In this document: in pieces, positions 1 to 64,000 of the stretch
Position numbering within the stretch: the first letter of the stretch is position 1
How the letters are laid out: the number at the start of each line of letters is the position of its first letter
Assembly (NCBI RefSeq): GCF_013122565.1
Contig: NZ_CP053258.1
Source of the DNA: Escherichia coli
GTDB taxonomy: Bacteria > Pseudomonadota > Gammaproteobacteria > Enterobacterales > Enterobacteriaceae
DNA: 64,000 nucleotides
Strand: one strand, 5' to 3'
Translations under genes and position numbers: made by a program
The notes under the pieces: generated by a model
What the model saw: only the letters and a program-made list of their open reading frames with translations
What the model was told of the DNA's origin: nothing
The model's database searches: none

Positions 1-312
1 ATCCCTTGTACGGGGCATAGTCGGATTTATTTGCTGCAAATGAAAGATGTGGCATTTGTCAGCAGTCGGATGAGCGGTGTCTACGTTACCAGCCACGAAG
101 GGAAAGAGGGCTTTACCGAATTGACATTACGTACCCTGGAAAGTCGTACACCACTACTGCGCTGCCATCGTCAGTATCTGGTTAACCTCGCGCATTTACA
201 GGAGATTCGTCTGGAAGATAACGGCCAGGCCGAGTTGATTTTGCGTAATGGCTTAACCGTGCCGGTCAGCCGCCGTTATCTGAAAAGCTTAAAAGAGGCG
301 ATTGGCCTGTAA
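1..312 (+). CDS. btsR: LytTR-family response regulator, C-terminal part (5' end outside window)
   Basis: Open frame from window start to stop at 310-312; position immediately upstream of yehS as in K-12 (yehT/btsR). Confidence 0.7.
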
Positions 313-358
313 AAGACTGCTAAAATGGCTTTTTGCCTCATCAACACCTGAAGGCCTC

Positions 359-829
359 ATGCTAAGTAACGATATTCTGCGCAGCGTGCGCTACATTTTG
401 AAAGCCAATAATAATGACCTGGTGCGTATTCTGGCGCTGGGTAATGTCGAAGCCACCGCGGAACAGATCGCCGTCTGGCTACGTAAAGAAGACGAAGAGG
501 GTTTTCAGCGTTGTCCGGACATTGTTTTGTCGTCATTCCTCAATGGCCTGATTTATGAAAAACGCGGCAAGGATGAGTCTGCTCCGGCACTGGAGCCGGA
601 ACGTCGCATTAATAACAACATCGTGCTGAAAAAATTACGCATCGCGTTTTCGCTGAAAACCGATGACATTCTGGCGATCCTCACCGAACAGCAGTTCCGC
701 GTTTCGATGCCGGAAATTACAGCGATGATGCGCGCACCGGATCATAAAAACTTCCGCGAATGCGGCGATCAATTTTTACGTTATTTTCTGCGTGGACTGG
801 CAGCGCGCCAGCATGTGAAGAAAAGCTAA
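359..829 (+). CDS. yehS: DUF1456-family protein YehS (156 aa)
   Basis: ORF 302..829 trimmed to ATG at 359 with GAAGG SD upstream, giving 156 aa (MLSNDILRSV...); synteny. Confidence 0.8.
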   Translation: MLSNDILRSVRYILKANNNDLVRILALGNVEATAEQIAVWLRKEDEEGFQRCPDIVLSSFLNGLIYEKRGKDESAPALEPERRINNNIVLKKLRIAFSLKTDDILAILTEQQFRVSMPEITAMMRAPDHKNFRECGDQFLRYFLRGLAARQHVKKS

Positions 830-838
830 GACGGGTAT

Positions 839-863
839 GGCGGCCATGCGAAACATGGCCGCC
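839..863. terminator. Perfect 10-bp stem hairpin between convergent yehS and yehR
   Basis: ggcggccatg-cgaaa-catggccgcc inverted repeat; no strong T-run, so intrinsic-terminator function is uncertain. Confidence 0.4.
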
Positions 864-869
864 GACAGA

Positions 870-1331
870 TTATTTCACTTCTTTAAAACCAGCGGCTTTC
901 ATCACCAGTTCCATTTGCGCCATAGTGATACCTTTTTTGGCATCTTCAGCAGAAACGTTGATTCCTGAAATACCCTGCAGGGCTTTAAAATCCACTTTTT
1001 CCATATCGATAGTCACGTTTTCCTGCGCGTAGGTATCGGTATAGGTTAATTTTTCTTCAACACCCTCGATGTTTTTGTATTTGGCGCTTAACGGCTCAAG
1101 TGTCTTGGCAGCATCTTCTTTGGTGGTTGCACCAATGGAGGCAAATTGAATTTTGGTTTCAGAAGATTGCTTAAGCACCTTGTCACCTTTGTAGATATAG
1201 GTAATGGCAATTTCAGTGCCGTTCAGATTGGCGCTGAATTTCTTCGATTCTTCTTTGTCACCGCAGCCAGCAAGAGAGAAAACCAGAACAGATGCAACAA
1301 CAAGGGAAAACAGCTTATTGAAAGCCTTCAT
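870..1331 (-). CDS. yehR: Lipoprotein YehR (153 aa)
   Basis: ORF 870..1343 trimmed to MKAFNKLFSLVVASVLVFSLAGC signal peptide with lipobox Cys. Confidence 0.8.
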   Translation of the reverse strand: MKAFNKLFSLVVASVLVFSLAGCGDKEESKKFSANLNGTEIAITYIYKGDKVLKQSSETKIQFASIGATTKEDAAKTLEPLSAKYKNIEGVEEKLTYTDTYAQENVTIDMEKVDFKALQGISGINVSAEDAKKGITMAQMELVMKAAGFKEVK

Positions 1332-1455
1332 GTAAAACTCCATTTTATTTAATCAAGGAACTGGTGACTCTCACCAGGGGCTATATAGGATATGCCTAAT
1401 ACCGTGGCGTGAGCAGTCCGGAACTGGAGTAGAACTCTTAGTAAAAAGCACTATT

Positions 1456-3456
1456 TCATCCTTTTTGCTGAAGCATGGGGAATAATTGTTCGCACAGCAA
1501 AACACCGTTATTCATTGCTTCTACCCGTGCCTCGCTTTCTGTATTACGAAATTGTCCCAACACATGTGCCAGCCGATAAAAAACCACCGCGGTGAGGTCA
1601 TTCGCCAGCAACTCTGCCTGACCAATAGCACTCTGTTCCTGATAGCGCCAGCCGTTATGGAGCAGTTGAATAAGTAACGCCTGGCAGCGCATCAGCAACT
1701 GATGAGCAGTAGACGGCACAGGCAGAACGCTGGCAGAAGGTAGCGGTGCCACAGGCGCAGTTTCTGCGTCCAGCGCCCAGGCGCGGGTTTTTGTCATCAT
1801 TACCCGTGGTTCCAGTGTCAATTGCCCATCAACAAAACTGACAAAGCCAGAAACCAGACACACGGGGTCCTCTGTTTGTTGCAAAAGCGCCGCCATGCGT
1901 TCAACGGCATAAGGCGCGCTGGCTGAGGCTGGTAGGGATAACGTCAGCACATTATCTTCCCCTTCGCCGCTAATGACCTGCGCATCCAGTGTCTGGCGGC
2001 TGCTATCCCAACCAAGCGAAATACACTCCGCTACCGGCAGAATAAATAAGTTATCGACCTGGTTGAGTGGTCGTATGCAGGCGGGGGGACGCTGGCGTAA
2101 ATATTCCCGCAAAGCCACAATGCCCGGCTGGCGCAACGGCGCGCTCAACATTTGCCAGGCGTCTGGCGACAACGGCACAACGCTGCTTAAGCGGTTGCGG
2201 GTAGCTAACAGCAGCTCGCCATCGGCACTGCGTTTTGCTGCTTGTGAAACAATTTGCCCACCTGCCAGTGCGCCAGCCTGAAAACTAAACAGCCGACGTT
2301 TTGCCGCGGGAGCGTTTTCTTGTTCGCTTCTCGGCCAACTACGCGAAAGATGCAAAATACTGCCGGTGTCGGGATCGGTGAACCAGATGCGTAAACCATA
2401 CTGCTCAATATCCTGCCAGCAACGCATACCTAAAGACACCAGCCGCAGATGATCAAGCTTTGCTTCTCCGGCAATGCCAGCGCCAACGACCGTGCGCCAC
2501 GGCACAGGAGGAACTTCACCGATACTGTCGCGCCGGGCCATCTCTTGTGCGCAATTTAATCGACTGTTTAATGCCGCAAGCTGACGTAAGCATTCTCCGG
2601 CATGATAGTGGCTGGCGCGGGCGTGGAAGGCATCAACGCTGGCGCGCAGTTGCCGTAGCGATTCACTCACCCATCGCCAGTTGCAGCGTTCCGCCGCCTG
2701 CTGTGCGCGGCTGAAAGCGGCCTCGTAATGGATTGGCGGCTGGCTGATGCCGCCCAGCCATAATGCCTGACTTAATTGCTGAACATATTGACGACACGCG
2801 TTGCCCTCTTCGCTGGCAAACGGATCGTCAGATGATGTGACGTGTTCGCTGCGCATCTGCCAGATTAAATGAGTAAATTCCGCTTGCTGAGTTTTTGCCT
2901 CGACGAAGGCCTGCACAGCCAGTACGACATGTTCGCAAAGTGTGCCGTCAATACAATCACAACGGGCGAAACGAATACTGCTGCGGGAATAAAAACGCAC
3001 ATCGCTCATCGGTAAGCGGGCAGAGGGAATTTCGCCCGGCGTACAGAACAACTCAATGGTGATGCCTTTAGCGACCAACGCCTGTGCGCGTTTGCGGGTG
3101 GCATCGGGAAGGGTAGCCAGTTCTTCCAGCCAGATTGCCGGATCCCACTCTTCTTCTTTTTCCGTGGGCTGAACGGTGGCACAAAGTCGTTGATAACTTA
3201 ACACCAGCATAACGCGATGACGGCACATGCCGCTGGCCCCGCAGGTGCACTGAGCCTCTTTCAGTGCCTGACCGTTCGCCAGCTGGGTACGGACACCGTC
3301 ACTGAAGGTGGCGATTAAAGCGCCGTTCTCATGGCTGATTTCCGGGACGTTGCCATTTTCCAGTTCCTTAAGGCTGCGCTTAACAAAACCGGCATTGCTT
3401 AACGCCGTCAGTGCCTGCGGTGTCAGTTCTAATAATTCCGGGCGTAGTGAATTCAT
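1456..3456 (-). CDS. yehQ: SWIM zinc-finger protein YehQ
   Basis: Two CxC...CxH motifs (CTCGASGMCRH, CDCIDGTLCEH); start chosen at MNSLRPEL so that ATG overlaps the yehP stop (ATGA at 3453-3456); start uncertain (ORF extends to 3480). Confidence 0.75.
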   Translation of the reverse strand: MNSLRPELLELTPQALTALSNAGFVKRSLKELENGNVPEISHENGALIATFSDGVRTQLANGQALKEAQCTCGASGMCRHRVMLVLSYQRLCATVQPTEKEEEWDPAIWLEELATLPDATRKRAQALVAKGITIELFCTPGEIPSARLPMSDVRFYSRSSIRFARCDCIDGTLCEHVVLAVQAFVEAKTQQAEFTHLIWQMRSEHVTSSDDPFASEEGNACRQYVQQLSQALWLGGISQPPIHYEAAFSRAQQAAERCNWRWVSESLRQLRASVDAFHARASHYHAGECLRQLAALNSRLNCAQEMARRDSIGEVPPVPWRTVVGAGIAGEAKLDHLRLVSLGMRCWQDIEQYGLRIWFTDPDTGSILHLSRSWPRSEQENAPAAKRRLFSFQAGALAGGQIVSQAAKRSADGELLLATRNRLSSVVPLSPDAWQMLSAPLRQPGIVALREYLRQRPPACIRPLNQVDNLFILPVAECISLGWDSSRQTLDAQVISGEGEDNVLTLSLPASASAPYAVERMAALLQQTEDPVCLVSGFVSFVDGQLTLEPRVMMTKTRAWALDAETAPVAPLPSASVLPVPSTAHQLLMRCQALLIQLLHNGWRYQEQSAIGQAELLANDLTAVVFYRLAHVLGQFRNTESEARVEAMNNGVLLCEQLFPMLQQKG

Positions 3457-4589
3457 GACTGAAGATTCTCCGCAAGCCATGATGCCAGCTCGCCCGGTGT
3501 CATGGCGGCTATTTGTGCGCCGATATTAACCAGCGCCTGGGCCGTATCGTGGTCATAGCAGGGTGTTGCGTTGCTATCGAGCGCCGCCAGTCCCAGCACT
3601 TTGATGCCGCTCTGGACACACTTTTTCACCTGATGCGTCAGCAATGATGATGAACCCCCTTCGTAAAAATCGCTCACGAGGATAATGACGCTTTTTGCTG
3701 GTTGTTCAATAAGTTGCCGACCATACTCCACGGCACTGGCGATATTGGTCCCGCCACCCAACTGTACTTTCATTAATAACTCTACCGGATCGGCAACGTC
3801 TGCCGTGAGATCAACGACGCTTGTGTCAAACGCCACCAGATGGGTACGAATGCCGGGTAACTGCCACAAACAGGCCGCCATCACCGCAGAGTGGATCACC
3901 GAATCGACCATCGAGCCGCTTTGATCAACCAGTAAGACCAGTTGCCATTGTTCGCTTTGGCGTTTAATGCGGCTGTTAAAGCGGGGGGATTCGATATACA
4001 ACTTGCCGTGTTGCGGGTGCCAGTGTTGCAGGTTGGCGCGCAGAGTACTTTTGAAATCAAAGTTTCGCGCCAGTGGAATAAATGAGCGGCGACGGCGATC
4101 GCGGACACCAGAAAAAGCCTGACGAACCTCCTTTGCCAGTTGTGCCATAATTTCTTCCACAACCTGGCGCACTATCCGGCGGGCGGCAGCCAGTACTTCG
4201 GGATTCATCAGATGTTTGGTGTGCAAAACGGCGCGTAGCAGGCTTTCAGAAGGCTGCATACGTTCCAGCACGTCGAGATTTGTCACCACATCTTCAATGC
4301 CGTAGCGCAGTACGGCATCGCTTTCCAGCCGCTCAATCACCTGTTGCGGAAACAGCGTGTGAATACTGTTGATCCACTCAGGAGTGGTGAGATTTGAGCC
4401 ACCTAATCCACCGGAGCGTTCACCACGCTGGAGCCGTTCAGGATCGCGCCCATACAGCCACTCCAGCGCGTGGTCTATCTGCCGGGCGTTGTCATCCAGC
4501 CCACAAAGCGTCGTTTCTGCCGCTTCGCCAAGAATTAATCGCCAGCGTTGTAGTTCACGGGTGGTCAGAAGATCGTTCAGTTCAGACAT
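3453..4589 (-). CDS. yehP: von Willebrand factor A domain protein YehP (378 aa)
   Basis: MIDAS-type DxSxS motif (LLVDQSGSM); ORF 3453..4817 trimmed to MSELNDLL start 3 nt after the yehM stop. Confidence 0.85.
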   Translation of the reverse strand: MSELNDLLTTRELQRWRLILGEAAETTLCGLDDNARQIDHALEWLYGRDPERLQRGERSGGLGGSNLTTPEWINSIHTLFPQQVIERLESDAVLRYGIEDVVTNLDVLERMQPSESLLRAVLHTKHLMNPEVLAAARRIVRQVVEEIMAQLAKEVRQAFSGVRDRRRRSFIPLARNFDFKSTLRANLQHWHPQHGKLYIESPRFNSRIKRQSEQWQLVLLVDQSGSMVDSVIHSAVMAACLWQLPGIRTHLVAFDTSVVDLTADVADPVELLMKVQLGGGTNIASAVEYGRQLIEQPAKSVIILVSDFYEGGSSSLLTHQVKKCVQSGIKVLGLAALDSNATPCYDHDTAQALVNIGAQIAAMTPGELASWLAENLQS

Positions 4590-6861
4590 GGAAAACTCCC
4601 CAGTGTTGCAGCGATGCCAGTGCCTGCTGTTCGAGTTGTTGATGATGTGCAATGGCTTGTGGTGGACAATGCAACGGCATTTGCAGAGCCGAAACGGGAA
4701 GTTGCGCCAGTTGATAATGTTCAAGCACCTGATGCGCCAGCGTCCCGCGTTCTCGTGGCGGTAGCCAGGCCATCGCCGCGCGTAAATCGGGCAGGGCATT
4801 GATAAAATCGGCATCACTTAGTTGATTTAAATGACTGCTGAAACCGGCGATAAATGCCGGCTGACAAGCCAGTTGATGACGGGCTAATGCCAGCAAACCG
4901 TGCAGCGCCTCGCCGGATTGGGCCGGGGATAACTGCGTCAGCATTGTCAGCGCCGCTTCGGCACTAGCGTTGGGATGTTCCAGACGCATCAGTGCGCCAA
5001 GAGTCGCGCCGCGATCCAGCGCCGGGGCATGAATCGCCTGACTGCGGCGCTCCAGTAAGGCTACCGCCGCAGAAAGCGAAACGCCGGATAAGTTAACGCC
5101 GCTATGTAGATCGCGCAGGATATGGCAAAGCGCTTGCCAGCTATGCAGGTGAGCGTGAAACTCCTTTTCATCCGGTCTGCCGTTGGATTCACACAGCCAC
5201 AGCGTGCGATCGATAGCCGCGCATAACGTCGTTTGTAATATCTGCGCGCCTTGCATACCGCTAATTTCATCCAGCCGCCATAAGGCATATAGCACTTCCA
5301 GCGCCTGGCCCATTTCGGCAAATTGATTTTCCTGGGCGATTAATAATGTGAGTTGTTCCAGTAATTGCTCACTAAAGCTCGCCAGGCCCGCTAACGCCGC
5401 CTGGCTAAGACATGCGGTAATGCTGCCGATTCCACCCGCGTCCAGCATATCGGCTTCTAATTTATTGCGTGCGGCTTCCTGGAGTGTTGCACCAAAGCAG
5501 GCGGCCTCAATCAATGCCGCATGCTGGCTAAGCGGGCGGGTTAATTTCCAGCGTTCTTCACCGTTGCCTGCAAGTGTCAGTGTACTTCCCTGCTGGCGTA
5601 CAATCCCTGGGATCTCCAGTATTGCCAGCCGATGTAACACCTGACTTTGCGCTAGTCCATTGGGGTTAAAGCGATTTAAGGTAAGCTGCGCCGGAAGAGA
5701 GATTCCGGTACGTTCCAGTTCGCAGGTGACATCTTTTGGCAGAGGCGGTTGTGGCGTGGAGGGGGCAAGTTTACCGAATCCGTCACCCGCTAATGTGTCT
5801 ATCAACGTTAGCAGAATCGGATCGGTATCGGGATGAATAACTCCGCGATAGCTCCACGGCAACGGCGCGTTCAAGGCTTCTTTAATCAGCGAGCCTGCTA
5901 TGGCATCCAGCCAGTCAGTGCGTAACGGTAGTGTATGACCGCGCAACTGTGCCAGCGCCATCACATGCAGATGAGCGGCAGCCATATCAGCGGTAGAAGC
6001 GGGCAATTTGTGCTGGCGCAAACGGGCAAGGATAGTTTTTAGCAGTTGTTCACCGGCCTGCTGTAAGCCCCACTGCCAGCACCAGTTTTGCCAGACCGGG
6101 GCAGGCATACCGGAAAGGTATCCAGCCAGCACATCAAGGCGCTTTTCACTGTAGGGGGTGAGATAACAACCTGTAACGGCATCTGCCAGCGACGGCAATT
6201 CTGGCGTGTTAATTTCCTGCGGACATTCGCGCCACATTTTTGCCAGTGCCGGAGCGTGCCAGCCACCGCAGACAACTAACACGTCGCCATTATTTTGCTG
6301 CATCGCCCATCCAATCCAGCGGGCCATAAAGGCTTCGCGCTGACGATTGAGTGCATCGCCGAGGAAATCGCCCCGCAGTTGGGCAAAATAGTGCGCCAGT
6401 GCAGAGGGTAATGCAGTTCGCTGGCTTTCATCTTCGAACAAGTGATCCCACAGGGTATCGCTGTTATCCATGCGGGTGGCACGCAGCAGCAAGGTCTGGC
6501 TTTCCTCTTGCGTATCAGGCGAATCGTCCTCTTCTTCACTCTGTGCCCAGCAAGGCAAATCGATGAAGTAAGTTTGTGCCTGAATACGACGAGCGGCTTG
6601 TAGCGCCTGCCACTCCGGCGAAAATTCAGCAAATGGCGTCCAGGCACCACGCCCGGGGGCTGCACCGTCCTGATACTGGCAATAACTGTAAATAGCTACC
6701 GGAAGCTGGTGGGCTAAAAACAGTTCGTCTACCCGGTCATTAAAATCAGCCGGGCCTTCAATCAACACGTATCGTGGCCGCTGGCTTTCGATTAACGATT
6801 TCACCAGCCGGGCGCAGGCCGGACTATGATGCCGGATGCCGACAATTAACAGCTCGCTCAT
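4582..6861 (-). CDS. yehM: Large protein of unknown function YehM (759 aa)
   Basis: ORF 4582..7029 trimmed to MSELLIVGIRHH start giving 759 aa; tightly packed in the yehL-M-P-Q string. Confidence 0.8.
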   Translation of the reverse strand: MSELLIVGIRHHSPACARLVKSLIESQRPRYVLIEGPADFNDRVDELFLAHQLPVAIYSYCQYQDGAAPGRGAWTPFAEFSPEWQALQAARRIQAQTYFIDLPCWAQSEEEDDSPDTQEESQTLLLRATRMDNSDTLWDHLFEDESQRTALPSALAHYFAQLRGDFLGDALNRQREAFMARWIGWAMQQNNGDVLVVCGGWHAPALAKMWRECPQEINTPELPSLADAVTGCYLTPYSEKRLDVLAGYLSGMPAPVWQNWCWQWGLQQAGEQLLKTILARLRQHKLPASTADMAAAHLHVMALAQLRGHTLPLRTDWLDAIAGSLIKEALNAPLPWSYRGVIHPDTDPILLTLIDTLAGDGFGKLAPSTPQPPLPKDVTCELERTGISLPAQLTLNRFNPNGLAQSQVLHRLAILEIPGIVRQQGSTLTLAGNGEERWKLTRPLSQHAALIEAACFGATLQEAARNKLEADMLDAGGIGSITACLSQAALAGLASFSEQLLEQLTLLIAQENQFAEMGQALEVLYALWRLDEISGMQGAQILQTTLCAAIDRTLWLCESNGRPDEKEFHAHLHSWQALCHILRDLHSGVNLSGVSLSAAVALLERRSQAIHAPALDRGATLGALMRLEHPNASAEAALTMLTQLSPAQSGEALHGLLALARHQLACQPAFIAGFSSHLNQLSDADFINALPDLRAAMAWLPPRERGTLAHQVLEHYQLAQLPVSALQMPLHCPPQAIAHHQQLEQQALASLQHWGVFHV

Positions 6862-6871
6862 GCATCTTTCC

Positions 6872-7960
6872 TCACGGCAGGCGGTGGCGGGCTTGATAAT
6901 AAGCCTGCCAGTGAGCTTCTTTATGTGTGGCGACTCGCTGTTCGAAGTAACGGCGCAGACGAGCGCGATCTTCTTCGTTATCTTTGACGATGGTTCCGGC
7001 AATACAGTCCACCAGATCGGCTGGCTCACCTGCGCGATTCGCTAAAAACCAGGCGCGGACGCCCACAGCGTGGGCCACGTTCACGGCTTCAGCGGTGGAC
7101 ATAATCGCTGTTAGTGTATCCATTGACGTTTTCTTTTCGCCGTTGGCACGCAGATCGCGGAAGGTGCGGACCAGTAACTCCAGTACCGCGTCAGGCACTT
7201 TATGCGGAATACCGCTATGGGCCAGCAAACGCGCCGAAGCACTGGCGACCAGTTCCAGCTCCTGAGCGAAATCCATAATCGGAAAGACAGTTTCAAAATC
7301 GAAGCGACGCTTTAGCGCAGCACTCATCTCATTGACGCCGCGATCGCGCGTATTGGCAGTGGCAATAATATTAAAGCCTTCCCGCGCATAGAGTTGACTG
7401 GCTTCACCAGTGAGTTCCGGCACCGTCATCACCCTGTCAGAAAGCATACCTAACAGACAGTCTTGCACTTCCAGCGGTGTACGCGTTATCTCTTCAAAAC
7501 GGACGATTTTGCCGTCGCGCATTCCCTGGTAAAGCGGGGCAGGGACCAGCGCTTCCGTTGATGGACCATGATTGATAAGCAGAGCGTAGTTCCAGCCGTA
7601 CTTGATTTGATCTTCAGTGGTAGATGCGCCGCCCTGGATGGTTAACCCGGCATCGCCGCTAATAGCGGTTGCCAGTAATTCAGACAGGAGAGATTTTGCG
7701 GTGCCCGGTTCCCCCACCAACATCAAACCGCGCCCGGTGGCAAGAGTGACTAACATACGTTCGACAGCAGAGGGACTAATCACGACTTTACGGCTAATAT
7801 TTTGCGCGCTATCGCCAAGGATAAAAGCACGTGCCGCAGGCAAACTTAACTGCCAACCGGGCGGGCAAGGTGCGTTATCATTTTGTTTTAATTTTGCCAG
7901 TTCATCGGCGTATAACACAGCGGCAGGCGGACGCTGCAGATGATTATTCTGCGGTGACAT
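6872..7960 (-). CDS. yehL: MoxR-like AAA+ ATPase YehL (362 aa)
   Basis: Walker A GEPGTAKS; ORF 6872..8026 trimmed to MSPQNNHLQ start giving 362 aa. Confidence 0.85.
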   Translation of the reverse strand: MSPQNNHLQRPPAAVLYADELAKLKQNDNAPCPPGWQLSLPAARAFILGDSAQNISRKVVISPSAVERMLVTLATGRGLMLVGEPGTAKSLLSELLATAISGDAGLTIQGGASTTEDQIKYGWNYALLINHGPSTEALVPAPLYQGMRDGKIVRFEEITRTPLEVQDCLLGMLSDRVMTVPELTGEASQLYAREGFNIIATANTRDRGVNEMSAALKRRFDFETVFPIMDFAQELELVASASARLLAHSGIPHKVPDAVLELLVRTFRDLRANGEKKTSMDTLTAIMSTAEAVNVAHAVGVRAWFLANRAGEPADLVDCIAGTIVKDNEEDRARLRRYFEQRVATHKEAHWQAYYQARHRLP

Positions 7961-8066
7961 ATATTCATCCCTGAAATGTATTAATGAAATAAACGATATT
8001 TTACGCGCAATAAATGTTTGGTGCATTAGTTGTTTGAGCGAAAAATATCTGGAAAGCAGATCACAG

Positions 8067-8152
8067 TAAATAAAAAAACCTGCTGGTGAGGCAGGTTCTT
8101 TTATTTACTACAGTGACGCTAACTTGCTGATTGTGCAACATTTCGTACCAAC
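8067..8152 (-). ncRNA. Putative antitoxin sRNA (OrzO/OrzP-like), divergent from toxin gene
   Basis: Minus-strand -10 TATAAT (plus 8159-8164) and -35 TTGCAA (8182-8187); 5' region (complement of 8133-8152) matches a direct repeat in the toxin 5' UTR (8298-8322); ends at hairpin 8078-8096 with T-run on minus strand. Boundaries approximate. Confidence 0.5.
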
Positions 8153-8181
8153 GAATAAATTATAACCATATCCACACTCCA

Positions 8182-8209
8182 TTGCAATTCAGTGAGTGAG
8201 ATTTATAAT
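8182..8209 (+). promoter_or_regulatory. Sigma70-like promoter TTGCAA-16-TATAAT for toxin mRNA; palindromic -35 shared with divergent sRNA promoter
   Basis: TTGCAA 8182-8187, TATAAT 8204-8209; predicted TSS ~8216 gives ~174-nt 5' UTR before ATG 8391. Confidence 0.5.
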
Positions 8210-8390
8210 CCTGCCCGTTGGGAGGTTGTGCCGGATCGGACCAATTTTAAGTCCTGGCTGCCGGACGGGTGGTGCCGCAGGCGGTGCCCTGATCCGGAGA
8301 GCAACGTTTCGTACCAACATACGTAAACCAGTATCGACAGGCAGTGTAAGGGTAAGGTGCTGGTGTTGCGCTCCTTAATAAGGAGAGCGG

Positions 8391-8480
8391 ATGGACACGC
8401 TGACACAAAAGTTAACCGTGCTCATTGCCGTACTGGAGTTATTAGTGGCTCTGTTACGGTTGATTGATTTGTTGAAGTAA
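8391..8480 (+). CDS. zorO: 29-aa hydrophobic type I toxin peptide (ZorO/ZorP-like), MDTLTQKLTVLIAVLELLVALLRLIDLLK
   Basis: AGGAGA SD at 8381-8386; single-helix hydrophobic peptide; matches my recollection of EHEC ZorO (not verified by search). Confidence 0.65.
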   Translation: MDTLTQKLTVLIAVLELLVALLRLIDLLK

Positions 8481-8503
8481 CGGGCAAATTGAAACGCATC
8501 TAA

Positions 8504-8526
8504 GGGGGAATACCGTTTCCCCCTTT
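8504..8526 (+). terminator. Intrinsic terminator after toxin ORF
   Basis: gggggaa-taccgt-ttccccc hairpin followed by TTT. Confidence 0.5.
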
Positions 8527-8674
8527 AATAAAATGATTACATCTTCCATTAATTCACCCGATAACTTTTTTCATATTTATAAATTCATCGATTTTATAAT
8601 CAACGTACTATTTGGCCGGGATGTGAATAATCATGGTGGGCTATTGGCGAAAAATATCTGGAAAGTAGATCGCA

Positions 8675-8761
8675 GAAAATAAAAGAACCTGCTGGTGAGG
8701 CAGGTTCTTTTATTTACTACTTTGATGTTAAGTTACTGATAGTGCAACATGGCATCTCAAC
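8675..8761 (-). ncRNA. Putative antitoxin sRNA, copy 2 (OrzO/OrzP-like)
   Basis: Same architecture as copy 1; pairing region is the complement of 8743-8763, cognate UTR site at 8908-8932. Confidence 0.45.
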
Positions 8762-8790
8762 GAACGAATTATAACCACCTCGGGGCCGTG

Positions 8791-8818
8791 TTGCAATTAA
8801 GATAATGAGATTTATAAT
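8791..8818 (+). promoter_or_regulatory. Sigma70-like promoter TTGCAA-16-TATAAT for toxin mRNA copy 2
   Basis: TTGCAA 8791-8796, TATAAT 8813-8818; ~175-nt 5' UTR to ATG 9000. Confidence 0.45.
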
Positions 8819-8999
8819 CCTGACTGTTGGGAAGTTGCGCCGGATCGAACCCATTTCAAGTCCTGGCTACCGGACGGGTGGTGCCGCAGGTAGTGCTCTG
8901 ATCCGGAGTGCAACATGGCGACTCAACATACGTAAACCAGTATCGACAGGCAGTGTAAGGGTAAGGTGCTGGTGTTGCGCTCCTTAATAAGGAGAGCGG

Positions 9000-9089
9000 A
9001 TGGACACGCTGACAAAAAAGTTAACCGTGCTCATTGCCGTACTGGAGTTATTAGTGGCTCTGTTACGGTTGATTGATTTGTTGAAGTAA
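9000..9089 (+). CDS. zorP: 29-aa type I toxin peptide, copy 2 (Q6K variant), MDTLTKKLTVLIAVLELLVALLRLIDLLK
   Basis: AGGAGA SD; one substitution relative to copy 1; O versus P assignment between the two copies is arbitrary. Confidence 0.6.
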   Translation: MDTLTKKLTVLIAVLELLVALLRLIDLLK

Positions 9090-9112
9090 CGGGCAAATTG
9101 AAACGCATCTAA

Positions 9113-9135
9113 GGGGGAATACCGTTTCCCCCTTT
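9113..9135 (+). terminator. Intrinsic terminator after toxin ORF copy 2
   Basis: Same hairpin as 8504-8526. Confidence 0.5.
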
Positions 9136-9270
9136 AATAAAGCTATACTCGTCATACTTCAAGTTGCATGTGCTGCGACTGCGTTCGTTCACCCCGGTCA
9201 CTTACTTTAGTAAGCTCCTGGGAATTCACTCGCTTATCGCCTTCCTGCAACTTGAATTATTTAGAGTATA

Positions 9271-9573
9271 TTATTCTATTTCTTGGTTGAATATATTCTG
9301 TAGTTCGCGATTAAAAATTGCTATTACCGTTTCAGGTGATTCACCTCGTAATTTCCGCTCATCAATACACTCATCTCTTATATAAATCAACGCATCATTT
9401 ATTTGCGGGTCGGCATCATTAAATGTTGGATGTAGCCGGAATCGCTCCAGCCGGTAGACGGAACCTGTAAATAATTCAGAGCATTTATGGATCTCAAGTC
9501 TGAAGGAAAACGGATCTTCAGGTACAGGGACCTCATAATCGTAAATAGCAACCAGCTCTTTTTGCACGATCAT
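9271..9573 (-). CDS. yehK: Small protein YehK
   Basis: 100-aa ORF directly downstream of yehI on the same strand; true start may differ slightly. Confidence 0.6.
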   Translation of the reverse strand: MIVQKELVAIYDYEVPVPEDPFSFRLEIHKCSELFTGSVYRLERFRLHPTFNDADPQINDALIYIRDECIDERKLRGESPETVIAIFNRELQNIFNQEIE

Positions 9574-9632
9574 CGCTTTCCCGTTGGTAAGTCGTGTTGA
9601 AAACGGGCAGTCGCATCACTGCCCGTTGTGTT

Positions 9633-12600
9633 TTAATGGAAAATGACGTCGGGTGCGCTTAACGCCTCACTCAAATCAAACACATCAAGTTCGGCAAAAG
9701 TGACGGATTTATTGTCACGGTACACTCGAAGAGAACGGAAGCTCATTAACGCTTTGCTATCAACATTGTAGTGGTTAAAACCGGGTGAAAACTTAAGGAC
9801 CAGCCGGTACTCGCCCAGGTCATAGACAAATGCATCCTCATAGCCTGACTCCCAGCCTTTGTATCGCATTCCCATAAGCTGCCCAACGGTAGCGGATTTA
9901 CCTTCCCAGCGAGTCAGGCTGTTACTGGTTGACTCGTCAGGTGTGAGCAGCACCGTGCGGCGCGACAACTGGCGAAAAGGCGGCATAATTTCGTAATCGG
10001 CAAAAAGCTGTGCAAATTCACTGCGCATTTCTGCTGTCATTTCTAACGGGTGGGCAATGCCAATCAGAGCATCCGCAGGCAGGTCAATGGGCTCATCTTG
10101 CGCATTGCAGAACTCACCCTCTGCGGCCACACGAAAGGCGTTGAGTAAACGACGCGGTTCATTTGCTGGATACACGCCCCATATTAATCGCTGAGTAACC
10201 AGGCGGGTAAAGGGATGATTAACAAACAGAGAATGAAAATCTGCCAGCGACCAGCGTCGGGTGGTACGTAGGGCTGCTTCAAGACGCGGGAGCAGGTTTT
10301 TGCTCACCTGGGTGGCATCTTTTTTTAGCCCTTTTAGTCGGGCCAGTGCCTCGGGCGCTTTCAGTTGATCGTCATCGGCGCGCAACCGGGGAACACTTTT
10401 CTGGCGAACGTTTTGTTGATCAAAGATAACCGGGTTGAGGTTTTCATCGAAGCGAACGGTAAACTGCCGGGGACCAAAATCAAAAATCAACGCCTGCGGA
10501 TCATCAAGACCCAGTGTTGGGACTAATCTGTCCGCTAACTCTTCCTGGCTTAGCCCGCGATTTTCTGCGACCACCTGAAGAAATTCCGCTGCGTTTTCAC
10601 GTAATGAAGAGGATTTCGCCCGTTGTGATACATGATGCAGCTGTATCAGCGCCATATCATTATTCATCAGGGTAAGTATATTCAGACCACTGACAGCACG
10701 GGCAGATTTGCCTTCTTGTGGCCAGGCGAGGATCTGTGTCGTTAGATCCCGTGCCGTGCTTTCGTCACCAAAGAGACTTAACGCCAGAAATGCCCAGTTG
10801 TCTTTTGCGGGGGCACCAGCTTGTTGCCAGGCGGTGAAGAGATCCCAGGCAAAAGCTGCCAGCGTTTGCGGCTGGCAGAACGATTTCAGTTGTTCCAGTC
10901 CGCTATAAAAACGTCCCCCCTGGGTAAAGCGCAGCATTTCGCCGATAATTTCCAGAGCGTCATCGGTAACAGGTTGATTATTAGTGATAAGTCGAGGCCT
11001 GGACCACATTGCCGGATGCCAGAAATCAGGGGCTTTTGGAATGCGTGCCGGGTAAATCTCTATTTGACTCTGTTTAAGTAATTGTTCCAGGGCAGGCCAT
11101 ACATCAGCGCGATCCCAGCGGTTTGCCACGGTTTGTAGTAATACGCCATGTCCCTGTTCATACAGTAAACGCAGGGCAAGTAATGCAGCTTCGCTATTAT
11201 CGCTGGATTTGGTGAAGACAAGAGGGATAAGTGCAGTAGCCGTATGTTCCGGCCATTGTAAAATCCACTGGCGGGCCAGATCACGCTGCGCCGCGAAACG
11301 TCGCCAGACGCGGGCAACAGGCAGGGCCAGTTCTGTTGCGCCAAAATGAATCAGCAGAGGAAATATCTCTTTTGGATGTCGGGCAAAGGCGGTGTTTAAT
11401 CCAGGCAAAGCATCGGTACCCAGCACACTTAACAGATATTCCCCCCCGGTGTAATGAAAATCAGCCTCGACAATTTGTTGCCAGCACGATACCGCCATTT
11501 CGTGCGGCATCTGCGCGATAAGGTACAGATTCCAAATCCCCCAACGCTTTTTATTACCATAGTAAAATCCGTGCTGAAAAGTTCGCCACCCTCCCATCAG
11601 CGCAATGCTATCTTGTGCCAGTAATGCTTTGGTGGCTTCTTCCCGGTACTGTTTAGATTTGGCCTGATACGCGTGATAAGTACGCAATAGTCCTATTGAT
11701 GTGTATTCTTGCAGTTGCTGAGCATCAAAGGCATCCAACTGTCCATGAAGAAGACGCTTATTAAATTCCAGGCTATGAACGTCAAAACCTAATTCCCGCA
11801 AGAAGGTATCCGCCCCTCTCTTAGCAAGACGTTCGTCAAAAGACATGGCGCTAAAATGGTCAATTGCAGTTTGCTGTTCCGGCGTCCAGTGTTTATTCGG
11901 CGACCTGTACGTTTGCGGTGCAAGCGTAAGATCAGGCAGCGAAAAGTGAGGTATGGAAGTCTTTTTCTTCCTCCCACGCCATGGTGGTGAAACGAGGATT
12001 TCAGGCATTTGGCTGTTATCGGTACTATCAATAACCGGTTTGGGCGGTGCCAATAAATAACTATTCAGTACTGCCCGGGCTTGAGTACTTAACCACTGCA
12101 TCACCTCTTCTGCCAGTTGTGGCTGCGATGCCATCAGCGTTTGTAACAGCGTACGCCAGTATTCATCTCGAGCTTTTTGCTGGGCAGGCAGCTTTTTGTC
12201 TTCGATGATTGGATAACCAGGGCGGGCTGGTGGTTCTTTTAACGCCAGCAGTTCTGCCAGTGCCGCGAGCGTCGCGTGGGGGAAGTTTTTACTGTATTTA
12301 GCCACACGTTGCAGGCTGGGTTTGTTTTTATCAGCCACCAGTAGCAAGGTGCGGATGACCTGCGGATGGTTAATTTGTACCAACAGACTGCCGCAATCTT
12401 CTTTATGGGCATACATCGCGAGGCGCGGAATGGCTGCCAGTCCTTGTTCGCGCAAAAGGGCGGCGCAGGCCGCGTAGCCGAAGTGGTTTTCATGCGACAT
12501 GTAGCTGGCTTCGCGATCGCTAAATATATCCTGACTCCAGTAGTGATCGAGTTTCCTCACCGCTGTGGGGTCATTAGCAACAACTTTTAGCCACTCCTTA

Positions 12601-13280
12601 GAATGATAATGAGTCCGTGGGCATTCAAGGCCTATCAACTCATTGGCGATTTCTGGTTTTTCCGGGAGGATCAGCGCAATAAAAGGGCGGCGAACTTTGG
12701 TTATTCCTGGCAGTGCGGCAATGAGTTTGTCGGCGCAACGCTGCCAGCAGCTTTCCTCTGCCAGAGAGAGATGCTTACGCAGTCGGAGATCGAATTCGTT
12801 ATAGGTTTCTGATCGATAACCATAGCCATAGTCCTCGTTCTGATACTGCAATGTCACTACCAGAGGATCACTCTCATAACACCGCGCAATAAACTGGCGT
12901 GCAATCACCACCTCAGTCGCATATTCCAGCCCCTCTTGTTGGACGATTTCGTCGAGTAACTGTTGGCTGTCATTTTGCGCGATACAGGCTAGCGCCGCCA
13001 TTGTCCGGGCCGGGATTGAGGGTTTGTGTTCGCCGATCAAGTTGATGGCCTGCGTGATGGCGGACTGCCACTCCAGTGAAAAATTCTCATAACGCCAGAC
13101 AATGTTTTTTTTCTTCTCAGCTTTTTGTAGCAATTCATCACCCAGTGTCTGAATGATGCTTTCAGTGATAACAGGCACTGGTTCGCCCGGCCAATTGCGA
13201 TGGCTGAGTGGTGTTTTGCCTTTTTTATATTTCAGTTCCAGTTGGGCGTTATCCGCCAGCCACGGTAATTCCTTGTCCAT
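9633..13280 (-). CDS. yehI: YehI, 1215-aa paralog of the molR family lacking the N-terminal WGR-like domain
   Basis: C-terminal two-thirds align with the four upstream paralogs (shared AWP..K.A..GL.IL, DRL.P.LGLD, LLPPFRQL blocks); AAGGAA SD 9 nt after upstream stop. Confidence 0.85.
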   Translation of the reverse strand: MDKELPWLADNAQLELKYKKGKTPLSHRNWPGEPVPVITESIIQTLGDELLQKAEKKKNIVWRYENFSLEWQSAITQAINLIGEHKPSIPARTMAALACIAQNDSQQLLDEIVQQEGLEYATEVVIARQFIARCYESDPLVVTLQYQNEDYGYGYRSETYNEFDLRLRKHLSLAEESCWQRCADKLIAALPGITKVRRPFIALILPEKPEIANELIGLECPRTHYHSKEWLKVVANDPTAVRKLDHYWSQDIFSDREASYMSHENHFGYAACAALLREQGLAAIPRLAMYAHKEDCGSLLVQINHPQVIRTLLLVADKNKPSLQRVAKYSKNFPHATLAALAELLALKEPPARPGYPIIEDKKLPAQQKARDEYWRTLLQTLMASQPQLAEEVMQWLSTQARAVLNSYLLAPPKPVIDSTDNSQMPEILVSPPWRGRKKKTSIPHFSLPDLTLAPQTYRSPNKHWTPEQQTAIDHFSAMSFDERLAKRGADTFLRELGFDVHSLEFNKRLLHGQLDAFDAQQLQEYTSIGLLRTYHAYQAKSKQYREEATKALLAQDSIALMGGWRTFQHGFYYGNKKRWGIWNLYLIAQMPHEMAVSCWQQIVEADFHYTGGEYLLSVLGTDALPGLNTAFARHPKEIFPLLIHFGATELALPVARVWRRFAAQRDLARQWILQWPEHTATALIPLVFTKSSDNSEAALLALRLLYEQGHGVLLQTVANRWDRADVWPALEQLLKQSQIEIYPARIPKAPDFWHPAMWSRPRLITNNQPVTDDALEIIGEMLRFTQGGRFYSGLEQLKSFCQPQTLAAFAWDLFTAWQQAGAPAKDNWAFLALSLFGDESTARDLTTQILAWPQEGKSARAVSGLNILTLMNNDMALIQLHHVSQRAKSSSLRENAAEFLQVVAENRGLSQEELADRLVPTLGLDDPQALIFDFGPRQFTVRFDENLNPVIFDQQNVRQKSVPRLRADDDQLKAPEALARLKGLKKDATQVSKNLLPRLEAALRTTRRWSLADFHSLFVNHPFTRLVTQRLIWGVYPANEPRRLLNAFRVAAEGEFCNAQDEPIDLPADALIGIAHPLEMTAEMRSEFAQLFADYEIMPPFRQLSRRTVLLTPDESTSNSLTRWEGKSATVGQLMGMRYKGWESGYEDAFVYDLGEYRLVLKFSPGFNHYNVDSKALMSFRSLRVYRDNKSVTFAELDVFDLSEALSAPDVIFH

Positions 13281-13289
13281 GCTCTTTCC

Positions 13290-16200
13290 TTATTCAAACA
13301 GGGCTTCAATATCATTAATTAACTCGCTGGTGGTGATGGCATCGAGTACGGAGAACTGCGCTTCCTGAGTTGAATTATTCCTCCAGCCATAGCTTTCTGC
13401 TTTGCCTTCCCATAGCCACAGCTTGCTTAAGAGCTGCTCGGCGCTAAGTTCGGCTGGCGACATACCCACAGCAAAGCCTTCATCGATTTCCATGATTAAC
13501 GACCAGCGGCCCAGGGGTTTGATCATCCAGCAGATCCAGCCTCCATCCTGTGGTTCGCCCTTTATCCAGCCTTTATTCGCCAGCCCCATGACCCGACCAC
13601 TCGGGCATTTTCTGCCTGCCCAGCGGGTCAGTTCGCTGGCGTTGCGCTCGGCTTCTGTCAGGGCGTAACTGTTACGGTCAAGCTGACGGAACGGTGGTAG
13701 CAGTTCGTAGTCGGCAAAAAGCTGACCAAAGGCGGCAGCATCCGTCGGTGATATTTCCAGAACGTGAGGAATACCAATAGAGATATCGCCTTCCGGCAGG
13801 GTGAAAAGATCATCGTCAGCGGTGCTGTAACTGTTATCTTCCGCCACGCGAAAGCACGCCAGCAGCTGGTTTTCGGCGCTATAAACGCCCCAAATCAGAC
13901 GACGGGTTAAGTGGCGAACCAGCGGGTGCTCAACCAGGAAAAGCTGAAAGTTTTCCGGCGACCAGCGGCGGCGCAGGCACATGGCGGATTCCAGCCTTGC
14001 TACCTGCTGGGCGGCGACGGTACGCGCATCTTTTTTCAGCAATTTGTAGCGGTTTACCGCCTCATCAGCCCGCGATTCATCATCGCTTTTATTGGGTTTA
14101 GGTAAGTCTTTCAGGCGGCTGCCGGAAACATCACGCACAAACGGTTTTAAGGTTTCATCAAAGCTGACGGTGAACTGGCGTGAGCCGAAATCCAGCAGCA
14201 ACGAACCGTTATCATCCAGACCGAGATCCGGGGCCAGGCGATCTTCTAGCTCCGCCACCGTGAGTTCGCGGCTTTCGGCAATGTCGGCAATTTTTTCTTT
14301 TGCCCGCTCCTGTAATGCTTTGAATTTCAGTTTCTGGGCGATGCCGTTAAGTTGCATCAAGGCGATATCACTACCGATAGTGGCGAGAATATCCAACCCA
14401 ACGGTGGCGCGTTTATGCTGGGATTCACCAGGCCAGGCACGGATTAATGGCGTCAGTTTGCGGGCGGTGTCATCGTTACCGAGAACACCTAACGCGTTGA
14501 ACGCCCAGCTCTCTTTCGACGGCGCGCCAGCGGTCTGCCAGGCGGTAAACAGATCCCAGGCAAATCCCGCCAGTGAGTCGGGGGTACAGGCATCTTTCAC
14601 CTGCAATAATCCCGGATACAGTGCCTCTTCCTGAGGGAAGCGGAGCATTTCACCGAGGTAGAGTAGGGCGCTATCGGGCAGTGATTGGGCGTTTGCTTTT
14701 AATACCGGGCGCGTCCAGAGCGATGGCTGATAAAAGGCCGGAAGAGTGGGGATTTTTGTCGGGTGATTATCTAAGGGATCGAGCGCAAGCAGAGCGTTCA
14801 CCGCGTCTGTTACTTCCGGCTGGTTATAACGCCGGGCGATTTCTTGCAGTAATGGCTGATGACCGTTTTCGGTAAGCATACGCAAGGCAGCGCGGGCGTT
14901 ATCCTGTGCTTCACCGGCTTTGCCGAGCGCGGCAGGCAGCAGGCCGGTAATGGCGTGTTCCGGGTATTTCAACAGCCAGCTACGGGCGTCTTGTCGTAGG
15001 GTTTTGAGTTTGTTGAAGGCGCGGGCAATCAGTGGCGCTAATTCGATAGCCGCAAAATATTGTGCTATAGGCAGCGCTTCTTGCGGATAGCGAGATGCTG
15101 AGTGGATAAAACCTGTTAAACCAGCAAGTCGAAGATGCAACATTACTTGTTTTGCACCTGTATGTGGTTCTTTACTAAGGATGTTCCACATCTCGATAGC
15201 TTTATTAATGGGTAAAACATGGAGTGAAGAAAGATTCCATTCGCCCTGATAAGGGGAGTTATAGGACTTAAAAGCATCAATCAGCGCTGAATAATCTTCA
15301 CGCTGCCAGGCATCCAGTGCTATTTCTGGAACATCAATATAGCCTCTATGTTTGTTCCAATCCCAGCGGTTGAATCCCAGGGAGGTCAGAAAAGCTTTTT
15401 CTCCCTCAGCTTGCTGATGAGGTTGCCAGTTATGCTGCACTTGCAGTGTTTTGCTTTTTGTTTCATTTATTGTACAGAAGGATTCTAGGGATAATGGTGC
15501 TAAATCCAGCACCGAAATCGTCGATTTTTTCTTTTTAGCCAGCCAGGGCGGTGAGATTAGTACGGCAGGCAGCAAATCGGCGTTCGCATAAACTGAAGGT
15601 TGTGTCAGTTGTTGCAGGCATGACTTAAGTTCGGTAACCGCCGGAGCAGATAGCCAGGGAATTACCTGCTCTGCTAATGTTGGTTGTGAGATAAGCATTG
15701 TCATTAGCATCATGCGCCAGCGCTTTTCATCTTTTTGTGCCAGAAGTTCTGCTAATGCCGCCAGCGCTGCATGTGGAAAGCGAACGAAAGCCTTTGTCAT
15801 GCGATCGTGGCAACGCTTTCCCTGCTCGCTTGCATGGATAAGTAGTGTAAGTGCCTGGGGGTGGTTGATATGCATCAACACTTCCCCACATGTGTCACCA
15901 GCAGCGTAAGGAGCAAAACGGGCCAGCGCAGCGACACCTTGCTCCTTGAGTATCGTTGCACACCAGATTTTACCGCCGTAATAATCATCAAATACCTGCC
16001 CAGGCTGTCCTGGATAGTATTTTCCCAGTTCTGCCAATACCTGCTCGTCGGTGGTCGTCAGTTTCAGCCATTCCAGCGCATATAACCCTTTTTGTCCACA
16101 AAGATGTCTGGCAATCTCATGAGCTACTTCTGGTTTTTCCGGCAACAATAGTGCAACCAGTGGCTGGTGCCACGTGGGCATGGTTCCGAGAGCGGCAATC

Positions 16201-17048
16201 AGTTTGTCGGCGCAGCGCTGCCATACATCGTCATTTGCAAGTGAGAGATGCTTACGCAGGCGCATTTCAACCGAAGCGAAGCGTAACAGATAGCCAGGCT
16301 GCCTGTTATCCGGGGTAACCGTAATGAGATGGGCATCATAATCCCAGTCGAAGCGGATGAATTGCAATGCAATGACAACCTCAGTGGCATATTCCAGACC
16401 ACCTTCCTGGACAATTTGATCCATTAGCTCTTCATGATCGTTACGATTGAAGCCTTGTTCCAGCGCAACCAGTACCGCCAGAACCATCGGTGGTAGCGTG
16501 GTGCTAATTGGCGAGTCGATAAGGCCTACGGCTTGTGTAATTGCCTGCTGCCAGTCCAGTGAACAGGTGCTGTAATCGAAGGTGAGCACCTTTTTAAAAC
16601 GCCGGTGAGTATTCGCGGCGACGGAGCGTAGCAGGGTTAATTCATTCTCCTGTGGCACAGGAGCGCCAGGCCAGCGTCGATGACTTAGTGTGGTTGGCGC
16701 AACCTCTGTCGGTAAAATGATTTGGGTGTCGTCTGCCAGCCAGGGGAGGTGGTCTCCAGTAAATGCCGGTTTGTCTTGTGGCAAAGGGGTTATTTCCGGG
16801 CATTCGATAACCTTGCCGGGCGCAGATGTCGGTGTCATCACGGATACTTCTTCTACGTAGCCCTTTTTTGTTTTCTCCGTAATCAGCTTCAGTTCCGCTT
16901 TTTCCGCCGCTGCAGCATCTGCAAAGCTTTTTACCTGGCTTTGCCCGTTAGTACCGACTTTGCCCCAGGTAATATGCAGCTCGTTTCCCTGCTGCTCCAC
17001 CGCCCAGAATTTATGTGATTTTTCATCCTGATAAATATAGGTTTTCAT
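13290..17048 (-). CDS. MolR-family protein, paralog D (1252 aa), N-terminal WGR-like domain
   Basis: Intact ORF; N-terminus MKTYIYQDEKSHKFWAVEQQGNELHITWGKVG; start 12 nt downstream of paralog C stop with AAGGAA SD. Confidence 0.85.
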   Translation of the reverse strand: MKTYIYQDEKSHKFWAVEQQGNELHITWGKVGTNGQSQVKSFADAAAAEKAELKLITEKTKKGYVEEVSVMTPTSAPGKVIECPEITPLPQDKPAFTGDHLPWLADDTQIILPTEVAPTTLSHRRWPGAPVPQENELTLLRSVAANTHRRFKKVLTFDYSTCSLDWQQAITQAVGLIDSPISTTLPPMVLAVLVALEQGFNRNDHEELMDQIVQEGGLEYATEVVIALQFIRFDWDYDAHLITVTPDNRQPGYLLRFASVEMRLRKHLSLANDDVWQRCADKLIAALGTMPTWHQPLVALLLPEKPEVAHEIARHLCGQKGLYALEWLKLTTTDEQVLAELGKYYPGQPGQVFDDYYGGKIWCATILKEQGVAALARFAPYAAGDTCGEVLMHINHPQALTLLIHASEQGKRCHDRMTKAFVRFPHAALAALAELLAQKDEKRWRMMLMTMLISQPTLAEQVIPWLSAPAVTELKSCLQQLTQPSVYANADLLPAVLISPPWLAKKKKSTISVLDLAPLSLESFCTINETKSKTLQVQHNWQPHQQAEGEKAFLTSLGFNRWDWNKHRGYIDVPEIALDAWQREDYSALIDAFKSYNSPYQGEWNLSSLHVLPINKAIEMWNILSKEPHTGAKQVMLHLRLAGLTGFIHSASRYPQEALPIAQYFAAIELAPLIARAFNKLKTLRQDARSWLLKYPEHAITGLLPAALGKAGEAQDNARAALRMLTENGHQPLLQEIARRYNQPEVTDAVNALLALDPLDNHPTKIPTLPAFYQPSLWTRPVLKANAQSLPDSALLYLGEMLRFPQEEALYPGLLQVKDACTPDSLAGFAWDLFTAWQTAGAPSKESWAFNALGVLGNDDTARKLTPLIRAWPGESQHKRATVGLDILATIGSDIALMQLNGIAQKLKFKALQERAKEKIADIAESRELTVAELEDRLAPDLGLDDNGSLLLDFGSRQFTVSFDETLKPFVRDVSGSRLKDLPKPNKSDDESRADEAVNRYKLLKKDARTVAAQQVARLESAMCLRRRWSPENFQLFLVEHPLVRHLTRRLIWGVYSAENQLLACFRVAEDNSYSTADDDLFTLPEGDISIGIPHVLEISPTDAAAFGQLFADYELLPPFRQLDRNSYALTEAERNASELTRWAGRKCPSGRVMGLANKGWIKGEPQDGGWICWMIKPLGRWSLIMEIDEGFAVGMSPAELSAEQLLSKLWLWEGKAESYGWRNNSTQEAQFSVLDAITTSELINDIEALFE

Positions 17049-17060
17049 TGCAAATTCCTT

Positions 17061-18500
17061 TTAATCAAACAGTGATTCAATATCGTTAATCAGCTCGCTG
17101 GCAGTGATGTCGTCGAGCACGGAGAAGGGATAAACCGATTTGCGCGGCGTCAGTTTGTACAACTGAATGTGCTCAATTTTTTGGTTATCGCTGATTTCGG
17201 TGACGGGCAATCCAACACAGAAGCCGGGTGTCACACTCAGTTCGACGTAGCCATCATCCACAGCTTTATAAAATGAGTAATAGCCGCCACCATCCAGAAC
17301 ATCGCCCCGTTGCCAGCCTTTATTCATCAGCCCGGCGACGCGCCAACTCGCTGCCTGGCGACCAGCCCAGCGCTGCAAATCGTTGCTGTTTTTTTCTGAA
17401 TCAGAGAGCTGAGACCAGGGGCGATCAAGTTGACGGAACGGTGGCAGGAGTTCGTAGTCAGAGAACAGTTGGGCAAATTCAGCAGCCTGTGGGGCCGGGA
17501 TTTCCAGCACATGCGGGATACCGATACAGCCCTGCGCAAGGGTAAACGGGGTATCCTGACCGTCGCTAAAACTGCCATCCTCCGCCACGCGAAAACAGCA
17601 AATAAGGTGATTATCAGCGTCATAAATGCCCCACATCAGACGTTGGGTGATATGACGAACCAGGGGATGCTCAACCAGAAACAGGCGGAACTGTTCTGCA
17701 GTCCAGCGGCGACGCTGACACATGGCGGCTTCCAGACGCGAAATCTGTTGTGCAGCTACCGTGCGGACATCTTTTTTCAACAACTTGTAGCGATTTACCG
17801 CTTCCTCAGCCAGCGTTTCATCATCGCTTTTGTTCGGTTTGGGCAGGTCTTTCAGACGGTTGCCGGAAGTATCGCGCACAAACGGTTTTAAGGATTCATC
17901 AAAGCTGACGGTGAACTGGCGTGGGCCGAAATCCAGCAGCAGCGAACCGTTATCATCCAGACCGAGATCGGGCGCTAACCGGTCTTCCAGCTCTGCGACA
18001 GTGAGCTGGCGGCTTTCGGCAATCTGGGCGATTTTAGTTCTAGCCTGATCCTGCAAGGCTTTAAATTTTAGCTTTTGCGCAATGCCGTTAAGCTGCATCA
18101 GGGCGATATCGCTGCCGATAGCAGCAAGAATATCCAGCCCGACAGTGGCGCGTTTATGCTGGGATTCCCCCGGCCAGGCGCGGATGAGCGGGGTGAGTTT
18201 GCGGGCGGTGTCATCGTTACCCAGAATCCCCAGTGTGGTAAATGCCCAGTTATCTTTAGCTGAGCCACTGGCAGATTCCCAACTGAGGAAGAGATCCCAG
18301 GCAAAATCGGCAAGAGATTGCGGGGTACAGGCCTCGATTACCTGTGTAATTCCTGGGTAAAGGGTGGCTTCGCGGGGGAAAGAGAGCATGGTGCACAGGT
18401 GCAGGATGGCTGAATCTGAAAGTGCCTTGCCGTTACTGCGCAGAAGCGGGCGGTGCCATACTTCTGGCGAACACCACCCAGGGAGTTTAGCGATTTTCTG
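17061..18500. repeat. ~1.45-kb near-identical block shared by paralogs C and B (copy 1)
   Basis: C-terminal ~480 codons of paralog C are nearly identical to paralog B (20910..22350); antisense spurious ORFs are duplicated too. Confidence 0.8.
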
Positions 18501-20897
18501 CGGATAGTTTTCCAGCGGATCTGCTGCTAAAAAGTCGGTAAGTGCAGTCATTACCTCAGGTTGTTGGTAACGGCTGGCAATTTTTTTCAGCAACGCGAGA
18601 TGACCATTATTGGCCAGGTAGCGTAATGTCATCCGGGCATCTTGTTGTTCTTTAACTGGTTTACTCAGCGCAATGGGCAGCAGCCCGGTAATGGCATGTT
18701 CCGGGTAGGTGGTGAGCCAATATTCAGCGACATCTCGTACGGATTTTAACTGGCAAAATGCGCGGGCCATCAGCAGGGCAACTTCAGTGGAACCGAATTG
18801 AGCGGCGAGGGGAACCGCCTCCTTAGGGTTTACCAGGGCATAACGCAACAGACCTGGTACCGTAGATAGACCAAATCGCTCAACCACTTTTTCAGCACCC
18901 ACGAGGTGCATGTGTGAGAGTCCATTCCAGATTGAGAGCGCTTTCTCTGCTGGTAGACGAGTGAGTATGGATACAGAAAAGGTAATAAAACCTTCATAAT
19001 CATACTTTGGTCGGGTATTTAACAACGATTCATAATCTTCCGTTTCCAGCAGACGAATGGCCGTTTTTGTTACGCCCCATTTAATATCAAATCTTTCTGG
19101 ATCAGGATTATTCTCATCAAATGCTCCGCTTCTGAATCCCAGGCGGCGTAAGACTTCAGCAGTAGAAGGTATTTCTGCTTCGGGTTGTGGCTGAGGTTTG
19201 GGGCCAATGGACTCCAGAGGTAATACGGGTAATGTAAATATCGTCGTGGCTGATTTATTCTTTTTCTTCAGCCAAATTGGATTAGTTAATATACCGGGTA
19301 ACTCACAAGCATTGGCTATCTCTTCTTTAGCATGCAATTGAGGGAAATAACTGAATAAAAGTTGTTTCTGTTCCTCACTCAACCAGGGCATTGTATTACG
19401 CAAGGTTTGAGCATTACCTAATACAATTTGTTCCATCAGGCGAGAATACCTCAGATTTTTAGCACTAAGCAAAGCTGCAGTAAGGGCATAAAGCGCCGAT
19501 TCTGGGTACTTCGAAGCCGAAATTTCGACACCTATGGCACATTCCTCTTTGATAAACAACGTAACGACATCAGGATGGTTAATTTCCTGAAGTGCGTGTC
19601 TGACAGGATAACTATCGTTAACGCCCTCTTGCAGACGTGACAGCGCATTAAGACCTTGTTCACGCAGTAGGGTTTTAATACAACGCTTCGTCATATCGCC
19701 TCCCCATCCCGTTGTGAGTTCAAGTTGATGGAAATGCTTCAGCAGACACGTTGCTTGTGGGTCAGTTGTGACAAGGGAAAGCCACTCAATCTCTGGGTAA
19801 TCATGCATAGGGGCAATTTCCAGGGCTATCTGATTGGCAATATCTGGTTTTTCTGGTAGCAAAAAAGCAATTAATGGGCGTCTGCGGGCAGGCAGTGAAG
19901 GGAGAGCATCTATGAGTTTATTAGCACAGCGTTGCCAGGTTTCCTCATCTGTGTGCGAAAGGTGTTCTCGTAAACGTAACTCTATTTCGTCGCTGAATCC
20001 ATATTTGTAGCGCATGTCGGAAATATCGTGGCTAAGGCTTACTACAGGTAGATAATAATTGTCTGCCATTTCCCCTCTTCTCAGCGCACTAAAAAGACTA
20101 TTGTAATGAAGTTTTAAAGTGGCATTTTTTGTAGGATCGGTATTTGCGTCGTCAGTCATTTGTACATGCTGTATAGCGATAACTAACTCAGTGGCATACT
20201 CAAGGCCTCGCAGTTGCACTATGCTATCCAGCCATGTATGAGGGCGACCGGGGCAGCCGATAATTAATCTTGTTAGTGTCAATATGGCGTCGGAAAGCAA
20301 CGATCCGTCTTGCTGTAATTTATGGATGCGCGAAATAGTTTCCTGTAACGCCAATTGCCATTCTGACTGGCATTGGCTGACATCGAGCTTTTGCAGACAG
20401 GCAAGGTAAAATGCTGCCCAATATGGGTACTTTTTTAGTTGCATCCAGAAGAAACCATCTTTATCAACAATGTCCAGAGGATCATTAATCAAGTGACGAT
20501 GGCTAAACGGCGCGGGTTCATCATTGGCAAAAATAACAATTGACTCACCGTCCTTCAGCCAGGGCGGCGTTTCCAACGTGGGCATCGCTTGTGGCTGTGC
20601 CGTTTCAGGCGTTGTGAAGTTTCCGGTTGGTATTGCTAACTCTTGTACTGAAATTGTGCTTGATATCGGAGAATTTATGATGGTTTCTGGCGAACCATGC
20701 TTCACATATCCCTTCTTCATCTTCTCCGCAATCAGCTTCAGTTCCGCTTTTTCCGCCGCTGCAGCATCTGCAAAGCTTTTTACCTGGCTTTGCCCGTTAG
20801 TACCGACTTTGCCCCAGGTAATATGCAGCTCGTTTCCCTGCTGCTCCACCGCCCAGAATTTATGTGATTTTTCATCCTGATAAATATAGGTTTTCAT
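17061..20897 (-). CDS. MolR-family protein, paralog C (1278 aa), N-terminal WGR-like domain
   Basis: Intact ORF; C-terminal ~480 aa nearly identical to paralog B. Confidence 0.85.
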   Translation of the reverse strand: MKTYIYQDEKSHKFWAVEQQGNELHITWGKVGTNGQSQVKSFADAAAAEKAELKLIAEKMKKGYVKHGSPETIINSPISSTISVQELAIPTGNFTTPETAQPQAMPTLETPPWLKDGESIVIFANDEPAPFSHRHLINDPLDIVDKDGFFWMQLKKYPYWAAFYLACLQKLDVSQCQSEWQLALQETISRIHKLQQDGSLLSDAILTLTRLIIGCPGRPHTWLDSIVQLRGLEYATELVIAIQHVQMTDDANTDPTKNATLKLHYNSLFSALRRGEMADNYYLPVVSLSHDISDMRYKYGFSDEIELRLREHLSHTDEETWQRCANKLIDALPSLPARRRPLIAFLLPEKPDIANQIALEIAPMHDYPEIEWLSLVTTDPQATCLLKHFHQLELTTGWGGDMTKRCIKTLLREQGLNALSRLQEGVNDSYPVRHALQEINHPDVVTLFIKEECAIGVEISASKYPESALYALTAALLSAKNLRYSRLMEQIVLGNAQTLRNTMPWLSEEQKQLLFSYFPQLHAKEEIANACELPGILTNPIWLKKKNKSATTIFTLPVLPLESIGPKPQPQPEAEIPSTAEVLRRLGFRSGAFDENNPDPERFDIKWGVTKTAIRLLETEDYESLLNTRPKYDYEGFITFSVSILTRLPAEKALSIWNGLSHMHLVGAEKVVERFGLSTVPGLLRYALVNPKEAVPLAAQFGSTEVALLMARAFCQLKSVRDVAEYWLTTYPEHAITGLLPIALSKPVKEQQDARMTLRYLANNGHLALLKKIASRYQQPEVMTALTDFLAADPLENYPQKIAKLPGWCSPEVWHRPLLRSNGKALSDSAILHLCTMLSFPREATLYPGITQVIEACTPQSLADFAWDLFLSWESASGSAKDNWAFTTLGILGNDDTARKLTPLIRAWPGESQHKRATVGLDILAAIGSDIALMQLNGIAQKLKFKALQDQARTKIAQIAESRQLTVAELEDRLAPDLGLDDNGSLLLDFGPRQFTVSFDESLKPFVRDTSGNRLKDLPKPNKSDDETLAEEAVNRYKLLKKDVRTVAAQQISRLEAAMCQRRRWTAEQFRLFLVEHPLVRHITQRLMWGIYDADNHLICCFRVAEDGSFSDGQDTPFTLAQGCIGIPHVLEIPAPQAAEFAQLFSDYELLPPFRQLDRPWSQLSDSEKNSNDLQRWAGRQAASWRVAGLMNKGWQRGDVLDGGGYYSFYKAVDDGYVELSVTPGFCVGLPVTEISDNQKIEHIQLYKLTPRKSVYPFSVLDDITASELINDIESLFD

Positions 20898-20909
20898 TGC
20901 AAATTCCTT

Positions 20910-22350
20910 TTAATCAAACAGTGATTCAATATCGTTAATCAGCTCGCTGGCAGTGATGTCGTCGAGCACGGAGAAGGGATAAACCGATTTGCGCGGCGTC
21001 AGTTTGTACAACTGAATGTGCTCAATTTTTTGGTTATCGCTGATTTCGGTGACGGGCAATCCAACACAGAAGCCGGGTGTCACACTCAGTTCGACGTAGC
21101 CATCATCCACAGCTTTATAAAATGAGTAATAGCCGCCACCATCCAGAACATCGCCCCGTTGCCAGCCTTTATTCATCAGCCCGGCGACGCGCCCACTCGC
21201 TGCCTGGCGACCAGCCCAGCGCTGCAAATCGTTGCTGTTTTTTTCTGAATCAGAGAGCTGAGACCAGGGGCGATCAAGTTGACGGAACGGTGGCAGGAGT
21301 TCGTAGTCAGAGAACAGTTGGGCAAATTCAGCAGCCTGTGGGGCCGGGATTTCCAGCACATGCGGGATACCGATACAGCCCTGCGCAAGGGTTAACGGGT
21401 TATCGTGACCGTCGCTAAAACTGCCATCCTCCGCCACGCGAAAACAGCAAATAAGCTGATTATCAGCGTCATAAATGCCCCACATCAGACGTTGGGTGAT
21501 ATGACGAACCAGGGGATGCTCAACCAGAAACAGACGGAACTGTTCTGCAGTCCAGCGGCGACGCTGACACATGGCGGCTTCCAGACGCGAAATCTGTTGT
21601 GCAGCTACCGTGCGGACATCTTTTTTCAACAACTTGTAGCGACTTACCGCTTCCTCAGCCAGAGTTTCATCATCGCTTTTGTTCGGTTTGGGCAGGTCTT
21701 TCAGACGGTTGCCGGAAGCATCGCGCACAAACGGTTTTAAGGATTCATCAAAGCTGACGGTGAACTGGCGTGGGCCGAAATCCAGCAGCAGCGAACCGTT
21801 ATCATCCAGACCGAGATCGGGCGCTAACCGGTCTTCCAGCTCTGCGACAGTGAGCTGGCGGCTTTCGGCAATCTGGGCGATTTTAACTCTTGCCTGATCC
21901 TGCAAGGCTTTAAATTTTAGCTTTTGCGCAATGCCGTTAAGCTGCATAAGAGCGATATCGCTGCCGATAGCAGCAAGAATATCCAGCCCGACAGTGGCGC
22001 GTTTATGCTGGGATTCCCCTGGCCAGGCGCGGATGAGCGGGGTGAGTTTGCGGGCGGTGTCATCGTTACCCAGAATCCCCAGCGCGGTAAATGCCCAGTT
22101 ATCTTTAGCGGAGCCACTGGCAGATTCCCAACTGAGGAAGAGATCCCAGGCGAAATCAGCAAGAGACTGCGGAGTACAGGCCTCGATTACCTGTGTAATC
22201 CCGGGGTAAAGGGTGGCTTCACGGGGGAAAGAGAGCATGGTGCACAAGTTCAGGATAGCTGAGTCAGGAAGTGCCTTGCCGTTACTGTGCAGAAGCGGGC
22301 GATGCCATACTTCTGGCGAACACCAGGTGGGGAGTTTGGCGATTTTCTGC
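20910..22350. repeat. ~1.45-kb near-identical block shared by paralogs C and B (copy 2)
   Basis: See 17061..18500. Confidence 0.8.
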
Positions 22351-24650
22351 GGAAAATTATCGAGTGGGTCGCAGTTAAGGACATCTAACAAACCTGTAAG
22401 CACTTCTGGCTGATTATAGCGGTGGGCAATTTGTTCCATTAACGGCTGATGCCCATGATGAGCCAAATAGCGTATTGCCATCACAGCATCCTCACGTTCA
22501 CTGCCCGGTTTGCCGAGTACAGCAGGTAATAGACCTGTAATAGCATGTTCCGGATAGGTTAATAACCAACGCTGTGCGACGTCACGTACAGATTTTAGCT
22601 GACGAAAAGCGCGTGCCATTAATAGCGCCACGTCGGTTGTACCAAAACGTGCGGCTAAAGGAATGGCTTCCTGAGGTACGACTAAGGCGTGACGCAGCAA
22701 GCCGGGTAATGTGGGAAGACCGTAATAGTCCACTACTTCGCATGCGTTAATCAGATGTAGGTGAGTCAGTGCGTTCCATATTTTCAGTGCTTTATTTTCT
22801 GTTAGCTGAAGCAATACAGACACATTGACAAGGATATGACTTGCCCACCGAGGTTTATCCCAGATCTTTAATAAAGCTTCGTAATTGTCTTGCTCGAAAA
22901 AATCAATGGCAGCCTGAGGTATACCCCAACCAAGCTCTTCGCAATGGAAGTTCAACAAATCCAGGATATCTTTCGCTGATGGGGATGGCGCAGATGGCTC
23001 AGTCAGATTTTTTGTTGCGGGGATAGATTCCAGGGGGGAAAGAGGTAATACCCGGAGAGTGAGGTTGATACCAGCAACCTTTTTCTTTTTTTTCACCCAT
23101 GAAGGGGCGATCAATATACTAGGTAACTCATTCTGATGAGCAATTTTTTCGCTGGACATAAGCTGAGGAAAATAACTAAATAAAATTTGTTGCTGTTTTT
23201 CGTCAAGGCAGGGTAGCGTTTTATGTAAGGCTTGCGCATTACCCAAGATGATGCGCTCCAGTAAACGATAATAGCGCGGGTTATTTGTGTGATTTAAGGC
23301 TTTTGTTAATGCATAAAGTGCAGCTTCTGGATGTAAATTTGTTGCGCATTCCACTTCACTGATACATTCTTCTTTTATTAATATATTAATGGCGTCAGGA
23401 TGATTAACTTGTGTAATTAGATTTTTAACTGAATAACTATCCTTTATCCAACGCTGAAGAAGCGGAAGAGCTTTTACCCCTCGTTCGCGCAGTAATGTCG
23501 CAGTGCATTTTTCAGCCATCTGCCAGTCGTTATAGCGCTTAAGTTGGTTAAGATTCATTAATTCATTGAGTGCCTGCGCATCTGTGGCAACGATATCCAA
23601 CCATTCCATTTCTGGGTAATTAACACATTGCACTAAATCAAGGACAATTTGATTAGCAATTTCAGGTTGTTCAGGCAAAAGAAAACCAATTAAAGGACGT
23701 TTACGTGGAGACAGGAAAGGCAACGCTTGAGTAAGCTTTTTCATGCACCGTTGCCATGTTTTTTCATCAGTGCGCGAGAGATGATTTCGCAAGTGAAAAT
23801 CTACAGTGCTGAAGCCGAACTCAAAACGTTGTTCTGATATTGTGTTACTGAGAATAAGCGTTGGTACGGAATTATTTGTAAAAAAATTGTATTCCATGCG
23901 AACATACAAAAGGCATTTATTTAATGCATCACAATTTCCTGGATCTTGATTTTGATCATCAGATATCTGAATTTGCTGCAATAGCAAGACTAATTCGGTC
24001 GCGTATTCTACCCCATGTTGTTGCACCAGATAATCAAAAAGATCATTGACACTATCGCTATTTTGCATAAGTAACTTGACCAGCAAAAAGAATGCATCGG
24101 AGAAAATAGAACCGTCTATATTTTTCTGCTGAACGCGCATGATTGCTTCATCCCGGCCTCGTTGCCATTCCGGGCGGCAGTCACTCACATCAAAATGCTG
24201 TAATTGTGCAAGAAAATAGTATTCCTCATATTTGTTTTCCCATAAGAATGACCATAACGAGATATCTTTAGCAAACGTGCTGACACTGTCTGCTGGGAAT
24301 TTCCTACTGCTAAATACTCTCTTCGTTTCGAGAATAATTGGTTCAATGTCTGCAATCCACGGTGGTGTGTCGACATCAGTAATAATTGGATGTTGTTCGC
24401 TATCATCATCTGTGGTGGGAACAGCAATCAGCATGTTTATATCGTCAGTCGATTTTACATACCCCTTCTTCACCTTCTCCGCAATCAGCTTCAGTTCCGC
24501 TTTTTCCGCCGTTGCAGCATCTGCAAAGCTTTTTACCTGACTTTGCCCGTTAGTGCCGACTTTGCCCCAGTTGATATGCAGCTCGTTGTCTTGCTGCTCA
24601 ACCGCCCAGAATTTATGTGATTTTTCGTCCTGATAGATATAGGTTTTCAT
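20910..24650 (-). CDS. MolR-family protein, paralog B (1246 aa), N-terminal WGR-like domain
   Basis: Intact ORF; same N- and C-terminal blocks as paralog C, divergent middle. Confidence 0.85.
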   Translation of the reverse strand: MKTYIYQDEKSHKFWAVEQQDNELHINWGKVGTNGQSQVKSFADAATAEKAELKLIAEKVKKGYVKSTDDINMLIAVPTTDDDSEQHPIITDVDTPPWIADIEPIILETKRVFSSRKFPADSVSTFAKDISLWSFLWENKYEEYYFLAQLQHFDVSDCRPEWQRGRDEAIMRVQQKNIDGSIFSDAFFLLVKLLMQNSDSVNDLFDYLVQQHGVEYATELVLLLQQIQISDDQNQDPGNCDALNKCLLYVRMEYNFFTNNSVPTLILSNTISEQRFEFGFSTVDFHLRNHLSRTDEKTWQRCMKKLTQALPFLSPRKRPLIGFLLPEQPEIANQIVLDLVQCVNYPEMEWLDIVATDAQALNELMNLNQLKRYNDWQMAEKCTATLLRERGVKALPLLQRWIKDSYSVKNLITQVNHPDAINILIKEECISEVECATNLHPEAALYALTKALNHTNNPRYYRLLERIILGNAQALHKTLPCLDEKQQQILFSYFPQLMSSEKIAHQNELPSILIAPSWVKKKKKVAGINLTLRVLPLSPLESIPATKNLTEPSAPSPSAKDILDLLNFHCEELGWGIPQAAIDFFEQDNYEALLKIWDKPRWASHILVNVSVLLQLTENKALKIWNALTHLHLINACEVVDYYGLPTLPGLLRHALVVPQEAIPLAARFGTTDVALLMARAFRQLKSVRDVAQRWLLTYPEHAITGLLPAVLGKPGSEREDAVMAIRYLAHHGHQPLMEQIAHRYNQPEVLTGLLDVLNCDPLDNFPQKIAKLPTWCSPEVWHRPLLHSNGKALPDSAILNLCTMLSFPREATLYPGITQVIEACTPQSLADFAWDLFLSWESASGSAKDNWAFTALGILGNDDTARKLTPLIRAWPGESQHKRATVGLDILAAIGSDIALMQLNGIAQKLKFKALQDQARVKIAQIAESRQLTVAELEDRLAPDLGLDDNGSLLLDFGPRQFTVSFDESLKPFVRDASGNRLKDLPKPNKSDDETLAEEAVSRYKLLKKDVRTVAAQQISRLEAAMCQRRRWTAEQFRLFLVEHPLVRHITQRLMWGIYDADNQLICCFRVAEDGSFSDGHDNPLTLAQGCIGIPHVLEIPAPQAAEFAQLFSDYELLPPFRQLDRPWSQLSDSEKNSNDLQRWAGRQAASGRVAGLMNKGWQRGDVLDGGGYYSFYKAVDDGYVELSVTPGFCVGLPVTEISDNQKIEHIQLYKLTPRKSVYPFSVLDDITASELINDIESLFD

Positions 24651-24662
24651 TGCTAAATCCTT

Positions 24663-27600
24663 TTAATCAAACAGTGATTCGATGTCGTTAATCAGCTCGC
24701 TGGCGGTGATGTCGTTGAGCACGGAGAAAGTGGGTGAGGATTGTTTACCATAGCGATCATAAGGGGCGGTGATTTTTACGCTTTCGACAGGCAGCAGGTC
24801 GCTATACCCCGTTTCGCCATAAATTAATGAAAAAGGTTCTGTTTCAAGTTCGAGAGCGCCATAAGGGGTAGATTTGCGCATCGCATAGATGCTGCCGCTT
24901 TCTTCCAGACGTTGCCAGCCTCTGCGTTCCAGCCCGACAATGCGTCCGGCCTGGCAGAGACGTCCGTTCCAGCGTGACAATTCATGGGCATCACGCTCGT
25001 TATCCGCAAGGTGGTAACTACCACGATCGAGCTGTTGGAAAGGGGGAAGCAGTTCGTAATCAATGTATATTTGCCTGAATGCAGCGGCGGATTCAGGGGG
25101 GATTTCCAGCACATGCGGAATACCGATGTTTCCTGCTGGCAGCGTGAATAGCTCATCCTGCGCATCGCTGTAAGTGCTGTCTTCTGCCACACGAAAACAG
25201 GTGATAAGGGCGTTTTCATCGTTATAAACCCCCCATAACAGCCGTCGGGTTAAGTGACGTACCAGCGGATGCTCCACCAGAAACAGGCGGAACTGCTCTG
25301 CCGTCCAGCGTCTGCGCTGGCACATAGCCTGCTCCAGACGATCAATCTGCTGGCTGGCAATGGCGCGCACATCTTTCTTCAATTGTTTAAAGAGGTTAAC
25401 GGCGTCAGTTGCCAGTGTTTGATCATCGCTCTGGTTTGGTTTGGGTAAATCTTTCAGGACTTTGCCGTTTGCGTCGCGAACCACGGGTTTCAAGGTTTCG
25501 TTAAAACCAACGGTGAATTGACGTGGGCCGAAATCAAGTGTCAGCGAGCCATTGCTATCAAGCCCTAAATCTGGAGCCAGGCGGTCTTCCAGTTCAGCCA
25601 TAGTCAGCCCACGGTTTTCAGCAACTATGTTGATTTTCTCGCGGGCATGTTCCTGTAATGCTTTGAATTTAATTTTTCGCGCGATGCCATTAAGCAGCAT
25701 TAGCGCAACATCGCTGCCAATATCAGCTAATACATCCAGCCCGGACACCGCCCGTTTATGCTGGGATTCCCCAGGCCAGGCGCGGATGAGCGGAGTTAAT
25801 TTACGCGCGGTGTCGTCATTGCCTAAAATCCCAAGCGAAGTAAATGCCCAGTTTTCTTTTGCTGGGGCACCAGCTTCTGTCCAGGCGGTATACAGATCCC
25901 AGCCAAAGTCAGCCAGTGATTCGCGGGTGAAGGTTTCTCTAATGATATCCAGCCCAGCGTAGGCGGTAATGTCGCGTGGAAAGCTCAACATTGTGCCGAG
26001 GTGGCGCATAGCGTCATCTGGCAGAGGCAGGTTGTTACTTTTAAGCCGAGGTCTGTGCCATAAGGTGAACTGATAAAAGCCGGGCAGTGGGGCGATTTTT
26101 GCAGGATATTCTTCCAGTGGGTCGCTATCAAATAATGTTGCCAGCGCAGCTAAAACATCAGGTTGATTATATCCTTGGGCGATTTCCTCAATCGTTTCTC
26201 GCTGGTTTAAATTCACCAGCAGGCGGAGCGCCTGGCGGGCACAATCACGATCTTTTCCTTTTTTGCCCAGGGCCACAGGAAGTAGCCCGGCGGCGGCATG
26301 GCGCGGATAATCAGTTAGCCAGTTTCGCGCATCTTCATAAGACATTTTTTTCTGTAATTGTTGCGCCATCGGTAAGGCCAGTTCACTGACACCGAGGAAA
26401 AAGGGGAAGAAGCACAGGCGTCGTGGATCACGTTGCAGGCAGGTCATAAATGCAGGTATGGCGGCGCTACCAAAAAGTGCCAGAATATTTCCCTCACCAG
26501 AGTAGTTATCTTCTTTGACTATCTGGTTAAGAAAAGAAATGGCCTGTTGACCAGGCAGGTAACAGAGGGCAATAAGATTCCAGCTTTTGTATGCATTGTT
26601 ATGGTATTGCACAAATTCAGCATTCAATGCTGGAAAATCGAAGCGTAGCAGGGCATCAACGGCACTTTGTGGCGCCGGAATTTTTTCGTATATTTTTTCT
26701 CCGCTCTCCCGCCATTTTTCAAAACCAAGATGCCACAGTATTTGTTGCTCCGGTGTAAGCGGTATTAAGTGTTTCTCCCAGCTTGCTTTTTTCATCGGTG
26801 CCAGGTCGGTAAACAATGTTTGTTTTGTCGCCTGCTGTTGGGCTATTTGCTGGAAGCGGGTGATAAGGTAAGTACGGGTCAGTTTTTTGGCAATCTCTGG
26901 AGTGATATCCGAAACAGAAGGAACTGGGAGCACAGGAAGATCAAACACCGGCGTATTTTTCTTTTTCTCTTTGGTCATCCAGGGAGGCGAAACAAACAGC
27001 TCTGGCAACATATCCGCAGTGGCATATTCACATTCTTCAGCGACTGACTGCGGACGACATTCAGATAAGATGCCAGCGGCTTTGGCATTAACCCAGGGAA
27101 TGACGTCGCATACTAACTCTGGCGTGATGGTAATCAGTTTGATAAGTGCGTTACGCCACTGTGCATCTTCATGTATTGCCAGCAAAGTAGCATAAGCGGC
27201 AAGAGCCGCAGCGGGATGTTTTTGACAGGCTTTGCTTAAGTATTCCAGGTGCTTTTTCTTGCCAATCACACCGAGGATCAGAATTTGAATCGCATCCGGG
27301 TGATTCGTTTTCCATAGCCATTTGACAAGATTTTCAGTCTCGCTGTTGCGCTCGAAAAGATAAGTGGGATTGTCAGAATGCTCTTCCGTAAACTCAAGAA
27401 GGATCTGGCTTACACCCCGAATTCCATTATTCGCCAGCAACATTGCCAGATAAGCGCGAAAATTACGAAAATCACGATACAACGGTGGGAAGTCGTATTT
27501 TTCCACTGTACTAAGAGCAGTATCATCGGTTATCACCAGTCTTAACCAGGTCATCGCCGGAACGTTTTGGTCTGCATAGCGTAGAGCCATAGCATTGGCA

Positions 27601-28469
27601 ATATCCGGGCGTTCAGGGAGCAGTAACGCCGCAAAAGGTTGCCGTGCTGGAGATAGCGAGGGAATAGCCGCGAGTACTTTATCTACACAGCGTTGCCACT
27701 CATCTTCTGAAGCGAGTGAAAGATGATGACATAGACGTTGATGCCAACTAGGTAGCGATTCTGCTTCGTGATTAGGTGGAATGATGGTGGTTACTGCGCC
27801 TTTTACTGGTTTATATCTAAGTTGAATAGCGAGAAGGGCAATTTCAACGGCGCTTTCCAGACCACAGCGAATGACTAAGTCATCGACCAGTTCATCTGCA
27901 GAGTAAGAGTTCCAGAAACTCCAGAGCAATGCTGCATCAGATTGCGCACTCCCTGTCTGTTGATTACCCTGAACTCGCATTTGTAACTCAGCAAAAGCAT
28001 GCTGCCAGTTTTCTGGATAAGAACGGTAATTGTTGTCGGGATCATATGCCCTGGTGTTATCTGCAATACGCTTCCATATCTCACCGTCTTTGCGCAGATA
28101 ATTGATCTCTCTGGGGCGAGAGCGATGAGGGAAAGCAAATCGATTAATATCGTCAGTTACCGGAATGACTGCATCATCAGCCAGCCATGGGCGTTTGTTT
28201 TTACTCTCAAGGGAAGTTTCAACTTCAGGAGTGGCTTTGGTGCTGGAGATATGCACGTTTGCTGAAGCATCTTCCACATAGCCTTTTTTCGTTTTCTCTG
28301 CGATAAGCTTTAGTTCCGCTTTTGCCGCTGCCGCAGCATCCGCAAAACTTTTTACCTGGCTTTGCCCTTGGGTGCCAACTTTTCCCCAACTGATATGCAA
28401 CTCGTTTCCCTGTTGCTCCACCGCCCAGAATTTATGTGATTTTTCGTCCTGATAGATAAAGCGTCTCAT
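24663..28469 (-). CDS. molR: MolR-family protein, paralog A (1268 aa), first gene of the array next to metG
   Basis: Intact ORF; N-terminus MRRFIYQDEKSHKFWAVEQQGNELHISWGKVG; occupies the K-12 molR (pseudogene) position. Confidence 0.8.
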   Translation of the reverse strand: MRRFIYQDEKSHKFWAVEQQGNELHISWGKVGTQGQSQVKSFADAAAAAKAELKLIAEKTKKGYVEDASANVHISSTKATPEVETSLESKNKRPWLADDAVIPVTDDINRFAFPHRSRPREINYLRKDGEIWKRIADNTRAYDPDNNYRSYPENWQHAFAELQMRVQGNQQTGSAQSDAALLWSFWNSYSADELVDDLVIRCGLESAVEIALLAIQLRYKPVKGAVTTIIPPNHEAESLPSWHQRLCHHLSLASEDEWQRCVDKVLAAIPSLSPARQPFAALLLPERPDIANAMALRYADQNVPAMTWLRLVITDDTALSTVEKYDFPPLYRDFRNFRAYLAMLLANNGIRGVSQILLEFTEEHSDNPTYLFERNSETENLVKWLWKTNHPDAIQILILGVIGKKKHLEYLSKACQKHPAAALAAYATLLAIHEDAQWRNALIKLITITPELVCDVIPWVNAKAAGILSECRPQSVAEECEYATADMLPELFVSPPWMTKEKKKNTPVFDLPVLPVPSVSDITPEIAKKLTRTYLITRFQQIAQQQATKQTLFTDLAPMKKASWEKHLIPLTPEQQILWHLGFEKWRESGEKIYEKIPAPQSAVDALLRFDFPALNAEFVQYHNNAYKSWNLIALCYLPGQQAISFLNQIVKEDNYSGEGNILALFGSAAIPAFMTCLQRDPRRLCFFPFFLGVSELALPMAQQLQKKMSYEDARNWLTDYPRHAAAGLLPVALGKKGKDRDCARQALRLLVNLNQRETIEEIAQGYNQPDVLAALATLFDSDPLEEYPAKIAPLPGFYQFTLWHRPRLKSNNLPLPDDAMRHLGTMLSFPRDITAYAGLDIIRETFTRESLADFGWDLYTAWTEAGAPAKENWAFTSLGILGNDDTARKLTPLIRAWPGESQHKRAVSGLDVLADIGSDVALMLLNGIARKIKFKALQEHAREKINIVAENRGLTMAELEDRLAPDLGLDSNGSLTLDFGPRQFTVGFNETLKPVVRDANGKVLKDLPKPNQSDDQTLATDAVNLFKQLKKDVRAIASQQIDRLEQAMCQRRRWTAEQFRLFLVEHPLVRHLTRRLLWGVYNDENALITCFRVAEDSTYSDAQDELFTLPAGNIGIPHVLEIPPESAAAFRQIYIDYELLPPFQQLDRGSYHLADNERDAHELSRWNGRLCQAGRIVGLERRGWQRLEESGSIYAMRKSTPYGALELETEPFSLIYGETGYSDLLPVESVKITAPYDRYGKQSSPTFSVLNDITASELINDIESLFD

Positions 28470-28577
28470 TCTGCATCCCTGTAATTTTATCCAGTTGAAT
28501 GCAGATGCTACCAGTATTTATGCGGGTTAGAGAGAGACAAAATCGCAAGAAAACAACTTTAGGAATTTATAAAGAAA

Positions 28578-28600
28578 AGGCGCTGTCGATGCAGCGCCTT
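28578..28600 (-). terminator. Probable metG intrinsic terminator
   Basis: aaggcgctg-tcgatg-cagcgcctt hairpin followed on minus strand by T-rich run. Confidence 0.5.
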
Positions 28601-28609
28601 GAAGGGGGA

Positions 28610-30643
28610 TTATTTCACCTGATGACCCGGTTTAGCACCGGCATCCGGGCTTAGCAGGAAGATATCTTTCCCGCCAGGACCAGCAGCCATTACCATGCCT
28701 TCGGAGATACCAAAGCGCATTTTACGCGGCGCCAGGTTAGCCACCATAATGGTGTGACGACCAATCAGAGCCTGCGGATCCGGGTAAGCAGAACGAATGC
28801 CGGAGAAAACATTACGTTTTTCACCGCCGAGATCCAGTGTCAGTCGCAGCAGTTTGTCAGAACCTTCAACAAACTCTGCATTTTCAATCAGCGCCACGCG
28901 CAGGTCAACTTTAGCGAAGTCGTCAAAGGTGATGGTTTCCTGAATCGGATCGTCTGCCAGCGGGCCAGTAACTGGCGCGGCAGCTGCTTTCACTTCTTCT
29001 TTAGAGGCTTCCACCAGTGCTTCAACCTGCTTCATATCGATGCGGTTATACAGCGCCTTGAACGGATTCACTTTGTGGCCCAGCAGCGGTTGCTGGATAC
29101 CATCCCAGGTCAGTTCCGTATTGAGGAATGCTTCTGCACGCTCGGTCAGTTTCGGCAGTACCGGCTTCAGGTAAGTCATCAGCACGCGGAACAGGTTTAT
29201 GCCCATTGAGCAAATTGCCTGCAGGTCGGCATCGCGGCCTTCCTGTTTCGCCACAACCCACGGAGCCTGTTCATCGACATAGCGGTTAGCCAGATCAGCC
29301 AGCGCCATGATTTCGCGCACGGCTTTACCAAATTCGCGGCTTTCCCACGCTTCACCAATCACTTCAGCGGCATCAGTGAAGGTTTTGTACAACTGCGGGT
29401 CAGCCAGTTCGCTTGCCAGCACACCGTCAAAACGCTTGTTGATAAAGCCCGCATTACGAGAGGCCAGGTTAACCACTTTGTTAACGATATCGGCATTCAC
29501 GCGCTGAACGAAATCTTCCAGGTTGAGATCGATATCATCAATGCGCGAAGAGAGTTTCGCAGTGTAGTAGTAACGCAGGCTGTCAGCGTCAAAATGATTC
29601 AGCCAGGTGCTGGCTTTAATAAAGGTACCGCGAGACTTAGACATCTTCGCGCCGTTCACCGTCACATAGCCATGAACAAACAGGTTGGTCGGCTTGCGGA
29701 AGTTGCTGCCTTCCAGCATTGCTGGCCAGAACAGACTGTGGAAGTAAACAATATCTTTACCGATGAAGTGGTACAGCTCGGCGGTGGAGTCTTTCTTCCA
29801 GTATTCATCGAAGCTTACGCTGTCGCCGCGCTTGTCGCACAGATTCTTGAAAGAACCCATATAGCCAATCGGCGCATCTAGCCAGACGTAGAAATATTTA
29901 CCCGGCGCGTTCGGAATTTCAAAACCGAAGTACGGCGCGTCGCGGGAGATATCCCACTGTTGCAGGCCGGATTCAAACCACTCCTGCATTTTATTTGCCA
30001 CCTGCTCCTGCAACGCACCGCTGCGGGTCCATGCCTGCAACATTTCGCTGAAAGAGGGCAGATCAAAGAAGAAGTGTTCAGAATCACGCATTACCGGCGT
30101 AGCGCCAGAAACCACCGATTTCGGCTCGATCAATTCAGTCGGGCTGTAGGTCGCGCCGCAAACTTCGCAGTTATCGCCGTATTGATCCGGGGATTTACAT
30201 TTCGGGCAGGTGCCTTTCACAAAACGGTCCGGCAGGAACATGCCTTTTTCCGGATCGTACAGCTGAGAGATGGTGCGGTTTTTAATAAAACCGTTTTCTT
30301 TCAAGCGAGTATAGATAAGCTCAGACAACTGGCGGTTCTCTTCGCTGTGCGTCGAGTGATAGTTGTCATAGCTGATGTTAAAGCCTGCGAAATCAGTCTG
30401 ATGCTCCTGACTCATTTCGCCAATCATCTGCTCCGGGGTGATACCAAGCTGCTGAGCTTTCAGCATGATCGGTGTACCGTGGGCATCGTCGGCGCAGATG
30501 AAGTTGACCTCGTGGCCGCGCATTCGCTGGTAACGGACCCAGACATCAGCCTGGATGTGCTCCAGCATATGGCCGAGGTGGATTGAGCCGTTAGCGTACG
30601 GCAGTGCGCACGTCACCAGAATTTTCTTCGCGACTTGAGTCAT
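28610..30643 (-). CDS. metG: Methionyl-tRNA synthetase (677 aa)
   Basis: N-terminus [25 protein letters not shown] (HIGH motif), KMSKS present; ORF trimmed by 3 codons. Confidence 0.95.
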
Positions 30644-30774
30644 AGTAGGCATTACTTCTTAATAGTGAAAAGGGGTTAGATAGTACCAAATGGGAAAATG
30701 TTAAGTAAGTACTTCTCTATATTCTTCAGGTAAACTATCAGCTGATGGTTTATCTATACAAAAAAGGAGTCGGG

Positions 30775-31884
30775 ATGAACGAACAATCCCAGGCCAAATC
30801 ACCAGAAGCCTTGCGCGCAATGGTCGCCGGGACACTGGCCAATTTTCAGCACCCAACCCTGAAGCATAACCTCACCACGCTGAAAGCGTTGCACCATGTC
30901 GCCTGGATGGACGACACGTTGCATGTGGAACTGGTTATGCCATTCGTCTGGCATAGCGCGTTTGAAGAGTTAAAAGAGCAATGTAGCGCCGAACTGCTGC
31001 GTATCACCGGGGCGAAAGCTATCGACTGGAAACTGTCGCACAATATCGCCACCTTAAAACGCGTGAAGAATCAGCCGGGTATTAATGGCGTGAAGAACAT
31101 CATTGCGGTCAGTTCCGGTAAAGGCGGCGTGGGTAAATCCTCCACGGCGGTAAACCTGGCGCTGGCACTGGCGGCGGAAGGGGCGAAAGTCGGCATTCTG
31201 GACGCCGATATCTACGGCCCATCAATTCCCACCATGCTGGGCGCAGAAAATCAGCGTCCAACTTCGCCGGACGGTACCCATATGGCACCGATTATGTCTC
31301 ATGGCCTGGCAACCAATTCAATTGGTTATCTGGTTACTGACGACAATGCGATGGTGTGGCGTGGACCGATGGCGAGCAAGGCGTTAATGCAGATGTTGCA
31401 GGAAACCTTGTGGCCGGATCTCGACTATCTGGTGCTTGATATGCCGCCAGGCACCGGTGACATTCAGCTGACGCTGGCGCAGAACATTCCGGTGACTGGT
31501 GCGGTAGTGGTCACCACCCCGCAGGACATCGCGCTGATCGATGCGAAAAAAGGCATTGTGATGTTCGAGAAAGTCGAAGTTCCGGTGCTCGGTATTGTCG
31601 AGAACATGAGTGTGCATATTTGCAGTAACTGTGGTCACCATGAACCGATTTTCGGTACCGGTGGTGCAGAGAAACTGGCTGAAAAATACCATACACAGCT
31701 GCTGGGGCAGATGCCGTTACACATCTCCTTACGTGAGGATCTCGATAAAGGCACGCCAACGGTTATCAGCCGTCCGGAGAGCGAATTTACCGCTATCTAC
31801 CGCCAGCTGGCTGACCGCGTTGCAGCTCAGCTCTACTGGCAGGGTGAAGTCATTCCAGGCGAGATTTCCTTCCGCGCGGTCTAA
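30775..31884 (+). CDS. mrp: Fe-S cluster carrier ATPase Mrp/ApbC (369 aa)
   Basis: P-loop GKGGVGKS, CxxC motif; AAGGAG SD before ATG at 30775; divergent from metG as in K-12. Confidence 0.9.
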   Translation: MNEQSQAKSPEALRAMVAGTLANFQHPTLKHNLTTLKALHHVAWMDDTLHVELVMPFVWHSAFEELKEQCSAELLRITGAKAIDWKLSHNIATLKRVKNQPGINGVKNIIAVSSGKGGVGKSSTAVNLALALAAEGAKVGILDADIYGPSIPTMLGAENQRPTSPDGTHMAPIMSHGLATNSIGYLVTDDNAMVWRGPMASKALMQMLQETLWPDLDYLVLDMPPGTGDIQLTLAQNIPVTGAVVVTTPQDIALIDAKKGIVMFEKVEVPVLGIVENMSVHICSNCGHHEPIFGTGGAEKLAEKYHTQLLGQMPLHISLREDLDKGTPTVISRPESEFTAIYRQLADRVAAQLYWQGEVIPGEISFRAV

Positions 31885-31912
31885 CGCCTATTAACCATTC
31901 TGGTTATTCTTC

Positions 31913-31956
31913 ATACACCGCAGAGATGTTACATTGATGCGGTGTATTTGTTTTTG
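31913..31956 (+). terminator. Probable mrp terminator
   Basis: tacaccgc...gcggtgta stem followed by tttgtttttg. Confidence 0.4.
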
Positions 31957-32146
31957 CCGCATTAATGAACACTTATTTAATACTGCGAATATTCTGCGGA
32001 CCTTCGTCCGAAACTCTACAAAGTCGATTGATCATACAGGCAATGCGTCATTATCATCCTTCGTGGCTGTGTAGTGGATGTACAGCTATAGTTTGTTATG
32101 CACTCATTCTATCCAGGCATAACCTTTACTACAGGGATAACGTTCA

Positions 32147-32428
32147 ATGAATAAGTATTGGCTGTCAGGAATTATTTTTCTTGCCTATGGATTGGCTTCT
32201 CCCGCATTCTCTTCAGAGACTGCCACATTAGCGATTAATGGCAGGATCAGTCCCCCAACATGCAGTATGGCTATGGTTAATGGTCAACCTCAACAGCATT
32301 GTGGTCAGTTAACGTATAATGTTGACACCCGTCATCTGTTTTCTTCGCCCGTCAAAGGTGTAACGACAGAAGTGGTTGTTGCAGGTAGCGATAGCAAACG
32401 TCGAATCGTGTTAAATCGCTACGATTAA
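32147..32428 (+). CDS. yehE: Small secreted protein YehE (93 aa)
   Basis: Signal-peptide-like N-terminus; position upstream of yehD as in K-12. Confidence 0.7.
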   Translation: MNKYWLSGIIFLAYGLASPAFSSETATLAINGRISPPTCSMAMVNGQPQQHCGQLTYNVDTRHLFSSPVKGVTTEVVVAGSDSKRRIVLNRYD

Positions 32429-32460
32429 TTTGGCAACCTGATTTTAATTGCATTTAGAAA

Positions 32461-32496
32461 GCCGAAATCATTTATATAAATGATCTCGGCTTTTTT
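32461..32496 (+). terminator. Intrinsic terminator after yehE
   Basis: gccgaaatcattta/taaatgatctcggc hairpin followed by TTTTTT. Confidence 0.45.
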
Positions 32497-32720
32497 ATTG
32501 ATATCAACAATACCATTTACATAAATCTACATTAATTGATAGATGCGATAAATAGTTAATACTCTTAAATATTTGTTGTATTTATATTGCAATGGTTAAT
32601 TTGTTTTAAATCAATAAAACAATATGTTTACATTGCGGCAACTTTTTTGATGTGAGAAATTTGTTTCCAAGAGATACAGACTATTAACAACCAAAAATAA
32701 ATTTTATTAAGGAACATATT

Positions 32721-33263
32721 ATGAAACGTTCAATTATTGCTGCCGCTGTCTTTTCTTCTTTTTTTATGAGCGCTGGAGTATTTGCTGCAGACGTTGATAC
32801 CGGAACATTAACTATTAAGGGGAATATTGCAGAATCTCCGTGTAAATTCGAAGCGGGTGGTGATTCAGTAAGTATTAATATGCCAACTGTACCAACCACT
32901 GTCTTTGAAGGTAAAGCTAAATATTCTACCTATGATGATGCAGTCGGTGTAACCAGTAGCATGTTAAAAATTAGCTGCCCGAAAGAAGTTGCTGGTGTAA
33001 AACTCTCGTTGATTACCAACGATAAAATAACTGGTAACGATAAGGCGATAGCCAGTAGCAACGATACTGTGGGTTACTATCTCTATTTAGGTGATAACAG
33101 CGAAGTCCTGGATGTTTCTGCACCTTTTAACATTGAGAGTTATAAAACAGCGGAAGGTCAATATGCTATTCCGTTTAAAGCAAAATACCTGAAACTGACA
33201 GATAGCTCAGTGAATTCAGGTGATGTGTTATCTTCTCTGGTTATGCGTGTGGCGCAGGATTAA
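32721..33263 (+). CDS. yehD: Fimbrial major subunit YehD
   Basis: Signal peptide, fimbrial-subunit-like sequence; AAGGAA SD; AT-rich upstream region. Confidence 0.85.
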   Translation: MKRSIIAAAVFSSFFMSAGVFAADVDTGTLTIKGNIAESPCKFEAGGDSVSINMPTVPTTVFEGKAKYSTYDDAVGVTSSMLKISCPKEVAGVKLSLITNDKITGNDKAIASSNDTVGYYLYLGDNSEVLDVSAPFNIESYKTAEGQYAIPFKAKYLKLTDSSVNSGDVLSSLVMRVAQD

Positions 33264-33342
33264 TAAATAAAATTGTAAGTTTCTCCAGGTAATAAACATG
33301 GCCGCTATCCCATGGCGGCCTTTTAATTTAAGAGGCATTAAA

Positions 33343-34017
33343 ATGAAAGGATTATTATCTTTACTCATTTTTTCTATGGTCCTTCCTGCACATGCCGGAA
33401 TTGTTATCTACGGGACGCGCATTATTTACCCGGCAGAAAATAAAGAAGTGATGGTGCAGTTGATGAACCAGGGAAACCGTTCTTCGCTGCTGCAGGCGTG
33501 GATTGATGATGGCGATACGTCATTACCACCAGAAAAAATTCAGGTTCCTTTCATGTTAACGCCACCAGTGGCAAAAATAGGGGCAAATTCCGGGCAGCAA
33601 GTAAAAATCAAAATTATGCCGAATAAACTGCCCACTAATAAAGAAAGCATTTTTTATCTGAATGTTCTGGATATTCCACCAAATAGTCCAGAGCAAGAAG
33701 GTAAGAATGCACTGAAGTTTGCGATGCAAAACAGAATTAAGTTGTTTTACCGGCCAGCGGGTATTGCTCCGGTAAATAAAGCGACATTTAAAAAATTGCT
33801 GGTAAATCGCAGTGGCAATGGTTTGGTGATAAAAAATGACTCAGCTAATTGGGTGACGATTTCGGATGTCAAAGCTAATAATGTCAAAGTCAATTATGAA
33901 ACTATTATGATTGCCCCCTTAGAAAGTCAGAGTGTTAATGTCAAAAGTAATAATGCAAATAACTGGTATCTGACCATTATCGATGACCACGGCAACTATA
34001 TTAGTGACAAAATTTAA
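33343..34017 (+). CDS. yehC: Periplasmic fimbrial chaperone YehC
   Basis: Start chosen at MKGLLSLLIFSMVLPAHA with AGAGG SD; the ORF extends to an upstream ATG at 33298, which may be the annotated start. Confidence 0.75.
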   Translation: MKGLLSLLIFSMVLPAHAGIVIYGTRIIYPAENKEVMVQLMNQGNRSSLLQAWIDDGDTSLPPEKIQVPFMLTPPVAKIGANSGQQVKIKIMPNKLPTNKESIFYLNVLDIPPNSPEQEGKNALKFAMQNRIKLFYRPAGIAPVNKATFKKLLVNRSGNGLVIKNDSANWVTISDVKANNVKVNYETIMIAPLESQSVNVKSNNANNWYLTIIDDHGNYISDKI

Positions 34018-34032
34018 TTGCAGGAGCTGCCT

Positions 34033-36513
34033 ATGTTGAGAATGACCCCACTTGCATCAGCAATCGTAGCGTTATTGCTCGGCATTGAAGCTTATGCAGC
34101 TGAAGAAACCTTTGATACCCATTTTATGATAGGTGGAATGAAAGACCAGCAGGTTGCAAATATTCGTCTTGATGATAATCAACCCTTGCCGGGGCAGTAT
34201 GACATCGATATTTATGTCAATAAACAATGGCGCGGGAAATATGAGATCATTGTTAAAGACAACCCGCAAGAAACATGTTTATCAAGGGAAATTATCAAGC
34301 GGTTAGGCATTAACACCGATAACTTCGCCAGTGGAAAGCAATGTTTAACATTTGAGCAACTTGTTCAGGGCGGGAGTTATACCTGGGATATCGGAGTTTT
34401 TCGTCTCGATTTCAGTGTCCCGCAGGCCTGGGTGGAAGAACTGGAAAGTGGCTATGTTCCACCGGAAAACTGGGAGCGGGGTATTAATGCGTTTTATACC
34501 TCTTATTATGTGAGTCAGTATTACAGTGACTATAAAGCGTCGGGTAATAGTAAGAGTACATATGTACGTTTTAACAGCGGGTTAAATTTACTGGGGTGGC
34601 AACTGCATTCTGATGCCAGTTTCAGTAAAACAAATAACAATCCAGGGGTGTGGAAAAGCAATACCCTGTATCTGGAACGTGGATTTGCCCAACTTCTCGG
34701 CACGCTTCGCGTGGGTGATATGTACACATCAAGCGATATTTTTGATTCTGTTCGCTTCAGCGGTGTGCGGTTGTTTCGTGATATGCAGATGTTGCCTAAC
34801 TCGAAACAAAATTTTACGCCACGGGTGCAGGGGATTGCTCAGAGTAACGCGCTGGTAACTATTGAACAGAATGGTTTTGTGGTTTATCAGAAAGAGGTTC
34901 CTCCTGGCCCGTTTGCGATTACAGATTTGCAGTTGGCCGGTGGTGGAGCAGATCTTGATGTCAGCGTGAAAGAGGCGGACGGCTCGGTTACCACCTATCT
35001 GGTGCCTTATGCAGCGGTGCCAAATATGCTGCAACCTGGCGTATCGAAATATGATTTTGCGGCGGGTCGTAGCCATATTGAAGGGGCAAGCAAACAAAGT
35101 GATTTTATCCAGGTGGGTTATCAGTATGGTTTTAATAATTTATTGACGCTGTATGGTGGCTCGATGGTCGCGAATAATTACTACGCGTTCACTTTGGGGA
35201 CTGGCTGGAATACACGCATTGGTGCCATTTCCGTCGATGCCACGAAGTCGCATAGTAAACAAGACAACGGCGATGTGTTTGACGGGCAAAGTTATCAAAT
35301 TGCTTACAACAAATTTGTGAGCCAAACGTCGACACGTTTTGGTCTGGCGGCCTGGCGTTATTCGTCGCGTGATTACCGGACATTTAATGATCACGTTTGG
35401 GCAAACAATAAAGATAATTATCGCCGTGATGAAAACGATATCTATGACATTGCCGATTATTACCAGAACGATTTTGGCCGTAAAAATAGCTTTTCTGCCA
35501 ATATGAGCCAGTCATTGCCAGAAGGCTGGGGTTCTGTGTCGTTAAGTACGTTATGGCGAGATTACTGGGGACGTAGCGGCAGCAGTAAGGATTATCAGTT
35601 GAGTTATTCCAACAACCTGCGACGGATAAGCTATACCCTCTCGGCAAGCCAGGCTTATGACGAGAATCATCATGAAGAGAAACGATTTAATATTTTTATA
35701 TCGATTCCCTTTGATTGGGGTGATGACGTTACGACGCCTCGTCGGCAAATATATATGTCTAACTCAACGACGTTTGATGATCAAGGTTTTGCCTCAAATA
35801 ATACGGGATTATCAGGAACCGTTGGAAGCCGGGATCAGTTTAACTATGGGGTCAACCTGAGTTATCAGCATCAGGGAAATGAAACGACAGCTGGAGCTAA
35901 TTTGACCTGGAATGCGCCGGTTGCGACAGTGAATGGCAGTTATAGTCAGTCGAGTACTTATCGACAGGCTGGAGCCAGGGTTTCAGGGGGCATTGTCGCC
36001 TGGTCGGGTGGCGTTAATCTGGCGAACCGTCTTTCCGAAACGTTTGCTGTGATGAATGCACCTGGCATTAAAGATGCTTATGTCAATGGGCAAAAATATC
36101 GCACAACAAACCGTAATGGAGTGGTGGTATACGACGGAATGACACCTTATCGGGAAAATCACCTGATGCTGGATGTGTCGCAAAGCGATAGCGAAGCAGA
36201 ATTACGTGGCAACCGGAAAATTGCCGCCCCTTATCGCGGCGCGGTTGTACTGGTTAATTTTGATACCGATCAGCGCAAGCCATGGTTTATAAAAGCGTTA
36301 AGAGCAGATGGGCAACCATTAACGTTTGGTTATGAAGTCAATGATATCCATGGTCATAATATTGGCGTTGTCGGCCAGGGAAGTCAGTTATTTATTCGCA
36401 CCAATGAAGTACCGCCATCGGTTAATGTGGCAATTGATAAGCAACAAGGACTTTCATGCACAATCACCTTCGGTAAAGAGATTGATGAAAGTAGAAATTA
36501 TATCTGTCGGTGA
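34033..36513 (+). CDS. yehB: Outer-membrane fimbrial usher YehB (826 aa)
   Basis: CAGGAG SD; large beta-barrel usher-like protein; follows chaperone gene. Confidence 0.9.
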   Translation: MLRMTPLASAIVALLLGIEAYAAEETFDTHFMIGGMKDQQVANIRLDDNQPLPGQYDIDIYVNKQWRGKYEIIVKDNPQETCLSREIIKRLGINTDNFASGKQCLTFEQLVQGGSYTWDIGVFRLDFSVPQAWVEELESGYVPPENWERGINAFYTSYYVSQYYSDYKASGNSKSTYVRFNSGLNLLGWQLHSDASFSKTNNNPGVWKSNTLYLERGFAQLLGTLRVGDMYTSSDIFDSVRFSGVRLFRDMQMLPNSKQNFTPRVQGIAQSNALVTIEQNGFVVYQKEVPPGPFAITDLQLAGGGADLDVSVKEADGSVTTYLVPYAAVPNMLQPGVSKYDFAAGRSHIEGASKQSDFIQVGYQYGFNNLLTLYGGSMVANNYYAFTLGTGWNTRIGAISVDATKSHSKQDNGDVFDGQSYQIAYNKFVSQTSTRFGLAAWRYSSRDYRTFNDHVWANNKDNYRRDENDIYDIADYYQNDFGRKNSFSANMSQSLPEGWGSVSLSTLWRDYWGRSGSSKDYQLSYSNNLRRISYTLSASQAYDENHHEEKRFNIFISIPFDWGDDVTTPRRQIYMSNSTTFDDQGFASNNTGLSGTVGSRDQFNYGVNLSYQHQGNETTAGANLTWNAPVATVNGSYSQSSTYRQAGARVSGGIVAWSGGVNLANRLSETFAVMNAPGIKDAYVNGQKYRTTNRNGVVVYDGMTPYRENHLMLDVSQSDSEAELRGNRKIAAPYRGAVVLVNFDTDQRKPWFIKALRADGQPLTFGYEVNDIHGHNIGVVGQGSQLFIRTNEVPPSVNVAIDKQQGLSCTITFGKEIDESRNYICR

Positions 36514-36523
36514 GAGGTGGAAT

Positions 36524-37558
36524 ATGATGTTCAGAAATGGAATGTTACTAATATTTATTTTATGGGCTAATTTTACCTGGGCTGGATGTCGTACCACTGC
36601 ATCATTAAATATTACTGATAGTATTAATGTGGGGGAGATTTTAGCGAATGAGGTTTCCTTTAGTAAAAATGTCGTGTTTACTGGGATATCTTGTGATACG
36701 AGCACGGATAAAATAGTTTATAAAAATATCCAAAGTGATTGGGTTGAAGTTGGGCCTTTTGGTAATGGCGAAAAATTAAAGGTTAAAATAGATTCTTTAG
36801 GTAAAAACAGTGAGACGATTGGGAAATCCAGCAATGCGCAGGCAGAATTACCCTATGTGGTTAAAATTGCCAGAGGTACACTTGATTTTACTGGAGAAAG
36901 AAAACCAACCTGGTTTCTTTCAGATACTGTGATTGCAAATATTGGCGGTGAGTCATCTACATCTATCGACTTTTGGTTGGGAATTTGTAAGACATTGAAG
37001 ATTAACTGGTGTGTAAGTTATCTCACCAGTAAACTGGCGGGGGATACATTTACGCTTGGGTTAAGTATTTCCTATTATCCTAAAAATACGACCTGTAAGC
37101 CTGAAAACACAATAATAAAAGTAGATGATATTGCCTTGTCCCAGCTCAGAAGTCAGGGAAAGATTACGGCGAACAGTAAGGAAGGAATAATTTCGTTGAA
37201 ATGTGATAATCTTTTCGGCGACAAAAACCAAGCATCGAGGAATATGGTCGTATATCTTTCCAGCAGTGACTTAGTTACAGGAAGCAATACAATTTTGCGT
37301 GGCAACATAGATAATGGTGTAGGATTTGTGTTGGATCTAAAAGAACCACCAAAAGGAACTGAAGCTGCCATCAAAATTTCTGCTAGCGGCAATCAGGGCG
37401 CGGCGACATCATTATGGAAAACAGATAAACCAGGGGCTTCTTTAAATAGCAATATTATTAATATACCAGTTATGGCCAGTTACTACGTCTACGATACAAA
37501 CAAAGTTAAATCTGGCGCACTGGAGGCAACCGCATTAATCAACGTGAAATACGACTAA
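36524..37558 (+). CDS. yehA: Fimbrial adhesin-like protein YehA (344 aa)
   Basis: ORF 36326..37558 trimmed to MMFRNGMLLIFILWANFTWA start with GAGGTGG SD right after the yehB stop. Confidence 0.8.
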   Translation: MMFRNGMLLIFILWANFTWAGCRTTASLNITDSINVGEILANEVSFSKNVVFTGISCDTSTDKIVYKNIQSDWVEVGPFGNGEKLKVKIDSLGKNSETIGKSSNAQAELPYVVKIARGTLDFTGERKPTWFLSDTVIANIGGESSTSIDFWLGICKTLKINWCVSYLTSKLAGDTFTLGLSISYYPKNTTCKPENTIIKVDDIALSQLRSQGKITANSKEGIISLKCDNLFGDKNQASRNMVVYLSSSDLVTGSNTILRGNIDNGVGFVLDLKEPPKGTEAAIKISASGNQGAATSLWKTDKPGASLNSNIINIPVMASYYVYDTNKVKSGALEATALINVKYD

Positions 37559-37614
37559 TAACAAGCAAGACGAGCAAGTGGCTAATAATAAAAAATAACA
37601 AGGTGTCTGCATTT

Positions 37615-37641
37615 CCCCCTCATGATGAGGGGGCTTTTTTT
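37615..37641 (+). terminator. Intrinsic terminator after yehA
   Basis: ccccctcatgatgaggggg hairpin followed by cttttttt. Confidence 0.55.
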
Positions 37642-37978
37642 AGCGATGATAAAAAATCTCACCGTCGTAGGCTTTAATGATTTTACCGTCGGTGTCGCTG
37701 ATCAACACGTACGCGCCACCCATATAGGTCCAGTGCGTCCCGGCATCAGGCGCGGGCAGGTTACGTAACTGCCACTGCTTAATGTTGTACTCATCGGTGC
37801 GGTACATCTCTGGGACGGTATCGCCTGGTTTGAAATGCTTAAAGTCAGCAATGAAACTGCTTAACTCATACTTGGAAATTCCCGAGGTATTGGTCGAACC
37901 CGCGGTGGCTGGTGCGGCCCAGGCGGCACTGGTAACCAGCAAAAGCGCACCCAGCAACATCTTATTTTTAATGGTCAT
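37640..37978 (-). CDS. rcnB: Periplasmic Ni/Co homeostasis protein RcnB/YohN (112 aa)
   Basis: ORF 37640..38158 trimmed to MTIKNKMLLGALLLVTSAAWA signal peptide with GGAGAG SD. Confidence 0.8.
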   Translation of the reverse strand: MTIKNKMLLGALLLVTSAAWAAPATAGSTNTSGISKYELSSFIADFKHFKPGDTVPEMYRTDEYNIKQWQLRNLPAPDAGTHWTYMGGAYVLISDTDGKIIKAYDGEIFYHR

Positions 37979-38196
37979 AAACTCTCCACTTTGGGGATCT
38001 GTAATATCAGTCGCATATCTTTCCTGCCATACAATATAACTGACAAGCGATATTTTGTTAGTGATCCCATGATTTCGTAAAAAGTGTAAATGAAAGGATG
38101 CCCTAAAAGCATCCTTAGCGAGCAGAGAGTCAGCGGAAATAGCTGATTTAAGAATCATCCTGGGCTGAAGATAACATGCAAGCCTAAAGGATTGAG

Positions 38197-39021
38197 TTAT
38201 CGCATTATGCCCATGAAGCCATGTACGCCCATATACACACCAACTAAGCCAATCAACAGACTGGAAAAATAGGGGGCGCGTTTAGCGAGAGTGTTAAATC
38301 CGCTCCAGCGTTTTGCGACCTGCTGAACGCTGATTGCTGCGCCAACGCCTACGGTGACAAGCGTTAACGCCAGGCCAATGCTAAAACTTACGACCAGTGT
38401 TGCGCCCAGTGTCAGGGCTTTCAACTGAATGCAAATCAACAGCACGGTAATTGCTGCCGGGCAGGGGATAAGGCCACCGGTTAAGCCAAATAACAAAATT
38501 TGCCAGTTGGTGACCTCTCTACCATCAAAGCGTCGTTTAATGTCATTAGCATGGGCTCGTGCATGAGCATCCTGATACTCGCCATGTTCGTGATGGTGAT
38601 GATGCCCATGGTCGTGGTGATCTTCGTGATCGTGGTGATGATGTTCATGATCATGCTCGTGCATATTCTCCAGCCAGTTGCGTTCGCCGCGCCAGGTACG
38701 CCAGAACATCCAGAACGCGGTGCCAATAATGATCACTGCAGAAATCAACTGGAGCCACGGTTCTGCAGATTGAGCAGTAAAGCGTTTGCTGATCACCATC
38801 CCGCCAAAGGCAATCAACCAGACCACCGCGGTATGCGAAATGGTTGCTGCCAGTCCGAGCATCACCGCCTGTTTAATGGTGCCTTTGATGGCGATGATAA
38901 ACGCCGCCATCATCGTTTTTGAGTGCCCTGGTTCCAGGCCATGAAGCGCACCAAGTAAGATGGCGCTGGGGATGAAGAACCAGGCGTTTCCTTGCTGAAG
39001 AAGAGTTGTAAATTCGGTCAT
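38197..39021 (-). CDS. rcnA: Nickel/cobalt efflux protein RcnA
   Basis: Membrane protein with very His-rich loop (HEHDHEHHHHDHEDHHDHGHHHHHEH). Confidence 0.9.
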   Translation of the reverse strand: MTEFTTLLQQGNAWFFIPSAILLGALHGLEPGHSKTMMAAFIIAIKGTIKQAVMLGLAATISHTAVVWLIAFGGMVISKRFTAQSAEPWLQLISAVIIIGTAFWMFWRTWRGERNWLENMHEHDHEHHHHDHEDHHDHGHHHHHEHGEYQDAHARAHANDIKRRFDGREVTNWQILLFGLTGGLIPCPAAITVLLICIQLKALTLGATLVVSFSIGLALTLVTVGVGAAISVQQVAKRWSGFNTLAKRAPYFSSLLIGLVGVYMGVHGFMGIMR

Positions 39022-39058
39022 GATAATAATTCTTAGTATTAATTCGGCAATCTGATTC

Positions 39059-39093
39059 TACTCCCCCCCAGTACCTGATACTACCCCCCAGTA
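39059..39093. promoter_or_regulatory. Two RcnR operator sites in rcnA-rcnR divergent intergenic region
   Basis: TACT-C7-AGTA at 39059-39073 and TACT-A-C6-AGTA at 39079-39093, i.e. the TACT-G6-N-AGTA motif on the opposite strand. Confidence 0.7.
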
Positions 39094-39141
39094 GATTAAT
39101 AGTGCTATGATTTTTCATGTTCTTGTTAACCAGGTGTTGCC

Positions 39142-39414
39142 ATGTCTCATACAATCCGTGATAAACAGAAACTGAAAGCGCGTGCCAGTAAGATTCAGGG
39201 CCAGGTCGTGGCGCTCAAGAAAATGCTCGACGAACCGCATGAATGCGCTGCAGTTTTACAACAGATTGCTGCTATCCGTGGCGCGGTAAACGGTCTGATG
39301 CGGGAAGTGATTAAAGGTCATCTGACGGAACACATCGTTCACCAGGGGGATGAGCTAAAACGTGAAGAAGATCTGGATGTCGTTCTGAAGGTGCTGGATT
39401 CTTATATCAAATAA
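39142..39414 (+). CDS. rcnR: Ni/Co-responsive repressor RcnR (90 aa)
   Basis: CsoR/RcnR-family small helical protein, divergent from rcnA. Confidence 0.9.
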
Positions 39415-39494
39415 TTTATTAACGCGATTGTAAAACTGCCGTTTTTCCTCGTTTACAACGCGTGCGCTGGACATTACCATCCTCCTCTGCGATT

Positions 39495-39605
39495 TATCAT
39501 CGCAACCAAACGACTCGGGGTGCCCTTCTGCGTGAAGGCTGAGAAATACCCGTATCACCTGATCTGGATAATGCCAGCGTAGGGAAGTCACGGACCACCA
39601 GGTCA
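39495..39605 (+). promoter_or_regulatory. TPP (thiamine pyrophosphate) riboswitch in thiM leader
   Basis: ggggtgcccttctgcgtgaaggctgagaaatacccgtatcacctgatctggataatgccagcgtagggaa matches the classic thiM thi-box aptamer, immediately upstream of thiM SD. Confidence 0.8.
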
Positions 39606-39636
39606 TTGCTTCTTCACGTTATGGCAGGAGCAAACT

Positions 39637-40425
39637 ATGCAAGTCGACCTGCTGAGTTCCGCGCAATCTGCGCACACGTTACACCTTTTTCACCAACATT
39701 CCCCTCTTGTGCACTGCATGACCAACGATGTGGTGCAAACCTTTACTGCCAATACCTTGCTGGCGCTCGGTGCATCGCCAGCGATGGTTATCGAAACCGA
39801 AGAGGCCAGTCAGTTTGCGGCTATTGCTAGTGCCTTGCTGATTAACGTTGGCACGCTGACGCAGCCACGCGCACAGTCGATGTGTGCCGCCGTTGAGCAA
39901 GCAAAAAGCTCTCAAACACCCTGGACGCTTGATCCAGTAGCGGTGGGTGCACTCGATTATCGCCGCCGTTTTTGTCTGGAACTTCTGTCTCATAAGCCAA
40001 CCGCCATACGTGGTAATGCTTCGGAAATCATGGCATTAGCTGGCATTGCTAATGGCGGACGGGGAGTGGATACCACTGACGCCGCAGCTAACGCGATACC
40101 CGCTGCACAAACACTGGCACGGGAAACTGGCGCAATCGTCGTGGTCACTGGCGAGATGGATTATGTTACCGATGGACATCGTATCATTGGTATTCACGGT
40201 GGCGATCCGTTAATGACCAAAGTGGTAGGAACTGGCTGTGCATTATCGGCGGTTGTCGCTGCCTGCTGTGCGTTACCAGGCGATACGCTGGAAAATGTCG
40301 CATCTGCCTGTCACTGGATGAAACAAGCCGGAGAACGCGCAGTCGTCAGAAGCGAGGGGCCAGGCAGTTTTGTTCCACATTTCCTTGATGCGCTCTGGCA
40401 ATTGACGCAGGAGGTGCAGGCATGA
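39637..40425 (+). CDS. thiM: Hydroxyethylthiazole kinase
   Basis: 262-aa ORF after TPP riboswitch; GGCAGGAG SD. Confidence 0.95.
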
Positions 40426-41222
40426 AACGAATTAACGCTCTGACGATTGCCGGTACTGATCCGAGTGGTGGTGCGGGGATTCAGGCCGATCTTAAAACCT
40501 TCTCGGCACTTGGCGCTTATGGTTGCTCAGTTATTACTGCACTGGTGGCGCAAAATACCCGTGGCGTACAGTCGGTGTATCGCATTGAGCCTGATTTTGT
40601 CGCCGCCCAGCTCGATTCGGTGTTCAGCGATGTGCGAATCGACACCACTAAAATCGGTATGTTGGCGGAAACCGATATTGTTGAAGCGGTGGCAGAACGG
40701 TTGCAACGTTATCAGATCCAAAACGTGGTACTCGACACCGTTATGCTGGCAAAAAGCGGCGACCCGCTGCTTTCACCTTCGGCGGTTGCTACGCTGCGCA
40801 GTCGATTATTGCCACAGGTTTCATTAATAACGCCAAACTTGCCCGAAGCTGCTGCCTTGCTCGACGCGCCACACGCGCGCAACGAACAGGAAATGCTGGA
40901 ACAAGGGCGATCGCTGTTGGCGATGGGCTGTGGCGCAGTGCTAATGAAAGGTGGTCATCTGGATGATGAACAAAGCCCGGACTGGCTGTTTACTCGTGAG
41001 GGAGAACAACGATTTACTGCACCGCGCATTATGACCAAAAACACCCACGGCACTGGTTGTACGCTCTCTGCGGCGTTGGCTGCACTACGCCCGCGCCATA
41101 CAAACTGGGCTGACACCGTACAGGAGGCAAAAAGCTGGCTTTCATCGGCGTTAGCCCAGGCCGACACGCTGGAAGTTGGTCACGGTATTGGTCCGGTTCA
41201 CCACTTCCACGCCTGGTGGTGA
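40422..41222 (+). CDS. thiD: Hydroxymethylpyrimidine/phosphomethylpyrimidine kinase
   Basis: 266-aa ORF, ATGA-overlapped with thiM stop. Confidence 0.95.
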
Positions 41223-41277
41223 GCACCGTACTATAGCTGCTTTGGTTATTGTCAGTCTTTGGCGCTGACATTCAGGG

Positions 41278-42105
41278 ATGAAACCAATGCAGCTAAGAAT
41301 TACCAGTCGAAAAAAACTCACCGCTCTATTATGCGCTCTTGGGCTAATTTCCATCGTTGCAATTTATCCGCGTCAGACGGTGAATTTTTTCTATTCGACA
41401 GCAGTTCAGATTACAGACTACATCCACTTCTACGGTTATCGCCCGGTTAAATCTTTCGCTATTCGTATTCCTGCCAGTTACACCATTCACGGAATAGATG
41501 TTTCGCGCTGGCAGGAGCGGATCGACTGGCAGCGGGTGGCAAAAATGCGCGATAACGGTATCCGCTTACAATTTACCTTTATCAAGGCGACGGAAGGCGA
41601 AAAGCTGGTGGACCCCTATTTTTCGCGTAACTGGCAACTAAGCCGCGAAAATGGCCTGCTGCGCGGGGCGTATCATTATTTCTCCCCGTCGGTATCCGCT
41701 TCAGTTCAGGCGCGATTATTTCTGCAAACGGTGGATTTCTCACAAGGCGATTTACCTGCCGTGCTGGATGTAGAAGAACGGGGAAAATTATCGGCAAAAG
41801 AATTACGCAAGCGGGTAAGTCAGTGGCTAAAAATGGTCGAAAAAAGTACGGGAAAAAAGCCGATTATTTACTCAGGAGCCGTTTTTTATCACACCAATCT
41901 GGCGGGCTATTTCAATGAATATCCGTGGTGGGTGGCTCACTACTATCAACGTCGTCCGGACAATGACGGCATGGCCTGGCGCTTCTGGCAGCATTCCGAC
42001 CGTGGACAGGTAGATGGCATCAATGGTCCGGTGGATTTTAATGTATTTAATGGCACGGTGGAGGAGTTGCAGACATTCGTTGATGGGATTAAAGAAACGC
42101 CTTAA
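41278..42105 (+). CDS. yegX: Glycoside hydrolase family 25 (lysozyme-like) protein YegX
   Basis: Signal/TM N-terminus then GH25-like sequence; alternative start at 41287. Confidence 0.75.
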   Translation: MKPMQLRITSRKKLTALLCALGLISIVAIYPRQTVNFFYSTAVQITDYIHFYGYRPVKSFAIRIPASYTIHGIDVSRWQERIDWQRVAKMRDNGIRLQFTFIKATEGEKLVDPYFSRNWQLSRENGLLRGAYHYFSPSVSASVQARLFLQTVDFSQGDLPAVLDVEERGKLSAKELRKRVSQWLKMVEKSTGKKPIIYSGAVFYHTNLAGYFNEYPWWVAHYYQRRPDNDGMAWRFWQHSDRGQVDGINGPVDFNVFNGTVEELQTFVDGIKETP

Positions 42106-42156
42106 ATAAGAAGCAGTGATATACTCCCACCAGACTCCCTGGCAGGAAAAAGACAA

Positions 42157-42903
42157 ATGGAACAAGCGCATACCCAGCTGATTGCCCAACTGAACGAGCG
42201 TATTTTAGCGGCGGATAACACGCCGCTTTATATTAAGTTTGCCGAAACGGTAAAAAATGCCGTGCGCAGCGGGGTGCTGGAGCATGGCAATATTTTGCCC
42301 GGTGAGCGTGATTTAAGTCAGTTAACCGGCGTTTCGCGCATTACGGTGCGCAAGGCGATGCAGGCGCTGGAAGAAGAGGGCGTGGTGACGCGTTCGCGTG
42401 GTTACGGCACGCAGATCAACAACATCTTCGAATACTCGTTGAAAGAAGCGCGAGGTTTTTCTCAGCAGGTGGTATTGCGCGGGAAAAAGCCCGATACGCT
42501 ATGGGTTAACAAGCGTGTCGTGAAATGTCCCGAAGAAGTCGCGCAGCAGCTGGCGGTCGAAGCGGGAAGTGATGTCTTTTTGCTTAAGCGTATTCGCTAT
42601 GTCGATGAAGAAGCGGTATCGATTGAGGAATCGTGGGTTCCGGCGCATTTAATTCATGATGTTGATGCCATCGGAATTTCTCTTTATGACTATTTCCGCA
42701 GCCAGCACATTTACCCACAACGTACGCGTTCCCGCGTTAGCGCCCGGATGCCAGATGCCGAGTTTCAGTCACATATTCAGTTAGATAGCAAAATACCGGT
42801 GCTGGTGATCAAGCAAGTGGCGCTTGACCAGCAGCAACGGCCTATTGAGTACAGCATCAGCCACTGTCGCAGCGATCTATACGTTTTTGTGTGCGAGGAG
42901 TAG
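42157..42903 (+). CDS. yegW: GntR-family (HutC-like) transcriptional regulator YegW
   Basis: N-terminal winged-HTH, C-terminal UTRA-like domain. Confidence 0.85.
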   Translation: MEQAHTQLIAQLNERILAADNTPLYIKFAETVKNAVRSGVLEHGNILPGERDLSQLTGVSRITVRKAMQALEEEGVVTRSRGYGTQINNIFEYSLKEARGFSQQVVLRGKKPDTLWVNKRVVKCPEEVAQQLAVEAGSDVFLLKRIRYVDEEAVSIEESWVPAHLIHDVDAIGISLYDYFRSQHIYPQRTRSRVSARMPDAEFQSHIQLDSKIPVLVIKQVALDQQQRPIEYSISHCRSDLYVFVCEE

Positions 42904-43842
42904 TTCCTCGCGCGTTGGCGCACAATCACCGCCCCGATGCCCGACAACCCACGACGCCACTGCATTCCCCAGTAATACGGCATCCGCCAGTGGCAGACCA
43001 GAAGCCAGCCCGGCAAGTACGCCACCGGCATGACTGTCGCCCGCCCCAATGGTATCTACAACTTGCGTTGGATATGCTGGAACGCAGCCAGAAGCGTTGT
43101 CGCTGAAATACCATGCGCCCTCTTTATCGAGACGAACGATCAACGGCGCGGCAAATTTCTCCTGCCATTGCTTGCCAAGTGTTGTTATCTCTGCGGATAA
43201 AGCAAAACGTTCGGCGGCAATCTCAGCCTCTTGACGATTGAGTGACACTAAAGGTCGACAGGCCATGATCCGCGCCAGTAATGCGTCCGGGATATCGCCA
43301 ATACGTGGGCCAAAATCGATAAACGGCGTCACGTCTTGCAGCTTTTCCAGCCATTCCACTAACAATTCGCCGCAGGGCGAGGCCAGTTGATAACCGGAAA
43401 AATAGAGCAGGCTGCCAGGCGCAACGGTTAATCGTGCCAACCATTGGTGATTCCATTGATTTTCCACACCGCTGAATGACATAAAAGTGCGTTCGCCATC
43501 AGGCTCAACCAGCGCTAGACACCAGCCGTTATCACCTTCGGCGTTATCGATCAGGCTGATTAAGCCCTCTTTTGCCATCCGGTTGCGAATAATCTCCGCC
43601 CATACCCCCTGACCGAGCGGCAAGGCATTACCCGCTTCGATGCCGAGGCGCTTTAACGCCACGGCAATATTCAGTGCGCAGCCGCCAACGTTAACGCTCT
43701 GCTGTTTCAGTTCGATATCGCACCCACGCCAGGGGAGGGCATAAGCGTCGGCGATCACGTCAATGACCGCCGCGCCGACGACCATCACCGGCTGACGCGT
43801 GGTTAATTCAGGCAGCAGCGTGTGTAATCGAGCGCCGCTCAT
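42877..43842 (-). CDS. yegV: PfkB-family sugar/nucleoside kinase YegV
   Basis: PfkB motifs (GG, DTxGAGD); 3' end overlaps yegW 3' end by 27 nt (convergent). Confidence 0.85.
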   Translation of the reverse strand: MSGARLHTLLPELTTRQPVMVVGAAVIDVIADAYALPWRGCDIELKQQSVNVGGCALNIAVALKRLGIEAGNALPLGQGVWAEIIRNRMAKEGLISLIDNAEGDNGWCLALVEPDGERTFMSFSGVENQWNHQWLARLTVAPGSLLYFSGYQLASPCGELLVEWLEKLQDVTPFIDFGPRIGDIPDALLARIMACRPLVSLNRQEAEIAAERFALSAEITTLGKQWQEKFAAPLIVRLDKEGAWYFSDNASGCVPAYPTQVVDTIGAGDSHAGGVLAGLASGLPLADAVLLGNAVASWVVGHRGGDCAPTREELLLAHKNV

Positions 43843-44843
43843 ACCGCCTCCCGTTGTTGACGATATTTCGCCAGCGCCGTGGCATAGCGGTTGAAATCAA
43901 GCTGATTTACCGCATCCAGTTCCGCCTTTAACGCAGGATCGATAGCGTTAACGCCATGCAACGCGCCGCAAATCGCCGTCGCCATAGCACCGATGGTGTC
44001 TGTGTCGCCGCCAAGGTTAGCGCAGAGAACGGCGCAACGGTTCGGGTCGGTTTGTGCCAGTTCAACCAGCGCAATGGCGCACGGAACGGACTCAATAGTG
44101 CTGGTACCTGCGCCAACGACCTGGTAAAGCTGTTCGCTGGCGGATTCGGTGCCGTCGGCATTGCGCACAATTTTCAGCGCAATCTCCAGACGTGCTGCCA
44201 GTGAGGCGCTGAAGGTAGTGATGCGTTTTTGCTGTGCATGTCGCGCAATTGAAGGCAGTGAATCAACAATCGCTGACCAGCTTTCTCCGTCAATGGCACG
44301 AGAAATCGCCCATGCGATGACTACCGCACCTGCAACCGCCAGATCGGATTTATGGGTCGGGCTGGACGCCAGCGCCACATCATCAATAAAGGAATCAACA
44401 TCGCGCGCCGGAAGCAAACAACCTAATGGCGAGACGCGCATCGCTGCGCCGTTGGTCACGCCGTTGTTTTCCAGTTCAGCAACGGGTTTACCGTCGCGAA
44501 TGGCGTTAAGCGCAATCTTCGAGGTCGGACCTAGCACGTTTTTGTTGAAGGCGTCGAAACGCAGCGCCCAGTCGAGGATATTACGCCCAATCAGATCCGG
44601 ATCGATCTTGCCTTCACGTTCCAGCAACGCATCCGCCAGACACAGCGCCATCGAGGTATCGTCGGTGAATTCGGCGCGGTTAAAATAACAGGCCGCGTTA
44701 TTCTCCTTTGGTCCAGGCAGAAAACGGTCAATCCAGCCAAAGTGTGCTTTAACGCGGCTGCGTGGCCAAAGCTCGGAGGGCATCCCCATCGCATCCCCTA
44801 ACGCCTGCCCATAAAGAGCACCGAGAATACGTTCTGTTTTCAT
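43839..44843 (-). CDS. yegU: ADP-ribosylglycohydrolase-family protein YegU
   Basis: 334-aa ORF; ATGA overlap with yegV. Confidence 0.85.
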   Translation of the reverse strand: MKTERILGALYGQALGDAMGMPSELWPRSRVKAHFGWIDRFLPGPKENNAACYFNRAEFTDDTSMALCLADALLEREGKIDPDLIGRNILDWALRFDAFNKNVLGPTSKIALNAIRDGKPVAELENNGVTNGAAMRVSPLGCLLPARDVDSFIDDVALASSPTHKSDLAVAGAVVIAWAISRAIDGESWSAIVDSLPSIARHAQQKRITTFSASLAARLEIALKIVRNADGTESASEQLYQVVGAGTSTIESVPCAIALVELAQTDPNRCAVLCANLGGDTDTIGAMATAICGALHGVNAIDPALKAELDAVNQLDFNRYATALAKYRQQREAV

Positions 44844-46117
44844 TTAACTTCCCCTTGTGTCAACGCAATATCGCGATCATCGACCTTGATAGCCGTAATT
44901 TCGTTGTCGGATTCGCGGAAAAAAATCATGAACAGCACGGCGATAATGGCAATCATCACCGCGCCGAAAGTCCACATCCCGGACCAGTTGAAAGTCAGCC
45001 CGTTTACCGGTTCCGGATAAGCGAACATCTTTTCCATCATCACACCGCCAAGACGATAGCCGAGCAAACTGCCGAAGCCCTGGCAGCAGAGCGTGATCAG
45101 CCCCTGCGCGGCGGTACGCATATGCACGGGGGCTTTTTTATCGACATAGATGTAAGCGGTAACGTAGTAAAAATCGTAACTTACGCCATGCAGCAAAATA
45201 CCGAGGAACAGTAACGCGTAGGTGAAATATTCATCCGCACTACCGTAAATAAAGAAGCCATAGCGGATCGCAGCGGTGACCAGACCAAGCAATAATACCT
45301 TTTTGATACCAAAGCGTTTAGTGAAAAACGGCAATGCCAGCATAAAGAAGATTTCAGAGAACTGGCCGAGCGTCATCCAGCCAGTGGCGTTTTTCATGCC
45401 GACTTCGGTCAGATACCCGTTGGCAAAGATGTAATAGAACGCCAGTGGCATCGCAAACAGGAATGAACAGAAGAAAAAGACGAGGAAGTTTTTATCGCGC
45501 AGTAGGATCAGCGCATCCAGGCCGAGCATGACTTTAATGTCCATTTTGCCGGTGCTTTTTGGCGGCGTGTCGGGCAGGAAAAACGCAAACACACCGAGCA
45601 GAGCAGAACTTCCGGCGGTAATCAGCAGCGGGATGTTAGTCGGTGAGATATCGGCATACCCCAGCATTTGCGGCAAGAAACCACATGCCAGACCGGAGGC
45701 AATCCAGCCGATAGTGCCCATCACACGAATGCGCGGGAAATCACGCTCAACATCCGGCACGTTGGCAAAAGCGATGCTGTTAGTCAGCGCAATGGTCGGC
45801 ATATAGGTTAGCGAGTAGGCCAGCAGTAACGGGAAGAACCCGGCAAAAGTGGTCTGTTGCGCAGCGAAATACATCAGCACCGTACCAGCGAACATCAATA
45901 CCGCCAGCACTTTCTGCGCCGAGAAAAAGCGGTCAGTGATGGAGCCAACCAGAATCGGCGACAGGATCGCCGCAATGGCGGTACAGGCATACGACCAGCC
46001 AATTTCTCCGGCGCTAAAACCGCTTTTACTTAACCACAGCCACAATGGCACAAACCACGCGCCCCAGATAAACCATTCAACAAACATCATGAACGACAGC
46101 TTTGCTGTTGTTTTCAT
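44840..46117 (-). CDS. yegT: Nucleoside:H+ symporter-family transporter YegT
   Basis: 12-TM MFS-like protein; overlaps yegU start by 4 nt. Confidence 0.85.
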   Translation of the reverse strand: MKTTAKLSFMMFVEWFIWGAWFVPLWLWLSKSGFSAGEIGWSYACTAIAAILSPILVGSITDRFFSAQKVLAVLMFAGTVLMYFAAQQTTFAGFFPLLLAYSLTYMPTIALTNSIAFANVPDVERDFPRIRVMGTIGWIASGLACGFLPQMLGYADISPTNIPLLITAGSSALLGVFAFFLPDTPPKSTGKMDIKVMLGLDALILLRDKNFLVFFFCSFLFAMPLAFYYIFANGYLTEVGMKNATGWMTLGQFSEIFFMLALPFFTKRFGIKKVLLLGLVTAAIRYGFFIYGSADEYFTYALLFLGILLHGVSYDFYYVTAYIYVDKKAPVHMRTAAQGLITLCCQGFGSLLGYRLGGVMMEKMFAYPEPVNGLTFNWSGMWTFGAVMIAIIAVLFMIFFRESDNEITAIKVDDRDIALTQGEVK

Positions 46118-46372
46118 CTTTTAATTCCTTCATGACAGGTAATGTAAGGTACGCGATGACAATACCATTTAATAATACCTTTTAAATACCTTTGCGGTGA
46201 AAACTTGACCGCGGTAACATTTTTCTGATGAATCGAGCCAACAGAAAACGCTGAAAAAACATCCAAAAGATGGAAAAACTCGCCTGTAACGACCAGGATT
46301 ATGATTGCCCGCAAAAGGCGGGCCAGGACAATCCATAGCCGATATCCAATCGGAATTTACGGGAGCATAGTA

Positions 46373-47425
46373 ATGACAGATATTGCGCAGTTGCTTGGCA
46401 AAGACGCCGACAACCTTTTACAGCACCGTTGTATGACTATTCCTTCTGACCAGCTTTATCTCCCCGGACATGACTACGTAGACCGCGTGATGATTGACAA
46501 TAATCGCCCGCCAGCGGTGTTACGTAATATGCAGACGTTGTACAACACCGGGCGTCTGGCTGGCACAGGATATCTTTCTATTCTGCCGGTTGACCAGGGC
46601 GTGGAGCACTCTGCGGGCGCTTCATTTGCCGCGAACCCACTCTACTTTGACCCGAAAAACATTGTTGAACTGGCGATTGAAGCGGGCTGTAACTGTGTGG
46701 CATCAACCTACGGCGTGCTGGCTTCGGTATCACGACGTTATGCACACCGTATTCCTTTCCTCGTCAAACTCAACCATAACGAAACACTAAGCTACCCCAA
46801 CACCTACGACCAAACACTGTATGCCAGCGTAGAACAGGCTTTTAATATGGGCGCGGTGGCGGTTGGTGCGACTATCTATTTTGGCTCGGAAGAGTCACGT
46901 CGCCAGATTGAAGAAATTTCTGCGGTTTTTGAACGTGCGCACGAGCTGGGCATGGTGACAGTGCTGTGGGCCTATTTGCGTAACTCCGCCTTTAAGAAAG
47001 ATGGCGTTGATTACCATGTTTCCGCCGACCTGACTGGTCAGGCGAACCATCTGGCGGCAACCATAGGTGCAGATATCGTCAAACAAAAAATGGCGGAAAA
47101 TAACGGCGGCTATAAAGCGATTAATTACGGCTATACCGACGATCGCGTCTACAGCAAACTGACCAGTGAAAACCCCATCGACCTGGTGCGTTACCAGTTA
47201 GCCAACTGCTATATGGGGCGTGCCGGGCTTATCAACTCAGGTGGAGCTGCAGGCGGAGAAACTGACCTTAGTGATGCGGTGCGTACTGCGGTAATTAATA
47301 AACGCGCAGGCGGTATGGGGCTGATTCTGGGGCGGAAAGCATTTAAGAAATCGATGGCTGACGGCGTGAAACTGATTAACGCCGTGCAGGACGTTTATCT
47401 CGATAACAAAGTCACTATTGCCTGA
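46373..47425 (+). CDS. fbaB: Class I fructose-bisphosphate aldolase (350 aa)
   Basis: ORF trimmed to [16 protein letters not shown] with GGGAG SD. Confidence 0.9.
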
Positions 47426-47433
47426 TGTGAAAT

Positions 47434-47459
47434 CATCCTCTCCCATGAGGGAGAGGATG
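47434..47459. terminator. Hairpin between convergent fbaB and rbtT-like gene
   Basis: catcctctccc-atga-gggagaggatg inverted repeat. Confidence 0.4.
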
Positions 47460-47481
47460 AGTGCCTGATGCGTTTCGTTTT

Positions 47482-48756
47482 TCAGGAGATATTCAATGCT
47501 TTCTCAGTCACTGGCGCAGAACTGAATCCTGGCTGCTCAACGCGAATGAATGCGCAAAGGACAAAGGCCAATAGATACAATGCTGTATAGGCAATGACCA
47601 CACCGATAGTGCTAAACCACGGTAATAACACCACGGCAATTGCCGGAGCCAGGAAGTTAGACATACCCGCAGAGAGGTTGTAAACCGAGATTGCAGCACC
47701 TTTGTGTTTTGGTTCCAGTGCCGGGAAGACAGCGGCCATCGGCACAAATGCAGCAACAAAAGTTCCCAGAGCAATCGCCGGAATCATTGCCATCCAGTAG
47801 TTGTGACCAAAGTATTGCGGCATGTAGTAAAACGCTAAACTTGATGCTGCCATCCCGAGGCAACCAAACCAGCGAATAACACGCATCCAGCCCATTTTTT
47901 CTGCCACAATCCCCCAAAAAATATTAGAGAAAATAGTGGTAAAGAAAAATGCCGCCCAGACCTGCAACCATTCAGAGGTGGTGAATCCCAGTTCATCCAC
48001 AAACATCATTGGCATAATGACCGCAAAACCGAATAACGATAAGGTATTTATAATGCGCACAATACTGGAGAGAAAAATATTGCGGTTGGTATAAAGTAAA
48101 GTTACTGCCCGACTTAATTCTGCAAACTTCTCACGGGGAGTTAAATTATGCATATGTCCAGGCGTTTTAACATGACGCAAGGAGATCATGGCAATGACAC
48201 CGCCAGCAAAGCAGAACGCCAGTGCCAGCCATAAGGTTCCCATTTCACCCATAATCGGTATCGTAAAACTGGGAATATAACTGCCAGCAACACCGATCCC
48301 TACTGAATATACCGCCCAGTACCAACCCAGAGCAGCACTGGAATTTTCGCTACGCACGTTATGAATAATAACGACGATAAATGAGTAGAGAAATAGCGGA
48401 TACGCTAAACCACGAATCCCGTAAAACAGCAGGATTAACCCATAGTTTGCCTGTCCTAATCCAAAGACCAGAAACAGAACATGGAATACGCACCATAGGA
48501 CAAAACCAATCAGCATGGTTTTTTGCGGCGTGATGATTTCCGCTACCACCCCAGAAACCCAGGCGGAAAGGGCAGCCGCCAGGCCGTAGAGCGTAAAGGC
48601 AAAAGAGGCTTCCGCAGGTGTGAAGCCTAACGATTTAATATAGTGCGATAAGAATGCGAGTTCGAAACCATCACCAGTCATAAATACTGCGATGGCGATA
48701 TATCCCCATATCAGATGCAGTGGCAAACCCAACCACTGTTTATTATTTCTGGACAT
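47482..48756 (-). CDS. rbtT: MFS polyol transporter (ribitol transporter-like)
   Basis: ~80% identical paralog of the dalT-like gene at 56485..57762; last gene of rbtD-rbtK-rbtT string. Confidence 0.7.
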   Translation of the reverse strand: MSRNNKQWLGLPLHLIWGYIAIAVFMTGDGFELAFLSHYIKSLGFTPAEASFAFTLYGLAAALSAWVSGVVAEIITPQKTMLIGFVLWCVFHVLFLVFGLGQANYGLILLFYGIRGLAYPLFLYSFIVVIIHNVRSENSSAALGWYWAVYSVGIGVAGSYIPSFTIPIMGEMGTLWLALAFCFAGGVIAMISLRHVKTPGHMHNLTPREKFAELSRAVTLLYTNRNIFLSSIVRIINTLSLFGFAVIMPMMFVDELGFTTSEWLQVWAAFFFTTIFSNIFWGIVAEKMGWMRVIRWFGCLGMAASSLAFYYMPQYFGHNYWMAMIPAIALGTFVAAFVPMAAVFPALEPKHKGAAISVYNLSAGMSNFLAPAIAVVLLPWFSTIGVVIAYTALYLLAFVLCAFIRVEQPGFSSAPVTEKALNIS

Positions 48757-48857
48757 ATAAACCTCGTTTTTAGGGTGCAGATGAATGCACTCCGGGATAT
48801 TACCGGAGTGAGTCGTTATTATTGATTGCCTGAAAACAGCGTCAGGCGGCTGGTTAA

Positions 48858-50462
48858 TTAGTCTCTGAGTAATTTTGCAGTATGCTGCAACTGCTTATAG
48901 GCCTCATATCGACGATGATGAAGAGATTGATAGCGTTCTTGCGGATAATAATATTTATCCACATGGGTGAATTGTTGCATCGCTTCGCCAACAGAAGGTG
49001 CAATATTTCCGGCGACAGCACCAAGAATGGCCGAGCCTAATAAAACCGGTTCGCAGCATTGCGTCGTAATGACCGGAATACCGCAAGTATCTGCCAGAAC
49101 TTGTCGTACCAGTGGATGCTGCCCGGCACCGCCGCTAATAACGATATTTTTACTCACTACTCCCTGCGCTGTTTGAGCGTCGAGAATTTGGCGCAGACCA
49201 TAACCAATTCCGCATAATCCAGCGATATACAAGGCGAGTAAATTATCCAGATCTCGCTCCATACCCAGGCCACAAATTACCGCTCTGGCATGAGGATCTG
49301 CGAAGGGGGCGCGATTTCCGAGAAATTCCGGCACCACGTGTAGCCCTTTCGCCAGGGCGACAGCATCTGATGGTTGCGCCGTTTTTTCGAGGATTCGATC
49401 AGCAAGCCAGACGGGGAGGGGCTGATTCACACGTTGTGCCATTTCACGAGCTTCTTCAACAGCCGGATGGAAATCCAGTAGCTGGTCAATAGCTGCTCCC
49501 GCAGCACTTTGCCCGCCTTCAACTAACCACAGACCTGGAACCATCGCACTGTAATACGGCCCCCAGACACCTGGTACAAACGAGGGAGAAGTTGTAGATG
49601 CCATGGTGCATGAAGAAGTGCCGAAAACATACGCGAGATTGTTCAGCGCTCCACCTTCTACGCCAACCGTACCGATGCCACCAGCGTGAGCATCAATTAA
49701 CCCTACAGCGACAGGTGTGCCGGGGAGTAATCCCATCTCTGCCGCGGCTTGTGCTGTTAAACCATTTCCACAAGGTGTTCCGGGAGAAACAATATGATGA
49801 CCAATGCGAATAAAATCTTCATCCGCTAACTCTGCAAGGCCAATGGTGCGGAAATAATCTGGATCCCAGCGATTTTCATGCGCCAGCCACGTCCATTTAC
49901 AGGTAACAGTGCATACTGAACGCGCTAAATCACCGGTAGCCCGCCAGGTCAGAAAATCGGCCAGATCGAAAAATTGTCCGGCCCGTTCGTAGATCTCTGG
50001 CATATTTTCTTTCAGCCAGAGAATTTTCGGTGTTTCCATTTCAGGCGAAATTTTACCACCGACGTAGTTCAGCACCGGATGGTGAGTGGCATTGATTCGC
50101 TCTGCTTGTTCGGTGGCGCGGTGATCCATCCACACAATGATATTTTGCTTTGCATCTCCTTCCGGGCTGACAGGCAATGGATCACCGTTTTTATCCAGTA
50201 CCACCAGAGAACAGGTGGCATCAAAACCGATGCCTGCCACACTTTGTGCACAAACGTCTGCCAGAGTGAGCGCATTACGAATACATGAACAGACCGCCTG
50301 CCAGATCTCCTGGCTGGACTGTTCCACGCGGCTTCCGCTGCGCCGTGTAGTTGTGATTTTTTCTGTGGCATGGGATAGCAGAGATCCGTTGAGATCAAAA
50401 ATCCCGGCGCGGACACTGCCTGATCCCACATCAACACCAATAACGGTTTTGGTTATTGTCAT
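48858..50462 (-). CDS. rbtK: FGGY-family ribulokinase (D-ribulokinase-like)
   Basis: N-terminal VIGVDVGSGSVRAG sugar-kinase motif; start chosen at MTITKT (ORF extends to 50486). Confidence 0.75.
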   Translation of the reverse strand: MTITKTVIGVDVGSGSVRAGIFDLNGSLLSHATEKITTTRRSGSRVEQSSQEIWQAVCSCIRNALTLADVCAQSVAGIGFDATCSLVVLDKNGDPLPVSPEGDAKQNIIVWMDHRATEQAERINATHHPVLNYVGGKISPEMETPKILWLKENMPEIYERAGQFFDLADFLTWRATGDLARSVCTVTCKWTWLAHENRWDPDYFRTIGLAELADEDFIRIGHHIVSPGTPCGNGLTAQAAAEMGLLPGTPVAVGLIDAHAGGIGTVGVEGGALNNLAYVFGTSSCTMASTTSPSFVPGVWGPYYSAMVPGLWLVEGGQSAAGAAIDQLLDFHPAVEEAREMAQRVNQPLPVWLADRILEKTAQPSDAVALAKGLHVVPEFLGNRAPFADPHARAVICGLGMERDLDNLLALYIAGLCGIGYGLRQILDAQTAQGVVSKNIVISGGAGQHPLVRQVLADTCGIPVITTQCCEPVLLGSAILGAVAGNIAPSVGEAMQQFTHVDKYYYPQERYQSLHHRRYEAYKQLQHTAKLLRD

Positions 50463-50472
50463 GATTGCGCCC

Positions 50473-51225
50473 TTACAGATCGACACTGCCAGGCAGGATC
50501 ACTAAATCTCGCACGGTGACATTTTTCGAGCGGGTCACCATAAACAATACTGATTCCGCCACTTCAATCGGTTGCATCAGGCTACCATTTGCCAGGGCTT
50601 CTTCCATTTTGGCTTTTGGCCAGTCATCAAGCAGGGCAGTGACTACTGGTCCTGGCAGCACCGCACCCACACGCACGCCATATTGAGAAACCTGGCGGCG
50701 GGTAGTGTGTACGAATGCCTGAACGGCAAATTTGGACGCGGTGTAGATCGGTTCCCAGATAACCGGAACGACGCCCGCGATGGAACTGGTAAAAATTATA
50801 TCGCCCGACCTCTGCGCAATCATATGCGGCAGGACTGCACGGACACAGCGAAACGCCGCATTTATATTCAGATTTAACACACGATCCCAGACATCTGGAT
50901 CACCTTCAGCCACTGGGCCGCCAATATAAGCGCCTGCATTGGCATGAAAAATATCCAGCCCACCCGCCAGTTCGATAATGTCCGCCAGCATGTTATCGAC
51001 TTGCTGATTATTGAAGAGATCGAGTTGCAGCGCGTACGCGTTTTCGCCTAACTCAGCGACAATCTTGTGCAGTTTGTCGCCTTCCCGGTCAATCAATACT
51101 ACCTTTGCTCCTGCATCGAGCAGCGTTTTTGCACATTGCAGGCCAATACCTGACGCAGCGCCAGTGATAGCTGCAACTTTGCCATTAAGGGGAGTATTCA
51201 TAGAGGGCACAGAGTGATTCATCAT
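50473..51225 (-). CDS. rbtD: Ribitol 2-dehydrogenase (short-chain dehydrogenase/reductase)
   Basis: SDR Rossmann motif GAASGIG; sequence closely resembles Klebsiella RbtD as I recall it. Confidence 0.8.
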
Positions 51226-51383
51226 ATAATCCTTTTACCAGGGCGAATTTATAGTCTCTGTTTGCTTGCACGCACTGAACGGGAATTTAGCTGCCGTGTG
51301 AAGCAAACTGCTCAATCGATGAAGCAGATCTAGCACTTGCTTAAATTCTCAGCAAGAGACATTCAAAATGAAGAGGCAAATTT

Positions 51384-52415
51384 GTGACAAGCGTTGAGAA
51401 AACGAAGAAAACGACCATTTACGACCTGGCAGAATTAACCGGCGTTTCTGCCAGTGCGGTAAGCGCTATTTTGAATGGCAACTGGAAAAAGCGACGCATC
51501 AGCGCAAAGCTGGCTGAGAAGGTCACCCGTATTGCGGAAGAGCAGGGATATGCCATTAATCGGCAGGCAAGTTTACTGCGCAGTAAAAAATCCAACGTTA
51601 TTGGCATGATTGTGCCGAAATATGACAACCGATACTTTGGATCGATTGCCGAAAAATTTGAAGAGATGGCGCGTGCCAGAGGATTACTGCCAATCATCAC
51701 CTGTACGCGGCGACAGCCAGAACTGGAAATTGAGGCTGCTCGCGCCATGCTCTCCTGGCAGGTGGATTGGGTCATTGCTACCGGAGCGACTCAACCGGAT
51801 AAAATAGCCCAAATGTGCCAGCAAGCGGGCGTACCGACACTGAATCTGGATCTGCCGGGAACACTGGCGCCGTCGATCATTTCTGATAACTATATGGGGG
51901 CGAAATTATTGACGGAAAGAATTTTAGCCAACAGCCAGAAACGCTATGGCAAGCTGGCACCTTTGACTTTTGTCGGTGGACGTATAAGCGATAACAATAC
52001 TGCTGAACGTTTACGTGGTTTTGTCGATGCCCATCAGGCTTTGGGGATAACCGTACCGGATGAACATAAACTGGTTACCGGCTACTCTTCTGCTCGCGTA
52101 GAGGGATTACTGAAAGAGGTCTTCCAAAGCTCTGCAGTATCGCTTCACGGGTTATTCGTCAACTCGACAATCTCTCTTGAAGGGGTGGTTCGCTGGCTGG
52201 CGCAAACCGGGCAGACGGGAGCCAATCAACCGCCAATGGGGTGTTTTGACTGGGATCCTTTTGTTTCTCTGCTCGGGCACGATATCGATATGGTTCGTCA
52301 GGATGTACCCGCCATGCTCGAAAAAGTGTTTGAAATTGTGGATTCTGGCGATACCACCCTGCGTCGCATTGAGATACCGCCACAACTCATTCCGAGCCTG
52401 AATGTTGTCAGCTGA
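51384..52415 (+). CDS. LacI-family transcriptional regulator, divergent from rbtD (putative ribitol operon regulator)
   Basis: N-terminal HTH (TIYDLAELTGVSASAVSAILNG), periplasmic-binding-fold C-terminus; GTG start at 51384. Confidence 0.7.
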   Translation: MTSVEKTKKTTIYDLAELTGVSASAVSAILNGNWKKRRISAKLAEKVTRIAEEQGYAINRQASLLRSKKSNVIGMIVPKYDNRYFGSIAEKFEEMARARGLLPIITCTRRQPELEIEAARAMLSWQVDWVIATGATQPDKIAQMCQQAGVPTLNLDLPGTLAPSIISDNYMGAKLLTERILANSQKRYGKLAPLTFVGGRISDNNTAERLRGFVDAHQALGITVPDEHKLVTGYSSARVEGLLKEVFQSSAVSLHGLFVNSTISLEGVVRWLAQTGQTGANQPPMGCFDWDPFVSLLGHDIDMVRQDVPAMLEKVFEIVDSGDTTLRRIEIPPQLIPSLNVVS

Positions 52416-52417
52416 GA

Positions 52418-53359
52418 TTAACGTGTCAGCAACCAGCGTGCGGTGTGTTCATCGGTGACCAGACCGTTGATCCACCCACCTTTTAATGCTGCGAGGATCG
52501 CCGGACGTTTATCCTCACCACAGGCAGCTGCGATACGTGGGCAGTTGCTTTCGCGGATATCATGGCTAGTGATCATCTGGTTGATCTGGCTTTCCACAAC
52601 ATTGCCTTCAGCATCAATAAAGCGTCCGAGGATTTCACCAACGCCTCCGCGTGCTGTTAACTCTTCCAGTTGCTGCTCATCAATAAAGCCATCTTTGAAG
52701 ATAGGGCTTTGACGACCTAAAGCACCAATACCCACGAAAATAACATCAGAGTCACGCGCTACGGTAGAGACGTTGCGGAACAATCGATTGGTTGACCACA
52801 TTTGGTACTCTTCGCGGGACTGAGCATAGCGTGGAGCTGGCCACTGGTAATATTTTCCCTGAATTTTTCTCGCCAAAAGCAGCGGTACGTCGTCGTAATA
52901 GTTACATTGCCCGTGTTCATTCATGGCGCTAATCAGCGCCACACAGCGGGTATTCTGACTATCAAAATCGATACGTTTAATGGTTTTCTTCAACGTTAAG
53001 CCAGAACCAATACCAACGATGGTCGGTTTGTCACCCTGTAAGTAACGCGCCATCAGTTGATAACAGCCAAATGTCACGCTGTCGAGCGTACTTTCAATAC
53101 TGTAAACCGGCATAATATTGCAGTCGGTTAATTGGTACTTTTCCTTTAACAGTTGGGCATAATCGAGACAGTTGGCAACCGGATGATGCAATCCAATCGA
53201 CACAATCCCTTCGTCTTTCGCTGCTGCTATCAGGCGTTGAACCACTGGCCGTGAAGTACCTAACTGACTTGCGATTTCACTCTGATTAAGCCCGGCAATG
53301 TAGTACATCCATGCCGCCCGTACTTTTTGATCGAGCCTGATGTCATCTTCTTTGTTCAC
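52418..53359 (-). CDS. SorC/DeoR-type sugar-binding transcriptional regulator, divergent from dalD (putative arabinitol operon repressor)
   Basis: N-terminal HTH (LNQSEIASQLGTSRPVVQRLI) plus sugar-binding domain. Confidence 0.7.
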   Translation of the reverse strand: MNKEDDIRLDQKVRAAWMYYIAGLNQSEIASQLGTSRPVVQRLIAAAKDEGIVSIGLHHPVANCLDYAQLLKEKYQLTDCNIMPVYSIESTLDSVTFGCYQLMARYLQGDKPTIVGIGSGLTLKKTIKRIDFDSQNTRCVALISAMNEHGQCNYYDDVPLLLARKIQGKYYQWPAPRYAQSREEYQMWSTNRLFRNVSTVARDSDVIFVGIGALGRQSPIFKDGFIDEQQLEELTARGGVGEILGRFIDAEGNVVESQINQMITSHDIRESNCPRIAAACGEDKRPAILAALKGGWINGLVTDEHTARWLLTR

Positions 53360-53571
53360 GTTTCCCTACCTCAAAAGTGGCGTGCGGAATCGTGAAAATC
53401 CCGCAACTGATTAGCGTCATTTTGGCCATAGCTTTACCGCGAGGCAAGTTTATTGCTTTGATTTGGTCATTTGTAATTTTTTTGGTCAATTGTTCTTTTG
53501 TGATCTAACGCTCTTAATTAACTCAAATGTTCGATTACAGTTCAGCCATAACGTCAATGGAGAACGAAACA

Positions 53572-54939
53572 ATGAACGAACAATTTACATGGCTGCACAT
53601 CGGGTTAGGTTCTTTTCATCGCGCACATCAGGCGTGGTATCTACACCGTTTGCAGGTGATGGGCGATAAACGCTGGAGCATTGCTGCGGGCAATATTCGT
53701 AATGATGCTGAACATGTCGTACAGGCACTCAGTGCACAGAAAGGTCGCTATGTGCTGGAAACCGTCAGCCCGGAAGGGGTAAGCGAATATGAAGAGATCA
53801 CCTCAATTCAGAAGTTGATACCGTGGCAGGCAGATTTACAACCGCTGATTGCTGAAGGGGCAGATCCGAAGACAAAAGTGATTGCTTTCACCGTCACCGA
53901 AGGCGGGTACTACCTGAATACCAGTCACAAACTGGAAGTTAACAATCCTGATTTAGCGGCAGATCTTAAAGGGGGATGCAAAACAATTTACGGTGTTATT
54001 ACCCGTATCCTCGAAGCGCGTATGGCAAATAACGCCGGACCACTAACCCTGCTGAATTGCGATAACGTGCGCCATAATGGTGAACGTTTCCATGATGGCC
54101 TGGTTGAGTTTCTCCAGCTAACTGGCAAACAGGATGTCATCGACTGGCTGAGTACAAATACCACTTGCCCGAATACCATGGTTGACCGCATTACGCCTCG
54201 TCCGGCAGCAGAACTTCCGGCACGGATCAAGGCTCAAACGGGTATTGCCGATAAAGCGCCGGTAATGGGCGAAACCTTTATCCAGTGGGTCGTGGAAGAT
54301 AATTTCCGTGATGTCCGTCCGGCACTGGAGAAGGTCGGTGTCGAACTGGTGGCGTCGGTAATCCCCTATGAAGAGGCGAAGATTCGCATTCTTAACTCTT
54401 CACACAGTTGCATCGCCTGGGCAGGTACGTTAATCGGTCAAAAATATATCCACGAAAGCACAATGACCGATTTTATCTATCAGATTGCCGACCGCTACGT
54501 GACGGAAGATGTCATTCCTTGCCTGGGCGATAACGGTATCGATTTGCCAACCTACCGTGATGTTGTACTCAAGCGTTTTACCAATCCACATATTCAGGAC
54601 ACCAACCAACGCGTCGCTGCGGATGGTTTCTCGAAAATTCCGGCGATGATTGCCCCCACACTGCGAGAGTGCTACCAGCGAGGCGTTCGCCCGAATGCCA
54701 CCGCCATGTTACCTGCACTGTTTTACGTATTCATGGAGCAGTGGCATCACGGCAAACTGCCCTATGAATATCAGGATGGCATCCTTGATGCACCAGCTGT
54801 CCATGCAATGTTCCAGTCTGCCGATCCCGTCGCTGTTTATGCCAGTGATAAAGCGCTGTTTGGCGATTTAACCGAACGTGAAGATTTTGCCGCGTTGTTG
54901 CGCGAAAAAATCGCTGACGTCTACGCGTTAATTAACTAA
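53572..54939 (+). CDS. dalD: D-arabinitol 4-dehydrogenase (mannitol dehydrogenase family)
   Basis: N-terminus [23 protein letters not shown] typical of the mannitol/arabinitol dehydrogenase family; TGGAGAA SD. Confidence 0.8.
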
Positions 54940-54952
54940 CCAGGAGGCGGTT

Positions 54953-56416
54953 ATGTATCTGGGTATCGATCTGGGCACATCGGAAGTTAAGGCGCTGGTC
55001 ATTGATGAAAACAATGAAATTGTTGCCACCCATAGTGCGCCGCTGACCATTCAGCGGCCCCATCCACACTGGTCAGAACAATCGCCGCAAGCCTGGTGGG
55101 AAGCGACGGAATATTTAATGTCGACCCTGCGGGAAAAATGCGGTCACCACTGGCAGGCGATCAAAGCCATTGGCCTTTCTGGTCAAATGCATGGTGCCGT
55201 CCTGTTGGATGAAAAAGGAGAGGCGATTCGTCCGGCGATTTTATGGAACGACACCCGCAGTGCGCAGGAGTGTGCGGAGCTGGAAGAGATCGCACCAGAG
55301 TTGCATCAGGTAGCGGGAAACCTGGCGATGCCTGGATTTACCGCCCCCAAATTGCTATGGGTACGGCGCCATGAGCCGCAGCATTTTGCGCGCATTTCCA
55401 CCGTTTTACTGCCGAAAGACTATTTGCGTTTCAAAATGACCGGCCAAAAGATTTCCGATATGTCGGATTCTGCTGGCACGTTGTGGCTCGACGTGGAAAA
55501 ACGCGACTGGTCAGATTCGTTGCTGGAAAAATGTGGCCTGACACGGGCGAATATGCCGGAACTGGTGGAAGGTTGTGACGTTTCTGCCACTCTTTCCCCT
55601 GAAGTTGCCAGCCGTTGGGGGCTGACATCTTCGGTTGTAGTTGCTGGTGGCGGTGGCGATAACGCCGTGAGCGCAATTGGTGTGGGGGCCGTTTCTCCCG
55701 GAGATGCGTTTATTTCTTTGGGAACTTCCGGGGTGTTGTTTGTGGTGACAGATGCCTATCGTCCTGCGCCGCAATCAGCAGTCCATGCTTTCTGTCACGT
55801 ACTACCGAATTTATGGCACCAGATGAGTGTAATGCTCAGTGCCGCCAGTTGTCTGCAATGGTTCTGCCGTCTGGTGGGGGTAACGGAAACAGAGTTACTG
55901 GAAGAGATTACCCAACTTTCTGATGCAGACAAAGCCAGTGCACCGATGTTCCTCCCGTATCTTTCTGGTGAACGTACGCCACATAACGATCCTCATGCCC
56001 GGGGATTGTTCTGGGGGCTGACACACTCCAGTCAGCGTGCGCTAATGGGATATGCAGTGCTGGAAGGCGTCAGCTTTGGTATTGCCGATGGGCTGCGAGT
56101 CCTGCAAGAAAGCGGTACGGCAATTGAGCAATGCTCGCTGGTAGGTGGGGGGGCGAGAAGTCCATTCTGGGCGCAGTTACTGGCCGATATTCTCGATATG
56201 CCAGTGGTGACGCATAAAGGCGGTGAAACGGGTGGGGCGCTGGGAGCCGCGCGTCTGGCCTGTCTTGCTGCGGGAAAACCACTGGCGGCAGTGTGTGAAA
56301 AACCTGAAATCTTCAAAACCTGGCGCAGCGATCCTGAACGTCATAAGGCGCTGATGCAACGATATCAGCAGTTTACTGCGCTGTATCACAACGACCTGAA
56401 CTATCGCAATCAATAA
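54953..56416 (+). CDS. dalK: Xylulokinase (FGGY family)
   Basis: MYLGIDLGTSEVKALV N-terminus; CAGGAGG SD. Confidence 0.8.
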   Translation: MYLGIDLGTSEVKALVIDENNEIVATHSAPLTIQRPHPHWSEQSPQAWWEATEYLMSTLREKCGHHWQAIKAIGLSGQMHGAVLLDEKGEAIRPAILWNDTRSAQECAELEEIAPELHQVAGNLAMPGFTAPKLLWVRRHEPQHFARISTVLLPKDYLRFKMTGQKISDMSDSAGTLWLDVEKRDWSDSLLEKCGLTRANMPELVEGCDVSATLSPEVASRWGLTSSVVVAGGGGDNAVSAIGVGAVSPGDAFISLGTSGVLFVVTDAYRPAPQSAVHAFCHVLPNLWHQMSVMLSAASCLQWFCRLVGVTETELLEEITQLSDADKASAPMFLPYLSGERTPHNDPHARGLFWGLTHSSQRALMGYAVLEGVSFGIADGLRVLQESGTAIEQCSLVGGGARSPFWAQLLADILDMPVVTHKGGETGGALGAARLACLAAGKPLAAVCEKPEIFKTWRSDPERHKALMQRYQQFTALYHNDLNYRNQ

Positions 56417-56484
56417 CATCTGTCACAAATGCCCTCCGGTGTTTGCACCGGAGCGGCGTTTTGTATCCTACAAACGAGGTCACT

Positions 56485-57762
56485 ATGTCGTTAACAAATA
56501 AACAATGGCTGGGATTACCCTTAAATCTGGTGTGGGGATATATTGCCATTGCCATCTTTATGACCGGAGACGGTTTTGAACTGGCATTCCTGTCGCATTA
56601 CATTAAAGCACTGGGTTTCACGCCTGCAGAAGCCTCCTTTGCCTTTACGCTCTATGGCCTGGCGGCAGCGCTTTCCGCCTGGGTTTCCGGCGTAGTTGCC
56701 GAAATCATTACGCCACAAAAAACCATGTTTATCGGCTTCGTGCTGTGGTGCGTATTTCACGTGCTGTTTCTTGTCTTTGGTCTGGGGCAGGCGAACTATG
56801 GGTTAATCCTGCTGTTTTATGGTATTCGTGGCCTGGCCTATCCGCTGTTCCTCTACGCCTTTATTGTGGCGATTGTCCATAACGTACGCAGTGACAGCAC
56901 CAGTGCTGCGCTGGGCTGGTTCTGGGCAGTTTACTCTATTGGTATCGGCGTATTCGGCAGCTACATCCCCAGTTTTACCATTCCACTTATTGGCGAAATG
57001 GGAACATTATGGCTGGCGCTGGCCTTCTGTGGGGTTGGTGGCGCTGTTGCGTTAATTTCTATGCGCAAAGTAGAAACACCACGCCATATGCAAAACCTCA
57101 CCACAAAAGAGAAGTTTAGCGAACTGGGCCGTGCGGTGACTTTGCTTTATACCAACCGCAATATTTTGCTTTCCAGTATTGTTCGCATTATCAACACCTT
57201 ATCTTTATTCGGATTCGCCGTAATTATGCCGATGATGTTTGTTGATGAGCTGGGCTTTACCACCTCTGAGTGGTTGCAGGTCTGGGCAGTCTTCTTCTTT
57301 ACCACCATCTTCTCTAACGTATTCTGGGGCGTGCTGGCAGAGAAAATGGGCTGGATGAAAGTTGTTCGCTGGTTTGGTTGCGTGGGAATGGCGCTTTCAA
57401 GCCTGGCGTTCTACTACATGCCGCAACATTTCGGTCATAACTTTGCTATGGCGCTGATACCTGCGGTGGCACTGGGGATCTTTGTTGCTGCATTCGTACC
57501 GATGGCAGCCGTTTTCCCGGCACTGGAACCGAAACATAAAGGAGCAGCTATTTCGGTTTATAACCTTTCCGCCGGGTTGTCCAACTTCCTTGCTCCGGCA
57601 ATCGCCGTGGTACTTCTGCCTTATTTCAGTACTATTGGTGTGGTTATCGCTTACACCACCCTGTATGTGATAGCGTTTATTATTTGCCCGTTTATTCGCG
57701 TCGAACAACCGGGATTCTCAAATCAGCAAGTGTGTGAAGGGAAGACCGCCACCATTTCCTGA
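56485..57762 (+). CDS. dalT: MFS polyol transporter (arabinitol transporter-like)
   Basis: Start at MSLTNKQWLGLPL; paralog of 47482..48756. Confidence 0.75.
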   Translation: MSLTNKQWLGLPLNLVWGYIAIAIFMTGDGFELAFLSHYIKALGFTPAEASFAFTLYGLAAALSAWVSGVVAEIITPQKTMFIGFVLWCVFHVLFLVFGLGQANYGLILLFYGIRGLAYPLFLYAFIVAIVHNVRSDSTSAALGWFWAVYSIGIGVFGSYIPSFTIPLIGEMGTLWLALAFCGVGGAVALISMRKVETPRHMQNLTTKEKFSELGRAVTLLYTNRNILLSSIVRIINTLSLFGFAVIMPMMFVDELGFTTSEWLQVWAVFFFTTIFSNVFWGVLAEKMGWMKVVRWFGCVGMALSSLAFYYMPQHFGHNFAMALIPAVALGIFVAAFVPMAAVFPALEPKHKGAAISVYNLSAGLSNFLAPAIAVVLLPYFSTIGVVIAYTTLYVIAFIICPFIRVEQPGFSNQQVCEGKTATIS

Positions 57763-57806
57763 TGACGACAAGCCTGGTGTGGTGCCAGGCTTTATTGCGA
57801 GGAACA

Positions 57807-58460
57807 ATGTTTAATTGTAAAGCAGTCATTTTTGATATGGACGGCGTCATCATTGATTCGGAAGGGTTATGGCGTGAGGCACAAAAGGGAGCACTGGCAA
57901 GGTGGGGCGCATGTGTCAGTGAAGAAGAGTGTATAAGACTGACTAAAGGTAAAAGGCTGGATGAGATTGCCCAAACCTGGTGTGAATATTGTCATTTACA
58001 CATTGAACCCGCACTGTTGGAAAGTGAGATTCGCCGCCTGATCACTACGTTGATTGCCGGGACGGGCGAAGCGATGCCAGGCGTTCAGGACGTGTTATCT
58101 TTTTTGCGCCGGAGTGGCTATCAACTGGCGCTGGCAACCTCTTCATCTTACCAGGTGATCGATGCTGTACTGACAAAACTCAATATTCAGCACTATTTTT
58201 CGGTGATTTGTAGTGCTGATGACGAAAAGCATGGGAAACCACATCCGGCAGTTTATCTTTCTGCACTGCGAGAATTGCAACTGTCTGCTGCAGATTGTTT
58301 GGTTATAGAGGACAGCGTGAGTGGTTTTCAGGCAGCACAGGCGGCAGGAATAAACACCATTGTGGTATCAGAAGATGCCCAACAAACCTGCTTTAATGCG
58401 GCGAGTGCAAGATATTTATCGATGAATGAATTACTGGCAGCGTTAGCCGTAGCTGCGTAA
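57807..58460 (+). CDS. HAD-superfamily hydrolase (phosphatase/beta-phosphoglucomutase-like)
   Basis: AVIFDMDGVIIDS motif at N-terminus; start chosen at MFNCK (ORF begins 57762). Confidence 0.6.
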   Translation: MFNCKAVIFDMDGVIIDSEGLWREAQKGALARWGACVSEEECIRLTKGKRLDEIAQTWCEYCHLHIEPALLESEIRRLITTLIAGTGEAMPGVQDVLSFLRRSGYQLALATSSSYQVIDAVLTKLNIQHYFSVICSADDEKHGKPHPAVYLSALRELQLSAADCLVIEDSVSGFQAAQAAGINTIVVSEDAQQTCFNAASARYLSMNELLAALAVAA

Positions 58461-58533
58461 CAAAAAAGGGTGAGCGCAGAAGATCCCAGGGATGATGCCG
58501 GTCTGCTAATCCTGCTTCTGCGCTTGCTTTTAT

Positions 58534-59433
58534 TTAACGTAAAAGCGGGCAATCTGGTGGCAGACGGCAACGCAACGCTGCCGGAAGTATTTCAATATGA
58601 AAATTTTGCCCACTCAACGGTTCGCCATCAAGATTAAAGGTGATGTCGTGTGGTGCCTGAATATCAAACCACGACGAAGCGCCTTCGATAATATTCGGGT
58701 TATCTTCGTCAGATTTTAAGGTTGATACGAGAGCTGGAAGAATTTCATCGCCGGTAAAAATGCGCAGTTGCAGCAAGCCATCGTTAATTAACGCGTTCGG
58801 ACACAATTGCTGACCGCCACCGGCCTGACGCCCGTTACCAATACCAATGACCAGGGCGTCACCTTGCCAGTGAAAGTTTTCACCGTGGATTTCACAACGG
58901 TCCGGTTGCAGAGTATCCATGCGCATTAAGCCATGAATGATGTAAGAGACGCCACCCAGCGCGGCTTTTAATTTTTCCGGCGTTTCTGTGGTAATACGCG
59001 TCCCAAATCCGCCTGTCGCCATATTAATAAAACAGGTTTGTTTGTTGACCTGCGCCATATCTATCGCAATGGCGTTACCGGCAATTGCCAGTTTCAGCGC
59101 CTTATCCAGTGCCTCAGGAATCCCTACACTGGTGGCAAAATCATTGGCGGTTCCTAATGGCAAAATTCCCAGCGCGGGTATGTCATCCCCCTCACACTGA
59201 ATCAACGCCGTAGAAACTTCATTAATGGTGCCATCGCCACCACCGGCAATCACCGTTGCGACGCCCAACTTCCGGGCCTCCTCTACATATCGTGCGGCAT
59301 CGCCTTTCTCCCAGGTAACCCGCACATGGATCGTCATTCCTTCCTCACGCAACAGCATAATTGCTTCGCGCAAGGGTAGATTGTCAGTACTTTTGCCATT
59401 AAGAATCAGTAAGCTGGCGGGAAATTCTGCCAT
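58534..59433 (-). CDS. yegS: Lipid kinase YegS (299 aa)
   Basis: DAG-kinase-like GGDGT motif; synteny. Confidence 0.9.
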
Positions 59434-59846
59434 GATCGTATGTGCCTTTATGATTGGTCTGTAGATAGTGTAGAGCAGAAAAGAAAAGGTGGAGTCAGAA
59501 CAGGATGAAAGTCGGAGGATAAAAAGTCAGTTCAAGTATGGAGGATTCAGTGGTTACCACCAGGAGCTTGCAATGGGAACAGCGAATATTAACGGTAGCC
59601 ACCGATAAATTTCAAAAAAGAGCATATGCCTAATATTCAACCAAACAGTGGCATCTTAAATATACTATTCCAAATATATTAAAGCCCCATGGAGTTACCT
59701 GGAAAGGGCCTTCATGTCTGTAATTCCTACTTATGTAGGAAATGTTGTACAGAACATTTATTATAATCCTATTCAAATATAATAATCAGCCATTATTATA
59801 TTTAAACACTAGAGAGTGTCGTTGGTATTTAATGGGGAAAGGTGAG

Positions 59847-60164
59847 ATGAAAAAGATAGCTGCTATATCATTAATTAGTATTTTTATTATGTCTGGTTGT
59901 GCTGTGCATAATGATGAGACAAGTATCGGTAAATTTGGCCTTGCATATAAAAGTAATATTCAGCGTAAACTCGATAACCAATACTACACCGAAGCCGAAG
60001 CTTCTTTAGCCAGGGGTAGAATATCTGGTGCAGAAAATATAGTAAAAAATGATGCAGCTCATTTCTGTGTTACTCAGGGCAAAAAAATGCAGATAGTTAA
60101 ATTGAAGACAGAAGGTGCAGGATTACATGGCGTCGCTCGTCTGACATTCAAATGTGGAGAGTGA
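59847..60164 (+). CDS. yegR: Small lipoprotein YegR (105 aa)
   Basis: MKKIAAISLISIFIMSGC signal peptide with lipobox; ORF 59742..60164 trimmed. Confidence 0.7.
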   Translation: MKKIAAISLISIFIMSGCAVHNDETSIGKFGLAYKSNIQRKLDNQYYTEAEASLARGRISGAENIVKNDAAHFCVTQGKKMQIVKLKTEGAGLHGVARLTFKCGE

Positions 60165-60322
60165 GAATATTTTTTGGTTAGCGTCAAACATGCGCGTTCT
60201 GGCTGTGCGTAGCCGGAACCTGTGCGAGCACGATGCCGTTACGTGAAAGGCATCGTGCTATGAAGGGAGATTCTATCGATGTGGTCAATGGAAGACGGTG
60301 ACCAGGGATAGGGCTTATGTAC

Positions 60323-60349
60323 AAAAAATAAGCCCGTGTAAGGGAGATT
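60323..60349. mobile_element. P2-type 27-bp attachment core (attL of prophage)
   Basis: AAAAAATAAGCCCGTGTAAGGGAGATT, which I recall as the phage P2 att core, located about 80 bp beyond the 3' end of int. Confidence 0.7.
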
Positions 60350-60428
60350 TAGGGTGTCACCAGTAGGGGCTTTCAACGGTACAATGCGGGTTTGAGCGGC
60401 ATAAATTACCACTGAAAGCCCTTAAACG

Positions 60429-61442
60429 TTACTCTACTGTGGACACTGTGTGGACACTCTCGGCCTCAGTACCACCTCTTAGCGGATTAAGAGAAATGGC
60501 GTCCTGAAGGTACTCTGGCGCAAAATGAGCGTAAACCATAGTTTGCTCAATCCGCGTGTGACCTAGTATCCGTTGTAGCGTGATAATACTTCCTCCATTA
60601 ATCATGAAATGAGTGGCAAAGCTGTGCCTTAGTGCATGTGTGGCTTGCCCCATTGGCAAATCCGGTTTTATTGCTTTCATTGTTCGTCTGAAGCGAGGGT
60701 AATCAGCATCAGGGAATAAAAAACCTCGTTTGTTATCCGCGATCATTTTGGCAACAGCCTCTGAGATCGGGACGGTGCGTGGTTTGTTTGTTTTCGTTTT
60801 AACAAACGTGACGCGGTTATGGATGATATTTTCTGCTTTCAAACGAGCTGCTTCTCCCCAACGTGCTCCAGTACTCAGGCAAAGAATCGCAATCTTTTTG
60901 TTGTCGCCGTCAAGAGCAGCAAGCAGTAAGGCAATTTCTTCCTGCGTGAGATAGCCTGTGTCTGGTTTTTCCTCCTTAAGCCTTTTTGTCCCTCTGATAG
61001 GGTGCTCACCAAAGAATAACTCCGCTTCAATCAGGGCTGTAAACATGCCGCTAATACATGTTAAATCACGATTGATACTCGAAGGTTTAATACCCTGACT
61101 TCTTCGGGTGGCGCAGTACTGGCTGATAAGCGATTTCGTAATTTGAAATGCGCATGGGTCATTCGTTATTTTTGTGAAGATTTCAATTTTTCCAAGATTA
61201 GATTTCCCATGCTCTTCGTGTTTACCCTTTAAATCCCACCAGATCTGTGTCAGCTCCGACAGACGTCGCTTGTCTGTTGGTTTTGATAGCCATTCTTTAT
61301 TGTGGTGGTTGTACAACGTGTATTTCTCGAAAGCGACAGCTTCGCTTTTCTTATCAAACTTCCTACGGATGCGTTTTCCATTACGTCCAGTAGGGCGGAT
61401 GTCCACTTCATATCGACCATCATCGAGTTTTTTGATTGCCAT
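60429..61442 (-). CDS. int: P2-type tyrosine integrase (337 aa)
   Basis: Tyrosine recombinase catalytic residues (R...HxLRHSFATH...Y near C-terminus). Confidence 0.9.
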   Translation of the reverse strand: MAIKKLDDGRYEVDIRPTGRNGKRIRRKFDKKSEAVAFEKYTLYNHHNKEWLSKPTDKRRLSELTQIWWDLKGKHEEHGKSNLGKIEIFTKITNDPCAFQITKSLISQYCATRRSQGIKPSSINRDLTCISGMFTALIEAELFFGEHPIRGTKRLKEEKPDTGYLTQEEIALLLAALDGDNKKIAILCLSTGARWGEAARLKAENIIHNRVTFVKTKTNKPRTVPISEAVAKMIADNKRGFLFPDADYPRFRRTMKAIKPDLPMGQATHALRHSFATHFMINGGSIITLQRILGHTRIEQTMVYAHFAPEYLQDAISLNPLRGGTEAESVHTVSTVE

Positions 61443-61557
61443 CAGAAAACCCTCCGAGTGGTGTGTTTTTTTGCGACTACTAATCGCTTTTTTCGTGGTG
61501 GCTGAAATTTAGCCACCAATAGTAGGCACTTGTGATGAATATATTCACGATGAATTG

Positions 61558-61857
61558 TTAACCAGTCTTTTGACCGGAGTGGGGCGACGTTGTTTCGTTT
61601 TGCCCAAAGTGTGCGAGAGCGGGCGCAATTTGCCCGGACTCAGGAGCGATCTGATTGGTCATGAACCATAAAGTGTATTTGGTGAATTGTGGGGTCTGCA
61701 GGATGTTCATCATGACATCTGTTGGAGGTGTTGAACGACCACTTTCATAGTAACTCAGCGTGCCATACGGAACCCCTGTTAAATCAGCAAGTTGTTGTCT
61801 GCTCAAATACTCTGATTTTCGCATTAAGACTATCTTCTCGCTTATCGTGTTTGACAT
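61558..61857 (-). CDS. P2-type immunity repressor C (99 aa)
   Basis: HTH (LSRQQLADLTGVPYGTLSYYE); divergent from cox. Confidence 0.85.
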   Translation of the reverse strand: MSNTISEKIVLMRKSEYLSRQQLADLTGVPYGTLSYYESGRSTPPTDVMMNILQTPQFTKYTLWFMTNQIAPESGQIAPALAHFGQNETTSPHSGQKTG

Positions 61858-61971
61858 GGTGTTTAGATCTCAATAGTATTTGGTTTAGATGTAGATTGTT
61901 TAGTGCTTGGATGTGGGCACTAAAAGGCATTATAAGACATTAAACGCAATTCATGAGGGCTAGAGGACGAC

Positions 61972-62247
61972 ATGAGCAAGCAAGTAACACTCATGACTGA
62001 TGCGATTCCTTATCAGGAGTTCGCAAAACTAATAGGAAAATCGACAGGAGCGGTTCGTCGGATGATCGATAAAGGAAAGCTGCCTGTAATTGATATGACC
62101 GATCCACAATCAGCTTCAGGTCGTGCAGGTGAATATTGGGTATACCTTCCGGCATGGAATAACGGACTAAAACTGGCTTATGAAAGCCGCCCTAAAGAGA
62201 TTCGTGACGGCTGGTTGATGTGGTTAGGTCTCGGTGAACCACGTTAA
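61972..62247 (+). CDS. cox: P2-type Cox (excisionase/transcriptional switch, 91 aa)
   Basis: Size, position and divergent orientation to C. Confidence 0.8.
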   Translation: MSKQVTLMTDAIPYQEFAKLIGKSTGAVRRMIDKGKLPVIDMTDPQSASGRAGEYWVYLPAWNNGLKLAYESRPKEIRDGWLMWLGLGEPR

Positions 62248-62428
62248 GGAGAACCGTATGAATGAGCCTCGTTGTATTGCTCAGTTACTGCGTAACGAAA
62301 GCCCCAGGGCGATTGACTTCACCATCACCCACGGTAAGGGGCGTAAGGGAATCATTATCCGCACCAAAAAACAGAGTCCGTTAAAAAAGGCTCTGACCTT
62401 TCTGAAAAGCCGGAGGGTATGGAAATGA
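62234..62428 (+). CDS. Small early-region hypothetical protein (P2 orf78 position)
   Basis: ORF overlapping cox stop; position only. Confidence 0.45.
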   Translation: MNHVKENRMNEPRCIAQLLRNESPRAIDFTITHGKGRKGIIIRTKKQSPLKKALTFLKSRRVWK

Positions 62429-62925
62429 CAGTGATGACGCTCAATCTCGTTGAAAAACAGCCAGCAGCTATGCGCCGGATAATTGGTAAGCATCTTGCCG
62501 TTCCTCGCTGGCAGGATACATGTGATTATTATAATCAGATGATGGAGCGCGAACGGCTAACAGTTTGCTTTCATGCGCAGTTAAAACAGCGTCACGCAAC
62601 GATGCGTTTTGAAGAAATGAACGACGTCGAACGTGAACGACTGGTATGTGCAATTGATGAATTGCGTGGGGCATTCTCAAAACGTCGTCAGGTCGGTGCA
62701 AGTGAGTATGCATATATTAGTTTTTTAACAGTCAGTCAGCGTCGTACTTTATTTATGCATGCCGGATTGACTGAAAAAGAATTTAACCAGCCATACTGGC
62801 GAATTAATGAAGAGTCATGTTACTGGCGTGATGCTTTATTCCGTGCATTACGTGAATTATTCAGCCTGTTTGAGTATGCACCGACAATTCTGACGTCGGT
62901 AAAACCAGAGCAATATCTGCATTAA
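62419..62925 (+). CDS. P2 B-like replication (helicase-loader) protein
   Basis: 168-aa ORF in B position after cox. Confidence 0.65.
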   Translation: MEMTVMTLNLVEKQPAAMRRIIGKHLAVPRWQDTCDYYNQMMERERLTVCFHAQLKQRHATMRFEEMNDVERERLVCAIDELRGAFSKRRQVGASEYAYISFLTVSQRRTLFMHAGLTEKEFNQPYWRINEESCYWRDALFRALRELFSLFEYAPTILTSVKPEQYLH

Positions 62926-62988
62926 GTAATTAACCAGAGTTTTTAACGCACTTAATCGTGCGGGGCTTCTTTTTGCCTGGAGAAAGTT

Positions 62989-63213
62989 ATGCATACAGTT
63001 TCTGAAAATCAGTGCGGTAAATACGCATTACTGCTGCAACAGGCCAGAACCGAAGCACAGGCCGACGCTGCGACGCGCTTTTCTTCTCATCTTGATGCCA
63101 TGATTCGCCACATCACAAAGGCGGAGTTATCCCGCGTGGAGATAGTCGAGCTGCTCAGTCAGGAGTCGGAAAAATTTCACAATATCGGATTGTCTCGCGG
63201 GGAGGTGCTTTGA
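62989..63213 (+). CDS. Early-region hypothetical protein (P2 orf80 position)
   Basis: Position and size. Confidence 0.5.
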
Positions 63214-63515
63214 TGTCCTGTTCTCGTTCAGTTGTATTACTGAATAACGCCTTAAAAATCGCCGTTATGAAAAATGGCGATTTGTCTCTTATTCAACTTG
63301 GTCTTGATAAAGAAAAACGCGAAATAACTGAGTCTGTTATCGCGATTTATCAGAACGAATTAAACCTCCTGTCTGATGTGGTCAATTTGCTTGTTAAACG
63401 CGCTGTGTTTCACAAGCAAATCTCCTCCGTGGATGAACTGACGAAATTAACGACAGAAATCGCCAGCTATTGCGCTGATGAATTTAAAAACCTTAACAAC
63501 AAAAGGAACTGGTAA
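63210..63515 (+). CDS. Early-region hypothetical protein (P2 orf81 position)
   Basis: Position and size; ATGA overlap with previous ORF. Confidence 0.5.
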
Positions 63516-63739
63516 TGCCGGACAACGTAGATTTTATTCAGGAACAACAGGCTGAATTACTGGAGCGCCAGATTAACGCGGCAAGGGTAAAACATTGCGG
63601 TGCTTCTGCGATGGTTTGCGAAGAGTGTGACGCGCCAATACCTGCTGCCCGTCGTGCGGCTTATCCGTCAGCCACGCGTTGTGTTTCCTGTCAGTCAGTT
63701 TTTGAAGCAAAAAACAAACATTACCGGAGAACGGCATGA
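63515..63739 (+). CDS. DksA/TraR-type C4 zinc-finger protein (P2 orf82 position)
   Basis: CEECDAPIP...RCVSCQ four-cysteine motif. Confidence 0.6.
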   Translation: MPDNVDFIQEQQAELLERQINAARVKHCGASAMVCEECDAPIPAARRAAYPSATRCVSCQSVFEAKNKHYRRTA

Positions 63740-64000
63740 GTATTCGTATTGAAATTGGCGAACGTTATGTCGTTACCAGTGACAGCTTTCAGTTTATTCT
63801 CCACGAGAAAAAGAGAGCTGAAAGCGGTAAAAACGCCGGTCAGGAATGGCTGGCGGTGGTTGGTTATTACCCGAAATTAAGCCAGCTCGTTTCCGGCCTG
63901 ATGCATCACGATATTCTGACCGGAAGCGCAAAGTCTTTTGCTGATTTAAACGCGCAGGTTGAGCAACTCAGCAAGCGTTGTTCAGAGGCTTTTGGCTCAT
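63736..64000 (+). CDS. Early-region hypothetical protein (P2 orf83 position), 3' end outside window
   Basis: ATG at 63736 overlapping previous stop; open to window end. Confidence 0.45.
   Translation, partial: MSIRIEIGERYVVTSDSFQFILHEKKRAESGKNAGQEWLAVVGYYPKLSQLVSGLMHHDILTGSAKSFADLNAQVEQLSKRCSEAFGS

Follow-up and report, generated by a model that had tools for sequence, protein, structure and literature searches.

Tandem DUF4132 paralogs beside yehLMPQ in Escherichia coli: probable recombination through conserved gene ends

Introduction

How do neighbouring genes of one family come to have nearly identical ends around strongly divergent middles? This question is raised by an array of large genes in the window, the whole stretch of 64,000 nucleotides analysed here (E. 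coli assembly GCF_013122565.1, contig NZ_CP053258.1). An original prediction, made for positions 13290–28469, attributed the mosaic identity of four paralogs (A to D) to gene conversion, and proposed that unequal crossing-over between long direct repeats varies the copy number among strains and explains the fragmented molR pseudogene of K-12. Concerted evolution by RecA-dependent gene conversion is known from tufA/tufB in Salmonella and E. coli and from rRNA operons. Rhs/YD-repeat and other polymorphic loci combine a conserved core with variable tips and orphan cassettes, and the pilE/pilS and vlsE systems use programmed cassette conversion for antigenic variation. No paper on recombination at the present locus, or on the roles of DUF4132 and YehLMPQ, emerged from a literature search; its matches were BglJ–RcsB promoter work, the zor-orz toxin–antitoxin, an ST131 transposon insertion and a mention in Deinococcus.

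Gene organization

The window carries five intact tandem paralogs at 9633–28469, all on the minus strand and all with open reading frames, in the order g5-g4-g3-g2-g1. The array lies between metG, which is 99.85% identical to metG of E. coli 6EVA, and yehK, upstream of yehK-yehLMPQ. A mean identity of about 92% to E. coli genomes, which at first suggested another species, was traced to matches between different paralogs, and that reading was rejected. Its first gene, g5 (24663–28469; 1268 aa; formerly paralog A), adjoins the metG-proximal promoter and shares 97.4% identity with its orthologs in strains 6EVA and PT62. It is followed by g4 (20910–24650; 1246 aa; paralog C), g3 (17061–20897; 1278 aa; paralog B) and g2 (13290–17048; 1252 aa; paralog D), the last being the ortholog of the K-12 molR body. 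These four genes encode a WGR head in addition to DUF4132. The fifth member, g1 (9633–13280; 1215 aa), lies beyond the limits of the original prediction; it is of the YehI type, has no WGR head, corresponds to K-12 yehI and is 97.9% identical to its 6EVA ortholog, which is annotated as a DUF4132 protein. The g5 middle is present in 1643 of 5426 E. coli genomes, the g4 middle in 9 and the g3 middle in 4, and g3 and g4 each occur in less than 0.2% of complete E. coli genomes. The other three genes—g5, g2 and g1—fall into allele classes that differ sharply from one another, and some classes contain divergent patches within the gene middle.

The promoter region of the array (28470–28600, minus strand) includes a metG terminator-like hairpin at 28577–28600. 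Over the 120 nt preceding g5, the sequence is 98–100% identical to that upstream of K-12 molR, where a BglJ–RcsB-activated promoter has been mapped (PMC3950696). Each copy is a complete ORF that has a start codon and, within a 9–12-nt spacer, an AAGGA ribosome-binding site, and no terminator-like site was found in the four 9–12-nt gene junctions. A strong hairpin just 3′ of the g1 stop codon (9602–9627; a 10-pair stem with 6 GC pairs) likely marks the end of a five-gene transcription unit. Judged from this arrangement, the five genes would form a single minus-strand operon.

On the same strand, at 1456–8026 (ORF limits), yehL, yehM, yehP and yehQ encode, according to Pfam and RefSeq names, an AAA_5 ATPase, a DUF5682 protein, a VWA_CoxE protein and a SWIM protein. 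YehL matches AAA_5 at 3e-34 and bpMoxR weakly, and YehP matches VWA_CoxE at 9.5e-72. Beside the array there is, in YehL and YehP, an adjacent pair of a MoxR-type AAA+ ATPase and a VWA protein, as in RavA–ViaA, CoxD–CoxE and the MoxR–vWA ternary systems; unlike these, the yeh system further encodes DUF5682 (YehM), SWIM (YehQ) and a variable number, from one to several, of DUF4132 proteins. Of 39 loci from many phyla, 27 keep DUF4132 in the yeh neighbourhood, and the conserved system spans Proteobacteria, Actinobacteria, Bacillota, Planctomycetota and Verrucomicrobia.

Protein architecture

All five paralogs align, with 35–69% protein identity to g3. The g3 protein matches Pfam DUF4132 (PF13569) over the full model length at about aa 1012–1195 (E = 4.2e-46), and RefSeq names the orthologs DUF4132 domain-containing or “WGR and DUF4132”. 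Residues 1 to ~70 of g2–g5 are the WGR part, matching both the first 72–87 positions of NF047464 and PDB 2ra8, an entry that contains WGR (E = 8e-16 with the g3 head). In NCBIfam the WGR head alone was matched, through an unrelated Leptospira model and far under its cutoff.

The layout is that of a short WGR head, which g1 lacks, then a divergent alpha-solenoid middle and finally a conserved C-terminal half. An AlphaFold2 model of g4 aa 71–1246 (pLDDT 88.9) agrees with it, containing two alpha-solenoid regions and C-terminal alpha/beta domains. Fold searches returned generic helical-repeat matches only, and phmmer matches were mostly confined to the C-terminal ~600 aa, where dN is also lowest. 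Comparison of g1, g3, g5 and YehK/L/M/P/Q with PADLOC-DB 2.0 gave no family at E ≤ 0.01. Matches in PHROGs were nearly full-length and led to families of unknown function; they apparently stem from chromosomal sequence included in prophage calls and were set aside as a functional clue.

Direct repeats

The near-identity predicted for the C-terminal parts of g3 and g4 is borne out: 17061–18504 and 20910–22353 differ at 38 of 1444 positions (97.4% identity). The differences are graded along the block, with 1 in 483, 8 in 493 and 29 in 468 positions, and from 18505 the identity drops abruptly to 62%. The variable middle of g3 (18505–20703, minus strand), comprising the N-terminal linker and alpha-solenoid region, is not homogenised, and that of g4 (22354–24453, minus strand) is divergent from it, with saturated dS and about 45–68% identity. 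The GC content of the g3 and g4 middles is 45.5% and 41.9%, respectively, compared with 52–54% in the C-terminal blocks.

A further set of ~200-bp repeats, expected at the WGR-coding 5′ ends, was located at 16855–17048, 20704–20897, 24457–24650 and 28276–28469. Over 189 nt, the heads are 96.8% identical between g2 and g3, 93.1% between g3 and g4 and 90.5% between g2 and g4, and 82–85% identical to that of g5. Across g2, g3 and g4 the two repeat sets are in fact one continuous repeat that crosses the gene boundary and consists of the upstream gene tail, a 12-nt spacer and the downstream gene head. Copy 1 (16855–18504) contains the g2 WGR head, the spacer and the C-terminal 1444 nt of g3; copy 2 (20704–22353), at an offset of 3849 bp, contains the g3 WGR head, the spacer and the C-terminal 1444 nt of g4. 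These 1650-bp copies differ at 45 positions (97.3% identity), include a perfect run of 464 bp (16881–17344 = 20730–21193) and have identical 12-nt non-coding spacers. Their edges are sharp, with identity falling to 62% on one side and 28% on the other, which corresponds to bounded blocks rather than uniform divergence along the paralogs. A third, short copy of the junction module (24454–24728), made of the g4 WGR head, the spacer and the last 66 nt of g5, is 92.7% identical to 20701–20975 and 90.6% identical to 16851–17126. The g5 WGR head (28270–28469, minus strand) is the most divergent of the four, at 81–85% identity to the others, and was the substrate of crossing-over in the K-12 and 06-00048 chimeras described below.

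One segment of g2 (14025–14415) had been described as near-identical to g3 and g4. This was overstated: the identity is 84% in DNA and 88% in protein, with dN of 0.04–0.09 and dS of 0.5–1.3. Conversion need not be invoked for this segment, as purifying selection or an old exchange would suffice to account for such values. Chi sites were rejected as the cause of a hotspot, with none in the g3–g5 repeats and two in g1/g2. In tandem DUF4132 arrays of other phyla no comparable high-identity blocks were found, the units being typically 55–73% identical; in one Bacillota MAG, whole array units are 82% identical.

Synonymous sites

Between g3 and g4, dS is 0–0.25 in the C-terminal block, and between g2 and g3 it is 0.04 in the head; in the middles it is saturated. 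At conserved residues of g3 and g4, identical codons are used in 431 of 451 cases in the C-terminal block but in only 115 of 317 in the middle (Fisher p = 2e-76), and in the g2/g3 head the codons are identical in all 53 of 53. When g3 and g4 were compared with those of strain MB53 in a four-sequence test, the last 980 nt contained 28 sites that group them by genome and 0 that group them by orthology, as opposed to 1 and 248 sites, respectively, in the middle. The g3 and g4 tails are 98–99.8% identical within a genome and 93–97% identical to their orthologs, and variants specific to the window are common to the g3/g2 and g4/g3 junctions. This concerted signal is drawn from few strains.

Between orthologs, dS is 0.13–0.28 in the ends and 0.04–0.09 in the middles; in the C-terminal part, divergence between strains at synonymous sites is 2–3.5-fold higher than in the middle, as expected if paralogous sequence has been imported there. 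Within the window, the WGR heads of g5 and g2 share 84.7% identity, but they are only 76–77% identical to their Klebsiella oxytoca orthologs. Grouping by genome inside the tract is combined with grouping by orthology in its flanks, and both synonymous and non-coding sites are homogenised. Because synonymous divergence is low in the repeat and the sequences group by genome there, this comparison supports gene conversion, as predicted, rather than constraint as the source of the g3/g4 ends. The g3/g4 C-terminal type is nevertheless common to g3 and g4 in every strain examined, and part of the tail similarity may reflect one old event instead of continuing conversion. Purifying selection is detected in all segments (ortholog dN/dS 0.04–0.43), including the middles (0.16–0.43; 0.30 in the g3 middle). 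A 30-nt patch with 11 substitutions in g4 of MB53 and 6EVA matches neither g2 nor g5, and both were dismissed as its donor.

Copy number and chimeric genes

As anticipated, the number of units at this locus varies between strains. Complete E. coli genomes carry two copies (K-12), three (C4, 06-00048) or four (6EVA, USMARC-49610), and the window carries five; in MB53 and PT62 the array is truncated by IS1 and retains portions of the five-gene order. The arrangement g5-g2-g1 is found in three outgroups, namely E. whittamii, Escherichia sp. E1V33 and K. oxytoca. In 3035 genomes, one to three WGR heads per genome were detectable. The full five-gene array was found in none of the 5426 genomes, and coverage of it stays below 80% in every complete E. 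coli genome of the collection. Strain 06-00048 has g3 without g4, and 6EVA has g4 without g3. Each of the four junctions nevertheless recurs in independent complete genomes: g5-g4 in 6EVA, PT62 and USMARC-49610, g4-g3 in MB53 and PT62, g3-g2 in MB53 and 06-00048, and g2-g1 in many.

Two chimeric first genes switch inside the WGR head repeat and, together with the range of two to five copies, support the proposed unequal crossing-over. In 06-00048, a g5 head is fused to g3 with a switch at about nt 40–130 of the ~190-bp head. In K-12, molR (the yehH pseudogene) is a g5-head::g2-body chimera with a switch at about nt 144: its promoter and nt 1–143 are of the g5 type, and from about nt 144 it matches g2 of Escherichia whittamii, a separate gene there, at 88–100% identity. 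Crossing-over had also been invoked for the fragmentation of molR, and in this respect the prediction held only in part. The gene is a crossover chimera, but its fragmentation is later point-mutational decay and not a recombination product, because its RefSeq record reports a frameshift and an internal stop. The K-12 molR/yehI locus thus shares gene family, metG–yehK position and promoter region with the window, but it has two copies with a decayed chimeric molR in place of five intact genes including g3 and g4. In 6EVA, the g4 tail contains a single switch from g4-type to g3-type sequence, which also points to a crossover but is defined by only 4 truly informative tail sites.

Discussion

The observations are best explained, with a probability of about 85%, by a recombining DUF4132 array whose ends are homogenised and whose copy number changes, and which forms the variable component of the yehLMPQ system. 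DNA homology between copies persists in the ends only, and homologous recombination, presumably RecA-dependent, would be confined to them. Non-reciprocal gene conversion would repeatedly homogenise these ends, and its likely products are the 1.65-kb junction-spanning repeat of g3/g4, with a very recent tract of ~0.66 kb, and the WGR heads. Unequal crossing-over in the same repeats would remove or add whole units of 3.7–3.85 kb, so that strains come to differ in having two to five copies and the first gene can be a chimera, as with molR in K-12. The middles are probably too diverged to recombine and would be held distinct by purifying selection. In functional terms, the conserved C-terminal half may dock to the shared YehLMPQ machinery, and the variable solenoid may give each paralog its own partner or target.

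The mosaic might also arise if g3 and g4 were alleles or recent duplicates whose middles were swapped for imported divergent DNA and whose ends were never replaced; conserved ends would then anchor allelic recombination, and unequal exchange between haplotypes would stack the versions in tandem. Several observations are in line with such replacement: the AT-richness and rarity of the g3 and g4 middles, the sharply different allele classes of g5, g2 and g1, and the strains with g3 only or g4 only. Stacking of g3 upstream of g2 by a crossover would account for the likeness of the g3 head to the g2 head, although this likeness and the common g3/g4 tails are also compatible with conversion. Taken alone, however, replacement leaves unexplained the within-genome likeness of the g3/g4 tails (28:0 in two genomes), the perfect 464-bp run inside an older block of 94–98% identity and the concerted pattern that the WGR heads show at genus level, and as a complete account it is improbable. 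The low GC content in the middles of g3 and g4 is consistent with a contribution from imported foreign cassettes, and replacement probably acts alongside conversion, not instead of it.

Preservation of the ends by purifying selection on the WGR and DUF4132 domains, with a drifting middle and no recombination, is highly improbable. It agrees with the ends being the conserved part of the family, as seen in phmmer coverage and dN, and it accounts for the likeness of g2 14025–14415 to g3/g4 and for much of the likeness of g5 to other paralogs. Yet synonymous sites are identical too (dS about 0; 431/451 codons compared with 36% in the middle), as is the non-coding spacer, paralogs group by genome, and the ortholog dN/dS of 0.16–0.43 indicates a middle that is not free to drift. 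The synonymous-site and four-sequence tests refute selection alone for g3/g4 and the g2/g3 head. That the five copies are an assembly artefact, through false expansion or a mis-join at repeats, has an almost negligible probability. The perfect repeat could mislead a short-read assembler, the complete genomes in the collection all cover less than 80% of the array, and the exact g3 protein has no record elsewhere; on the other hand, g3 and g4 differ at about 40–55% of positions over about 2.2 kb and are not one gene copied, and the recurrent junctions and intact ORFs weigh against the assembly concern that came with the original prediction.

The array, read as recombining through its ends, adds a further case of a known process, here in a gene system that is widely conserved but uncharacterised. 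As in tufA/tufB and the rRNA operons, paralogs within a genome are closer than orthologs between genomes, synonymous sites included; in contrast to these, the copies are tandem direct repeats in which the terminal modules alone are homogenised, the middles remain 45–68% identical, and the repeats also mediate copy gain and loss. With Rhs/YD-repeat loci the array shares conserved segments that serve as recombination handles flanking divergent cassettes, low-GC variable parts and strain-specific content. It differs from them in having no toxin/immunity pairs and no PADLOC matches, in the internal alpha-solenoid position of its variable part, and in that its copies are all full-length genes, each provided with a ribosome-binding site. 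A tandem arrangement of variable middles between conserved flanks also recalls pilE/pilS and vlsE, but the array has complete ORFs in one putative transcription unit instead of silent, promoterless partial cassettes and a single expression site.

A more tentative idea, which is on balance doubtful, is that the DUF4132 paralogs are diversified recognition or adaptor subunits of a YehL–YehM–YehP–YehQ machine, in which the conserved ends both dock and act as handles for exchanging solenoid cassettes. If so, the population would hold a repertoire of specificities through cassette gain, loss and exchange. The machine and its DUF4132 proteins might then serve in conflict or surveillance. In the five-component system [DUF4132]n-YehL-YehM-YehP-YehQ, the fast-diversifying multi-copy part points to where specificity may lie.

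The locus offers a clean natural case of segment-limited concerted evolution inside one putative operon. It also accounts for the odd K-12 annotation, molR being a crossover chimera that decayed afterwards, and K-12 is a poor reference for the locus because other strains have up to five intact genes. Repeats of 0.46–1.65 kb are a hazard for short-read assembly and gene-presence typing. The site of the array also receives resistance transposons, as illustrated by an insertion in ST131 (PMC9334617).

Structure of the MolR/YehI array

Five large minus-strand ORFs, separated by gaps of just 9-12 nt, occupy positions 9633-28469 of the window. They encode tandem paralogs of the MolR/YehI (DUF4132) family, named here in transcription order g5 (24663-28469), g4 (20910-24650), g3 (17061-20897), g2 (13290-17048) and g1 (9633-13280). 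All five ORFs are intact and carry DUF4132 near the C-terminus; g2-g5 begin with a WGR-coding head of ~66 codons, and g1 is of the YehI type, without this head. In each array spacer, TAA is followed by AAGGA, which lies 7 nt 5' of the next ATG. A strong metG terminator precedes g5, and g1 is followed by a strong hairpin; a terminator-like site was sought in the array junctions and was absent from every one. We infer that g5 to g1 form a single operon. Over the 120 nt preceding g5, identity with K-12 is 98-100%, and in K-12 a BglJ-RcsB-activated molR promoter has been mapped to the matching region (PMC3950696). The flanks, apbC-metG and yehK-yehLMPQ, identify this as the E. coli locus, and the metG gene of the window is 99.85% identical to that of strains 6EVA and PT62 and 97.6% to that of K-12.

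Mosaic identity and gene conversion

The mosaic pattern noticed among these paralogs is real, and its original interpretation holds in essence, subject to two corrections and one refinement. Paralogs A, B, C and D of that observation correspond to g5, g3, g4 and g2, and g1 falls beyond its coordinates. In a codon-based five-way alignment scanned with sliding windows, g3 and g4 are 93% identical over the first ~200 nt, 45-68% in the middle, which encodes a variable alpha-solenoid, and 97-100% over the last ~1.44 kb. The head and C-terminal repeat sets of the original prediction both exist, but for g3/g4 exact comparison at offset 3849 merges them into one continuous 1650-bp direct repeat (16855-18504 vs 20704-22353) with 45 differences, running from the downstream gene's WGR head through an identical 12-nt spacer into the upstream gene's C-terminal 1444 nt. 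Its outer edges are as sharp as predicted, with identity dropping to 62% at 18505 and to 28% below 16855. The interior contains a perfect 464-bp run (16881-17344), past which differences climb stepwise (1/483, 8/493, 29/468), and looks like a set of nested tracts of differing ages. A shorter junction module, consisting of the upstream gene's last 66 nt, the spacer and the downstream gene's head, has a third copy at 24454-24728 with 91-93% identity to the others; the g5 head shares 82-85% identity with the other heads.

The proposal that gene conversion produced these blocks is borne out at synonymous sites. The C-terminal block of g3/g4 has a dS of 0-0.25 and the g2/g3 head one of 0.04; the middles are saturated. 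At residues shared by g3 and g4, codons are identical in 431 of 451 cases in the block vs 115 of 317 in the middle (p = 2e-76), and in the g2/g3 head at all 53 of 53 shared residues. A four-sequence test used E. coli MB53, which carries g4-g3-g2-g1. Of the informative sites in the last 980 nt, 28 pair g3 with g4 within each genome and 0 group by orthology; the middle gives 248 sites for orthology and 1 for genome. Between strains, ortholog dS is higher in the ends (0.13-0.28) than in the middles (0.04-0.09), as expected if paralogous sequence is copied into the ends. The concerted pattern of the heads recurs at genus level: the window's g5 and g2 heads share 84.7% identity, each is only 76-77% identical to its Klebsiella oxytoca ortholog, and the gene bodies follow orthology in the same comparison.

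Selection alone cannot yield the synonymous-site and within-genome grouping patterns. It does suffice for much of the likeness to g5 and for the g2 segment at 14025-14415, whose description as near-identical to g3/g4 was overstated (84% in DNA, 88% in protein, dS 0.5-1.3). Imported DNA that replaced cassettes in the middles of g3 and g4 is a probable contributor. Both middles are low in GC (41.9% for g4, 22354-24453; 45.5% for g3, 18505-20703) compared with 52-54% in the conserved C-terminal blocks and 49% in the whole window, both are rare (g3 in 4 and g4 in 9 of 5426 complete E. coli genomes), and deep allele classes exist in other array units. However, cassette replacement fails to explain the within-genome grouping that gene conversion accounts for, and the GC gap itself may reflect either foreign cassette origin or GC-biased conversion in the ends.

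Relative to K-12 and several other yehI alleles, g1 is 94-97% identical on both sides of a ~600-nt mid-gene stretch (about 11348-11960) that has no match at >=88%; WGR-less g1 is therefore also an allelic mosaic. Its codons 71-800 show dN 0.16 and dS 0.37 vs K-12. At about 1198-1227 nt from the stop codon, g4 of MB53 (locus L005, 15311-17509) and g4 of 6EVA (locus L003) share a 30-nt patch carrying 11 substitutions, which is unlike all other g3/g4 tails. Neither g2 nor g5 matches as donor, and the patch resembles a micro-conversion whose donor was an unsampled paralog.

Copy number and unequal crossing-over

The expected strain-to-strain variation in copy number is evident in complete genomes. 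K-12 has two units (metG-molR(pseudogene)-yehI), C4 three, and 6EVA four (g5-g4-g2-g1, as in USMARC-49610); 06-00048 carries g3-g2-g1, MB53 has an IS1-truncated g4 followed by g3-g2-g1, and PT62 has g5-g4, a fragment of g3 and then IS1. The full five-unit array occurs in 0 of 5426 complete E. coli genomes. That it is an assembly artefact is nevertheless unlikely, since the middles diverge by about 40-55% and these arrangements place each window junction in some independent assembly. The g5 middle is found in 1643 of the 5426 genomes and the window-type g2 middle at full length in 689, with diverged matches in 4855. The array reads g5-g2-g1 in the outgroups Escherichia whittamii, Escherichia sp. 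E1V33 and K. oxytoca; the two-unit state of K-12 is therefore derived, and g3 and g4 were added within Escherichia.

Two chimeras locate crossovers inside the WGR head. K-12 molR combines the g5 promoter and g5-type nt 1-143 with sequence 88-100% identical to the separate E. whittamii g2, and in 06-00048 the first gene starts with the promoter and initial codons of g5 and becomes g3-type at about nt 100. In 6EVA, g4 switches once from g4-type to g3-type 914-1024 nt from the stop codon, the product expected of a g3-deleting crossover, although truly informative sites number only four. Unequal crossing-over had been invoked to explain the fragmented K-12 molR; it accounts for the chimera, but the fragmentation is a frameshift plus an internal stop and represents later decay, not recombination. 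At codon 15, K-12 molR reads KFRAVEQQ vs KFWAVEQQ in every other copy, and loss of this conserved tryptophan is a further sign of decay.

Protein architecture and partner genes

Concerted evolution with unequal exchange in tandem paralogs is a known kind of process; no prior description of it at this locus was found in the literature searched. Here it acts within an uncharacterised yet widely conserved gene system. The family comprises 5818 representatives at E <= 1e-3, conserved in the C-terminal ~600 residues, and 27 of the 39 loci compared, drawn from many phyla, have 1-4 DUF4132 genes with homologs of YehL (AAA_5), YehM (DUF5682), YehP (VWA_CoxE) and usually YehQ (SWIM) downstream. Tandem multi-copy genes are common in the family; high-identity blocks are not. 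In a Bacillota MAG (L027, 8331-17914), three tandem DUF4132 units, followed by yehL/M/P/Q homologs, are 78-82% identical end to end; here, in a distant phylum, the family was amplified independently and fairly recently.

Ortholog dN/dS is 0.04-0.43 across head, middle and tail, and all parts therefore encode functional protein. For g4 residues 71-1246, AlphaFold2 predicts two alpha-solenoid regions and, after them, alpha/beta domains (pLDDT 88.9, pTM 0.82); generic HEAT/ARM repeats were the sole matches in fold searches. PADLOC gave no match, and the literature searched held no functional work on the DUF4132/YehLMPQ system. With modest confidence, the conserved half may dock onto a common YehLMPQ machinery, and the variable solenoid would supply each paralog with its own partner.

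Insertions and neighbouring elements

Besides homologous exchange, the array locus is a repeated target of insertions and deletions. In MB53, IS1 with ISVsa5 truncates g4 (L005, 17565-19665); in PT62, IS1 (L006, 10834-11531) removes the interval running from g3 into part of yehL. In an ST131 sublineage, a blaCTX-M-15 transposon sits in this DUF4132 region (PMC9334617). A second direct-repeat pair adjoins the array, a ~610-bp tandem repeat between yehL and yehK (8035-9142) containing two minus-strand OrzO-P antitoxin sRNA genes detected with Rfam (8072-8145 and 8681-8754). This is the zor-orz type I toxin-antitoxin pair, known from O157:H7 and absent from K-12 (PMC2887945). Farther along, an ordinary plus-strand TPP riboswitch (39506-39602) lies 5' of thiM, where E. 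coli records also annotate it.

Follow-up and report, generated by a model that had tools for sequence, protein, structure and literature searches.

A short gap behind Escherichia coli metG is probably a compact PmolR control region that ties a WGR/DUF4132 gene array to the SOS and Rcs-partner circuits

What drives the transcription of a large gene array that begins just behind metG, a highly expressed housekeeping gene? The question arises in a 64,000-nucleotide stretch of Escherichia coli DNA (GCF_013122565.1, NZ_CP053258.1), hereafter the window. All features described here lie on its minus strand, and all coordinates are window coordinates unless a K-12 accession is given. The metG reading frame (28610..30652; annotated as metG in both strain 6EVA and K-12) ends with a TAA stop codon at 28610..28612, and the ATG of the first array gene, paralog A, occupies 28467..28469 in the ORF list, leaving an intergenic gap of 140 bp (28470-28609). 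The initial annotation had proposed that either the promoter for the whole array lies in this gap or the array is expressed by read-through from metG. The first of these options is borne out, because the gap contains a promoter documented in K-12 on identical sequence by a lacZ fusion, 5'-RACE and a PmolR-mVenus reporter; with a promoter in place, obligatory read-through from metG is not needed.

The array runs from 28469 to 9633 and measures 18.8 kb, in line with the ~19 kb first estimated. It consists of five intact ORFs of 1215-1278 aa each, namely paralogs A (24663-28469), B (20910-24650), C (17061-20897), D (13290-17048) and E (9633-13280). [quoted passage not shown] The protein encoded by paralog A begins with MRRFIYQDEK and enters its WGR domain at residue 7, and the N-termini of paralogs B-D follow the same pattern. 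The junctions between successive ORFs are 12, 12, 12 and 9 bp long and have the form TAA-AAGGA-N7-ATG, ribosome-binding sites included. No strong minus-strand terminator was found within the array, and a hairpin followed by UUUUC directly 3' of paralog E (9598..9627; -18.1 kcal/mol, z -4.5) is the probable 3' end of the unit. Judged from this layout, the five paralogs (9633..28469) plausibly form one transcription unit reaching from the gap promoter to the hairpin after paralog E, with internal promoters possible. When the first 200 aa served as a protein query, the matches were mostly truncated E. coli fragments; neither paralogs A and E nor YehK matched any PADLOC defence model; Rfam models run over 27900-29200 yielded only a chance snoRNA match (E = 1.8); and a literature search on DUF5682/yehLMPQ found nothing.

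The gap is the promoter region of molR (yehF/yehH), PmolR, which has already been characterised in E. coli K-12. The segment 28300-28800 is a 100% match to strain 6EVA, where metG and a DUF4132 protein are annotated, and of 5426 complete E. coli genomes, 5412 contain the gap with its flanks at 95-100% identity. In an alignment to K-12 MG1655, 200 of 201 bases are the same; the sole difference falls within an ORF and the gap is 100% identical. K-12 PmolR (NC_000913.3 2196334-2196473) thus has the same intergenic sequence as the window and the same neighbors, with metG upstream and a WGR gene downstream in both. The two strains differ in what follows: the K-12 downstream genes have decayed, yehF (formerly molR_1) encoding 274 aa, yehH being a pseudogene and only yehI remaining intact, whereas the window carries five intact paralogs.

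Several published findings bear on this sequence. Salscheider, Jahn and Schnetz (PMC3950696) fused the intergenic DNA ahead of molR (yehH) to lacZ and found that BglJ activates it in an RcsB-dependent manner; their 5'-RACE maps a molR start site whose product is weak without BglJ and strong with it. The same study describes a BglJ-RcsB box that was defined by mutagenesis and is centered 65-68 bp upstream of the start; mutation of the box abolishes activation, and inserting 5 bp between box and core promoter kills activation while inserting 10 bp restores 25% of it (PMC3950696). Expression of molR is not raised in an hns stpA mutant, that is, the promoter is not repressed by H-NS/StpA (PMC3950696). 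A chromosomal PmolR-mVenus reporter, built with a primer that contains this same sequence, is functional (PMC5025477). With respect to LexA, molR is entered under 'Known SOS box' (PMC6590174), is counted among 32 known LexA-regulated genes (PMC11039860) and is LexA-regulated according to RegulonDB (PMC4576408). Because the gap is identical to that of K-12, the BglJ-RcsB activation, the 5'-RACE start and the SOS-box listing apply to it directly. In laboratory K-12, bglJ itself is silenced by H-NS.

We next located the individual elements of the gap. Its metG-proximal end is occupied by the metG intrinsic terminator (28569..28600), a stem-loop at 28600-28577 (AAGGCGCUG-CAUCGA-CAGCGCCUU) with the U-rich tail UUUUCUUUAU. 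The terminator scan described a 9-bp stem (6 G-C) and a 6-nt loop, then TTCTTTATAA; the tail was read as UUCUUUAUAA and has 7 U among its first 9 bases. The hairpin folds at -15.5 kcal/mol (z = -5.1), a value that none of 200 shuffles equaled, and it is kept in the orthologous regions of Escherichia and Klebsiella. By its sequence, this terminator appears canonical and strong. The hairpin at 28578-28600 reported in the initial annotation is therefore present, although the coordinates are one base off, and the ~105 bp given for its distance from paralog A agrees with the 107 nt that we count from the hairpin foot to the ATG.

Directly after the terminator U-tract lies the BglJ-RcsB activator box TTTATAAATTCCTAAAGTT (28555..28573), recognized by a core match and by its conservation. 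Its core, AATTCCTA at 28567-28560, is the only match in the gap to the wwTTCykA motif, read by eye on the minus strand, and its right half (aatTCCTA) resembles the RcsB half-site tatTCctA, both as published (PMC3950696). A 40-bp spacer follows (28515..28554) that is diverged in sequence but fixed in length in a seven-taxon alignment and has TCTCTA at the -35 position (28533-28528). Next comes a conserved element that we assign as an extended -10, CTGgTAGCAT (28505..28514; TG at 28513-28512, hexamer TAGCAT at 28510-28505). Subtracting the published 65-68 bp (PMC3950696) from the box center at ~28564 leads to 28499-28496, which would place the PmolR start at ~28498 +/- 2 (28496..28500), 7 nt past the -10 hexamer. 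The assignments of both the start site and the -10 derive from position relative to the activator box, and the geometry of box and extended -10 is consistent with the published 65-68 bp, a distance that was itself used to place the start. The LexA (SOS) box AACTGGATAAAATTACAGGG (28477..28496; CTG at 28494-28492, CAG at 28481-28479), identified by weight matrix and conservation, would cover about +3 to +22 of the transcript, and a ribosome-binding site, AGGGA (28476..28480), can be read 6 nt before the start codon. An out-of-frame upstream AUG at 28475-28473 is not conserved in other species and was dismissed.

The absence of a usable -35 (TCTCTA) explains both the weak basal activity of the promoter and its failure to register in searches for consensus elements. 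The initial annotation had noted that no convincing sigma70 promoter could be seen by eye, and our consensus sigma-70 scan of the minus strand of the gap likewise found none; a promoter of the extended -10 type that depends on an activator and lacks a usable -35 is easily overlooked in this way. Since the promoter is non-canonical, the negative scan is no evidence of absence. A sigma-54 reading of TGGTAGCATCTGCA was also tried and rejected, as the spacing is wrong by eye and no pattern match was obtained: the sigma-54 pattern (TGGCAC-N5-TTGCW) has no minus-strand match at <=3 mismatches in 28470-28576, and its matches across the window are at chance level (334 versus 356 expected).

The LexA box was examined with a weight matrix trained on 27 E. 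coli boxes, molR not being among them. In the 64-kb window, 28477-28496 is the top match at 17.7 bits, followed by a next-best site at 13.5 bits; the training sites range from 12.8 to 26.5 bits. The box stands at the weak end of known sites, as 22 of the 27 training sites score higher and the median of the training set is 19.8 bits. Among 20 shuffled 64-kb windows, one or two reach a similar score, with a maximum of 19.7. LexA boxes of 13.8-20.7 bits are found at the same position, ending 6-7 nt before the ATG, in six other taxa (E. whittamii, E. sp. E1V33, E. albertii, K. grimontii, K. oxytoca and I. alba), while no LexA box was found upstream of Erwinia homologues, which do not adjoin metG. 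Both the published listings and these sequence tests point to membership of PmolR in the LexA regulon.

Conservation was followed beyond E. coli by scanning species-representative genomes with paralog A, which identified orthologous metG-gap-paralog junctions in E. whittamii, Escherichia sp. E1V33, E. albertii, Klebsiella grimontii, K. oxytoca and Intestinirhabdus alba. Over the seven taxa, the activator box is invariant at 13 of its 19 columns, the extended -10 at 9 of 10 and the LexA box at 13 of 20, compared with two of 40 in the spacer and none of the eight between the -10 and the LexA box. The stretch from the activator box to the LexA box is free of indels in every taxon, and ACAGGGA around the ribosome-binding site is invariant in all seven. 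These three blocks and their spacing are a textbook phylogenetic footprint. That Escherichia, Klebsiella and Intestinirhabdus all retain them speaks for an ancient dual control kept by selection, and the invariant spacer length fits the published +5/+10 bp phasing (PMC3950696). In I. alba the metG stop lies 270 bp before the ATG (versus 140) and the activator box is still present, with ~130 bp between it and a hairpin just after the metG stop. Since the box is kept there at a distance from the terminator, it is not conserved merely as a terminator tail. Among the 120 matched stretches listed by a metagenome pattern scan, only seven were true orthologous promoters.

Two readings of the gap compete with the one developed so far. 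One of them concerns the -10: TAAAAT (28489-28484), inside the LexA box, matches TATAAT at five of six positions compared with four of six for TAGCAT, and many LexA boxes overlap a -10. Transcription would then start at ~28477, the mRNA would be almost leaderless and LexA would act by occluding the -10. We regard this placement as highly improbable. Klebsiella, E. whittamii and E. albertii have TAAAAA, without the last T of the hexamer, and I. alba has no such hexamer at all (GATGTATGC), whereas TAGCAT is invariant; moreover, a start at ~28477 would strip off the ribosome-binding site and would put the center of the activator box at about -87 rather than at the published 65-68 bp (PMC3950696). 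The other reading holds that the gap is only a leaky terminator and that the array is expressed mainly by transcription entering from metG, either by terminator read-through or from starts inside metG. In its favor, a K-12 survey under standard growth (Kim 2012; PMC3415461) gives molR_1 just two starts, at NC_000913.2 2194254 (19 reads) and 2194259 (12 reads), 242 and 237 nt before molR_1, and none in the gap. When transferred to the window in this analysis, these sites correspond to 28711 and 28706 (28706..28711), within the 3' part of the metG coding sequence and ahead of the terminator, and their read counts are on par with the 18 reads of the metG promoter itself (PMC3415461). Furthermore, with metG being a housekeeping gene, a few percent of read-through could rival a weak, repressed promoter.

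That survey, however, assigns each start to the nearest downstream gene, which does not imply passage through the terminator (PMC3415461); transcripts from the two metG-internal starts may end there as short 3' RNA. The lack of a gap start in the survey also fits a PmolR that is silent in unstressed K-12, with LexA bound and BglJ absent. The supplements examined from three K-12 end-mapping datasets (Adams 2021, Yan 2018 and Ettwiller 2016) gave no entry or coordinate for metG or molR. Against this reading, the terminator looks strong by sequence (-15.5 kcal/mol, 7 of 9 U at the start of its tail), a promoter in the gap has been established experimentally in K-12 and promoter elements there are conserved between genera; in addition, the ribosome-binding site and AUG are predicted to be hidden in any RNA that arrives from upstream. 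We consider it very unlikely that the array depends mainly on metG transcription. The read-through option of the initial annotation is disfavored as an obligatory route, while some low-level read-through is possible, though not required for array expression.

The predicted burial of the ribosome-binding site comes from an inverted repeat that encloses the LexA box (28470..28505), with a 5' arm at 28505-28497 (UCUGCAUUC) and a 3' arm at 28478-28470 (GGAUGCAGA). The 5' arm takes in the final base of the -10 and the putative start, the 3' arm begins at the ribosome-binding site and ends immediately before the AUG, and the top of the stem is formed by the LexA arms (CUG/CAG). RNA spanning 28510-28464 is predicted to fold at -14.1 kcal/mol (z -4.7), whereas RNA beginning at 28498 reaches only -2.3 kcal/mol (z -0.6). 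As the 5' arm always contains or precedes the putative start, the hairpin would form only in RNA that originates upstream. Folding predicts such a hairpin in five of eight lineages, the other four being E. sp. E1V33 (-11.5, z -3.3; GCAUCC/GGAUGC), E. albertii (-12.6, z -3.6), E. fergusonii (-14.0, z -4.5; CAUCCGC/GCGGAUG) and K. grimontii (-15.6, z -5.4; CAUCAACG/CGUUGAUG). Arm sequences vary by lineage, a further pair being CAUCUGCAU/AUGCAGA.

These observations raise the possibility of a layer added to PmolR control rather than a replacement for it: the inverted repeat would serve as a fold-back insulator that buries the ribosome-binding site and AUG in upstream-started RNA, while PmolR-started RNA, devoid of the 5' arm, would be translatable. 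We put this forward tentatively. Supporting it are the stable hairpins in five lineages (z -3.3 to -5.4), set against the unstructured RNA from 28498, and complementarity that is kept with different arm sequences above a null in which TAGCAT, CAGGGA and ATGA were held fixed and only the variable bases randomised. Against that null, each of the five hairpin lineages gave p = 0.001-0.004, and Fisher's combined p was 7e-7 over seven pooled lineages (E. albertii not pooled). Native arm pairs also outperformed cross-lineage pairs (permutation p ~0.001), and a C-to-U change in E. marmotae keeps a G.U pair and is thus RNA-compatible. In read-through RNA, the ribosome-binding site and AUG were less accessible than in shuffled-upstream controls in seven of seven taxa, but the effect per taxon was modest (percentile 4-22%). 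Other evidence speaks against an insulator: by folding, the hairpin is absent from K. oxytoca, a Klebsiella-like metagenome sequence (L053) and I. alba; pairing registers differ among lineages, so that there is no column-by-column covariation; complementarity between the CAT of the -10 and ATG is trivial; disruptive single changes occur in E. whittamii and a metagenome variant (L104); and the lineages are few and not fully independent.

The predicted arrangement resembles that of IS10 and IS50, whose transposase mRNAs are reportedly subject to fold-back inhibition that protects them from external promoters, as Davis, Simons and Kleckner (1985) and Schulz and Reznikoff (1991) are said to have described. 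In those elements the native start lies inside or after the 5' arm and the 3' arm covers the ribosome-binding site and AUG, and the same is predicted for PmolR. Unlike IS10 and IS50, PmolR is chromosomal and sits beside a housekeeping gene rather than in a mobile element, its loop is a LexA operator and three of its lineages are without the hairpin. It is conceivable, albeit doubtful at present, that the LexA operator forms the loop of an IS10-style insulator, such that leak-through from metG would be translationally silent and only RNA started under SOS or RcsB control would make protein. If so, the insulator would have been maintained by differing arms in E. coli, E. albertii, E. fergusonii and K. 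grimontii, and it would explain how a tightly repressed promoter can be situated 107 nt behind a strongly expressed gene.

Taken together, our findings suggest, with a probability of roughly 0.88, that the gap is a compact PmolR control region comprising terminator, BglJ-RcsB box, -10, start and LexA box, and that it ties the array to SOS and to an Rcs partner. On the minus strand the order would be the metG terminator, the activator box, a 40-bp spacer without a -35, TGgTAGCAT, a start at ~28498, the LexA box (28496-28477), the ribosome-binding site and the ATG. K-12 work on identical DNA has shown PmolR to be weak on its own, free of H-NS repression and activated by an RcsB-BglJ heterodimer acting from about -66 in a manner dependent on helical phase. 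LexA bound across the start site would shut the promoter, DNA damage would relieve it through RecA-stimulated LexA cleavage, and the 18.8-kb array would then be transcribed from PmolR as one unit to the hairpin after paralog E. With a promoter, a LexA site and a BglJ-RcsB site all in the gap, the array would be linked to the SOS and Rcs-partner circuits and not to metG expression. LexA control is probable from secondary listings together with the sequence tests of this analysis.

PmolR shares features with both promoter classes to which it would belong. Like other BglJ-RcsB promoters (leuO P2, bgl, ynbA, ynjI, ygiZ and sfsB), it has an asymmetric box with the RcsB-like half facing the promoter, and a position of the box at about -66, together with the phase dependence published for it, would resemble a class I activator. 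It differs from them in that its box abuts a terminator U-tract and in that bgl, leuO and yidL are repressed by H-NS/StpA whereas PmolR is not (PMC3950696). The sequence of the PmolR activator box is also conserved in Klebsiella and Intestinirhabdus. In common with the LexA-repressed SOS promoters of recA, sulA, umuDC and uvrA, PmolR has a CTG-N10-CAG box with an A/T-rich center that scores within the known range and would lie in the promoter/start region. By contrast with those promoters, its box is weak, is located just downstream of the putative start rather than over the -35 or -10, and PmolR needs an activator besides for strong output. We know of no repair role for the WGR/DUF4132 proteins of the array.

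PmolR itself, its activation by BglJ-RcsB and its listing under LexA are already known. The conservation of the three blocks and their spacing in three genera, the position of the promoter at the head of five intact paralogs and the candidate fold-back hairpin possibly go beyond the literature examined. A distant parallel comes from Deinococcus radiodurans, in which the WGR protein DR2173 and the DUF4132 protein DRA0166 are strongly induced upon depletion of DdrO, the repressor of the radiation response in Deinococcus (PMC8533742). By analogy, DNA-damage control of the WGR/DUF4132 family may be a general theme. A crude search of Bacteroides, Chitinophaga, Bacillus, Fusobacterium and Actinomadura loci that encode distant WGR homologues found no upstream SOS box of the Firmicute/actinobacterial (Gram-positive) type (GAAC-N4-GTTC) and so leaves a phylum-wide SOS link unsupported by that search.

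The array is thus headed by a mapped promoter with two known inputs, LexA and RcsB-BglJ, and its expression would not be a by-product of metG. With five intact paralogs behind PmolR, this strain is better suited than K-12 for asking what effect SOS induction of these proteins has. If the insulator is real, the array is silenced with uncommon stringency unless DNA has been damaged, and this, together with the Deinococcus parallel, would favor seeing the so-called molybdate regulator family as a DNA-damage-response module.

Two 5' ends recorded in a survey of K-12 start sites (PMC3415461) fall within the 3' coding region of metG, at the equivalent of window positions 28706-28711 on the minus strand, and their 19 and 12 reads are comparable with the 18 at the metG promoter itself. 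They are located about 100 nt 5' of the metG stop codon, upstream of the metG terminator, and a TAAAAT hexamer (28724-28719, minus strand) precedes them. Should RNAs begun at these positions stop at the terminator, the product would be a 3'-end-derived RNA of about 135 nt.

At the other edge of the gap between metG and paralog A, an out-of-frame AUG (28473-28475, minus strand) lies 7 nt upstream of the annotated paralog A start and opens an overlapping 14-codon ORF (AUGCAGAAUGAGACG...UAA). This AUG is probably not used, as it is missing from E. albertii and Klebsiella in our species comparison. The spacer of PmolR, the promoter in this gap, occurs in sharply different allelic forms, which we refer to as the E. 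coli, E1V33/albertii and fergusonii types, while the three regulatory blocks (activator box, extended -10 and LexA box) remain unchanged. A comparison of positions 5849-6030 of locus L004 with E. coli genomes found the E1V33-type allele in only 4 of 5416 genomes labelled as E. coli, at 95-99% identity. Four short contigs (L005, L018, L019 and L020) carry metG-molR sequence of Escherichia or Klebsiella type and are filed as Collinsella, Xanthobacter autotrophicus and a Prolixibacteraceae bacterium. Their best aligned segments are 72-87% identical to paralog A, and the promoter region of L019 and L020 is nearly identical to that of K. grimontii; these contigs probably represent assembly contamination.

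Within the array, the junctions between paralogs A to E (24651-24662, 20898-20909, 17049-17060 and 13281-13289, all minus strand) consist of near-identical 12-bp units, reading TAAAAGGAwTTwGCA-ATG with the flanking codons and shortened to 9 bp ahead of E; conservation extends into the coding sequence on both sides, to the final codons of one paralog and the first codons of the next. Units of this kind lend themselves readily to unequal recombination. Both the copy number and the integrity of the array differ among strains: in strain 6EVA paralog 3 is cut short, with a C-terminal DUF4132 fragment lying separately after it (L001, 27904-31662), and K-12 retains only yehF (274 aa), the yehH pseudogene and yehI (L002, 2975-6770). 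Additionally, the blaCTX-M-15 transposon TnMB1860 is inserted in the "metG/DUF4132/yeh region" of ST131 sublineage L1a (PMC9334617).

The array is probably terminated by a strong hairpin between paralog E (yehI-like) and yehK (9598-9627, minus strand), which folds as AACGGGCAGU-GAUGCG-ACUGCCCGUU followed by UUUUC, with a folding energy of -18.1 kcal/mol and a z score of -4.5. The terminator scan reports this hairpin on the plus strand as well, so it may work in both directions. Beyond it lie yehK (9271-9573), whose 100-aa product has no Pfam match, and a cluster of yehL (MoxR AAA+), yehM, yehP (VWA) and yehQ (SWIM). None of the proteins tested against the PADLOC defence models (paralogs A and E and YehK) gave a match. 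The 138-bp intergenic stretch between yehK and yehL (9125-9262) is a dispersed repeat: E. coli genomes carry 1-9 copies of it (median 5) at 90-99% identity, and it may resemble the ERIC/IRU intergenic repeat.

A parallel to this locus exists in Deinococcus radiodurans, where depletion of DdrO, the repressor of the radiation and desiccation response, strongly upregulates a WGR protein and a DUF4132 protein (loci DR2173 and DRA0165-DRA0166; PMC8533742). The DdrO regulon is a second, unrelated DNA-damage regulon over the same domain families as those under LexA in E. coli.

Follow-up and report, generated by a model that had tools for sequence, protein, structure and literature searches.

The yehE-yehDCBA cluster

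The region described here lies in a 64 kb stretch of Escherichia coli DNA (the window) and is the known, normally silent Yeh (gamma4, Stc-like) chaperone-usher pilus cluster of this species. It has 99.1% identity with K-12, RefSeq annotates its genes as yehE, yehD, yehC, yehB and yehA, and 5413 of 5426 complete genomes carry the cluster. Placement of the Yeh/Stc usher in the gamma4 clade follows published work (PMC12778044, PMC7098969), and the closest relatives that we found are Salmonella and Citrobacter loci. The features are:

32147..32428, + strand: yehE, secreted protein, 93 aa (YehE family, DUF2574; Pfam DUF2574, E = 1.6e-52)
32429..32720, no strand: AT-rich yehE-yehD intergenic region, 292 nt, GC 24.3% (0.243)
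32458..32496, + strand: yehE intrinsic terminator, AAAGCCGA-A-ATCATTT / AAATGAT-C-TCGGCTTT, then a T6 run
32571..32720, + strand: putative cis-regulatory block and 5' leader of the pilin gene, from an alignment of 27 loci
32601..32622, no strand: perfect 8-6-8 palindrome TTGTTTTA-AATCAA-TAAAACAA within the conserved block, a candidate protein-binding site
32721..33263, + strand: yehD, major pilin, 180 aa (Pfam Fimbrial PF00419, E = 3.7e-7; RefSeq annotation)
33300..33320, + strand: intercistronic yehD-yehC hairpin, stem of 9 bp and loop of 3 nt, conserved in related loci
33321..33329, + strand: U-rich tail TTTTAATTT directly after the hairpin, terminator-like in the K-12-type allele
33330..33335, + strand: yehC Shine-Dalgarno (SD) sequence AAGAGG, 7 nt before the ATG at 33343
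33343..34017, + strand: yehC, periplasmic chaperone, 224 aa (Pfam PapD_N and PapD_C; PF00345, PF02753)
34033..36513, + strand: yehB, outer-membrane usher, 826 aa (Pfam PapC_N, Usher, PapC_C; PF13954, PF00577, PF13953; RefSeq)
36524..37558, + strand: yehA, two-domain tip adhesin, 344 aa (C-terminal Pfam Fimbrial domain, residues 185-343)
37615..37641, + strand: terminator-like hairpin CCCCCTCA-TGA-TGAGGGGG and T7 run at the operon end, facing the convergent rcnB (single-sequence evidence)

An earlier note on this DNA had read yehDCBA as a chaperone-usher operon, and Pfam domains, RefSeq annotation and K-12 identity bear this out: the products include a Fimbrial pilin, a PapD-like chaperone with both N and C domains, and a PapC_N/Usher/PapC_C usher. 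YehA has the two domains of an adhesin, N-terminal receptor-binding and C-terminal pilin; its residues 20-190 (the N-terminal 171 aa) match PDB 8v9v_A, a solved 176-aa chain (E = 2e-101), and the protein is 90% identical to its O157 homologue. Hultgren-lab papers call the yehD product YehA (PMC12778044) and the yehA product YehD; UPEC and Salmonella papers name the genes in this opposite order, with A the pilin and D the adhesin. The same minimal order of pilin, chaperone, usher and adhesin is found in Salmonella stcABCD and E. coli Yeh/Yhl (gamma4; PMC12778044, PMC7098969, PMC5565968), although the stc/Yhl proteins are only 55-70% identical to those of yeh. The relatives examined share with yeh the yehE-like upstream gene, the conserved leader block and the post-pilin hairpin.

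The product of yehE is named 'YehE family protein' in RefSeq, and about 30 related loci have a homologue directly 5' of their pilin gene; yehE was also cloned within the Sakai Yeh cluster, ECs2914-2918 (PMC7098969). Its synteny indicates that yehE is a conserved fifth member of the cluster. In order, the cluster consists of yehE and its terminator, an AT-rich control region silenced by H-NS, yehD, yehC (from 33343), yehB, yehA, and a putative closing terminator.

The control region before yehD

The approximately 290 bp before yehD had been described as markedly AT-rich, and the 292 bp at 32429-32720 are indeed the most AT-rich 292-nt stretch in the window, with 24.3% GC against a window mean of 0.49; 0.05% of 292-nt windows have equally low GC, and every one of them overlaps 32429-32720. 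The GC contents of control region, operon and window (0.243, 0.42 and 0.49) show the AT-richness expected of an H-NS-silenced locus. H-NS binding and silencing of yeh and co-induction of its four genes are already published and are taken here from the literature. H-NS binds yehDCBA in two ChIP data sets, the operon is listed as cryptic, and SlyA de-represses it with 3.6-fold induction (PMC5797941, Table 2), with one induction pattern for all operon genes (PMC5797941, footnote). Korea et al. (2010), as cited in PMC5797941, found H-NS repression of yeh and obtained functional fimbriae from a constitutive promoter placed upstream. A 'promoter island' listed as yehD(-)/yehE(-) in PMC3661553 corresponds to 32429..32720, and a static protein-occupancy domain extends across yehEDCBA (bioRxiv 2024.06.20.599902). 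The suggestion that such AT-rich DNA is typical of an H-NS-silenced cryptic fimbrial operon fits this published binding and silencing (PMC5797941, PMC3661553). The operons F9/ydeQRST, ycb/elf, sfm and yad (Korea et al. 2010; PMC3966885) likewise have AT-rich promoter regions, are poorly expressed in laboratory media at 37 C, and are relieved of repression by loss of H-NS or by SlyA; in F9 the start of transcription and the direct binding of H-NS have been mapped, whereas yeh has genome-wide ChIP/array data only.

Of the upstream region, AT-rich as claimed, about 70 bp belong to the terminator of yehE, a gene that the earlier note had left out, and the proximal 150 bp form a specific conserved block rather than generic AT-rich DNA. 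The terminator fold has an MFE of -19.8 kcal/mol (z = -6.2; none of 200 shuffles as stable), and among six E. coli alleles 98.9% of alignment cells are paired, with compensatory changes in three pairs.

The block at 32571..32720 consists of the elements ATTTGTTG..TATATTGC, TTTACATTGCGGCAAC (32627-32642), TGTGAGAAAT, AAGAG-N-CTNTTAAC and the SD AAGGA. Its identity to the window in 21 loci other than Escherichia yeh is 75%, whereas the pilin and chaperone CDSs reach 58% and 62%; by these alignments, the 150 nt before yehD are better conserved across genera than the coding genes, and yeh differs from the other H-NS-silenced operons in the unusual sequence conservation of its proximal 150 bp. Between K-12 and O157 alleles, which are otherwise about 80% identical, the block is 93-97% identical, and of 5328 E. 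coli records, 5315 keep its 97-nt core at 90% identity or more. The palindrome at 32601..32622 is nearly invariant across genera, with changes in the left arm that are not compensated in the right arm, and the yehD leader has no RNA-structure signal (z = -0.99). With confidence a little short of even, we suggest that 32571-32720 may be a sequence-specific regulatory module of Yeh/Stc-type clusters, beyond generic H-NS bait. If so, a dedicated factor would turn on these 'cryptic' pili, and the module would be a direct handle for finding it.

The candidate module is common to Escherichia, Salmonella, Citrobacter, Superficieibacter and Klebsiella, always beside a yehE-like gene, and holds a nearly invariant TTTACATTGCGG(C/T)AAC as well as the perfect 8-6-8 palindrome.

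The hairpin after yehD and the start of yehC

The GC-rich hairpin that the earlier note had placed between yehD and yehC, at about 33297-33320, was found at 33300-33320, where GGCCGCTAT (33300-33308) and ATGGCGGCC (33312-33320) enclose the loop CCC. In the stem, six of the pairs are G-C, two are A-U and one is U.G (MFE -15.3 kcal/mol), with the inner three pairs (U.G, A-U, U-A) weak and closing the 3-nt loop. It is a GC-rich stem-loop of the kind expected in an intrinsic terminator, and the tail in this allele is UUUUAAUUU, with six T in eight (UUUU-AA-UUU). Taken as a single sequence, the hairpin is barely above chance: its z is -1.9, 10 of 200 shuffles are as stable, finding a perfect hairpin in the yehD-yehC spacer has p = 0.015, and a terminator-pattern scan of the region gives four sites against 5.3 expected. 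We count it as real because it is conserved and covaries, and not from single-sequence statistics.

Orthologous loci were checked for the hairpin, its absence from them having been named beforehand as counting against the proposal. A strong perfect hairpin of unrelated sequence (-12 to -23 kcal/mol, each with p <= 0.05 against shuffles) is present in the same pilin-to-chaperone spacer of 41 of 45 related loci, whose chaperones span 38-100% identity; about half of much more distant clusters carry a hairpin. The Escherichia alignment has 95.9% of cells paired, with three compensatory pairs and one U.G to C-G change, and the observed covariation was reached by 0-2 of 500 shuffles on four of five measures; the fifth, further pair types, showed no excess (415 of 500). 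In every allele folded the hairpin is the MFE structure, and alleles that share 60-70% identity in the flanks share 100% in the stem. By these comparisons the post-pilin hairpin is real and has been conserved in evolution. It stands behind the pilin gene and at no other junction; yehB begins 15 nt after yehC, and yehA 10 nt after yehB, spacings with no room for such an element.

The sequence around the stem is more variable. A U-rich tail, defined as at least five T in the next 8 nt, follows about 14 of the 41 related hairpins, or about a third; the U-tract is missing from O157-type alleles, from most other genera, and from about two thirds of the related loci. In O157-type alleles, and likewise in E. 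whittamii and E. albertii, AGCATAAATAT takes the place of the tail (after-stem sequence AGCAUAAAUAU). Single-stranded, AU-rich sequence flanks the stem in K-12-type and O157-type alleles alike. Across loci, 2 to 44 nt separate the pilin stop codon from the hairpin, these being AU-rich and 36-44 nt long in Escherichia and 2-16 nt in other genera, whereas the distance from the hairpin 3' end to the chaperone ATG is near-constant at 21-25 nt (median 23 nt). This fixed distance counts against the pilin-punctuation reading given below, as it could mean that the hairpin instead serves the message that follows, at its 5' end.

The window has two in-frame ATGs ahead of yehC, at 33298 and 33343, and the earlier note was correct on this point; the ambiguity that it saw between them is not real, and the evidence favours 33343. 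The ATG at 33298 lies within the 5' arm of the hairpin and has no SD before it, and a 1-nt loop insertion breaks its frame in about 58% of sampled genomes and in most sampled alleles. The SD before 33343 is invariant in all aligned Escherichia sequences, the PGAP start is at the 33343 position in six of six genomes inspected, and a start there gives an 18-aa signal peptide that PapD_N directly follows. N-terminal proteomics could not decide between the two starts, since cleavage removes the signal peptide from either product.

Possible functions of the hairpin

The earlier note had proposed that the hairpin attenuates read-through and so sets the stoichiometry of subunit and chaperone. The conserved hairpin stands, but termination is only one of two likely mechanisms, and termination is not a universally conserved function of the hairpin because O157-type alleles and most related loci have no U-tract. 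As a U-tract follows the stem in no more than about a third of loci, what has been conserved is probably 3' punctuation of the pilin mRNA, by partial termination and/or protection from exonucleases. As a leaky intrinsic terminator the hairpin would end a fraction of transcripts after yehD, and as a 3' stem-loop it would shield the yehD message from 3'-to-5' exonucleases. Both actions would shift the mRNA balance towards pilin and away from chaperone, usher and adhesin, which would fit a fibre with many pilins per usher and per adhesin. Leakiness is supported by the literature cited above, in which SlyA co-induces all genes and fimbriae are made from an upstream constitutive promoter. The supplementary tables available for an E. 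coli 3'-end atlas (PMC7815308) hold no yehD, yehC or yehE entries, as expected for a silent operon. Taken whole, a silenced Yeh cluster with a leaky-terminator or protective hairpin after yehD is the best explanation, and we consider it likely.

A purely stabilising or processing hairpin, with no termination, is a somewhat unlikely alternative. RNase E would cut full-length yehDCBA mRNA in the AU-rich spacer and the hairpin would block 3' exonucleases, such that the yehD fragment outlasts the rest; or the cut would fall upstream, and the hairpin would guard the 5' end of the yehCBA fragment. Conservation of the stem and not of the U-tract agrees with this, as do the AU-rich flanks of both allele types, the near-constant spacing to the chaperone ATG as against the variable one from the pilin stop, and the same logic in papBA and other operons (PMC5927463); in the window allele, however, hairpin and UUUU-AA-UUU fit the usual sequence criteria of an intrinsic terminator. 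It is improbable that the yehD 3' UTR and hairpin are released as a small regulatory RNA like FimR2. The context is the same, a spacer after the major pilin gene in which a short single-stranded stretch precedes a stem-loop (PMC9723502), and Escherichia has such an AU-rich stretch, but this is poorly conserved between K-12-type and O157-type alleles and short in other genera, hence no conserved seed is visible 5' of the stem-loop in these comparisons. The loop lacks the GGA motif expected for CsrA binding, there is no Rfam match, and no such RNA has been reported, the operon being silent in laboratory conditions.

Control of yehC translation, with the hairpin hiding the start at 33298 or modulating ribosome access to the yehC ribosome-binding site, seems very improbable. 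The position of ATG 33298 in the stem, the constant distance of about 10 nt from hairpin to SD, and a longer fold that pairs GUUUCU with AGAGGC, SD included, could be read in its favour; yet ATG 33298 is out of frame in most sampled alleles and has no SD, the SD of yehC lies outside the conserved stem, and the long-range pairing is weak and not kept in ST131/APEC alleles (GATTCTT). A functionless chance palindrome would be compatible with the z value of -1.9 and with terminator-like patterns no commoner in the region than in shuffles, but not with the hairpins of different sequence that 41 of 45 loci carry at one position, with compensatory substitutions, or with a fully conserved stem amid diverged flanks; the comparative data effectively refute it.

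Punctuation by a leaky or protective hairpin has precedents. In pap, as in yeh, the major pilin gene is immediately followed by a stem-loop, ahead of the assembly genes, which is proposed to render pilin mRNA more abundant and more stable than the message downstream; the terminator hairpin at the papA 3' end and differential mRNA decay are from Baga et al. (1988), as summarised in PMC5927463. Unlike yeh, pap has an upstream regulator gene, papB, a mapped RNase E site and measured half-lives, and unlike pap, yeh has a hairpin without U-tract in many alleles. The fimA-fimI spacer, too, is structured and lies behind the major subunit gene, in a chaperone-usher operon of E. coli (PMC9723502), but FimR2 is a detected 35-nt RNase E-generated RNA with known targets, whereas the yehD 3' UTR has no visible conserved seed. 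With papA and fimA as precedents, hairpin punctuation of this kind is familiar in pilus operons, and the reading is correct but ordinary.

Yeh pili are encoded in nearly all E. coli, and recent work ties them to pectin binding and to colonisation of the gut (PMC12778044). The analysis fixes the chaperone start at 33343 and clarifies the parts list of the cluster: yehE and its terminator, the control block, and the post-pilin hairpin. Natural allele pairs, K-12-type with the U-tract and O157-type without it, would separate termination from RNA stabilisation. Current understanding is not overturned; the textbook design of pilus operons is extended to one more family.

Gene content of the yeh locus

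The window is 99.1% identical to E. coli K-12 over 32100-33500, in the reverse of the K-12 map orientation, and is not K-12 itself, since its yehB-yehA spacer (36514-36523), 10 nt long, is 5 nt shorter than the 15-nt spacer of K-12. The genes and the element closing the operon are listed below in window order, with Pfam domains for yehDCBA (32721-37558).

metG, minus strand
apbC, plus strand
yehE, 32147-32428, plus strand: DUF2574, 93 aa, secreted; has its own strong terminator (gene plus terminator, 32147-32496)
yehD, plus strand: pilin; Fimbrial domain
yehC, plus strand: chaperone; PapD_N and PapD_C
yehB, plus strand: usher; PapC_N, Usher and PapC_C
yehA, plus strand: adhesin; Fimbrial domain at the C-terminus
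Operon-end hairpin, 37615-37641: CCCCCTCA-TGA-TGAGGGGG then T7, terminator-like, abutting the stop codon of convergent rcnB
rcnB and rcnA, minus strand

The Pfam assignments confirm that the chaperone-usher gene set is complete, and YehA aligns over its N-terminal 171 residues with the solved chain 8v9v_A (E = 2e-101). Of 5426 complete E. coli genomes, 5413 carry the locus. Yeh is assigned in recent literature to the gamma4 clade, beside Salmonella Stc, and is described as a minimal four-gene pilus with a pectin-binding adhesin (PMC12778044). Papers on UPEC invert the gene names, calling the pilin YehA and the adhesin YehD (PMC12778044), whereas the K-12 names are yehD for the pilin gene and yehA for the adhesin gene; these opposite orders are an easy source of error when data are compared. 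A permissive Rfam scan of 31800-38300 recovered no known RNA family; its single match, Hrs1 (opposite strand, 37596-37641; E = 0.32), scores 23.6 bits, below its gathering score of 56.4.

About 30 related loci from several genera have a yehE homologue immediately before the pilin gene, and yehE is part of the cloned Sakai Yeh cluster (PMC7098969). The YehE family keeps a signal peptide, two cysteines, a pilin-like N-terminal DTATLTI.GR...PTC and a C-terminal RQIVLNRYD; YehE carries pilin-like motifs at both ends, yet is half the size of a pilin. The YehD N-terminus has a weak DUF2574 match in Pfam, BLASTP of YehE against YehD gave no significant match, and the AlphaFold model of YehE is all-beta at low confidence (pLDDT 64).

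K-12-type and O157-type alleles of the locus are distinguished. The O157 allele is not 'Yhl': the Sakai 'Yeh' genes (ECs2914-2918) are at the same locus, and 'yeh-like' is a separate cluster. An 'unalignable' N-terminal half of the adhesin between K-12 and O157 proved to be a MAFFT register artefact, the proteins being 90% identical. Two paralogous Yeh-type clusters occur in some genomes—E. whittamii (loci L009 and L027) and Escherichia sp. E1V33 (L010 and L029)—with chaperone identities to the window of 86-88% and 55-56%; the second cluster may be of the 'yeh-like' (Yhl) type. In APEC IMT5155 (L006, 1622-2165) yehD is annotated as a frameshifted pseudogene, and yehC and yehA pseudogenes are reported in S. 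flexneri 2457T (PMC6854044).

The hairpin between yehD and yehC

The earlier note had placed a GC-rich hairpin between yehD and yehC, and this is borne out, marginally in the single sequence and clearly by comparison.

Post-pilin hairpin, 33300-33320: GGCCGCTAT-CCC-ATGGCGGCC then TTTTAATTT, MFE -15.3 kcal/mol

In the window the fold has z = -1.9, a perfect hairpin in the yehD-yehC spacer has p = 0.015, and shuffled sequence has terminator-like patterns at least as often as the region does. The stem does not vary among E. coli alleles, whose flanks fall to 60-70% identity. In an alignment of 11 Escherichia sequences 95.9% of hairpin cells are paired, and three pairs have changed in both partners: one from G-C to A-U (E. 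whittamii, E. albertii), one in Escherichia sp. MOD1, and one outer pair. A U.G pair is C-G in the O157-type group. The observed values are reached by 0-2 of 500 shuffles on four of five measures; on the remaining one, the number of further pair types, the alignment does not exceed shuffles (415/500). Pairing is lost when the partner columns are slid.

The comparison was extended beyond Escherichia with 80 fetched loci encoding YehC relatives, the 45 closest of which (38-100% chaperone identity) include Salmonella, Citrobacter, Superficieibacter, Klebsiella, Serratia, Pluralibacter and others. In 41 of these 45, a perfect hairpin (-12 to -23 kcal/mol) lies in the pilin-to-chaperone spacer, each with p ≤ 0.05 against dinucleotide shuffles, and the hairpins differ widely in sequence (for example ACCGGCAGTA/TACTGCCGGT and GTCGGCGGC/GCCGCCGAT). 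About half of the far more distant clusters (Acinetobacter, Burkholderia, Cupriavidus, Luteibacter) also have one. The earlier note would have taken absence of the hairpin from orthologous loci as a refutation; given its presence in these two sets, this is clearly not the case. The literature searched contained no mention of a yehD-yehC hairpin or terminator. Judged by the comparative evidence, the post-pilin hairpin is real and conserved, a new and well-supported case of a known design.

Probable role of the hairpin and start of yehC

The yehD-yehC junction (79 nt) is the sole one in the operon with room for an element, the yehC-yehB and yehB-yehA junctions being 15 and 10 nt, which fits a device separating the pilin gene from the assembly genes. 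With its U-rich tail (33321-33329) the hairpin of the window's allele is a plausible intrinsic terminator. Such a terminator must be leaky, because SlyA over-production induces all four genes in the same pattern (PMC5797941, footnote) and, according to Korea et al. 2010 as cited in PMC5797941, a constitutive upstream promoter yields functional fimbriae. The tail also differs between allele groups (TTTTAATTT in K-12-type versus AGCATAAAT in O157-type); AGCATAAATAT follows the stem in O157-type alleles, E. whittamii and E. albertii, and at least five T in the next 8 nt are found after only about 14 of the 41 hairpins. Since the U-tract is not conserved, the conserved role more likely belongs to the stem-loop itself, which would block 3' exonucleases; termination would be a lineage-specific addition. 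Both are textbook mechanisms in pilus operons. The fimA-fimI spacer is likewise structured and is the source of the sRNA FimR2 (PMC9723502). We infer termination, stabilisation and a stoichiometric effect of the hairpin.

The distance from the hairpin 3' end to the chaperone ATG has a median of 23 nt (IQR 21-25) in most related loci (L007-L050), with the starts of partial matches extrapolated, and between the pilin stop codon and the hairpin there are 2 to 44 nt. The near-constant spacing may simply reflect how tightly hairpin, tail and Shine-Dalgarno sequence (SD) are packed, or it may hint that the hairpin acts at the 5' end of the downstream mRNA. A long-range pairing that would hide the yehC SD was rejected, being unconserved in ST131/APEC alleles.

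Two possible yehC starts had been proposed, and the ATGs at 33298 and 33343 do share a frame in the window; the ambiguity does not stand, as five observations favour 33343. An SD (AAGAGG), invariant in Escherichia, lies 7 nt upstream of ATG 33343, and the product from there opens with a classical 18-residue signal peptide (MKGLLSLLIFSMVLPAHA) directly followed by PapD_N. This start is the PGAP choice in all six genomes inspected. ATG 33298 lies inside the stem and is without an SD, and a 1-nt loop insertion (CCC to CCCC or CTCC) puts it out of frame, with TAA after nine codons. Five of the seven E. coli alleles in the first alignment have the insertion, as do, judged by alignment lengths, 34 of 59 genomes drawn evenly from 4886; because a frame-shifting indel is tolerated in most strains, the stretch between the two ATGs is not coding. 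Whichever ATG is used, signal-peptide cleavage would leave an identical mature protein, so the N-terminal proteomics suggested in the earlier note could not tell the two starts apart. The sequence evidence thus supports 33343 as the yehC start.

The AT-rich region upstream of yehD

The AT-richness described upstream of yehD is extreme: 32429-32720 has a GC content of 0.243 against 0.49 for the window and is the most AT-rich 292-nt stretch of the 64 kb. It is a composite of the yehE terminator, variable DNA and a conserved block.

yehE intrinsic terminator, 32458-32496: MFE -19.8 kcal/mol, z = -6.2
Variable DNA, about 32497-32570: middle part of the region
Conserved block, 32571-32720: 150 nt directly before yehD
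Perfect palindrome, 32601-32622: TTGTTTTA-N6-TAAAACAA, inside the conserved block
Block motif, 32627-32642: TTTACATTGCGGCAAC, exact match in two Citrobacter loci

Across six E. coli alleles the yehE terminator has compensatory changes in three pairs, with 98.9% of cells paired. E. coli NMBU-W10C18 (L003, 1330-2338) carries IS200C directly after the terminator T-tract, equivalent to about 32497 in the window, and the insertion leaves the conserved block intact.

H-NS silencing of the region, as the earlier note proposed, agrees with published binding and silencing (PMC5797941, PMC3661553, bioRxiv 2024.06.20.599902). The three matches to the H-NS motif TCGATAAATT (at most two mismatches) in the 292 bp are not evidence for it, since such AT-rich DNA yields that number anyway. 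Low et al. 2006, as cited in PMC7098969, reported an O157 promoter fusion to be active in static culture, with higher activity at 28 C, so 'cryptic' here means condition-dependent. The observation is confirmed and its interpretation mostly correct; both the operon and its silencing by H-NS were known before.

K-12-type and O157-type alleles share 93-97% identity in the conserved block and about 80% elsewhere, and 5315 of 5328 E. coli records match its 97-nt core at 90% identity or more. When the window is compared with 21 loci from other genera or paralogous clusters, the block reaches 75% identity, the chaperone CDS 62%, and both the pilin CDS and the next 150 nt upstream 58%; by these alignments the block is more conserved across genera than the coding genes. 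The upstream region of L029, the second E1V33 cluster, was left out because no pilin start could be assigned. L027, in E. whittamii, has much of the block and no yehE homologue. If the block is common to both paralogous clusters, a shared trans-acting factor is possible. At 14 places on plasmids in E. coli assemblies, part of the block is matched at about 85% identity, which suggests plasmid-borne relatives of the Yeh pilus family.

At 32627-32642 TTTACATTGCGG(C/T)AAC is nearly invariant, and the motif TTTACATTGCGGCAAC may resemble OmpR/CpxR-type half-sites. The promoter scan gave fewer sites overall than shuffles and a single weak site (32536-32563) in the non-conserved part; the analysis assigned neither a promoter nor a binding factor to the block. 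By eye, TTGTTG-N17/18-TAAnTT and TTTACA are conserved candidate promoter elements. A structured 5' leader or an RNA hairpin at the palindrome was ruled out (z = -0.99, arm changes uncompensated). Because the leader has no RNA-structure signal and the palindrome arms do not covary, recognition of palindrome and block as DNA by a protein is the likelier reading. This deeply conserved, putative control block beside yehE is the most interesting by-product of the analysis.

Follow-up and report, generated by a model that had tools for sequence, protein, structure and literature searches.

The rcnA-rcnR locus and its intergenic region

The 64-kb stretch of E. coli DNA that we analysed (the window) carries the rcnB, rcnA and rcnR genes of a nickel/cobalt efflux system, with rcnA and rcnR divergently oriented (Table 1). 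The product of rcnA matched the NCBIfam model for the nickel/cobalt efflux transporter (NF007454, 560 bits against a cut-off of 195). This RcnA is full length and carries four substitutions compared to K-12, at positions 100, 122, 125 and 134. The product of rcnR matched the RcnR equivalog model (NF011613, 197 bits against a cut-off of 138) and is 100% identical to K-12 RcnR. The RcnR translation contains His3, Cys35, His60 and His64, the residues of the H-C-H-H metal-ligand motif (PMC11672702). RcnB is also 100% identical to the K-12 protein, which is annotated as rcnB in K-12 DH10B. The open reading frame called for rcnB was longer (172 aa, 37640-38158, minus strand), however the 60 additional codons at its upstream end are an ORF-calling artefact. 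We placed the start at the internal ATG at 37978 because the resulting 112-aa product is identical to that of K-12.

Table 1. Positions of the genes, operator sites and candidate promoter elements of the rcn locus in the window.
Feature	Position	Strand	Sequence or size	Remarks
rcnB	37640-37978	-	112 aa	periplasmic accessory protein of the efflux system; second gene of rcnAB
rcnA	38197-39021	-	274 aa	Ni/Co efflux transporter; the regulated gene
rcnA-rcnR divergent intergenic region (bidirectional Prcn)	39022-39141		120 bp	limits from ORF coordinates
candidate PrcnA -10	39055-39060	-	TAGAAT	putative; shares the final 2 bases of site 1
RcnR site 1 (rcnA-proximal)	39059-39073	-	TACTGGGGGGGAGTA on the minus strand; TACTCCCCCCCAGTA on the plus strand	G6 with N = G, hence G7
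spacer between the RcnR sites	39074-39078		CCTGA on the plus strand; TCAGG on the minus strand	5 bp
candidate PrcnA -35	39078-39083	-	TAGTAT	weak candidate, placed by spacing alone; 17 nt upstream of TAGAAT; in and at the edge of site 2
RcnR site 2 (rcnR-proximal)	39079-39093	-	TACTGGGGGGTAGTA on the minus strand; TACTACCCCCCAGTA on the plus strand	N = T
candidate PrcnR extended -10	39103-39111	+	TGCTATGAT	putative; starts 9 nt past site 2
rcnR	39142-39414	+	90 aa	Ni(II)/Co(II)-responsive CsoR/RcnR-family repressor

Several other features were observed in the window. The best match to positions 36000-42000 among 5,426 complete E. coli genomes was 98.2% over 6 kb. Since the alignment to K-12 ends at 37475, the fimbrial adhesin-like gene upstream of rcnB (36326-37558, at the position of yehA) is a divergent allele. 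On the plus strand, positions 39506-39602 form a TPP riboswitch (Rfam RF00059, 71 bits), and the genes downstream of it are annotated in K-12 as thiM (39637-40425) and thiD (40422-41222). The minus strand encodes two antitoxin RNAs of the OrzO-P family (Rfam RF02083; 89 and 90 bits) at 8072-8145 and 8681-8754, about 600 bp apart, which suggests tandem toxin-antitoxin loci regulated by antisense RNA.

We found that the window contains two exact matches to TACT-G6-N-AGTA, both read on the minus strand and both located between rcnA and rcnR. The G tracts lie on the minus strand, which is the coding strand of rcnA, and on the plus strand they read as C7 in site 1 and C6 in site 2. The interval from TACT to AGTA is 7 bp in each site, and the centres of the sites are 20 bp apart, or approximately two helix turns. 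The initial annotation had proposed exactly these paired sites, and both their sequences and their positions were correct. It described the sites as 20 bp apart, which holds for the start-to-start (equally the centre-to-centre) distance but not for the gap between them, which is 5 bp. The start of the intergenic region, which it gave as 39040, is set at 39022 by the ORF coordinates. We found no further credible RcnR-type site in the 64-kb window when up to three mismatches were allowed; two matches with three mismatches elsewhere were unconvincing, with 2.8 expected by chance.

Identity with the characterised E. coli operator

The RcnR binding site of E. coli has been used as a defined part named rcnO ("rcnR binding site"), which is listed as the 35-bp sequence TACTGGGGGGTAGTATCAGGTACTGGGGGGGAGTA in the supplementary parts table of PMC7105576. 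We found that the reverse complement of positions 39059-39093 of the window is exactly rcnO. In the published work rcnO was fused to Pveg to build a hybrid promoter for control by RcnR and cobalt, and according to the abstract Co(II) was the specific trigger of GFP expression from it (PMC7105576). For the tandem TACT-G6-N-AGTA operator itself, PMC3902906, PMC7055735, PMC5146963, PMC7105576 and PMC4124493 cite Iwig & Chivers 2009 and Blaha et al. 2011. The earlier statement that the sites fit the known RcnR recognition motif is supported, since the 35-bp block is the published rcnO.

[quoted passage not shown] Each site is reported to bind one RcnR tetramer, with both tetramers on the same helix face (PMC5146963). 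The 20-bp phasing of the sites would allow such same-face binding here. The tracts of C7 and C6 and the 7-bp TACT/AGTA spacing agree with the definition of a type-1 operator of the CsoR/RcnR family (PMC3902906). The type-2 operators of CsoR proteins, for example that of Streptomyces lividans CsoR, are similar in that they are G-tract pseudopalindromes with a GTA dyad as high-affinity anchor and A-form character; however they contain two short interrupted G/C tracts with approximately 11 bp between the repeats, bind two tetramers per site and respond to Cu(I) as inducer (PMC3902906). The sequence-level features of an E. coli RcnR operator are all found at the locus, namely the motif, its tandem arrangement in a divergent gap, the identity with rcnO and the cognate RcnR. 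We found no sequence feature at the locus that contradicts its reading as an RcnR operator.

Prcn has been described as bidirectional, with a pair of RcnR sites flanked by the transcription start sites of the two units; RcnR represses rcnAB as well as its own gene from these sites, and its control of the two units responds to Ni(II)/Co(II) (PMC4124493). Taken together with the rcnO identity, we consider it very likely (probability of about 0.95) that positions 39059-39093 are the tandem type-1 RcnR operator common to the two divergent promoters, that of rcnAB (leftward) and that of rcnR (rightward). The element is already known, as it is the characterised E. coli RcnR operator letter for letter.

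Compared to K-12, the operator is the same 35 bp, in the same place between rcnA and rcnR, alongside the same repressor protein. The initial annotation called the operator intact, and its identity with K-12 throughout positions 39059-39093 upholds this. When a 181-bp stretch was aligned with the K-12 DH10B genome and an O157:H7 genome, the sole difference was at position 39119, which is G here and in O157:H7 and A in K-12. Thus the operator shows no difference from the K-12 locus, and what differs is position 39119 and the four substitutions in RcnA.

These differences raise the question of whether the operator could be intact while control by Ni/Co is altered elsewhere, either through 39119 or through RcnA. 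Position 39119 is 8 nt past the candidate extended -10 of PrcnR, near the expected start of the rcnR transcript, and RcnA is changed at four positions. However, 39119 belongs neither to the two sites, lying 26 bp rightward of site 2, nor to the -10 element, and G is a common natural allele at this position, being present also in O157:H7 PV15-279 and in strain ECL27829. Furthermore, RcnR is identical to that of K-12 and RcnA is full length. Altered control therefore appears very unlikely. From the intact parts it is a reasonable inference that Ni/Co-responsive control of rcnA would be functional in this strain, as had been suggested in the initial annotation.

Variation in E. coli and conservation in other bacteria

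The surrounding 301 bp were found in 5,363 of 5,426 complete E. coli genomes. A 63-mer that spans the operator was matched in 5,207 complete E. coli genomes, of which 4,399 carry it unchanged. In the variants that we sampled, point changes were located at 39054 in the left flank or at 39077 in the spacer, and changes within the sites were changes in homopolymer length, with C6, C8 or C9 at site 1 and C5 at site 2. By exact matching with the remainder of the 63-mer identical, C6 was counted in 118 and C8 in 98 complete E. coli genomes, counts that may reflect real alleles or homopolymer sequencing errors. Strain RM8082 combined C9 in site 1 with C5 in site 2, and in strain 097H6 a 5-bp deletion takes out the outer TACT of site 1. 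One reading of the length variants is that the rcnA-proximal G7 tract is prone to slippage and that length alleles alter the spacing of the half-sites and thereby reset or abolish repression by RcnR. We regard this as improbable, although if the alleles are real they would constitute heritable natural variation in nickel/cobalt efflux. The copy in the window is the canonical tract allele, thus the question of tract length concerns the element as a class.

A different change was observed in E. coli ET979 (NZ_CP100876.1), in which an IS1A at 1583-2280 of a 3-kb stretch abuts the start of rcnA, at the place of the operator and rcnR. The annotated RcnA of ET979 is slightly longer, and these 3 kb contain no annotated rcnR. 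In this strain the repressor side of the circuit seems to have been lost naturally.

Beyond E. coli, we searched one genome per species (100,044 species) for TACTGGGGGGNAGTA-N(3-7)-TACT-N7-AGTA, for which less than one chance match was estimated. The scan returned 93 loci, nearly all from Enterobacterales; the remaining loci were from Vibrio, Photobacterium, Shewanella, Neptunicella, Thalassolituus and Chitinilyticum. Using tblastn we found an RcnR homolog at 90 of these loci, an RcnA homolog at 84 and at least one of the two at all 93, and in several cases of a missing homolog the motif was at the edge of the retrieved DNA. Because the scan begins from the motif, these counts show its specificity (from motif to rcnR/rcnA) and not the fraction of rcnR loci that carry it. 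The orientation of the motif was constant. In nearly all loci it was 32-43 bp from the aligned RcnA start, and its distance from rcnR was 21-99 bp.

We then footprinted the region with the 67 unique loci that have a 5-bp spacer, treating positions fixed by the search as uninformative. The seven inner bases of the rcnA-proximal site, which the search left free, carried 1.4-2.0 bits; they read G7 in 74 of 91 loci and were rich in G in the others. The free N of the rcnR-proximal site was T in all 93 loci. The first minus-strand base of the spacer (T, 39078) was invariant in the 5-bp-spacer class, while the other four spacer positions held only 0.4-1.1 bits, with 44 distinct spacers among orthologous loci. 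Since the T at N and the T that follows are both fixed, the conserved core is longer than the published 15-mer consensus. Most flanking columns were at approximately 0.0-0.5 bits, with peaks at the candidate -10 elements.

On the rcnA side, 89 of 90 unique loci have a TAnnnT hexamer directly after the rcnA-proximal site, sharing the last two bases of its AGTA. In this hexamer the A and T columns reached 1.2-1.9 bits, compared to approximately 0.1-0.5 bits in other flanking columns. On the rcnR side, TGnTAnnnT was found in 79 of the 90 unique loci, at the same 9-nt distance as here in 47 of them, and its columns were likewise raised in the footprint. We infer that these conserved flanking elements are the -10 of PrcnA and the extended -10 of PrcnR. 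With a spacer of 17 nt, the -35 of PrcnA would be TAGTAT, whose terminal T is the invariant base at 39078, and that of PrcnR would lie within the site 2 C tract. The operator would then take up the DNA from one -10 element to the other, which matches the published placement of the RcnR sites between the start sites (PMC4124493). The proposed hexamers were absent from the output of a consensus promoter scan of the region. That scan gave three weak matches, two of which would start transcription inside the coding sequence of rcnA or rcnR and the third of which is downstream of rcnR. As working promoters we preferred the conserved hexamers from phylogenetic footprinting to these matches.

Mobile copies of the rcnR-rcnA pair are widespread on large enterobacterial plasmids. 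A plasmid protein search detected a 92% identical RcnR on many of these plasmids, with 411 records in the 90-95% identity band, and RcnR copies of 62-63% identity on Ralstonia megaplasmids. The IncHI2 example from Raoultella, p23141-mcr (NZ_MF788071.1), carries TACTCCCCCCCAGTA-AAATA-TACTACCCCCCAGTA within 1679-1800 between divergent rcnA and rcnR. Both 15-bp sites are identical to those in the window, the spacer is again 5 bp and TAGAAT follows the rcnR-side site. In contrast, the spacer sequence is AAATA rather than CCTGA, the flanks have diverged, RcnR is 92% identical and the rcnA gene is longer (1,116 nt). The Ralstonia locus (solanacearum megaplasmid) has a single TACTGCCCCCCAGTA (TACT-N-C6-AGTA) in the same intergenic position, at approximately 1738-1752 of the retrieved stretch, and not a tandem.

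A class of loci with a 6-bp spacer was observed in Enterobacter, Klebsiella, Kluyvera, Lelliottia and Trabulsiella. The RcnR proteins of this class are only about 60-64% identical, approximately 35 bp on the rcnR side are well conserved, and TGnTAnnnT is 26-27 nt from the site compared to 9 nt. These loci may represent a paralogous rcnR/rcnA system whose promoters are laid out differently.

The conservation data also bear on whether the sites might be bound mainly by a regulator other than RcnR, either its paralog FrmR or Fur. FrmR is the closest paralog, the FrmR model matches the RcnR sequence with 76 bits, and tandem type-1 sites are also used by FrmR (PMC5146963). The E. coli FrmR operator at Pfrm shares with the rcn sites the tandem G/C tracts, the 4-bp AT-rich inverted repeats and the CsoR/RcnR-family tetramer. 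However its sites are ATAC-(9 bp GC-rich)-GTAT, so that both the half-site and the tract length differ, and it serves a single promoter that responds to formaldehyde and not to Ni/Co (PMC5146963). The sites in the window have TACT/AGTA at a 7-bp interval, and neither has ATAC/GTAT around a 9-bp GC-rich tract. The title of Koch et al. 2007 does tie RcnRA to iron homeostasis. The region beside the rcnA start (39022-39045) was nevertheless poorly conserved, at 0.0-0.8 bits in the main spacer class, and gives no support for a second conserved operator. This AT-rich region has what we take to be a loose resemblance to a Fur box, but we rejected it as a second operator given its poor conservation in the main orthologous class; our search found no direct support for it in the literature. 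Furthermore, the motif accompanies a homolog of RcnR, RcnA or both at every one of the 93 loci, and it was as the RcnR operator that rcnO was chosen for the cobalt-responsive circuit (PMC7105576). Binding mainly by another regulator is thus highly improbable, and we retain RcnR as the protein that binds these sites.

Finally, we considered the frequency of the motif. The bare TACT-N7-AGTA palindrome is not significant alone, as 0.43 copies are expected per window and two or more occurred in 8 of 100 shuffles. When the G tract was included, the expectation fell to 0.00 in 100 dinucleotide-preserving shuffles, compared to the two copies observed, and to 4.6e-4 per 64 kb on both strands when calculated from base composition. 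The signal therefore comes from the G tracts and from the placement of the sites, which are adjacent and lie at this genomic position, and not from the bare palindrome. That the sites are chance palindromes with no regulatory role is vanishingly unlikely, since two adjacent copies lie exactly within the rcnA/rcnR gap, are identical to a characterised operator and are kept across genera while the spacer and flanks drift.

Model for repression and its meaning for the strain

The binding, stoichiometry and metal response of RcnR are known for the identical K-12 sequence (PMC3902906, PMC5146963, PMC7105576, PMC4124493), and we extend the mechanism to this strain because both the operator and the repressor are identical to those of K-12. 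In the absence of metal, one RcnR tetramer would occupy each TACT-G6-N-AGTA site, and non-specific contacts with flanking DNA may add wrapping. Bound RcnR would cover the edge of the PrcnA -10, the PrcnA spacer and -35, and the region of the PrcnR -35. Since the operator overlaps the spacer and -35 of both promoters, RNA polymerase would be shut out leftward as well as rightward. Once RcnR has bound Ni(II) or Co(II), its affinity for DNA would fall, leading to derepression of rcnAB for efflux and of rcnR for autoregulation. Judged from the sequence, apo-RcnR most likely represses both genes in this strain and is released by nickel or cobalt.

The comparative data refine the operator slightly in several respects, namely the T at N in the rcnR-proximal site, the usual G7 of the rcnA-proximal site, the fixed base that follows, and the -10-like elements that bracket the two sites. 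These refinements sharpen the model of the operator without changing it. For this window the finding is of value only for annotation: it places in the strain an rcnR-rcnAB nickel/cobalt efflux circuit whose operator, repressor and transporter are unaltered, and the strain would be expected to respond to Ni/Co as K-12 does.

Follow-up and report, generated by a model that had tools for sequence, protein, structure and literature searches.

A TPP riboswitch upstream of thiMD in an Escherichia coli genome, with a leader identical to that of the K-12 thiM riboswitch

The thiM riboswitch of Escherichia coli is among the best-characterised riboswitches. Its ligand is thiamine pyrophosphate (TPP), the active form of vitamin B1, and the two genes behind it, thiM and thiD, serve salvage. 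It was reportedly described as a TPP riboswitch by Winkler, Nahvi and Breaker in 2002, and crystal structures of the thiM aptamer are said to have been obtained by Serganov et al. and by Edwards and Ferre-D'Amare, both in 2006. Binding of TPP by the thiM RNA of strain K-12 has been established by earlier in-line probing and crystal structures, and the published structures have the ligand contacted by nucleotides of J3-2 and P4/P5. The same organism has two further riboswitches of the same Rfam family and with the same ligand, those of thiC and thiB (tbpA), found at other loci and in front of other genes. The thiC aptamer has a P3a extension; the thiM subtype is without it. TPP riboswitches of Firmicutes that have intrinsic terminators (e.g., the tenA and thiC leaders of Bacillus subtilis) have the same aptamer family and ligand and are likewise OFF switches. 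Their platform is a terminator/antiterminator pair, in contrast to that of thiM, which consists of SD, anti-SD and anti-anti-SD and has no terminator. Translation initiation is also controlled by the thiC and thiB riboswitches, with involvement of Rho (PMC5499598).

In K-12, the thiM leader has been dissected with reporter fusions, and a model was proposed in which the RBS and AUG are sequestered (Bastet et al. 2017, PMC5499598). A 6-codon thiM translational fusion was repressed by TPP, whereas transcriptional fusions of 6, 10 and 20 codons were unrepressed. Transcriptional fusions of at least 34 codons were repressed, and bicyclomycin abolished that repression. Rho termination is described as secondary to the repression of translation, with codons 20-34 needed, and the Rho elements have been placed in thiM codons 9-34, outside the leader (PMC5499598). 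Rho protects nt 201-210 of the transcript, and termination occurs at nt 231, 237 and 262. Mutants of the RBS and of the AUG mimic repression, and the thiM Rho module is functional behind the btuB riboswitch. The ligand is sensed both co- and post-transcriptionally, P1 shows TPP-dependent protection in RNase H assays, and thiMD mRNA falls with TPP (all PMC5499598).

The locus considered here lies in a 64-kb window of E. coli DNA, the whole stretch that was analysed. It resembles the K-12 thiM riboswitch in its whole non-coding part, its flanking genes and its gene order, and differs in coding substitutions only. The 222-nt rcnR-thiM intergenic region, with its promoter, aptamer, anti-SD and SD, shows 100% identity to that of K-12 MG1655; the RNA is thus the very one that has been used as the model thiM riboswitch. 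Identity of the transcript extends up to nt 168. Within the first 160 nt of thiM, differences from K-12 are found only at 39655, 39660, 39676, 39726 and 39747; the first three of these fall within the first 40 nt of the gene, and that at 39655 (G>A) changes Gly7 to Ser.

The original prediction had placed a TPP riboswitch upstream of thiMD at 39495-39636 and had named an Rfam covariance scan as the test that could refute it. That scan (Rfam 15, gathering thresholds, full 64-kb window) gave a significant match to RF00059 (TPP riboswitch, THI element) at 39506-39602 on the plus strand, with a score of 71.2 bits and E = 5.1e-12. The curated gathering score is 54.3, which the match exceeds by 17 bits. 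The alignment covers model positions 1-105 of 105 and is untruncated; the only part of the model that is deleted is an optional stem at positions 41-51, for which P3a is our own label. When 39400-39800 was rescanned permissively on both strands, the TPP family was the only one returned (E 3.2e-14). No second TPP riboswitch was found in the 64-kb window at the Rfam 15 gathering thresholds. RefSeq gives the label 'TPP riboswitch' to the homologous 97 nt in a strain matched at 100% by a 286-nt query from this region.

The helices of the aptamer can be read from the cmscan alignment, all on the plus strand. P1 pairs 39512-39515 with 39586-39589, P2 pairs 39516-39521 with 39546-39552, and P3 occupies 39522-39539. 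P4 is formed by 39558-39561 with 39580-39583 and P5 by 39564-39567 with 39574-39577. Three pairs in this alignment are non-standard: the outermost of P1, one at the outer end of P2 and one in P3, where an alternative register is possible via a bulge. Minimum free energy (MFE) folding of the isolated aptamer recovers P1, P2, P4 and P5. The ligand-contact motifs are present, the pyrimidine sensor as the J3-2 sequence CUGAGA at 39539-39544 and the pyrophosphate sensor as the P4/P5 sequence ACCUGAUC...GCG.AGGGAA. The P4/P5 sequence ACCUGAUCUGGAUAAUGCCAGCGUAGGGAA is intact at 39557-39586 and is the same as in K-12.

Two other Rfam matches, together with the TPP riboswitch, make up all that the 64-kb window contains at gathering thresholds. 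Both are full-length matches to the OrzO-P antitoxin sRNA on the minus strand, at 8072-8145 and 8681-8754, and score 88.8 and 90.2 bits against a gathering score of 60. Near them are two hydrophobic ORFs of 29 amino acids on the plus strand, at 8391-8480 (MDTLTQKLTVLIAVLELLVALLRLIDLLK, beginning MDTLTQKL) and at 9000-9089 (beginning MDTLTKKL). These pairs of sRNA and ORF have the appearance of a tandem zorO-orzO/zorP-orzP type I toxin-antitoxin locus. To our knowledge K-12 is without this locus.

P1 and thiM share a strand, with the 3' end of P1 47 nt before the ATG; thiD is the next gene. The thiM gene (hydroxyethylthiazole kinase, 39637-40425, plus strand) was assigned by TIGR00694 with 335.8 bits over a cut-off of 256.4; its ORF from the ATG at 39637 has 262 codons, and the product differs from that of K-12 by 9 amino acids. 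The thiD gene (HMP/HMP-P kinase, 40422-41222, plus strand; TIGR00097, 362.4 bits, cut-off 204.95) overlaps the thiM stop codon in an ATGA and comes second in the regulated operon. Upstream of thiM are rcnR (39142-39414, plus strand, stop codon 39412-39414) and rcnA (38197-39021, minus strand).

A predicted sigma-70-like promoter was located by consensus scan at 39452-39480 (plus strand), with the -35 hexamer TTTACA at 39452-39457, a 17-nt spacer and the -10 hexamer TACCAT at 39475-39480; it matches the consensus at 9 of 12 positions. The published numbering has the AUG at nt 151-153 and an RBS mutation at G142 (PMC5499598), which puts +1 at 39487 and G142 at 39628, inside AGGAG. The start site so placed, 7 nt beyond the end of the -10 hexamer, derives from that numbering rather than from mapping data. 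The mutant name G40A in the same paper (PMC5499598) misfits a numbering with AUG at 151 and was left out of the coordinate mapping; it fits the numbering of the crystal structures, in which G40 would be window position 39541. Between the rcnR stop codon and the promoter, at 39415-39451, there is no intrinsic terminator, and since rcnR is on the same strand, transcripts of rcnR induced by Ni or Co are predicted to be able to read into the riboswitch.

At the extreme 5' end of the thiMD transcript so defined, before the Rfam aptamer, is a predicted 6-bp hairpin, UGCGAU-UUAUC-AUCGCA (39488-39504, plus strand). It appears in free, aptamer-locked and P1-forbidden folds and may serve as an mRNA stabiliser. 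Between P1 and the anti-SD a further hairpin, the linker hairpin GACC-ACCA-GGUC, is predicted at 39593-39604 (plus strand). The anti-SD CUUCUU follows at 39609-39614 (plus strand) and, in the fold pair tables, pairs either with AGGAG (OFF) or with GGGAAG at 39582-39587 (ON). The SD core AGGAG is at 39626-39630 (plus strand), 6 nt upstream of the ATG.

The switch was examined by folding transcripts from 39487 to 39645, 39660, 39665 or 39700, either free or aptamer-locked. To stand in for the TPP-bound state, the locked fold had the Rfam aptamer pairs imposed and the junction nucleotides barred from pairing. At every length the free MFE structure contains an anti-sequestor helix (39572-39626, plus strand) in which 39572-39590 pairs with 39607-39626. 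In it the aptamer contributes the pairings GGGAAG:CUUCUU and UGCCA:UGGCA, and GGAG is left unpaired. The helix uses the 3' strands of P5, P4 and P1, encloses the linker hairpin and is mutually exclusive with the aptamer. In the locked fold, CUUCU pairs with AGGAG, and the mean probability that AGGAG is unpaired falls from 0.45 to 0.007. When the linker (39590-39622) was shuffled, none of 300 sequences gave an equal drop in SD accessibility, and 6 of 300 reached as low a value when locked.

Locked folds that reach 39660 or beyond add an OFF-state closing helix (39592-39659, plus strand), in which 39592-39604 pairs with 39646-39659 over the start region, enclosing the SD hairpin and the AUG. The linker hairpin is predicted in the free fold at all lengths and in the locked fold ending at 39645; in longer locked folds its bases pair with 39646-39659 instead. 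The K-12 differences at 39655 and 39660 lie in or beside this helix. The base at 39655 is bulged in it, and the two alleles do not differ in the energy of the locked fold (-49.4 vs -49.1 kcal/mol). Locking the aptamer costs 4.5 kcal/mol (-47.9 locked vs -52.4 free), a gap that by our own estimate could be paid by ligand binding in the nM-to-uM range. These folding models support the classic translational mechanism.

Folding energy as such is uninformative at this locus. MFE z-scores are -1.09 for the leader and -0.12 for the aptamer, and MFE stability was dropped as a criterion. With values so unremarkable, folding energy alone would not have flagged a riboswitch, and the case is carried by the covariance model and the switch-specific folding comparison.

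An aptamer of this family could also govern an intrinsic, Rho-independent terminator in the manner of Bacillus instead of ribosome binding. That is the commonest platform for TPP riboswitches in Firmicutes, and thiMD mRNA does drop with TPP in K-12 (PMC5499598). No stem followed by a U-run, or other site resembling an intrinsic terminator, was found on the plus strand between 39100 and 41400, however, and the CUUCUU...AGGAG hairpin that follows the aptamer is without a U tract. The K-12 fusions speak against it as well, in that a 6-codon translational fusion is repressed and transcriptional fusions of 6, 10 and 20 codons are not (PMC5499598). Control through an intrinsic terminator is thus highly improbable.

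The sequence of events proposed for SD sequestration is as follows. Transcription would start near 39487, probably from the sigma-70-like promoter. At low TPP, the aptamer's 3' half (39572-39590) would pair with 39607-39626, including the anti-SD CUUCUU; the SD AGGAG would then be free and thiM would be translated, with thiD presumably translated by coupling to thiM. When TPP is bound, P1-P5 (39512-39589) would be locked, and the freed CUUCU would pair with AGGAG. The helix between 39592-39604 and 39646-39659 would cover the start region, and binding of the 30S subunit would be blocked. A C-rich, G-poor stretch at about 39677-39711 would become open to Rho because ribosomes are kept off the early coding region, and Rho would stop transcription at about 39717-39748, leaving less thiMD mRNA. 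TPP binding, translational repression and Rho dependence enter this scheme from experiments on the identical K-12 sequence, and the same behaviour would be expected of the source strain.

The Rho layer was mapped onto the window from K-12 coordinates (PMC5499598), which gives a putative termination module within thiM at 39677-39748 (plus strand). The protected nt 201-210 correspond to 39687-39696, and the termination sites at nt 231, 237 and 262 to 39717, 39723 and 39748. The stretch at about 39677-39711 is rut-like, with 36% C and 4-16% G in 25-nt windows that start at 39677-39697 and extend to 39721. Over 39677-39748 the sequence differs from K-12 only at 39726 and 39747, near the mapped termination sites.

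Rho could in principle be controlled directly, through a rut site in the leader (cf. ribB and mgtA), with translation as a secondary effect. Rho-dependent regulation of thiM is documented (PMC5499598), and the leader has no intrinsic terminator. Set against this, the Rho elements of K-12 map to thiM codons 9-34 rather than to the leader, mutating the RBS or the AUG has the same effect as repression, and the module still functions when placed after the btuB riboswitch (PMC5499598). In the window the C-rich, G-poor stretch (39677-39721) is coding, and the change in fold on locking the aptamer is centred on the SD. Direct control of Rho is accordingly very unlikely. The original prediction had spoken of classic translational control. 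Its core stands, given sequestration of the SD in constrained folds and the lack of an intrinsic terminator; regulation is nonetheless not purely translational, in view of the Rho layer known from K-12 (PMC5499598).

The leader is nearly universal in the species. Of 5426 complete E. coli genomes, 5424 match a 286-nt query (window 39415-39700), and the RefSeq feature beneath the match is a riboswitch labelled thiM. In 4353 of the 5424 the identity over the leader is at least 99%. There are 87 genomes with no match over at least 80% of the 154-nt leader, and 306 extra partial copies. One strain matched by the query at 100%, DA33133 (NZ_CP029574.1, 1-1549), has its rcnB interrupted by ISSen4, an insertion sequence of the IS3 family. 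The rcnB of the window is apparently uninterrupted, being a continuous ORF that ends at 37640 on the minus strand.

Comparison was extended to other Enterobacterales by scanning representative genomes with a pattern for the aptamer core without P3a, which returned at least 120 loci. Among the matches listed, 43 have a ThiM homologue (52-85% identity) at a similar distance downstream. These are mostly from named Enterobacterales genera, with a few unclassified MAGs, and include Escherichia albertii, Citrobacter, Enterobacter, Kluyvera, Pantoea, Erwinia, Serratia, Edwardsiella, Pectobacterium and others. The window sequence and these 43 loci among the matches listed form a 44-sequence alignment. 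The aptamer is near-invariant in it, although for P1, P2 and P4 this partly reflects how the sequences were collected, with a search pattern that fixed much of P2, P4 and the junctions. P3 and the expression platform are free of this bias. Across the 44 leaders, 99.0% of aptamer pair cells are standard, against 35-58% in slid controls. Six pairs have changed on both sides: P3 accounts for four of them, and P5 and the SD helix for one each. P3 and P5 both show compensatory changes.

The expression platform is also well conserved, with the CUUCUU and GGAG columns at 90% or more. Each of the 44 leaders has a CUUC or UUUC, all four bases of which pair with the SD core in 43 cases, and GGAG is conserved in 44 of 44. 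The linker from P1 to the anti-SD is represented by 32 distinct sequences in the 44 leaders, and it usually forms a hairpin. Its stems include GACC/GGUC, GACAC/GUGUC, GAUGCC/GGCAUC and GAUACC/GGUAUC. The linker hairpin has a mean MFE of -5.7 kcal/mol and a mean z of -2.3, with z below -1 in 36 of 44; these statistics are understated, with the conclusion unchanged, since in five Enterobacter-like leaders a CUUC in the linker loop was picked, giving linkers of 0.0 kcal/mol. The outward extension of the SD:anti-SD helix (UUG:CAA in E. coli) is not conserved beyond Escherichia- and Kluyvera-like leaders among the 44. Conservation is absent from the sequence upstream of the aptamer in other genera in this alignment.

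Clean sequestration of the SD in silico had been expected in every orthologue, and this expectation failed. Nearest-neighbour folding gave it for just 17 of the 44, and the drop exceeded 0.1 in 19 of 44. The linker is rich in G+C, and such folding often favours alternative pairings of it; we ascribe the figure of 17 of 44 to shortcomings of the energy model and do not read it as a sign of another mechanism. As the folding result was reproduced only in part, conservation of the motifs and the analysis of the linker hairpin were relied on instead.

These comparisons also bear on whether the Rfam match could be a thi-box that has decayed or arisen by chance and regulates nothing at present. The non-significant MFE z-scores are what such a relic might show. 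Against it are the E value of 5e-12 over the full model, the identity of the leader to the experimentally validated one of K-12, conservation in 5424 of 5426 E. coli genomes, and an architecture kept in 43 other leaders among the matches listed. That the match is a relic is extremely improbable, the most remote of the explanations weighed here. The locus shows all the features by which RF00059 and the thiM-type SD-sequestering platform are defined, as far as they can be examined in the sequence. The element is, with a probability of about 0.97, the E. coli thiM TPP riboswitch, a cis-acting 5' leader of the thiMD mRNA that acts as proposed above for SD sequestration. It is an already known and ordinary riboswitch, and nothing contradicts the identification.

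The location given at the outset holds up, with the RF00059 match, thiM and thiD downstream, the RefSeq label and a leader identical to that of K-12; its limits can be drawn more closely. The interval 39495-39636 holds the aptamer and most of the expression platform. It begins 8 nt inside the transcript, taking +1 as 39487, and ends before the early-coding nucleotides (to about 39659) used in the OFF-state fold. The SD had been given as GGCAGGAG at 39623-39630, and that sequence is there, with the thiM ATG at 39637-39639. The functional SD core, AGGAG at 39626-39630, is narrower than GGCAGGAG; UGGCA at 39622-39626, whose GGCA opens GGCAGGAG, is part of the ON-state anti-sequestor helix. The functional unit spans about 39452 (promoter) to about 39748 (Rho sites) and is translational first and Rho-transcriptional second. 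A structured RNA was recognised here from raw sequence with coordinates and mechanism right. The finding is useful in that it annotates the locus correctly and serves the scan as a positive control; as a discovery it carries little weight.

Some other E. coli genomes have an island with an integrase inserted within the thiM TPP aptamer, at the equivalent of about 39571-39584 of the window. Such insertions were examined in NZ_CP122801.1 (strain ETEC1734, 19961-31025) and in NZ_CM172609.1. In ETEC1734 an island of about 10.9 kb is flanked by two Rfam-annotated copies of the TPP riboswitch and carries a tyrosine recombinase, a TIR-domain protein and a recombinase-family protein. The copy on the rcnR side has the native promoter and aptamer up to ...GCCAGCGUAGGG (about 39584 of the window). 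That on the thiM side is a hybrid, in which a foreign 5' part with a different P3 loop, contributed by the island, precedes the native 3' part. Strain ExPEC has its leader interrupted by about 5 kb containing an integrase pseudogene and IS3 copies; the two sides have only AATGCCAGCGTAG in common, and thiM retains the 3' third of the aptamer. This insertion is a decayed island, and its truncated integrase fragment gave no Pfam match. A riboswitch-integrase junction is common to 29 genomes and falls into two sequence classes.

As at tRNA genes, islands seem to integrate site-specifically into the aptamer and to rebuild their target in doing so. It may be that the aptamer doubles as an attachment site for genomic islands of the tyrosine-recombinase kind, as tRNA genes do; we put this forward tentatively and regard it as somewhat doubtful. 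A search of the literature on integration at the thiM riboswitch found nothing relevant, which is no proof of novelty. The window itself has an unoccupied site and no island, and for this locus the attachment-site reading would add only the description 'intact attB'. Were such integration general, then in a few percent of E. coli thiMD would be driven from another promoter and governed by a riboswitch that is either hybrid or broken.
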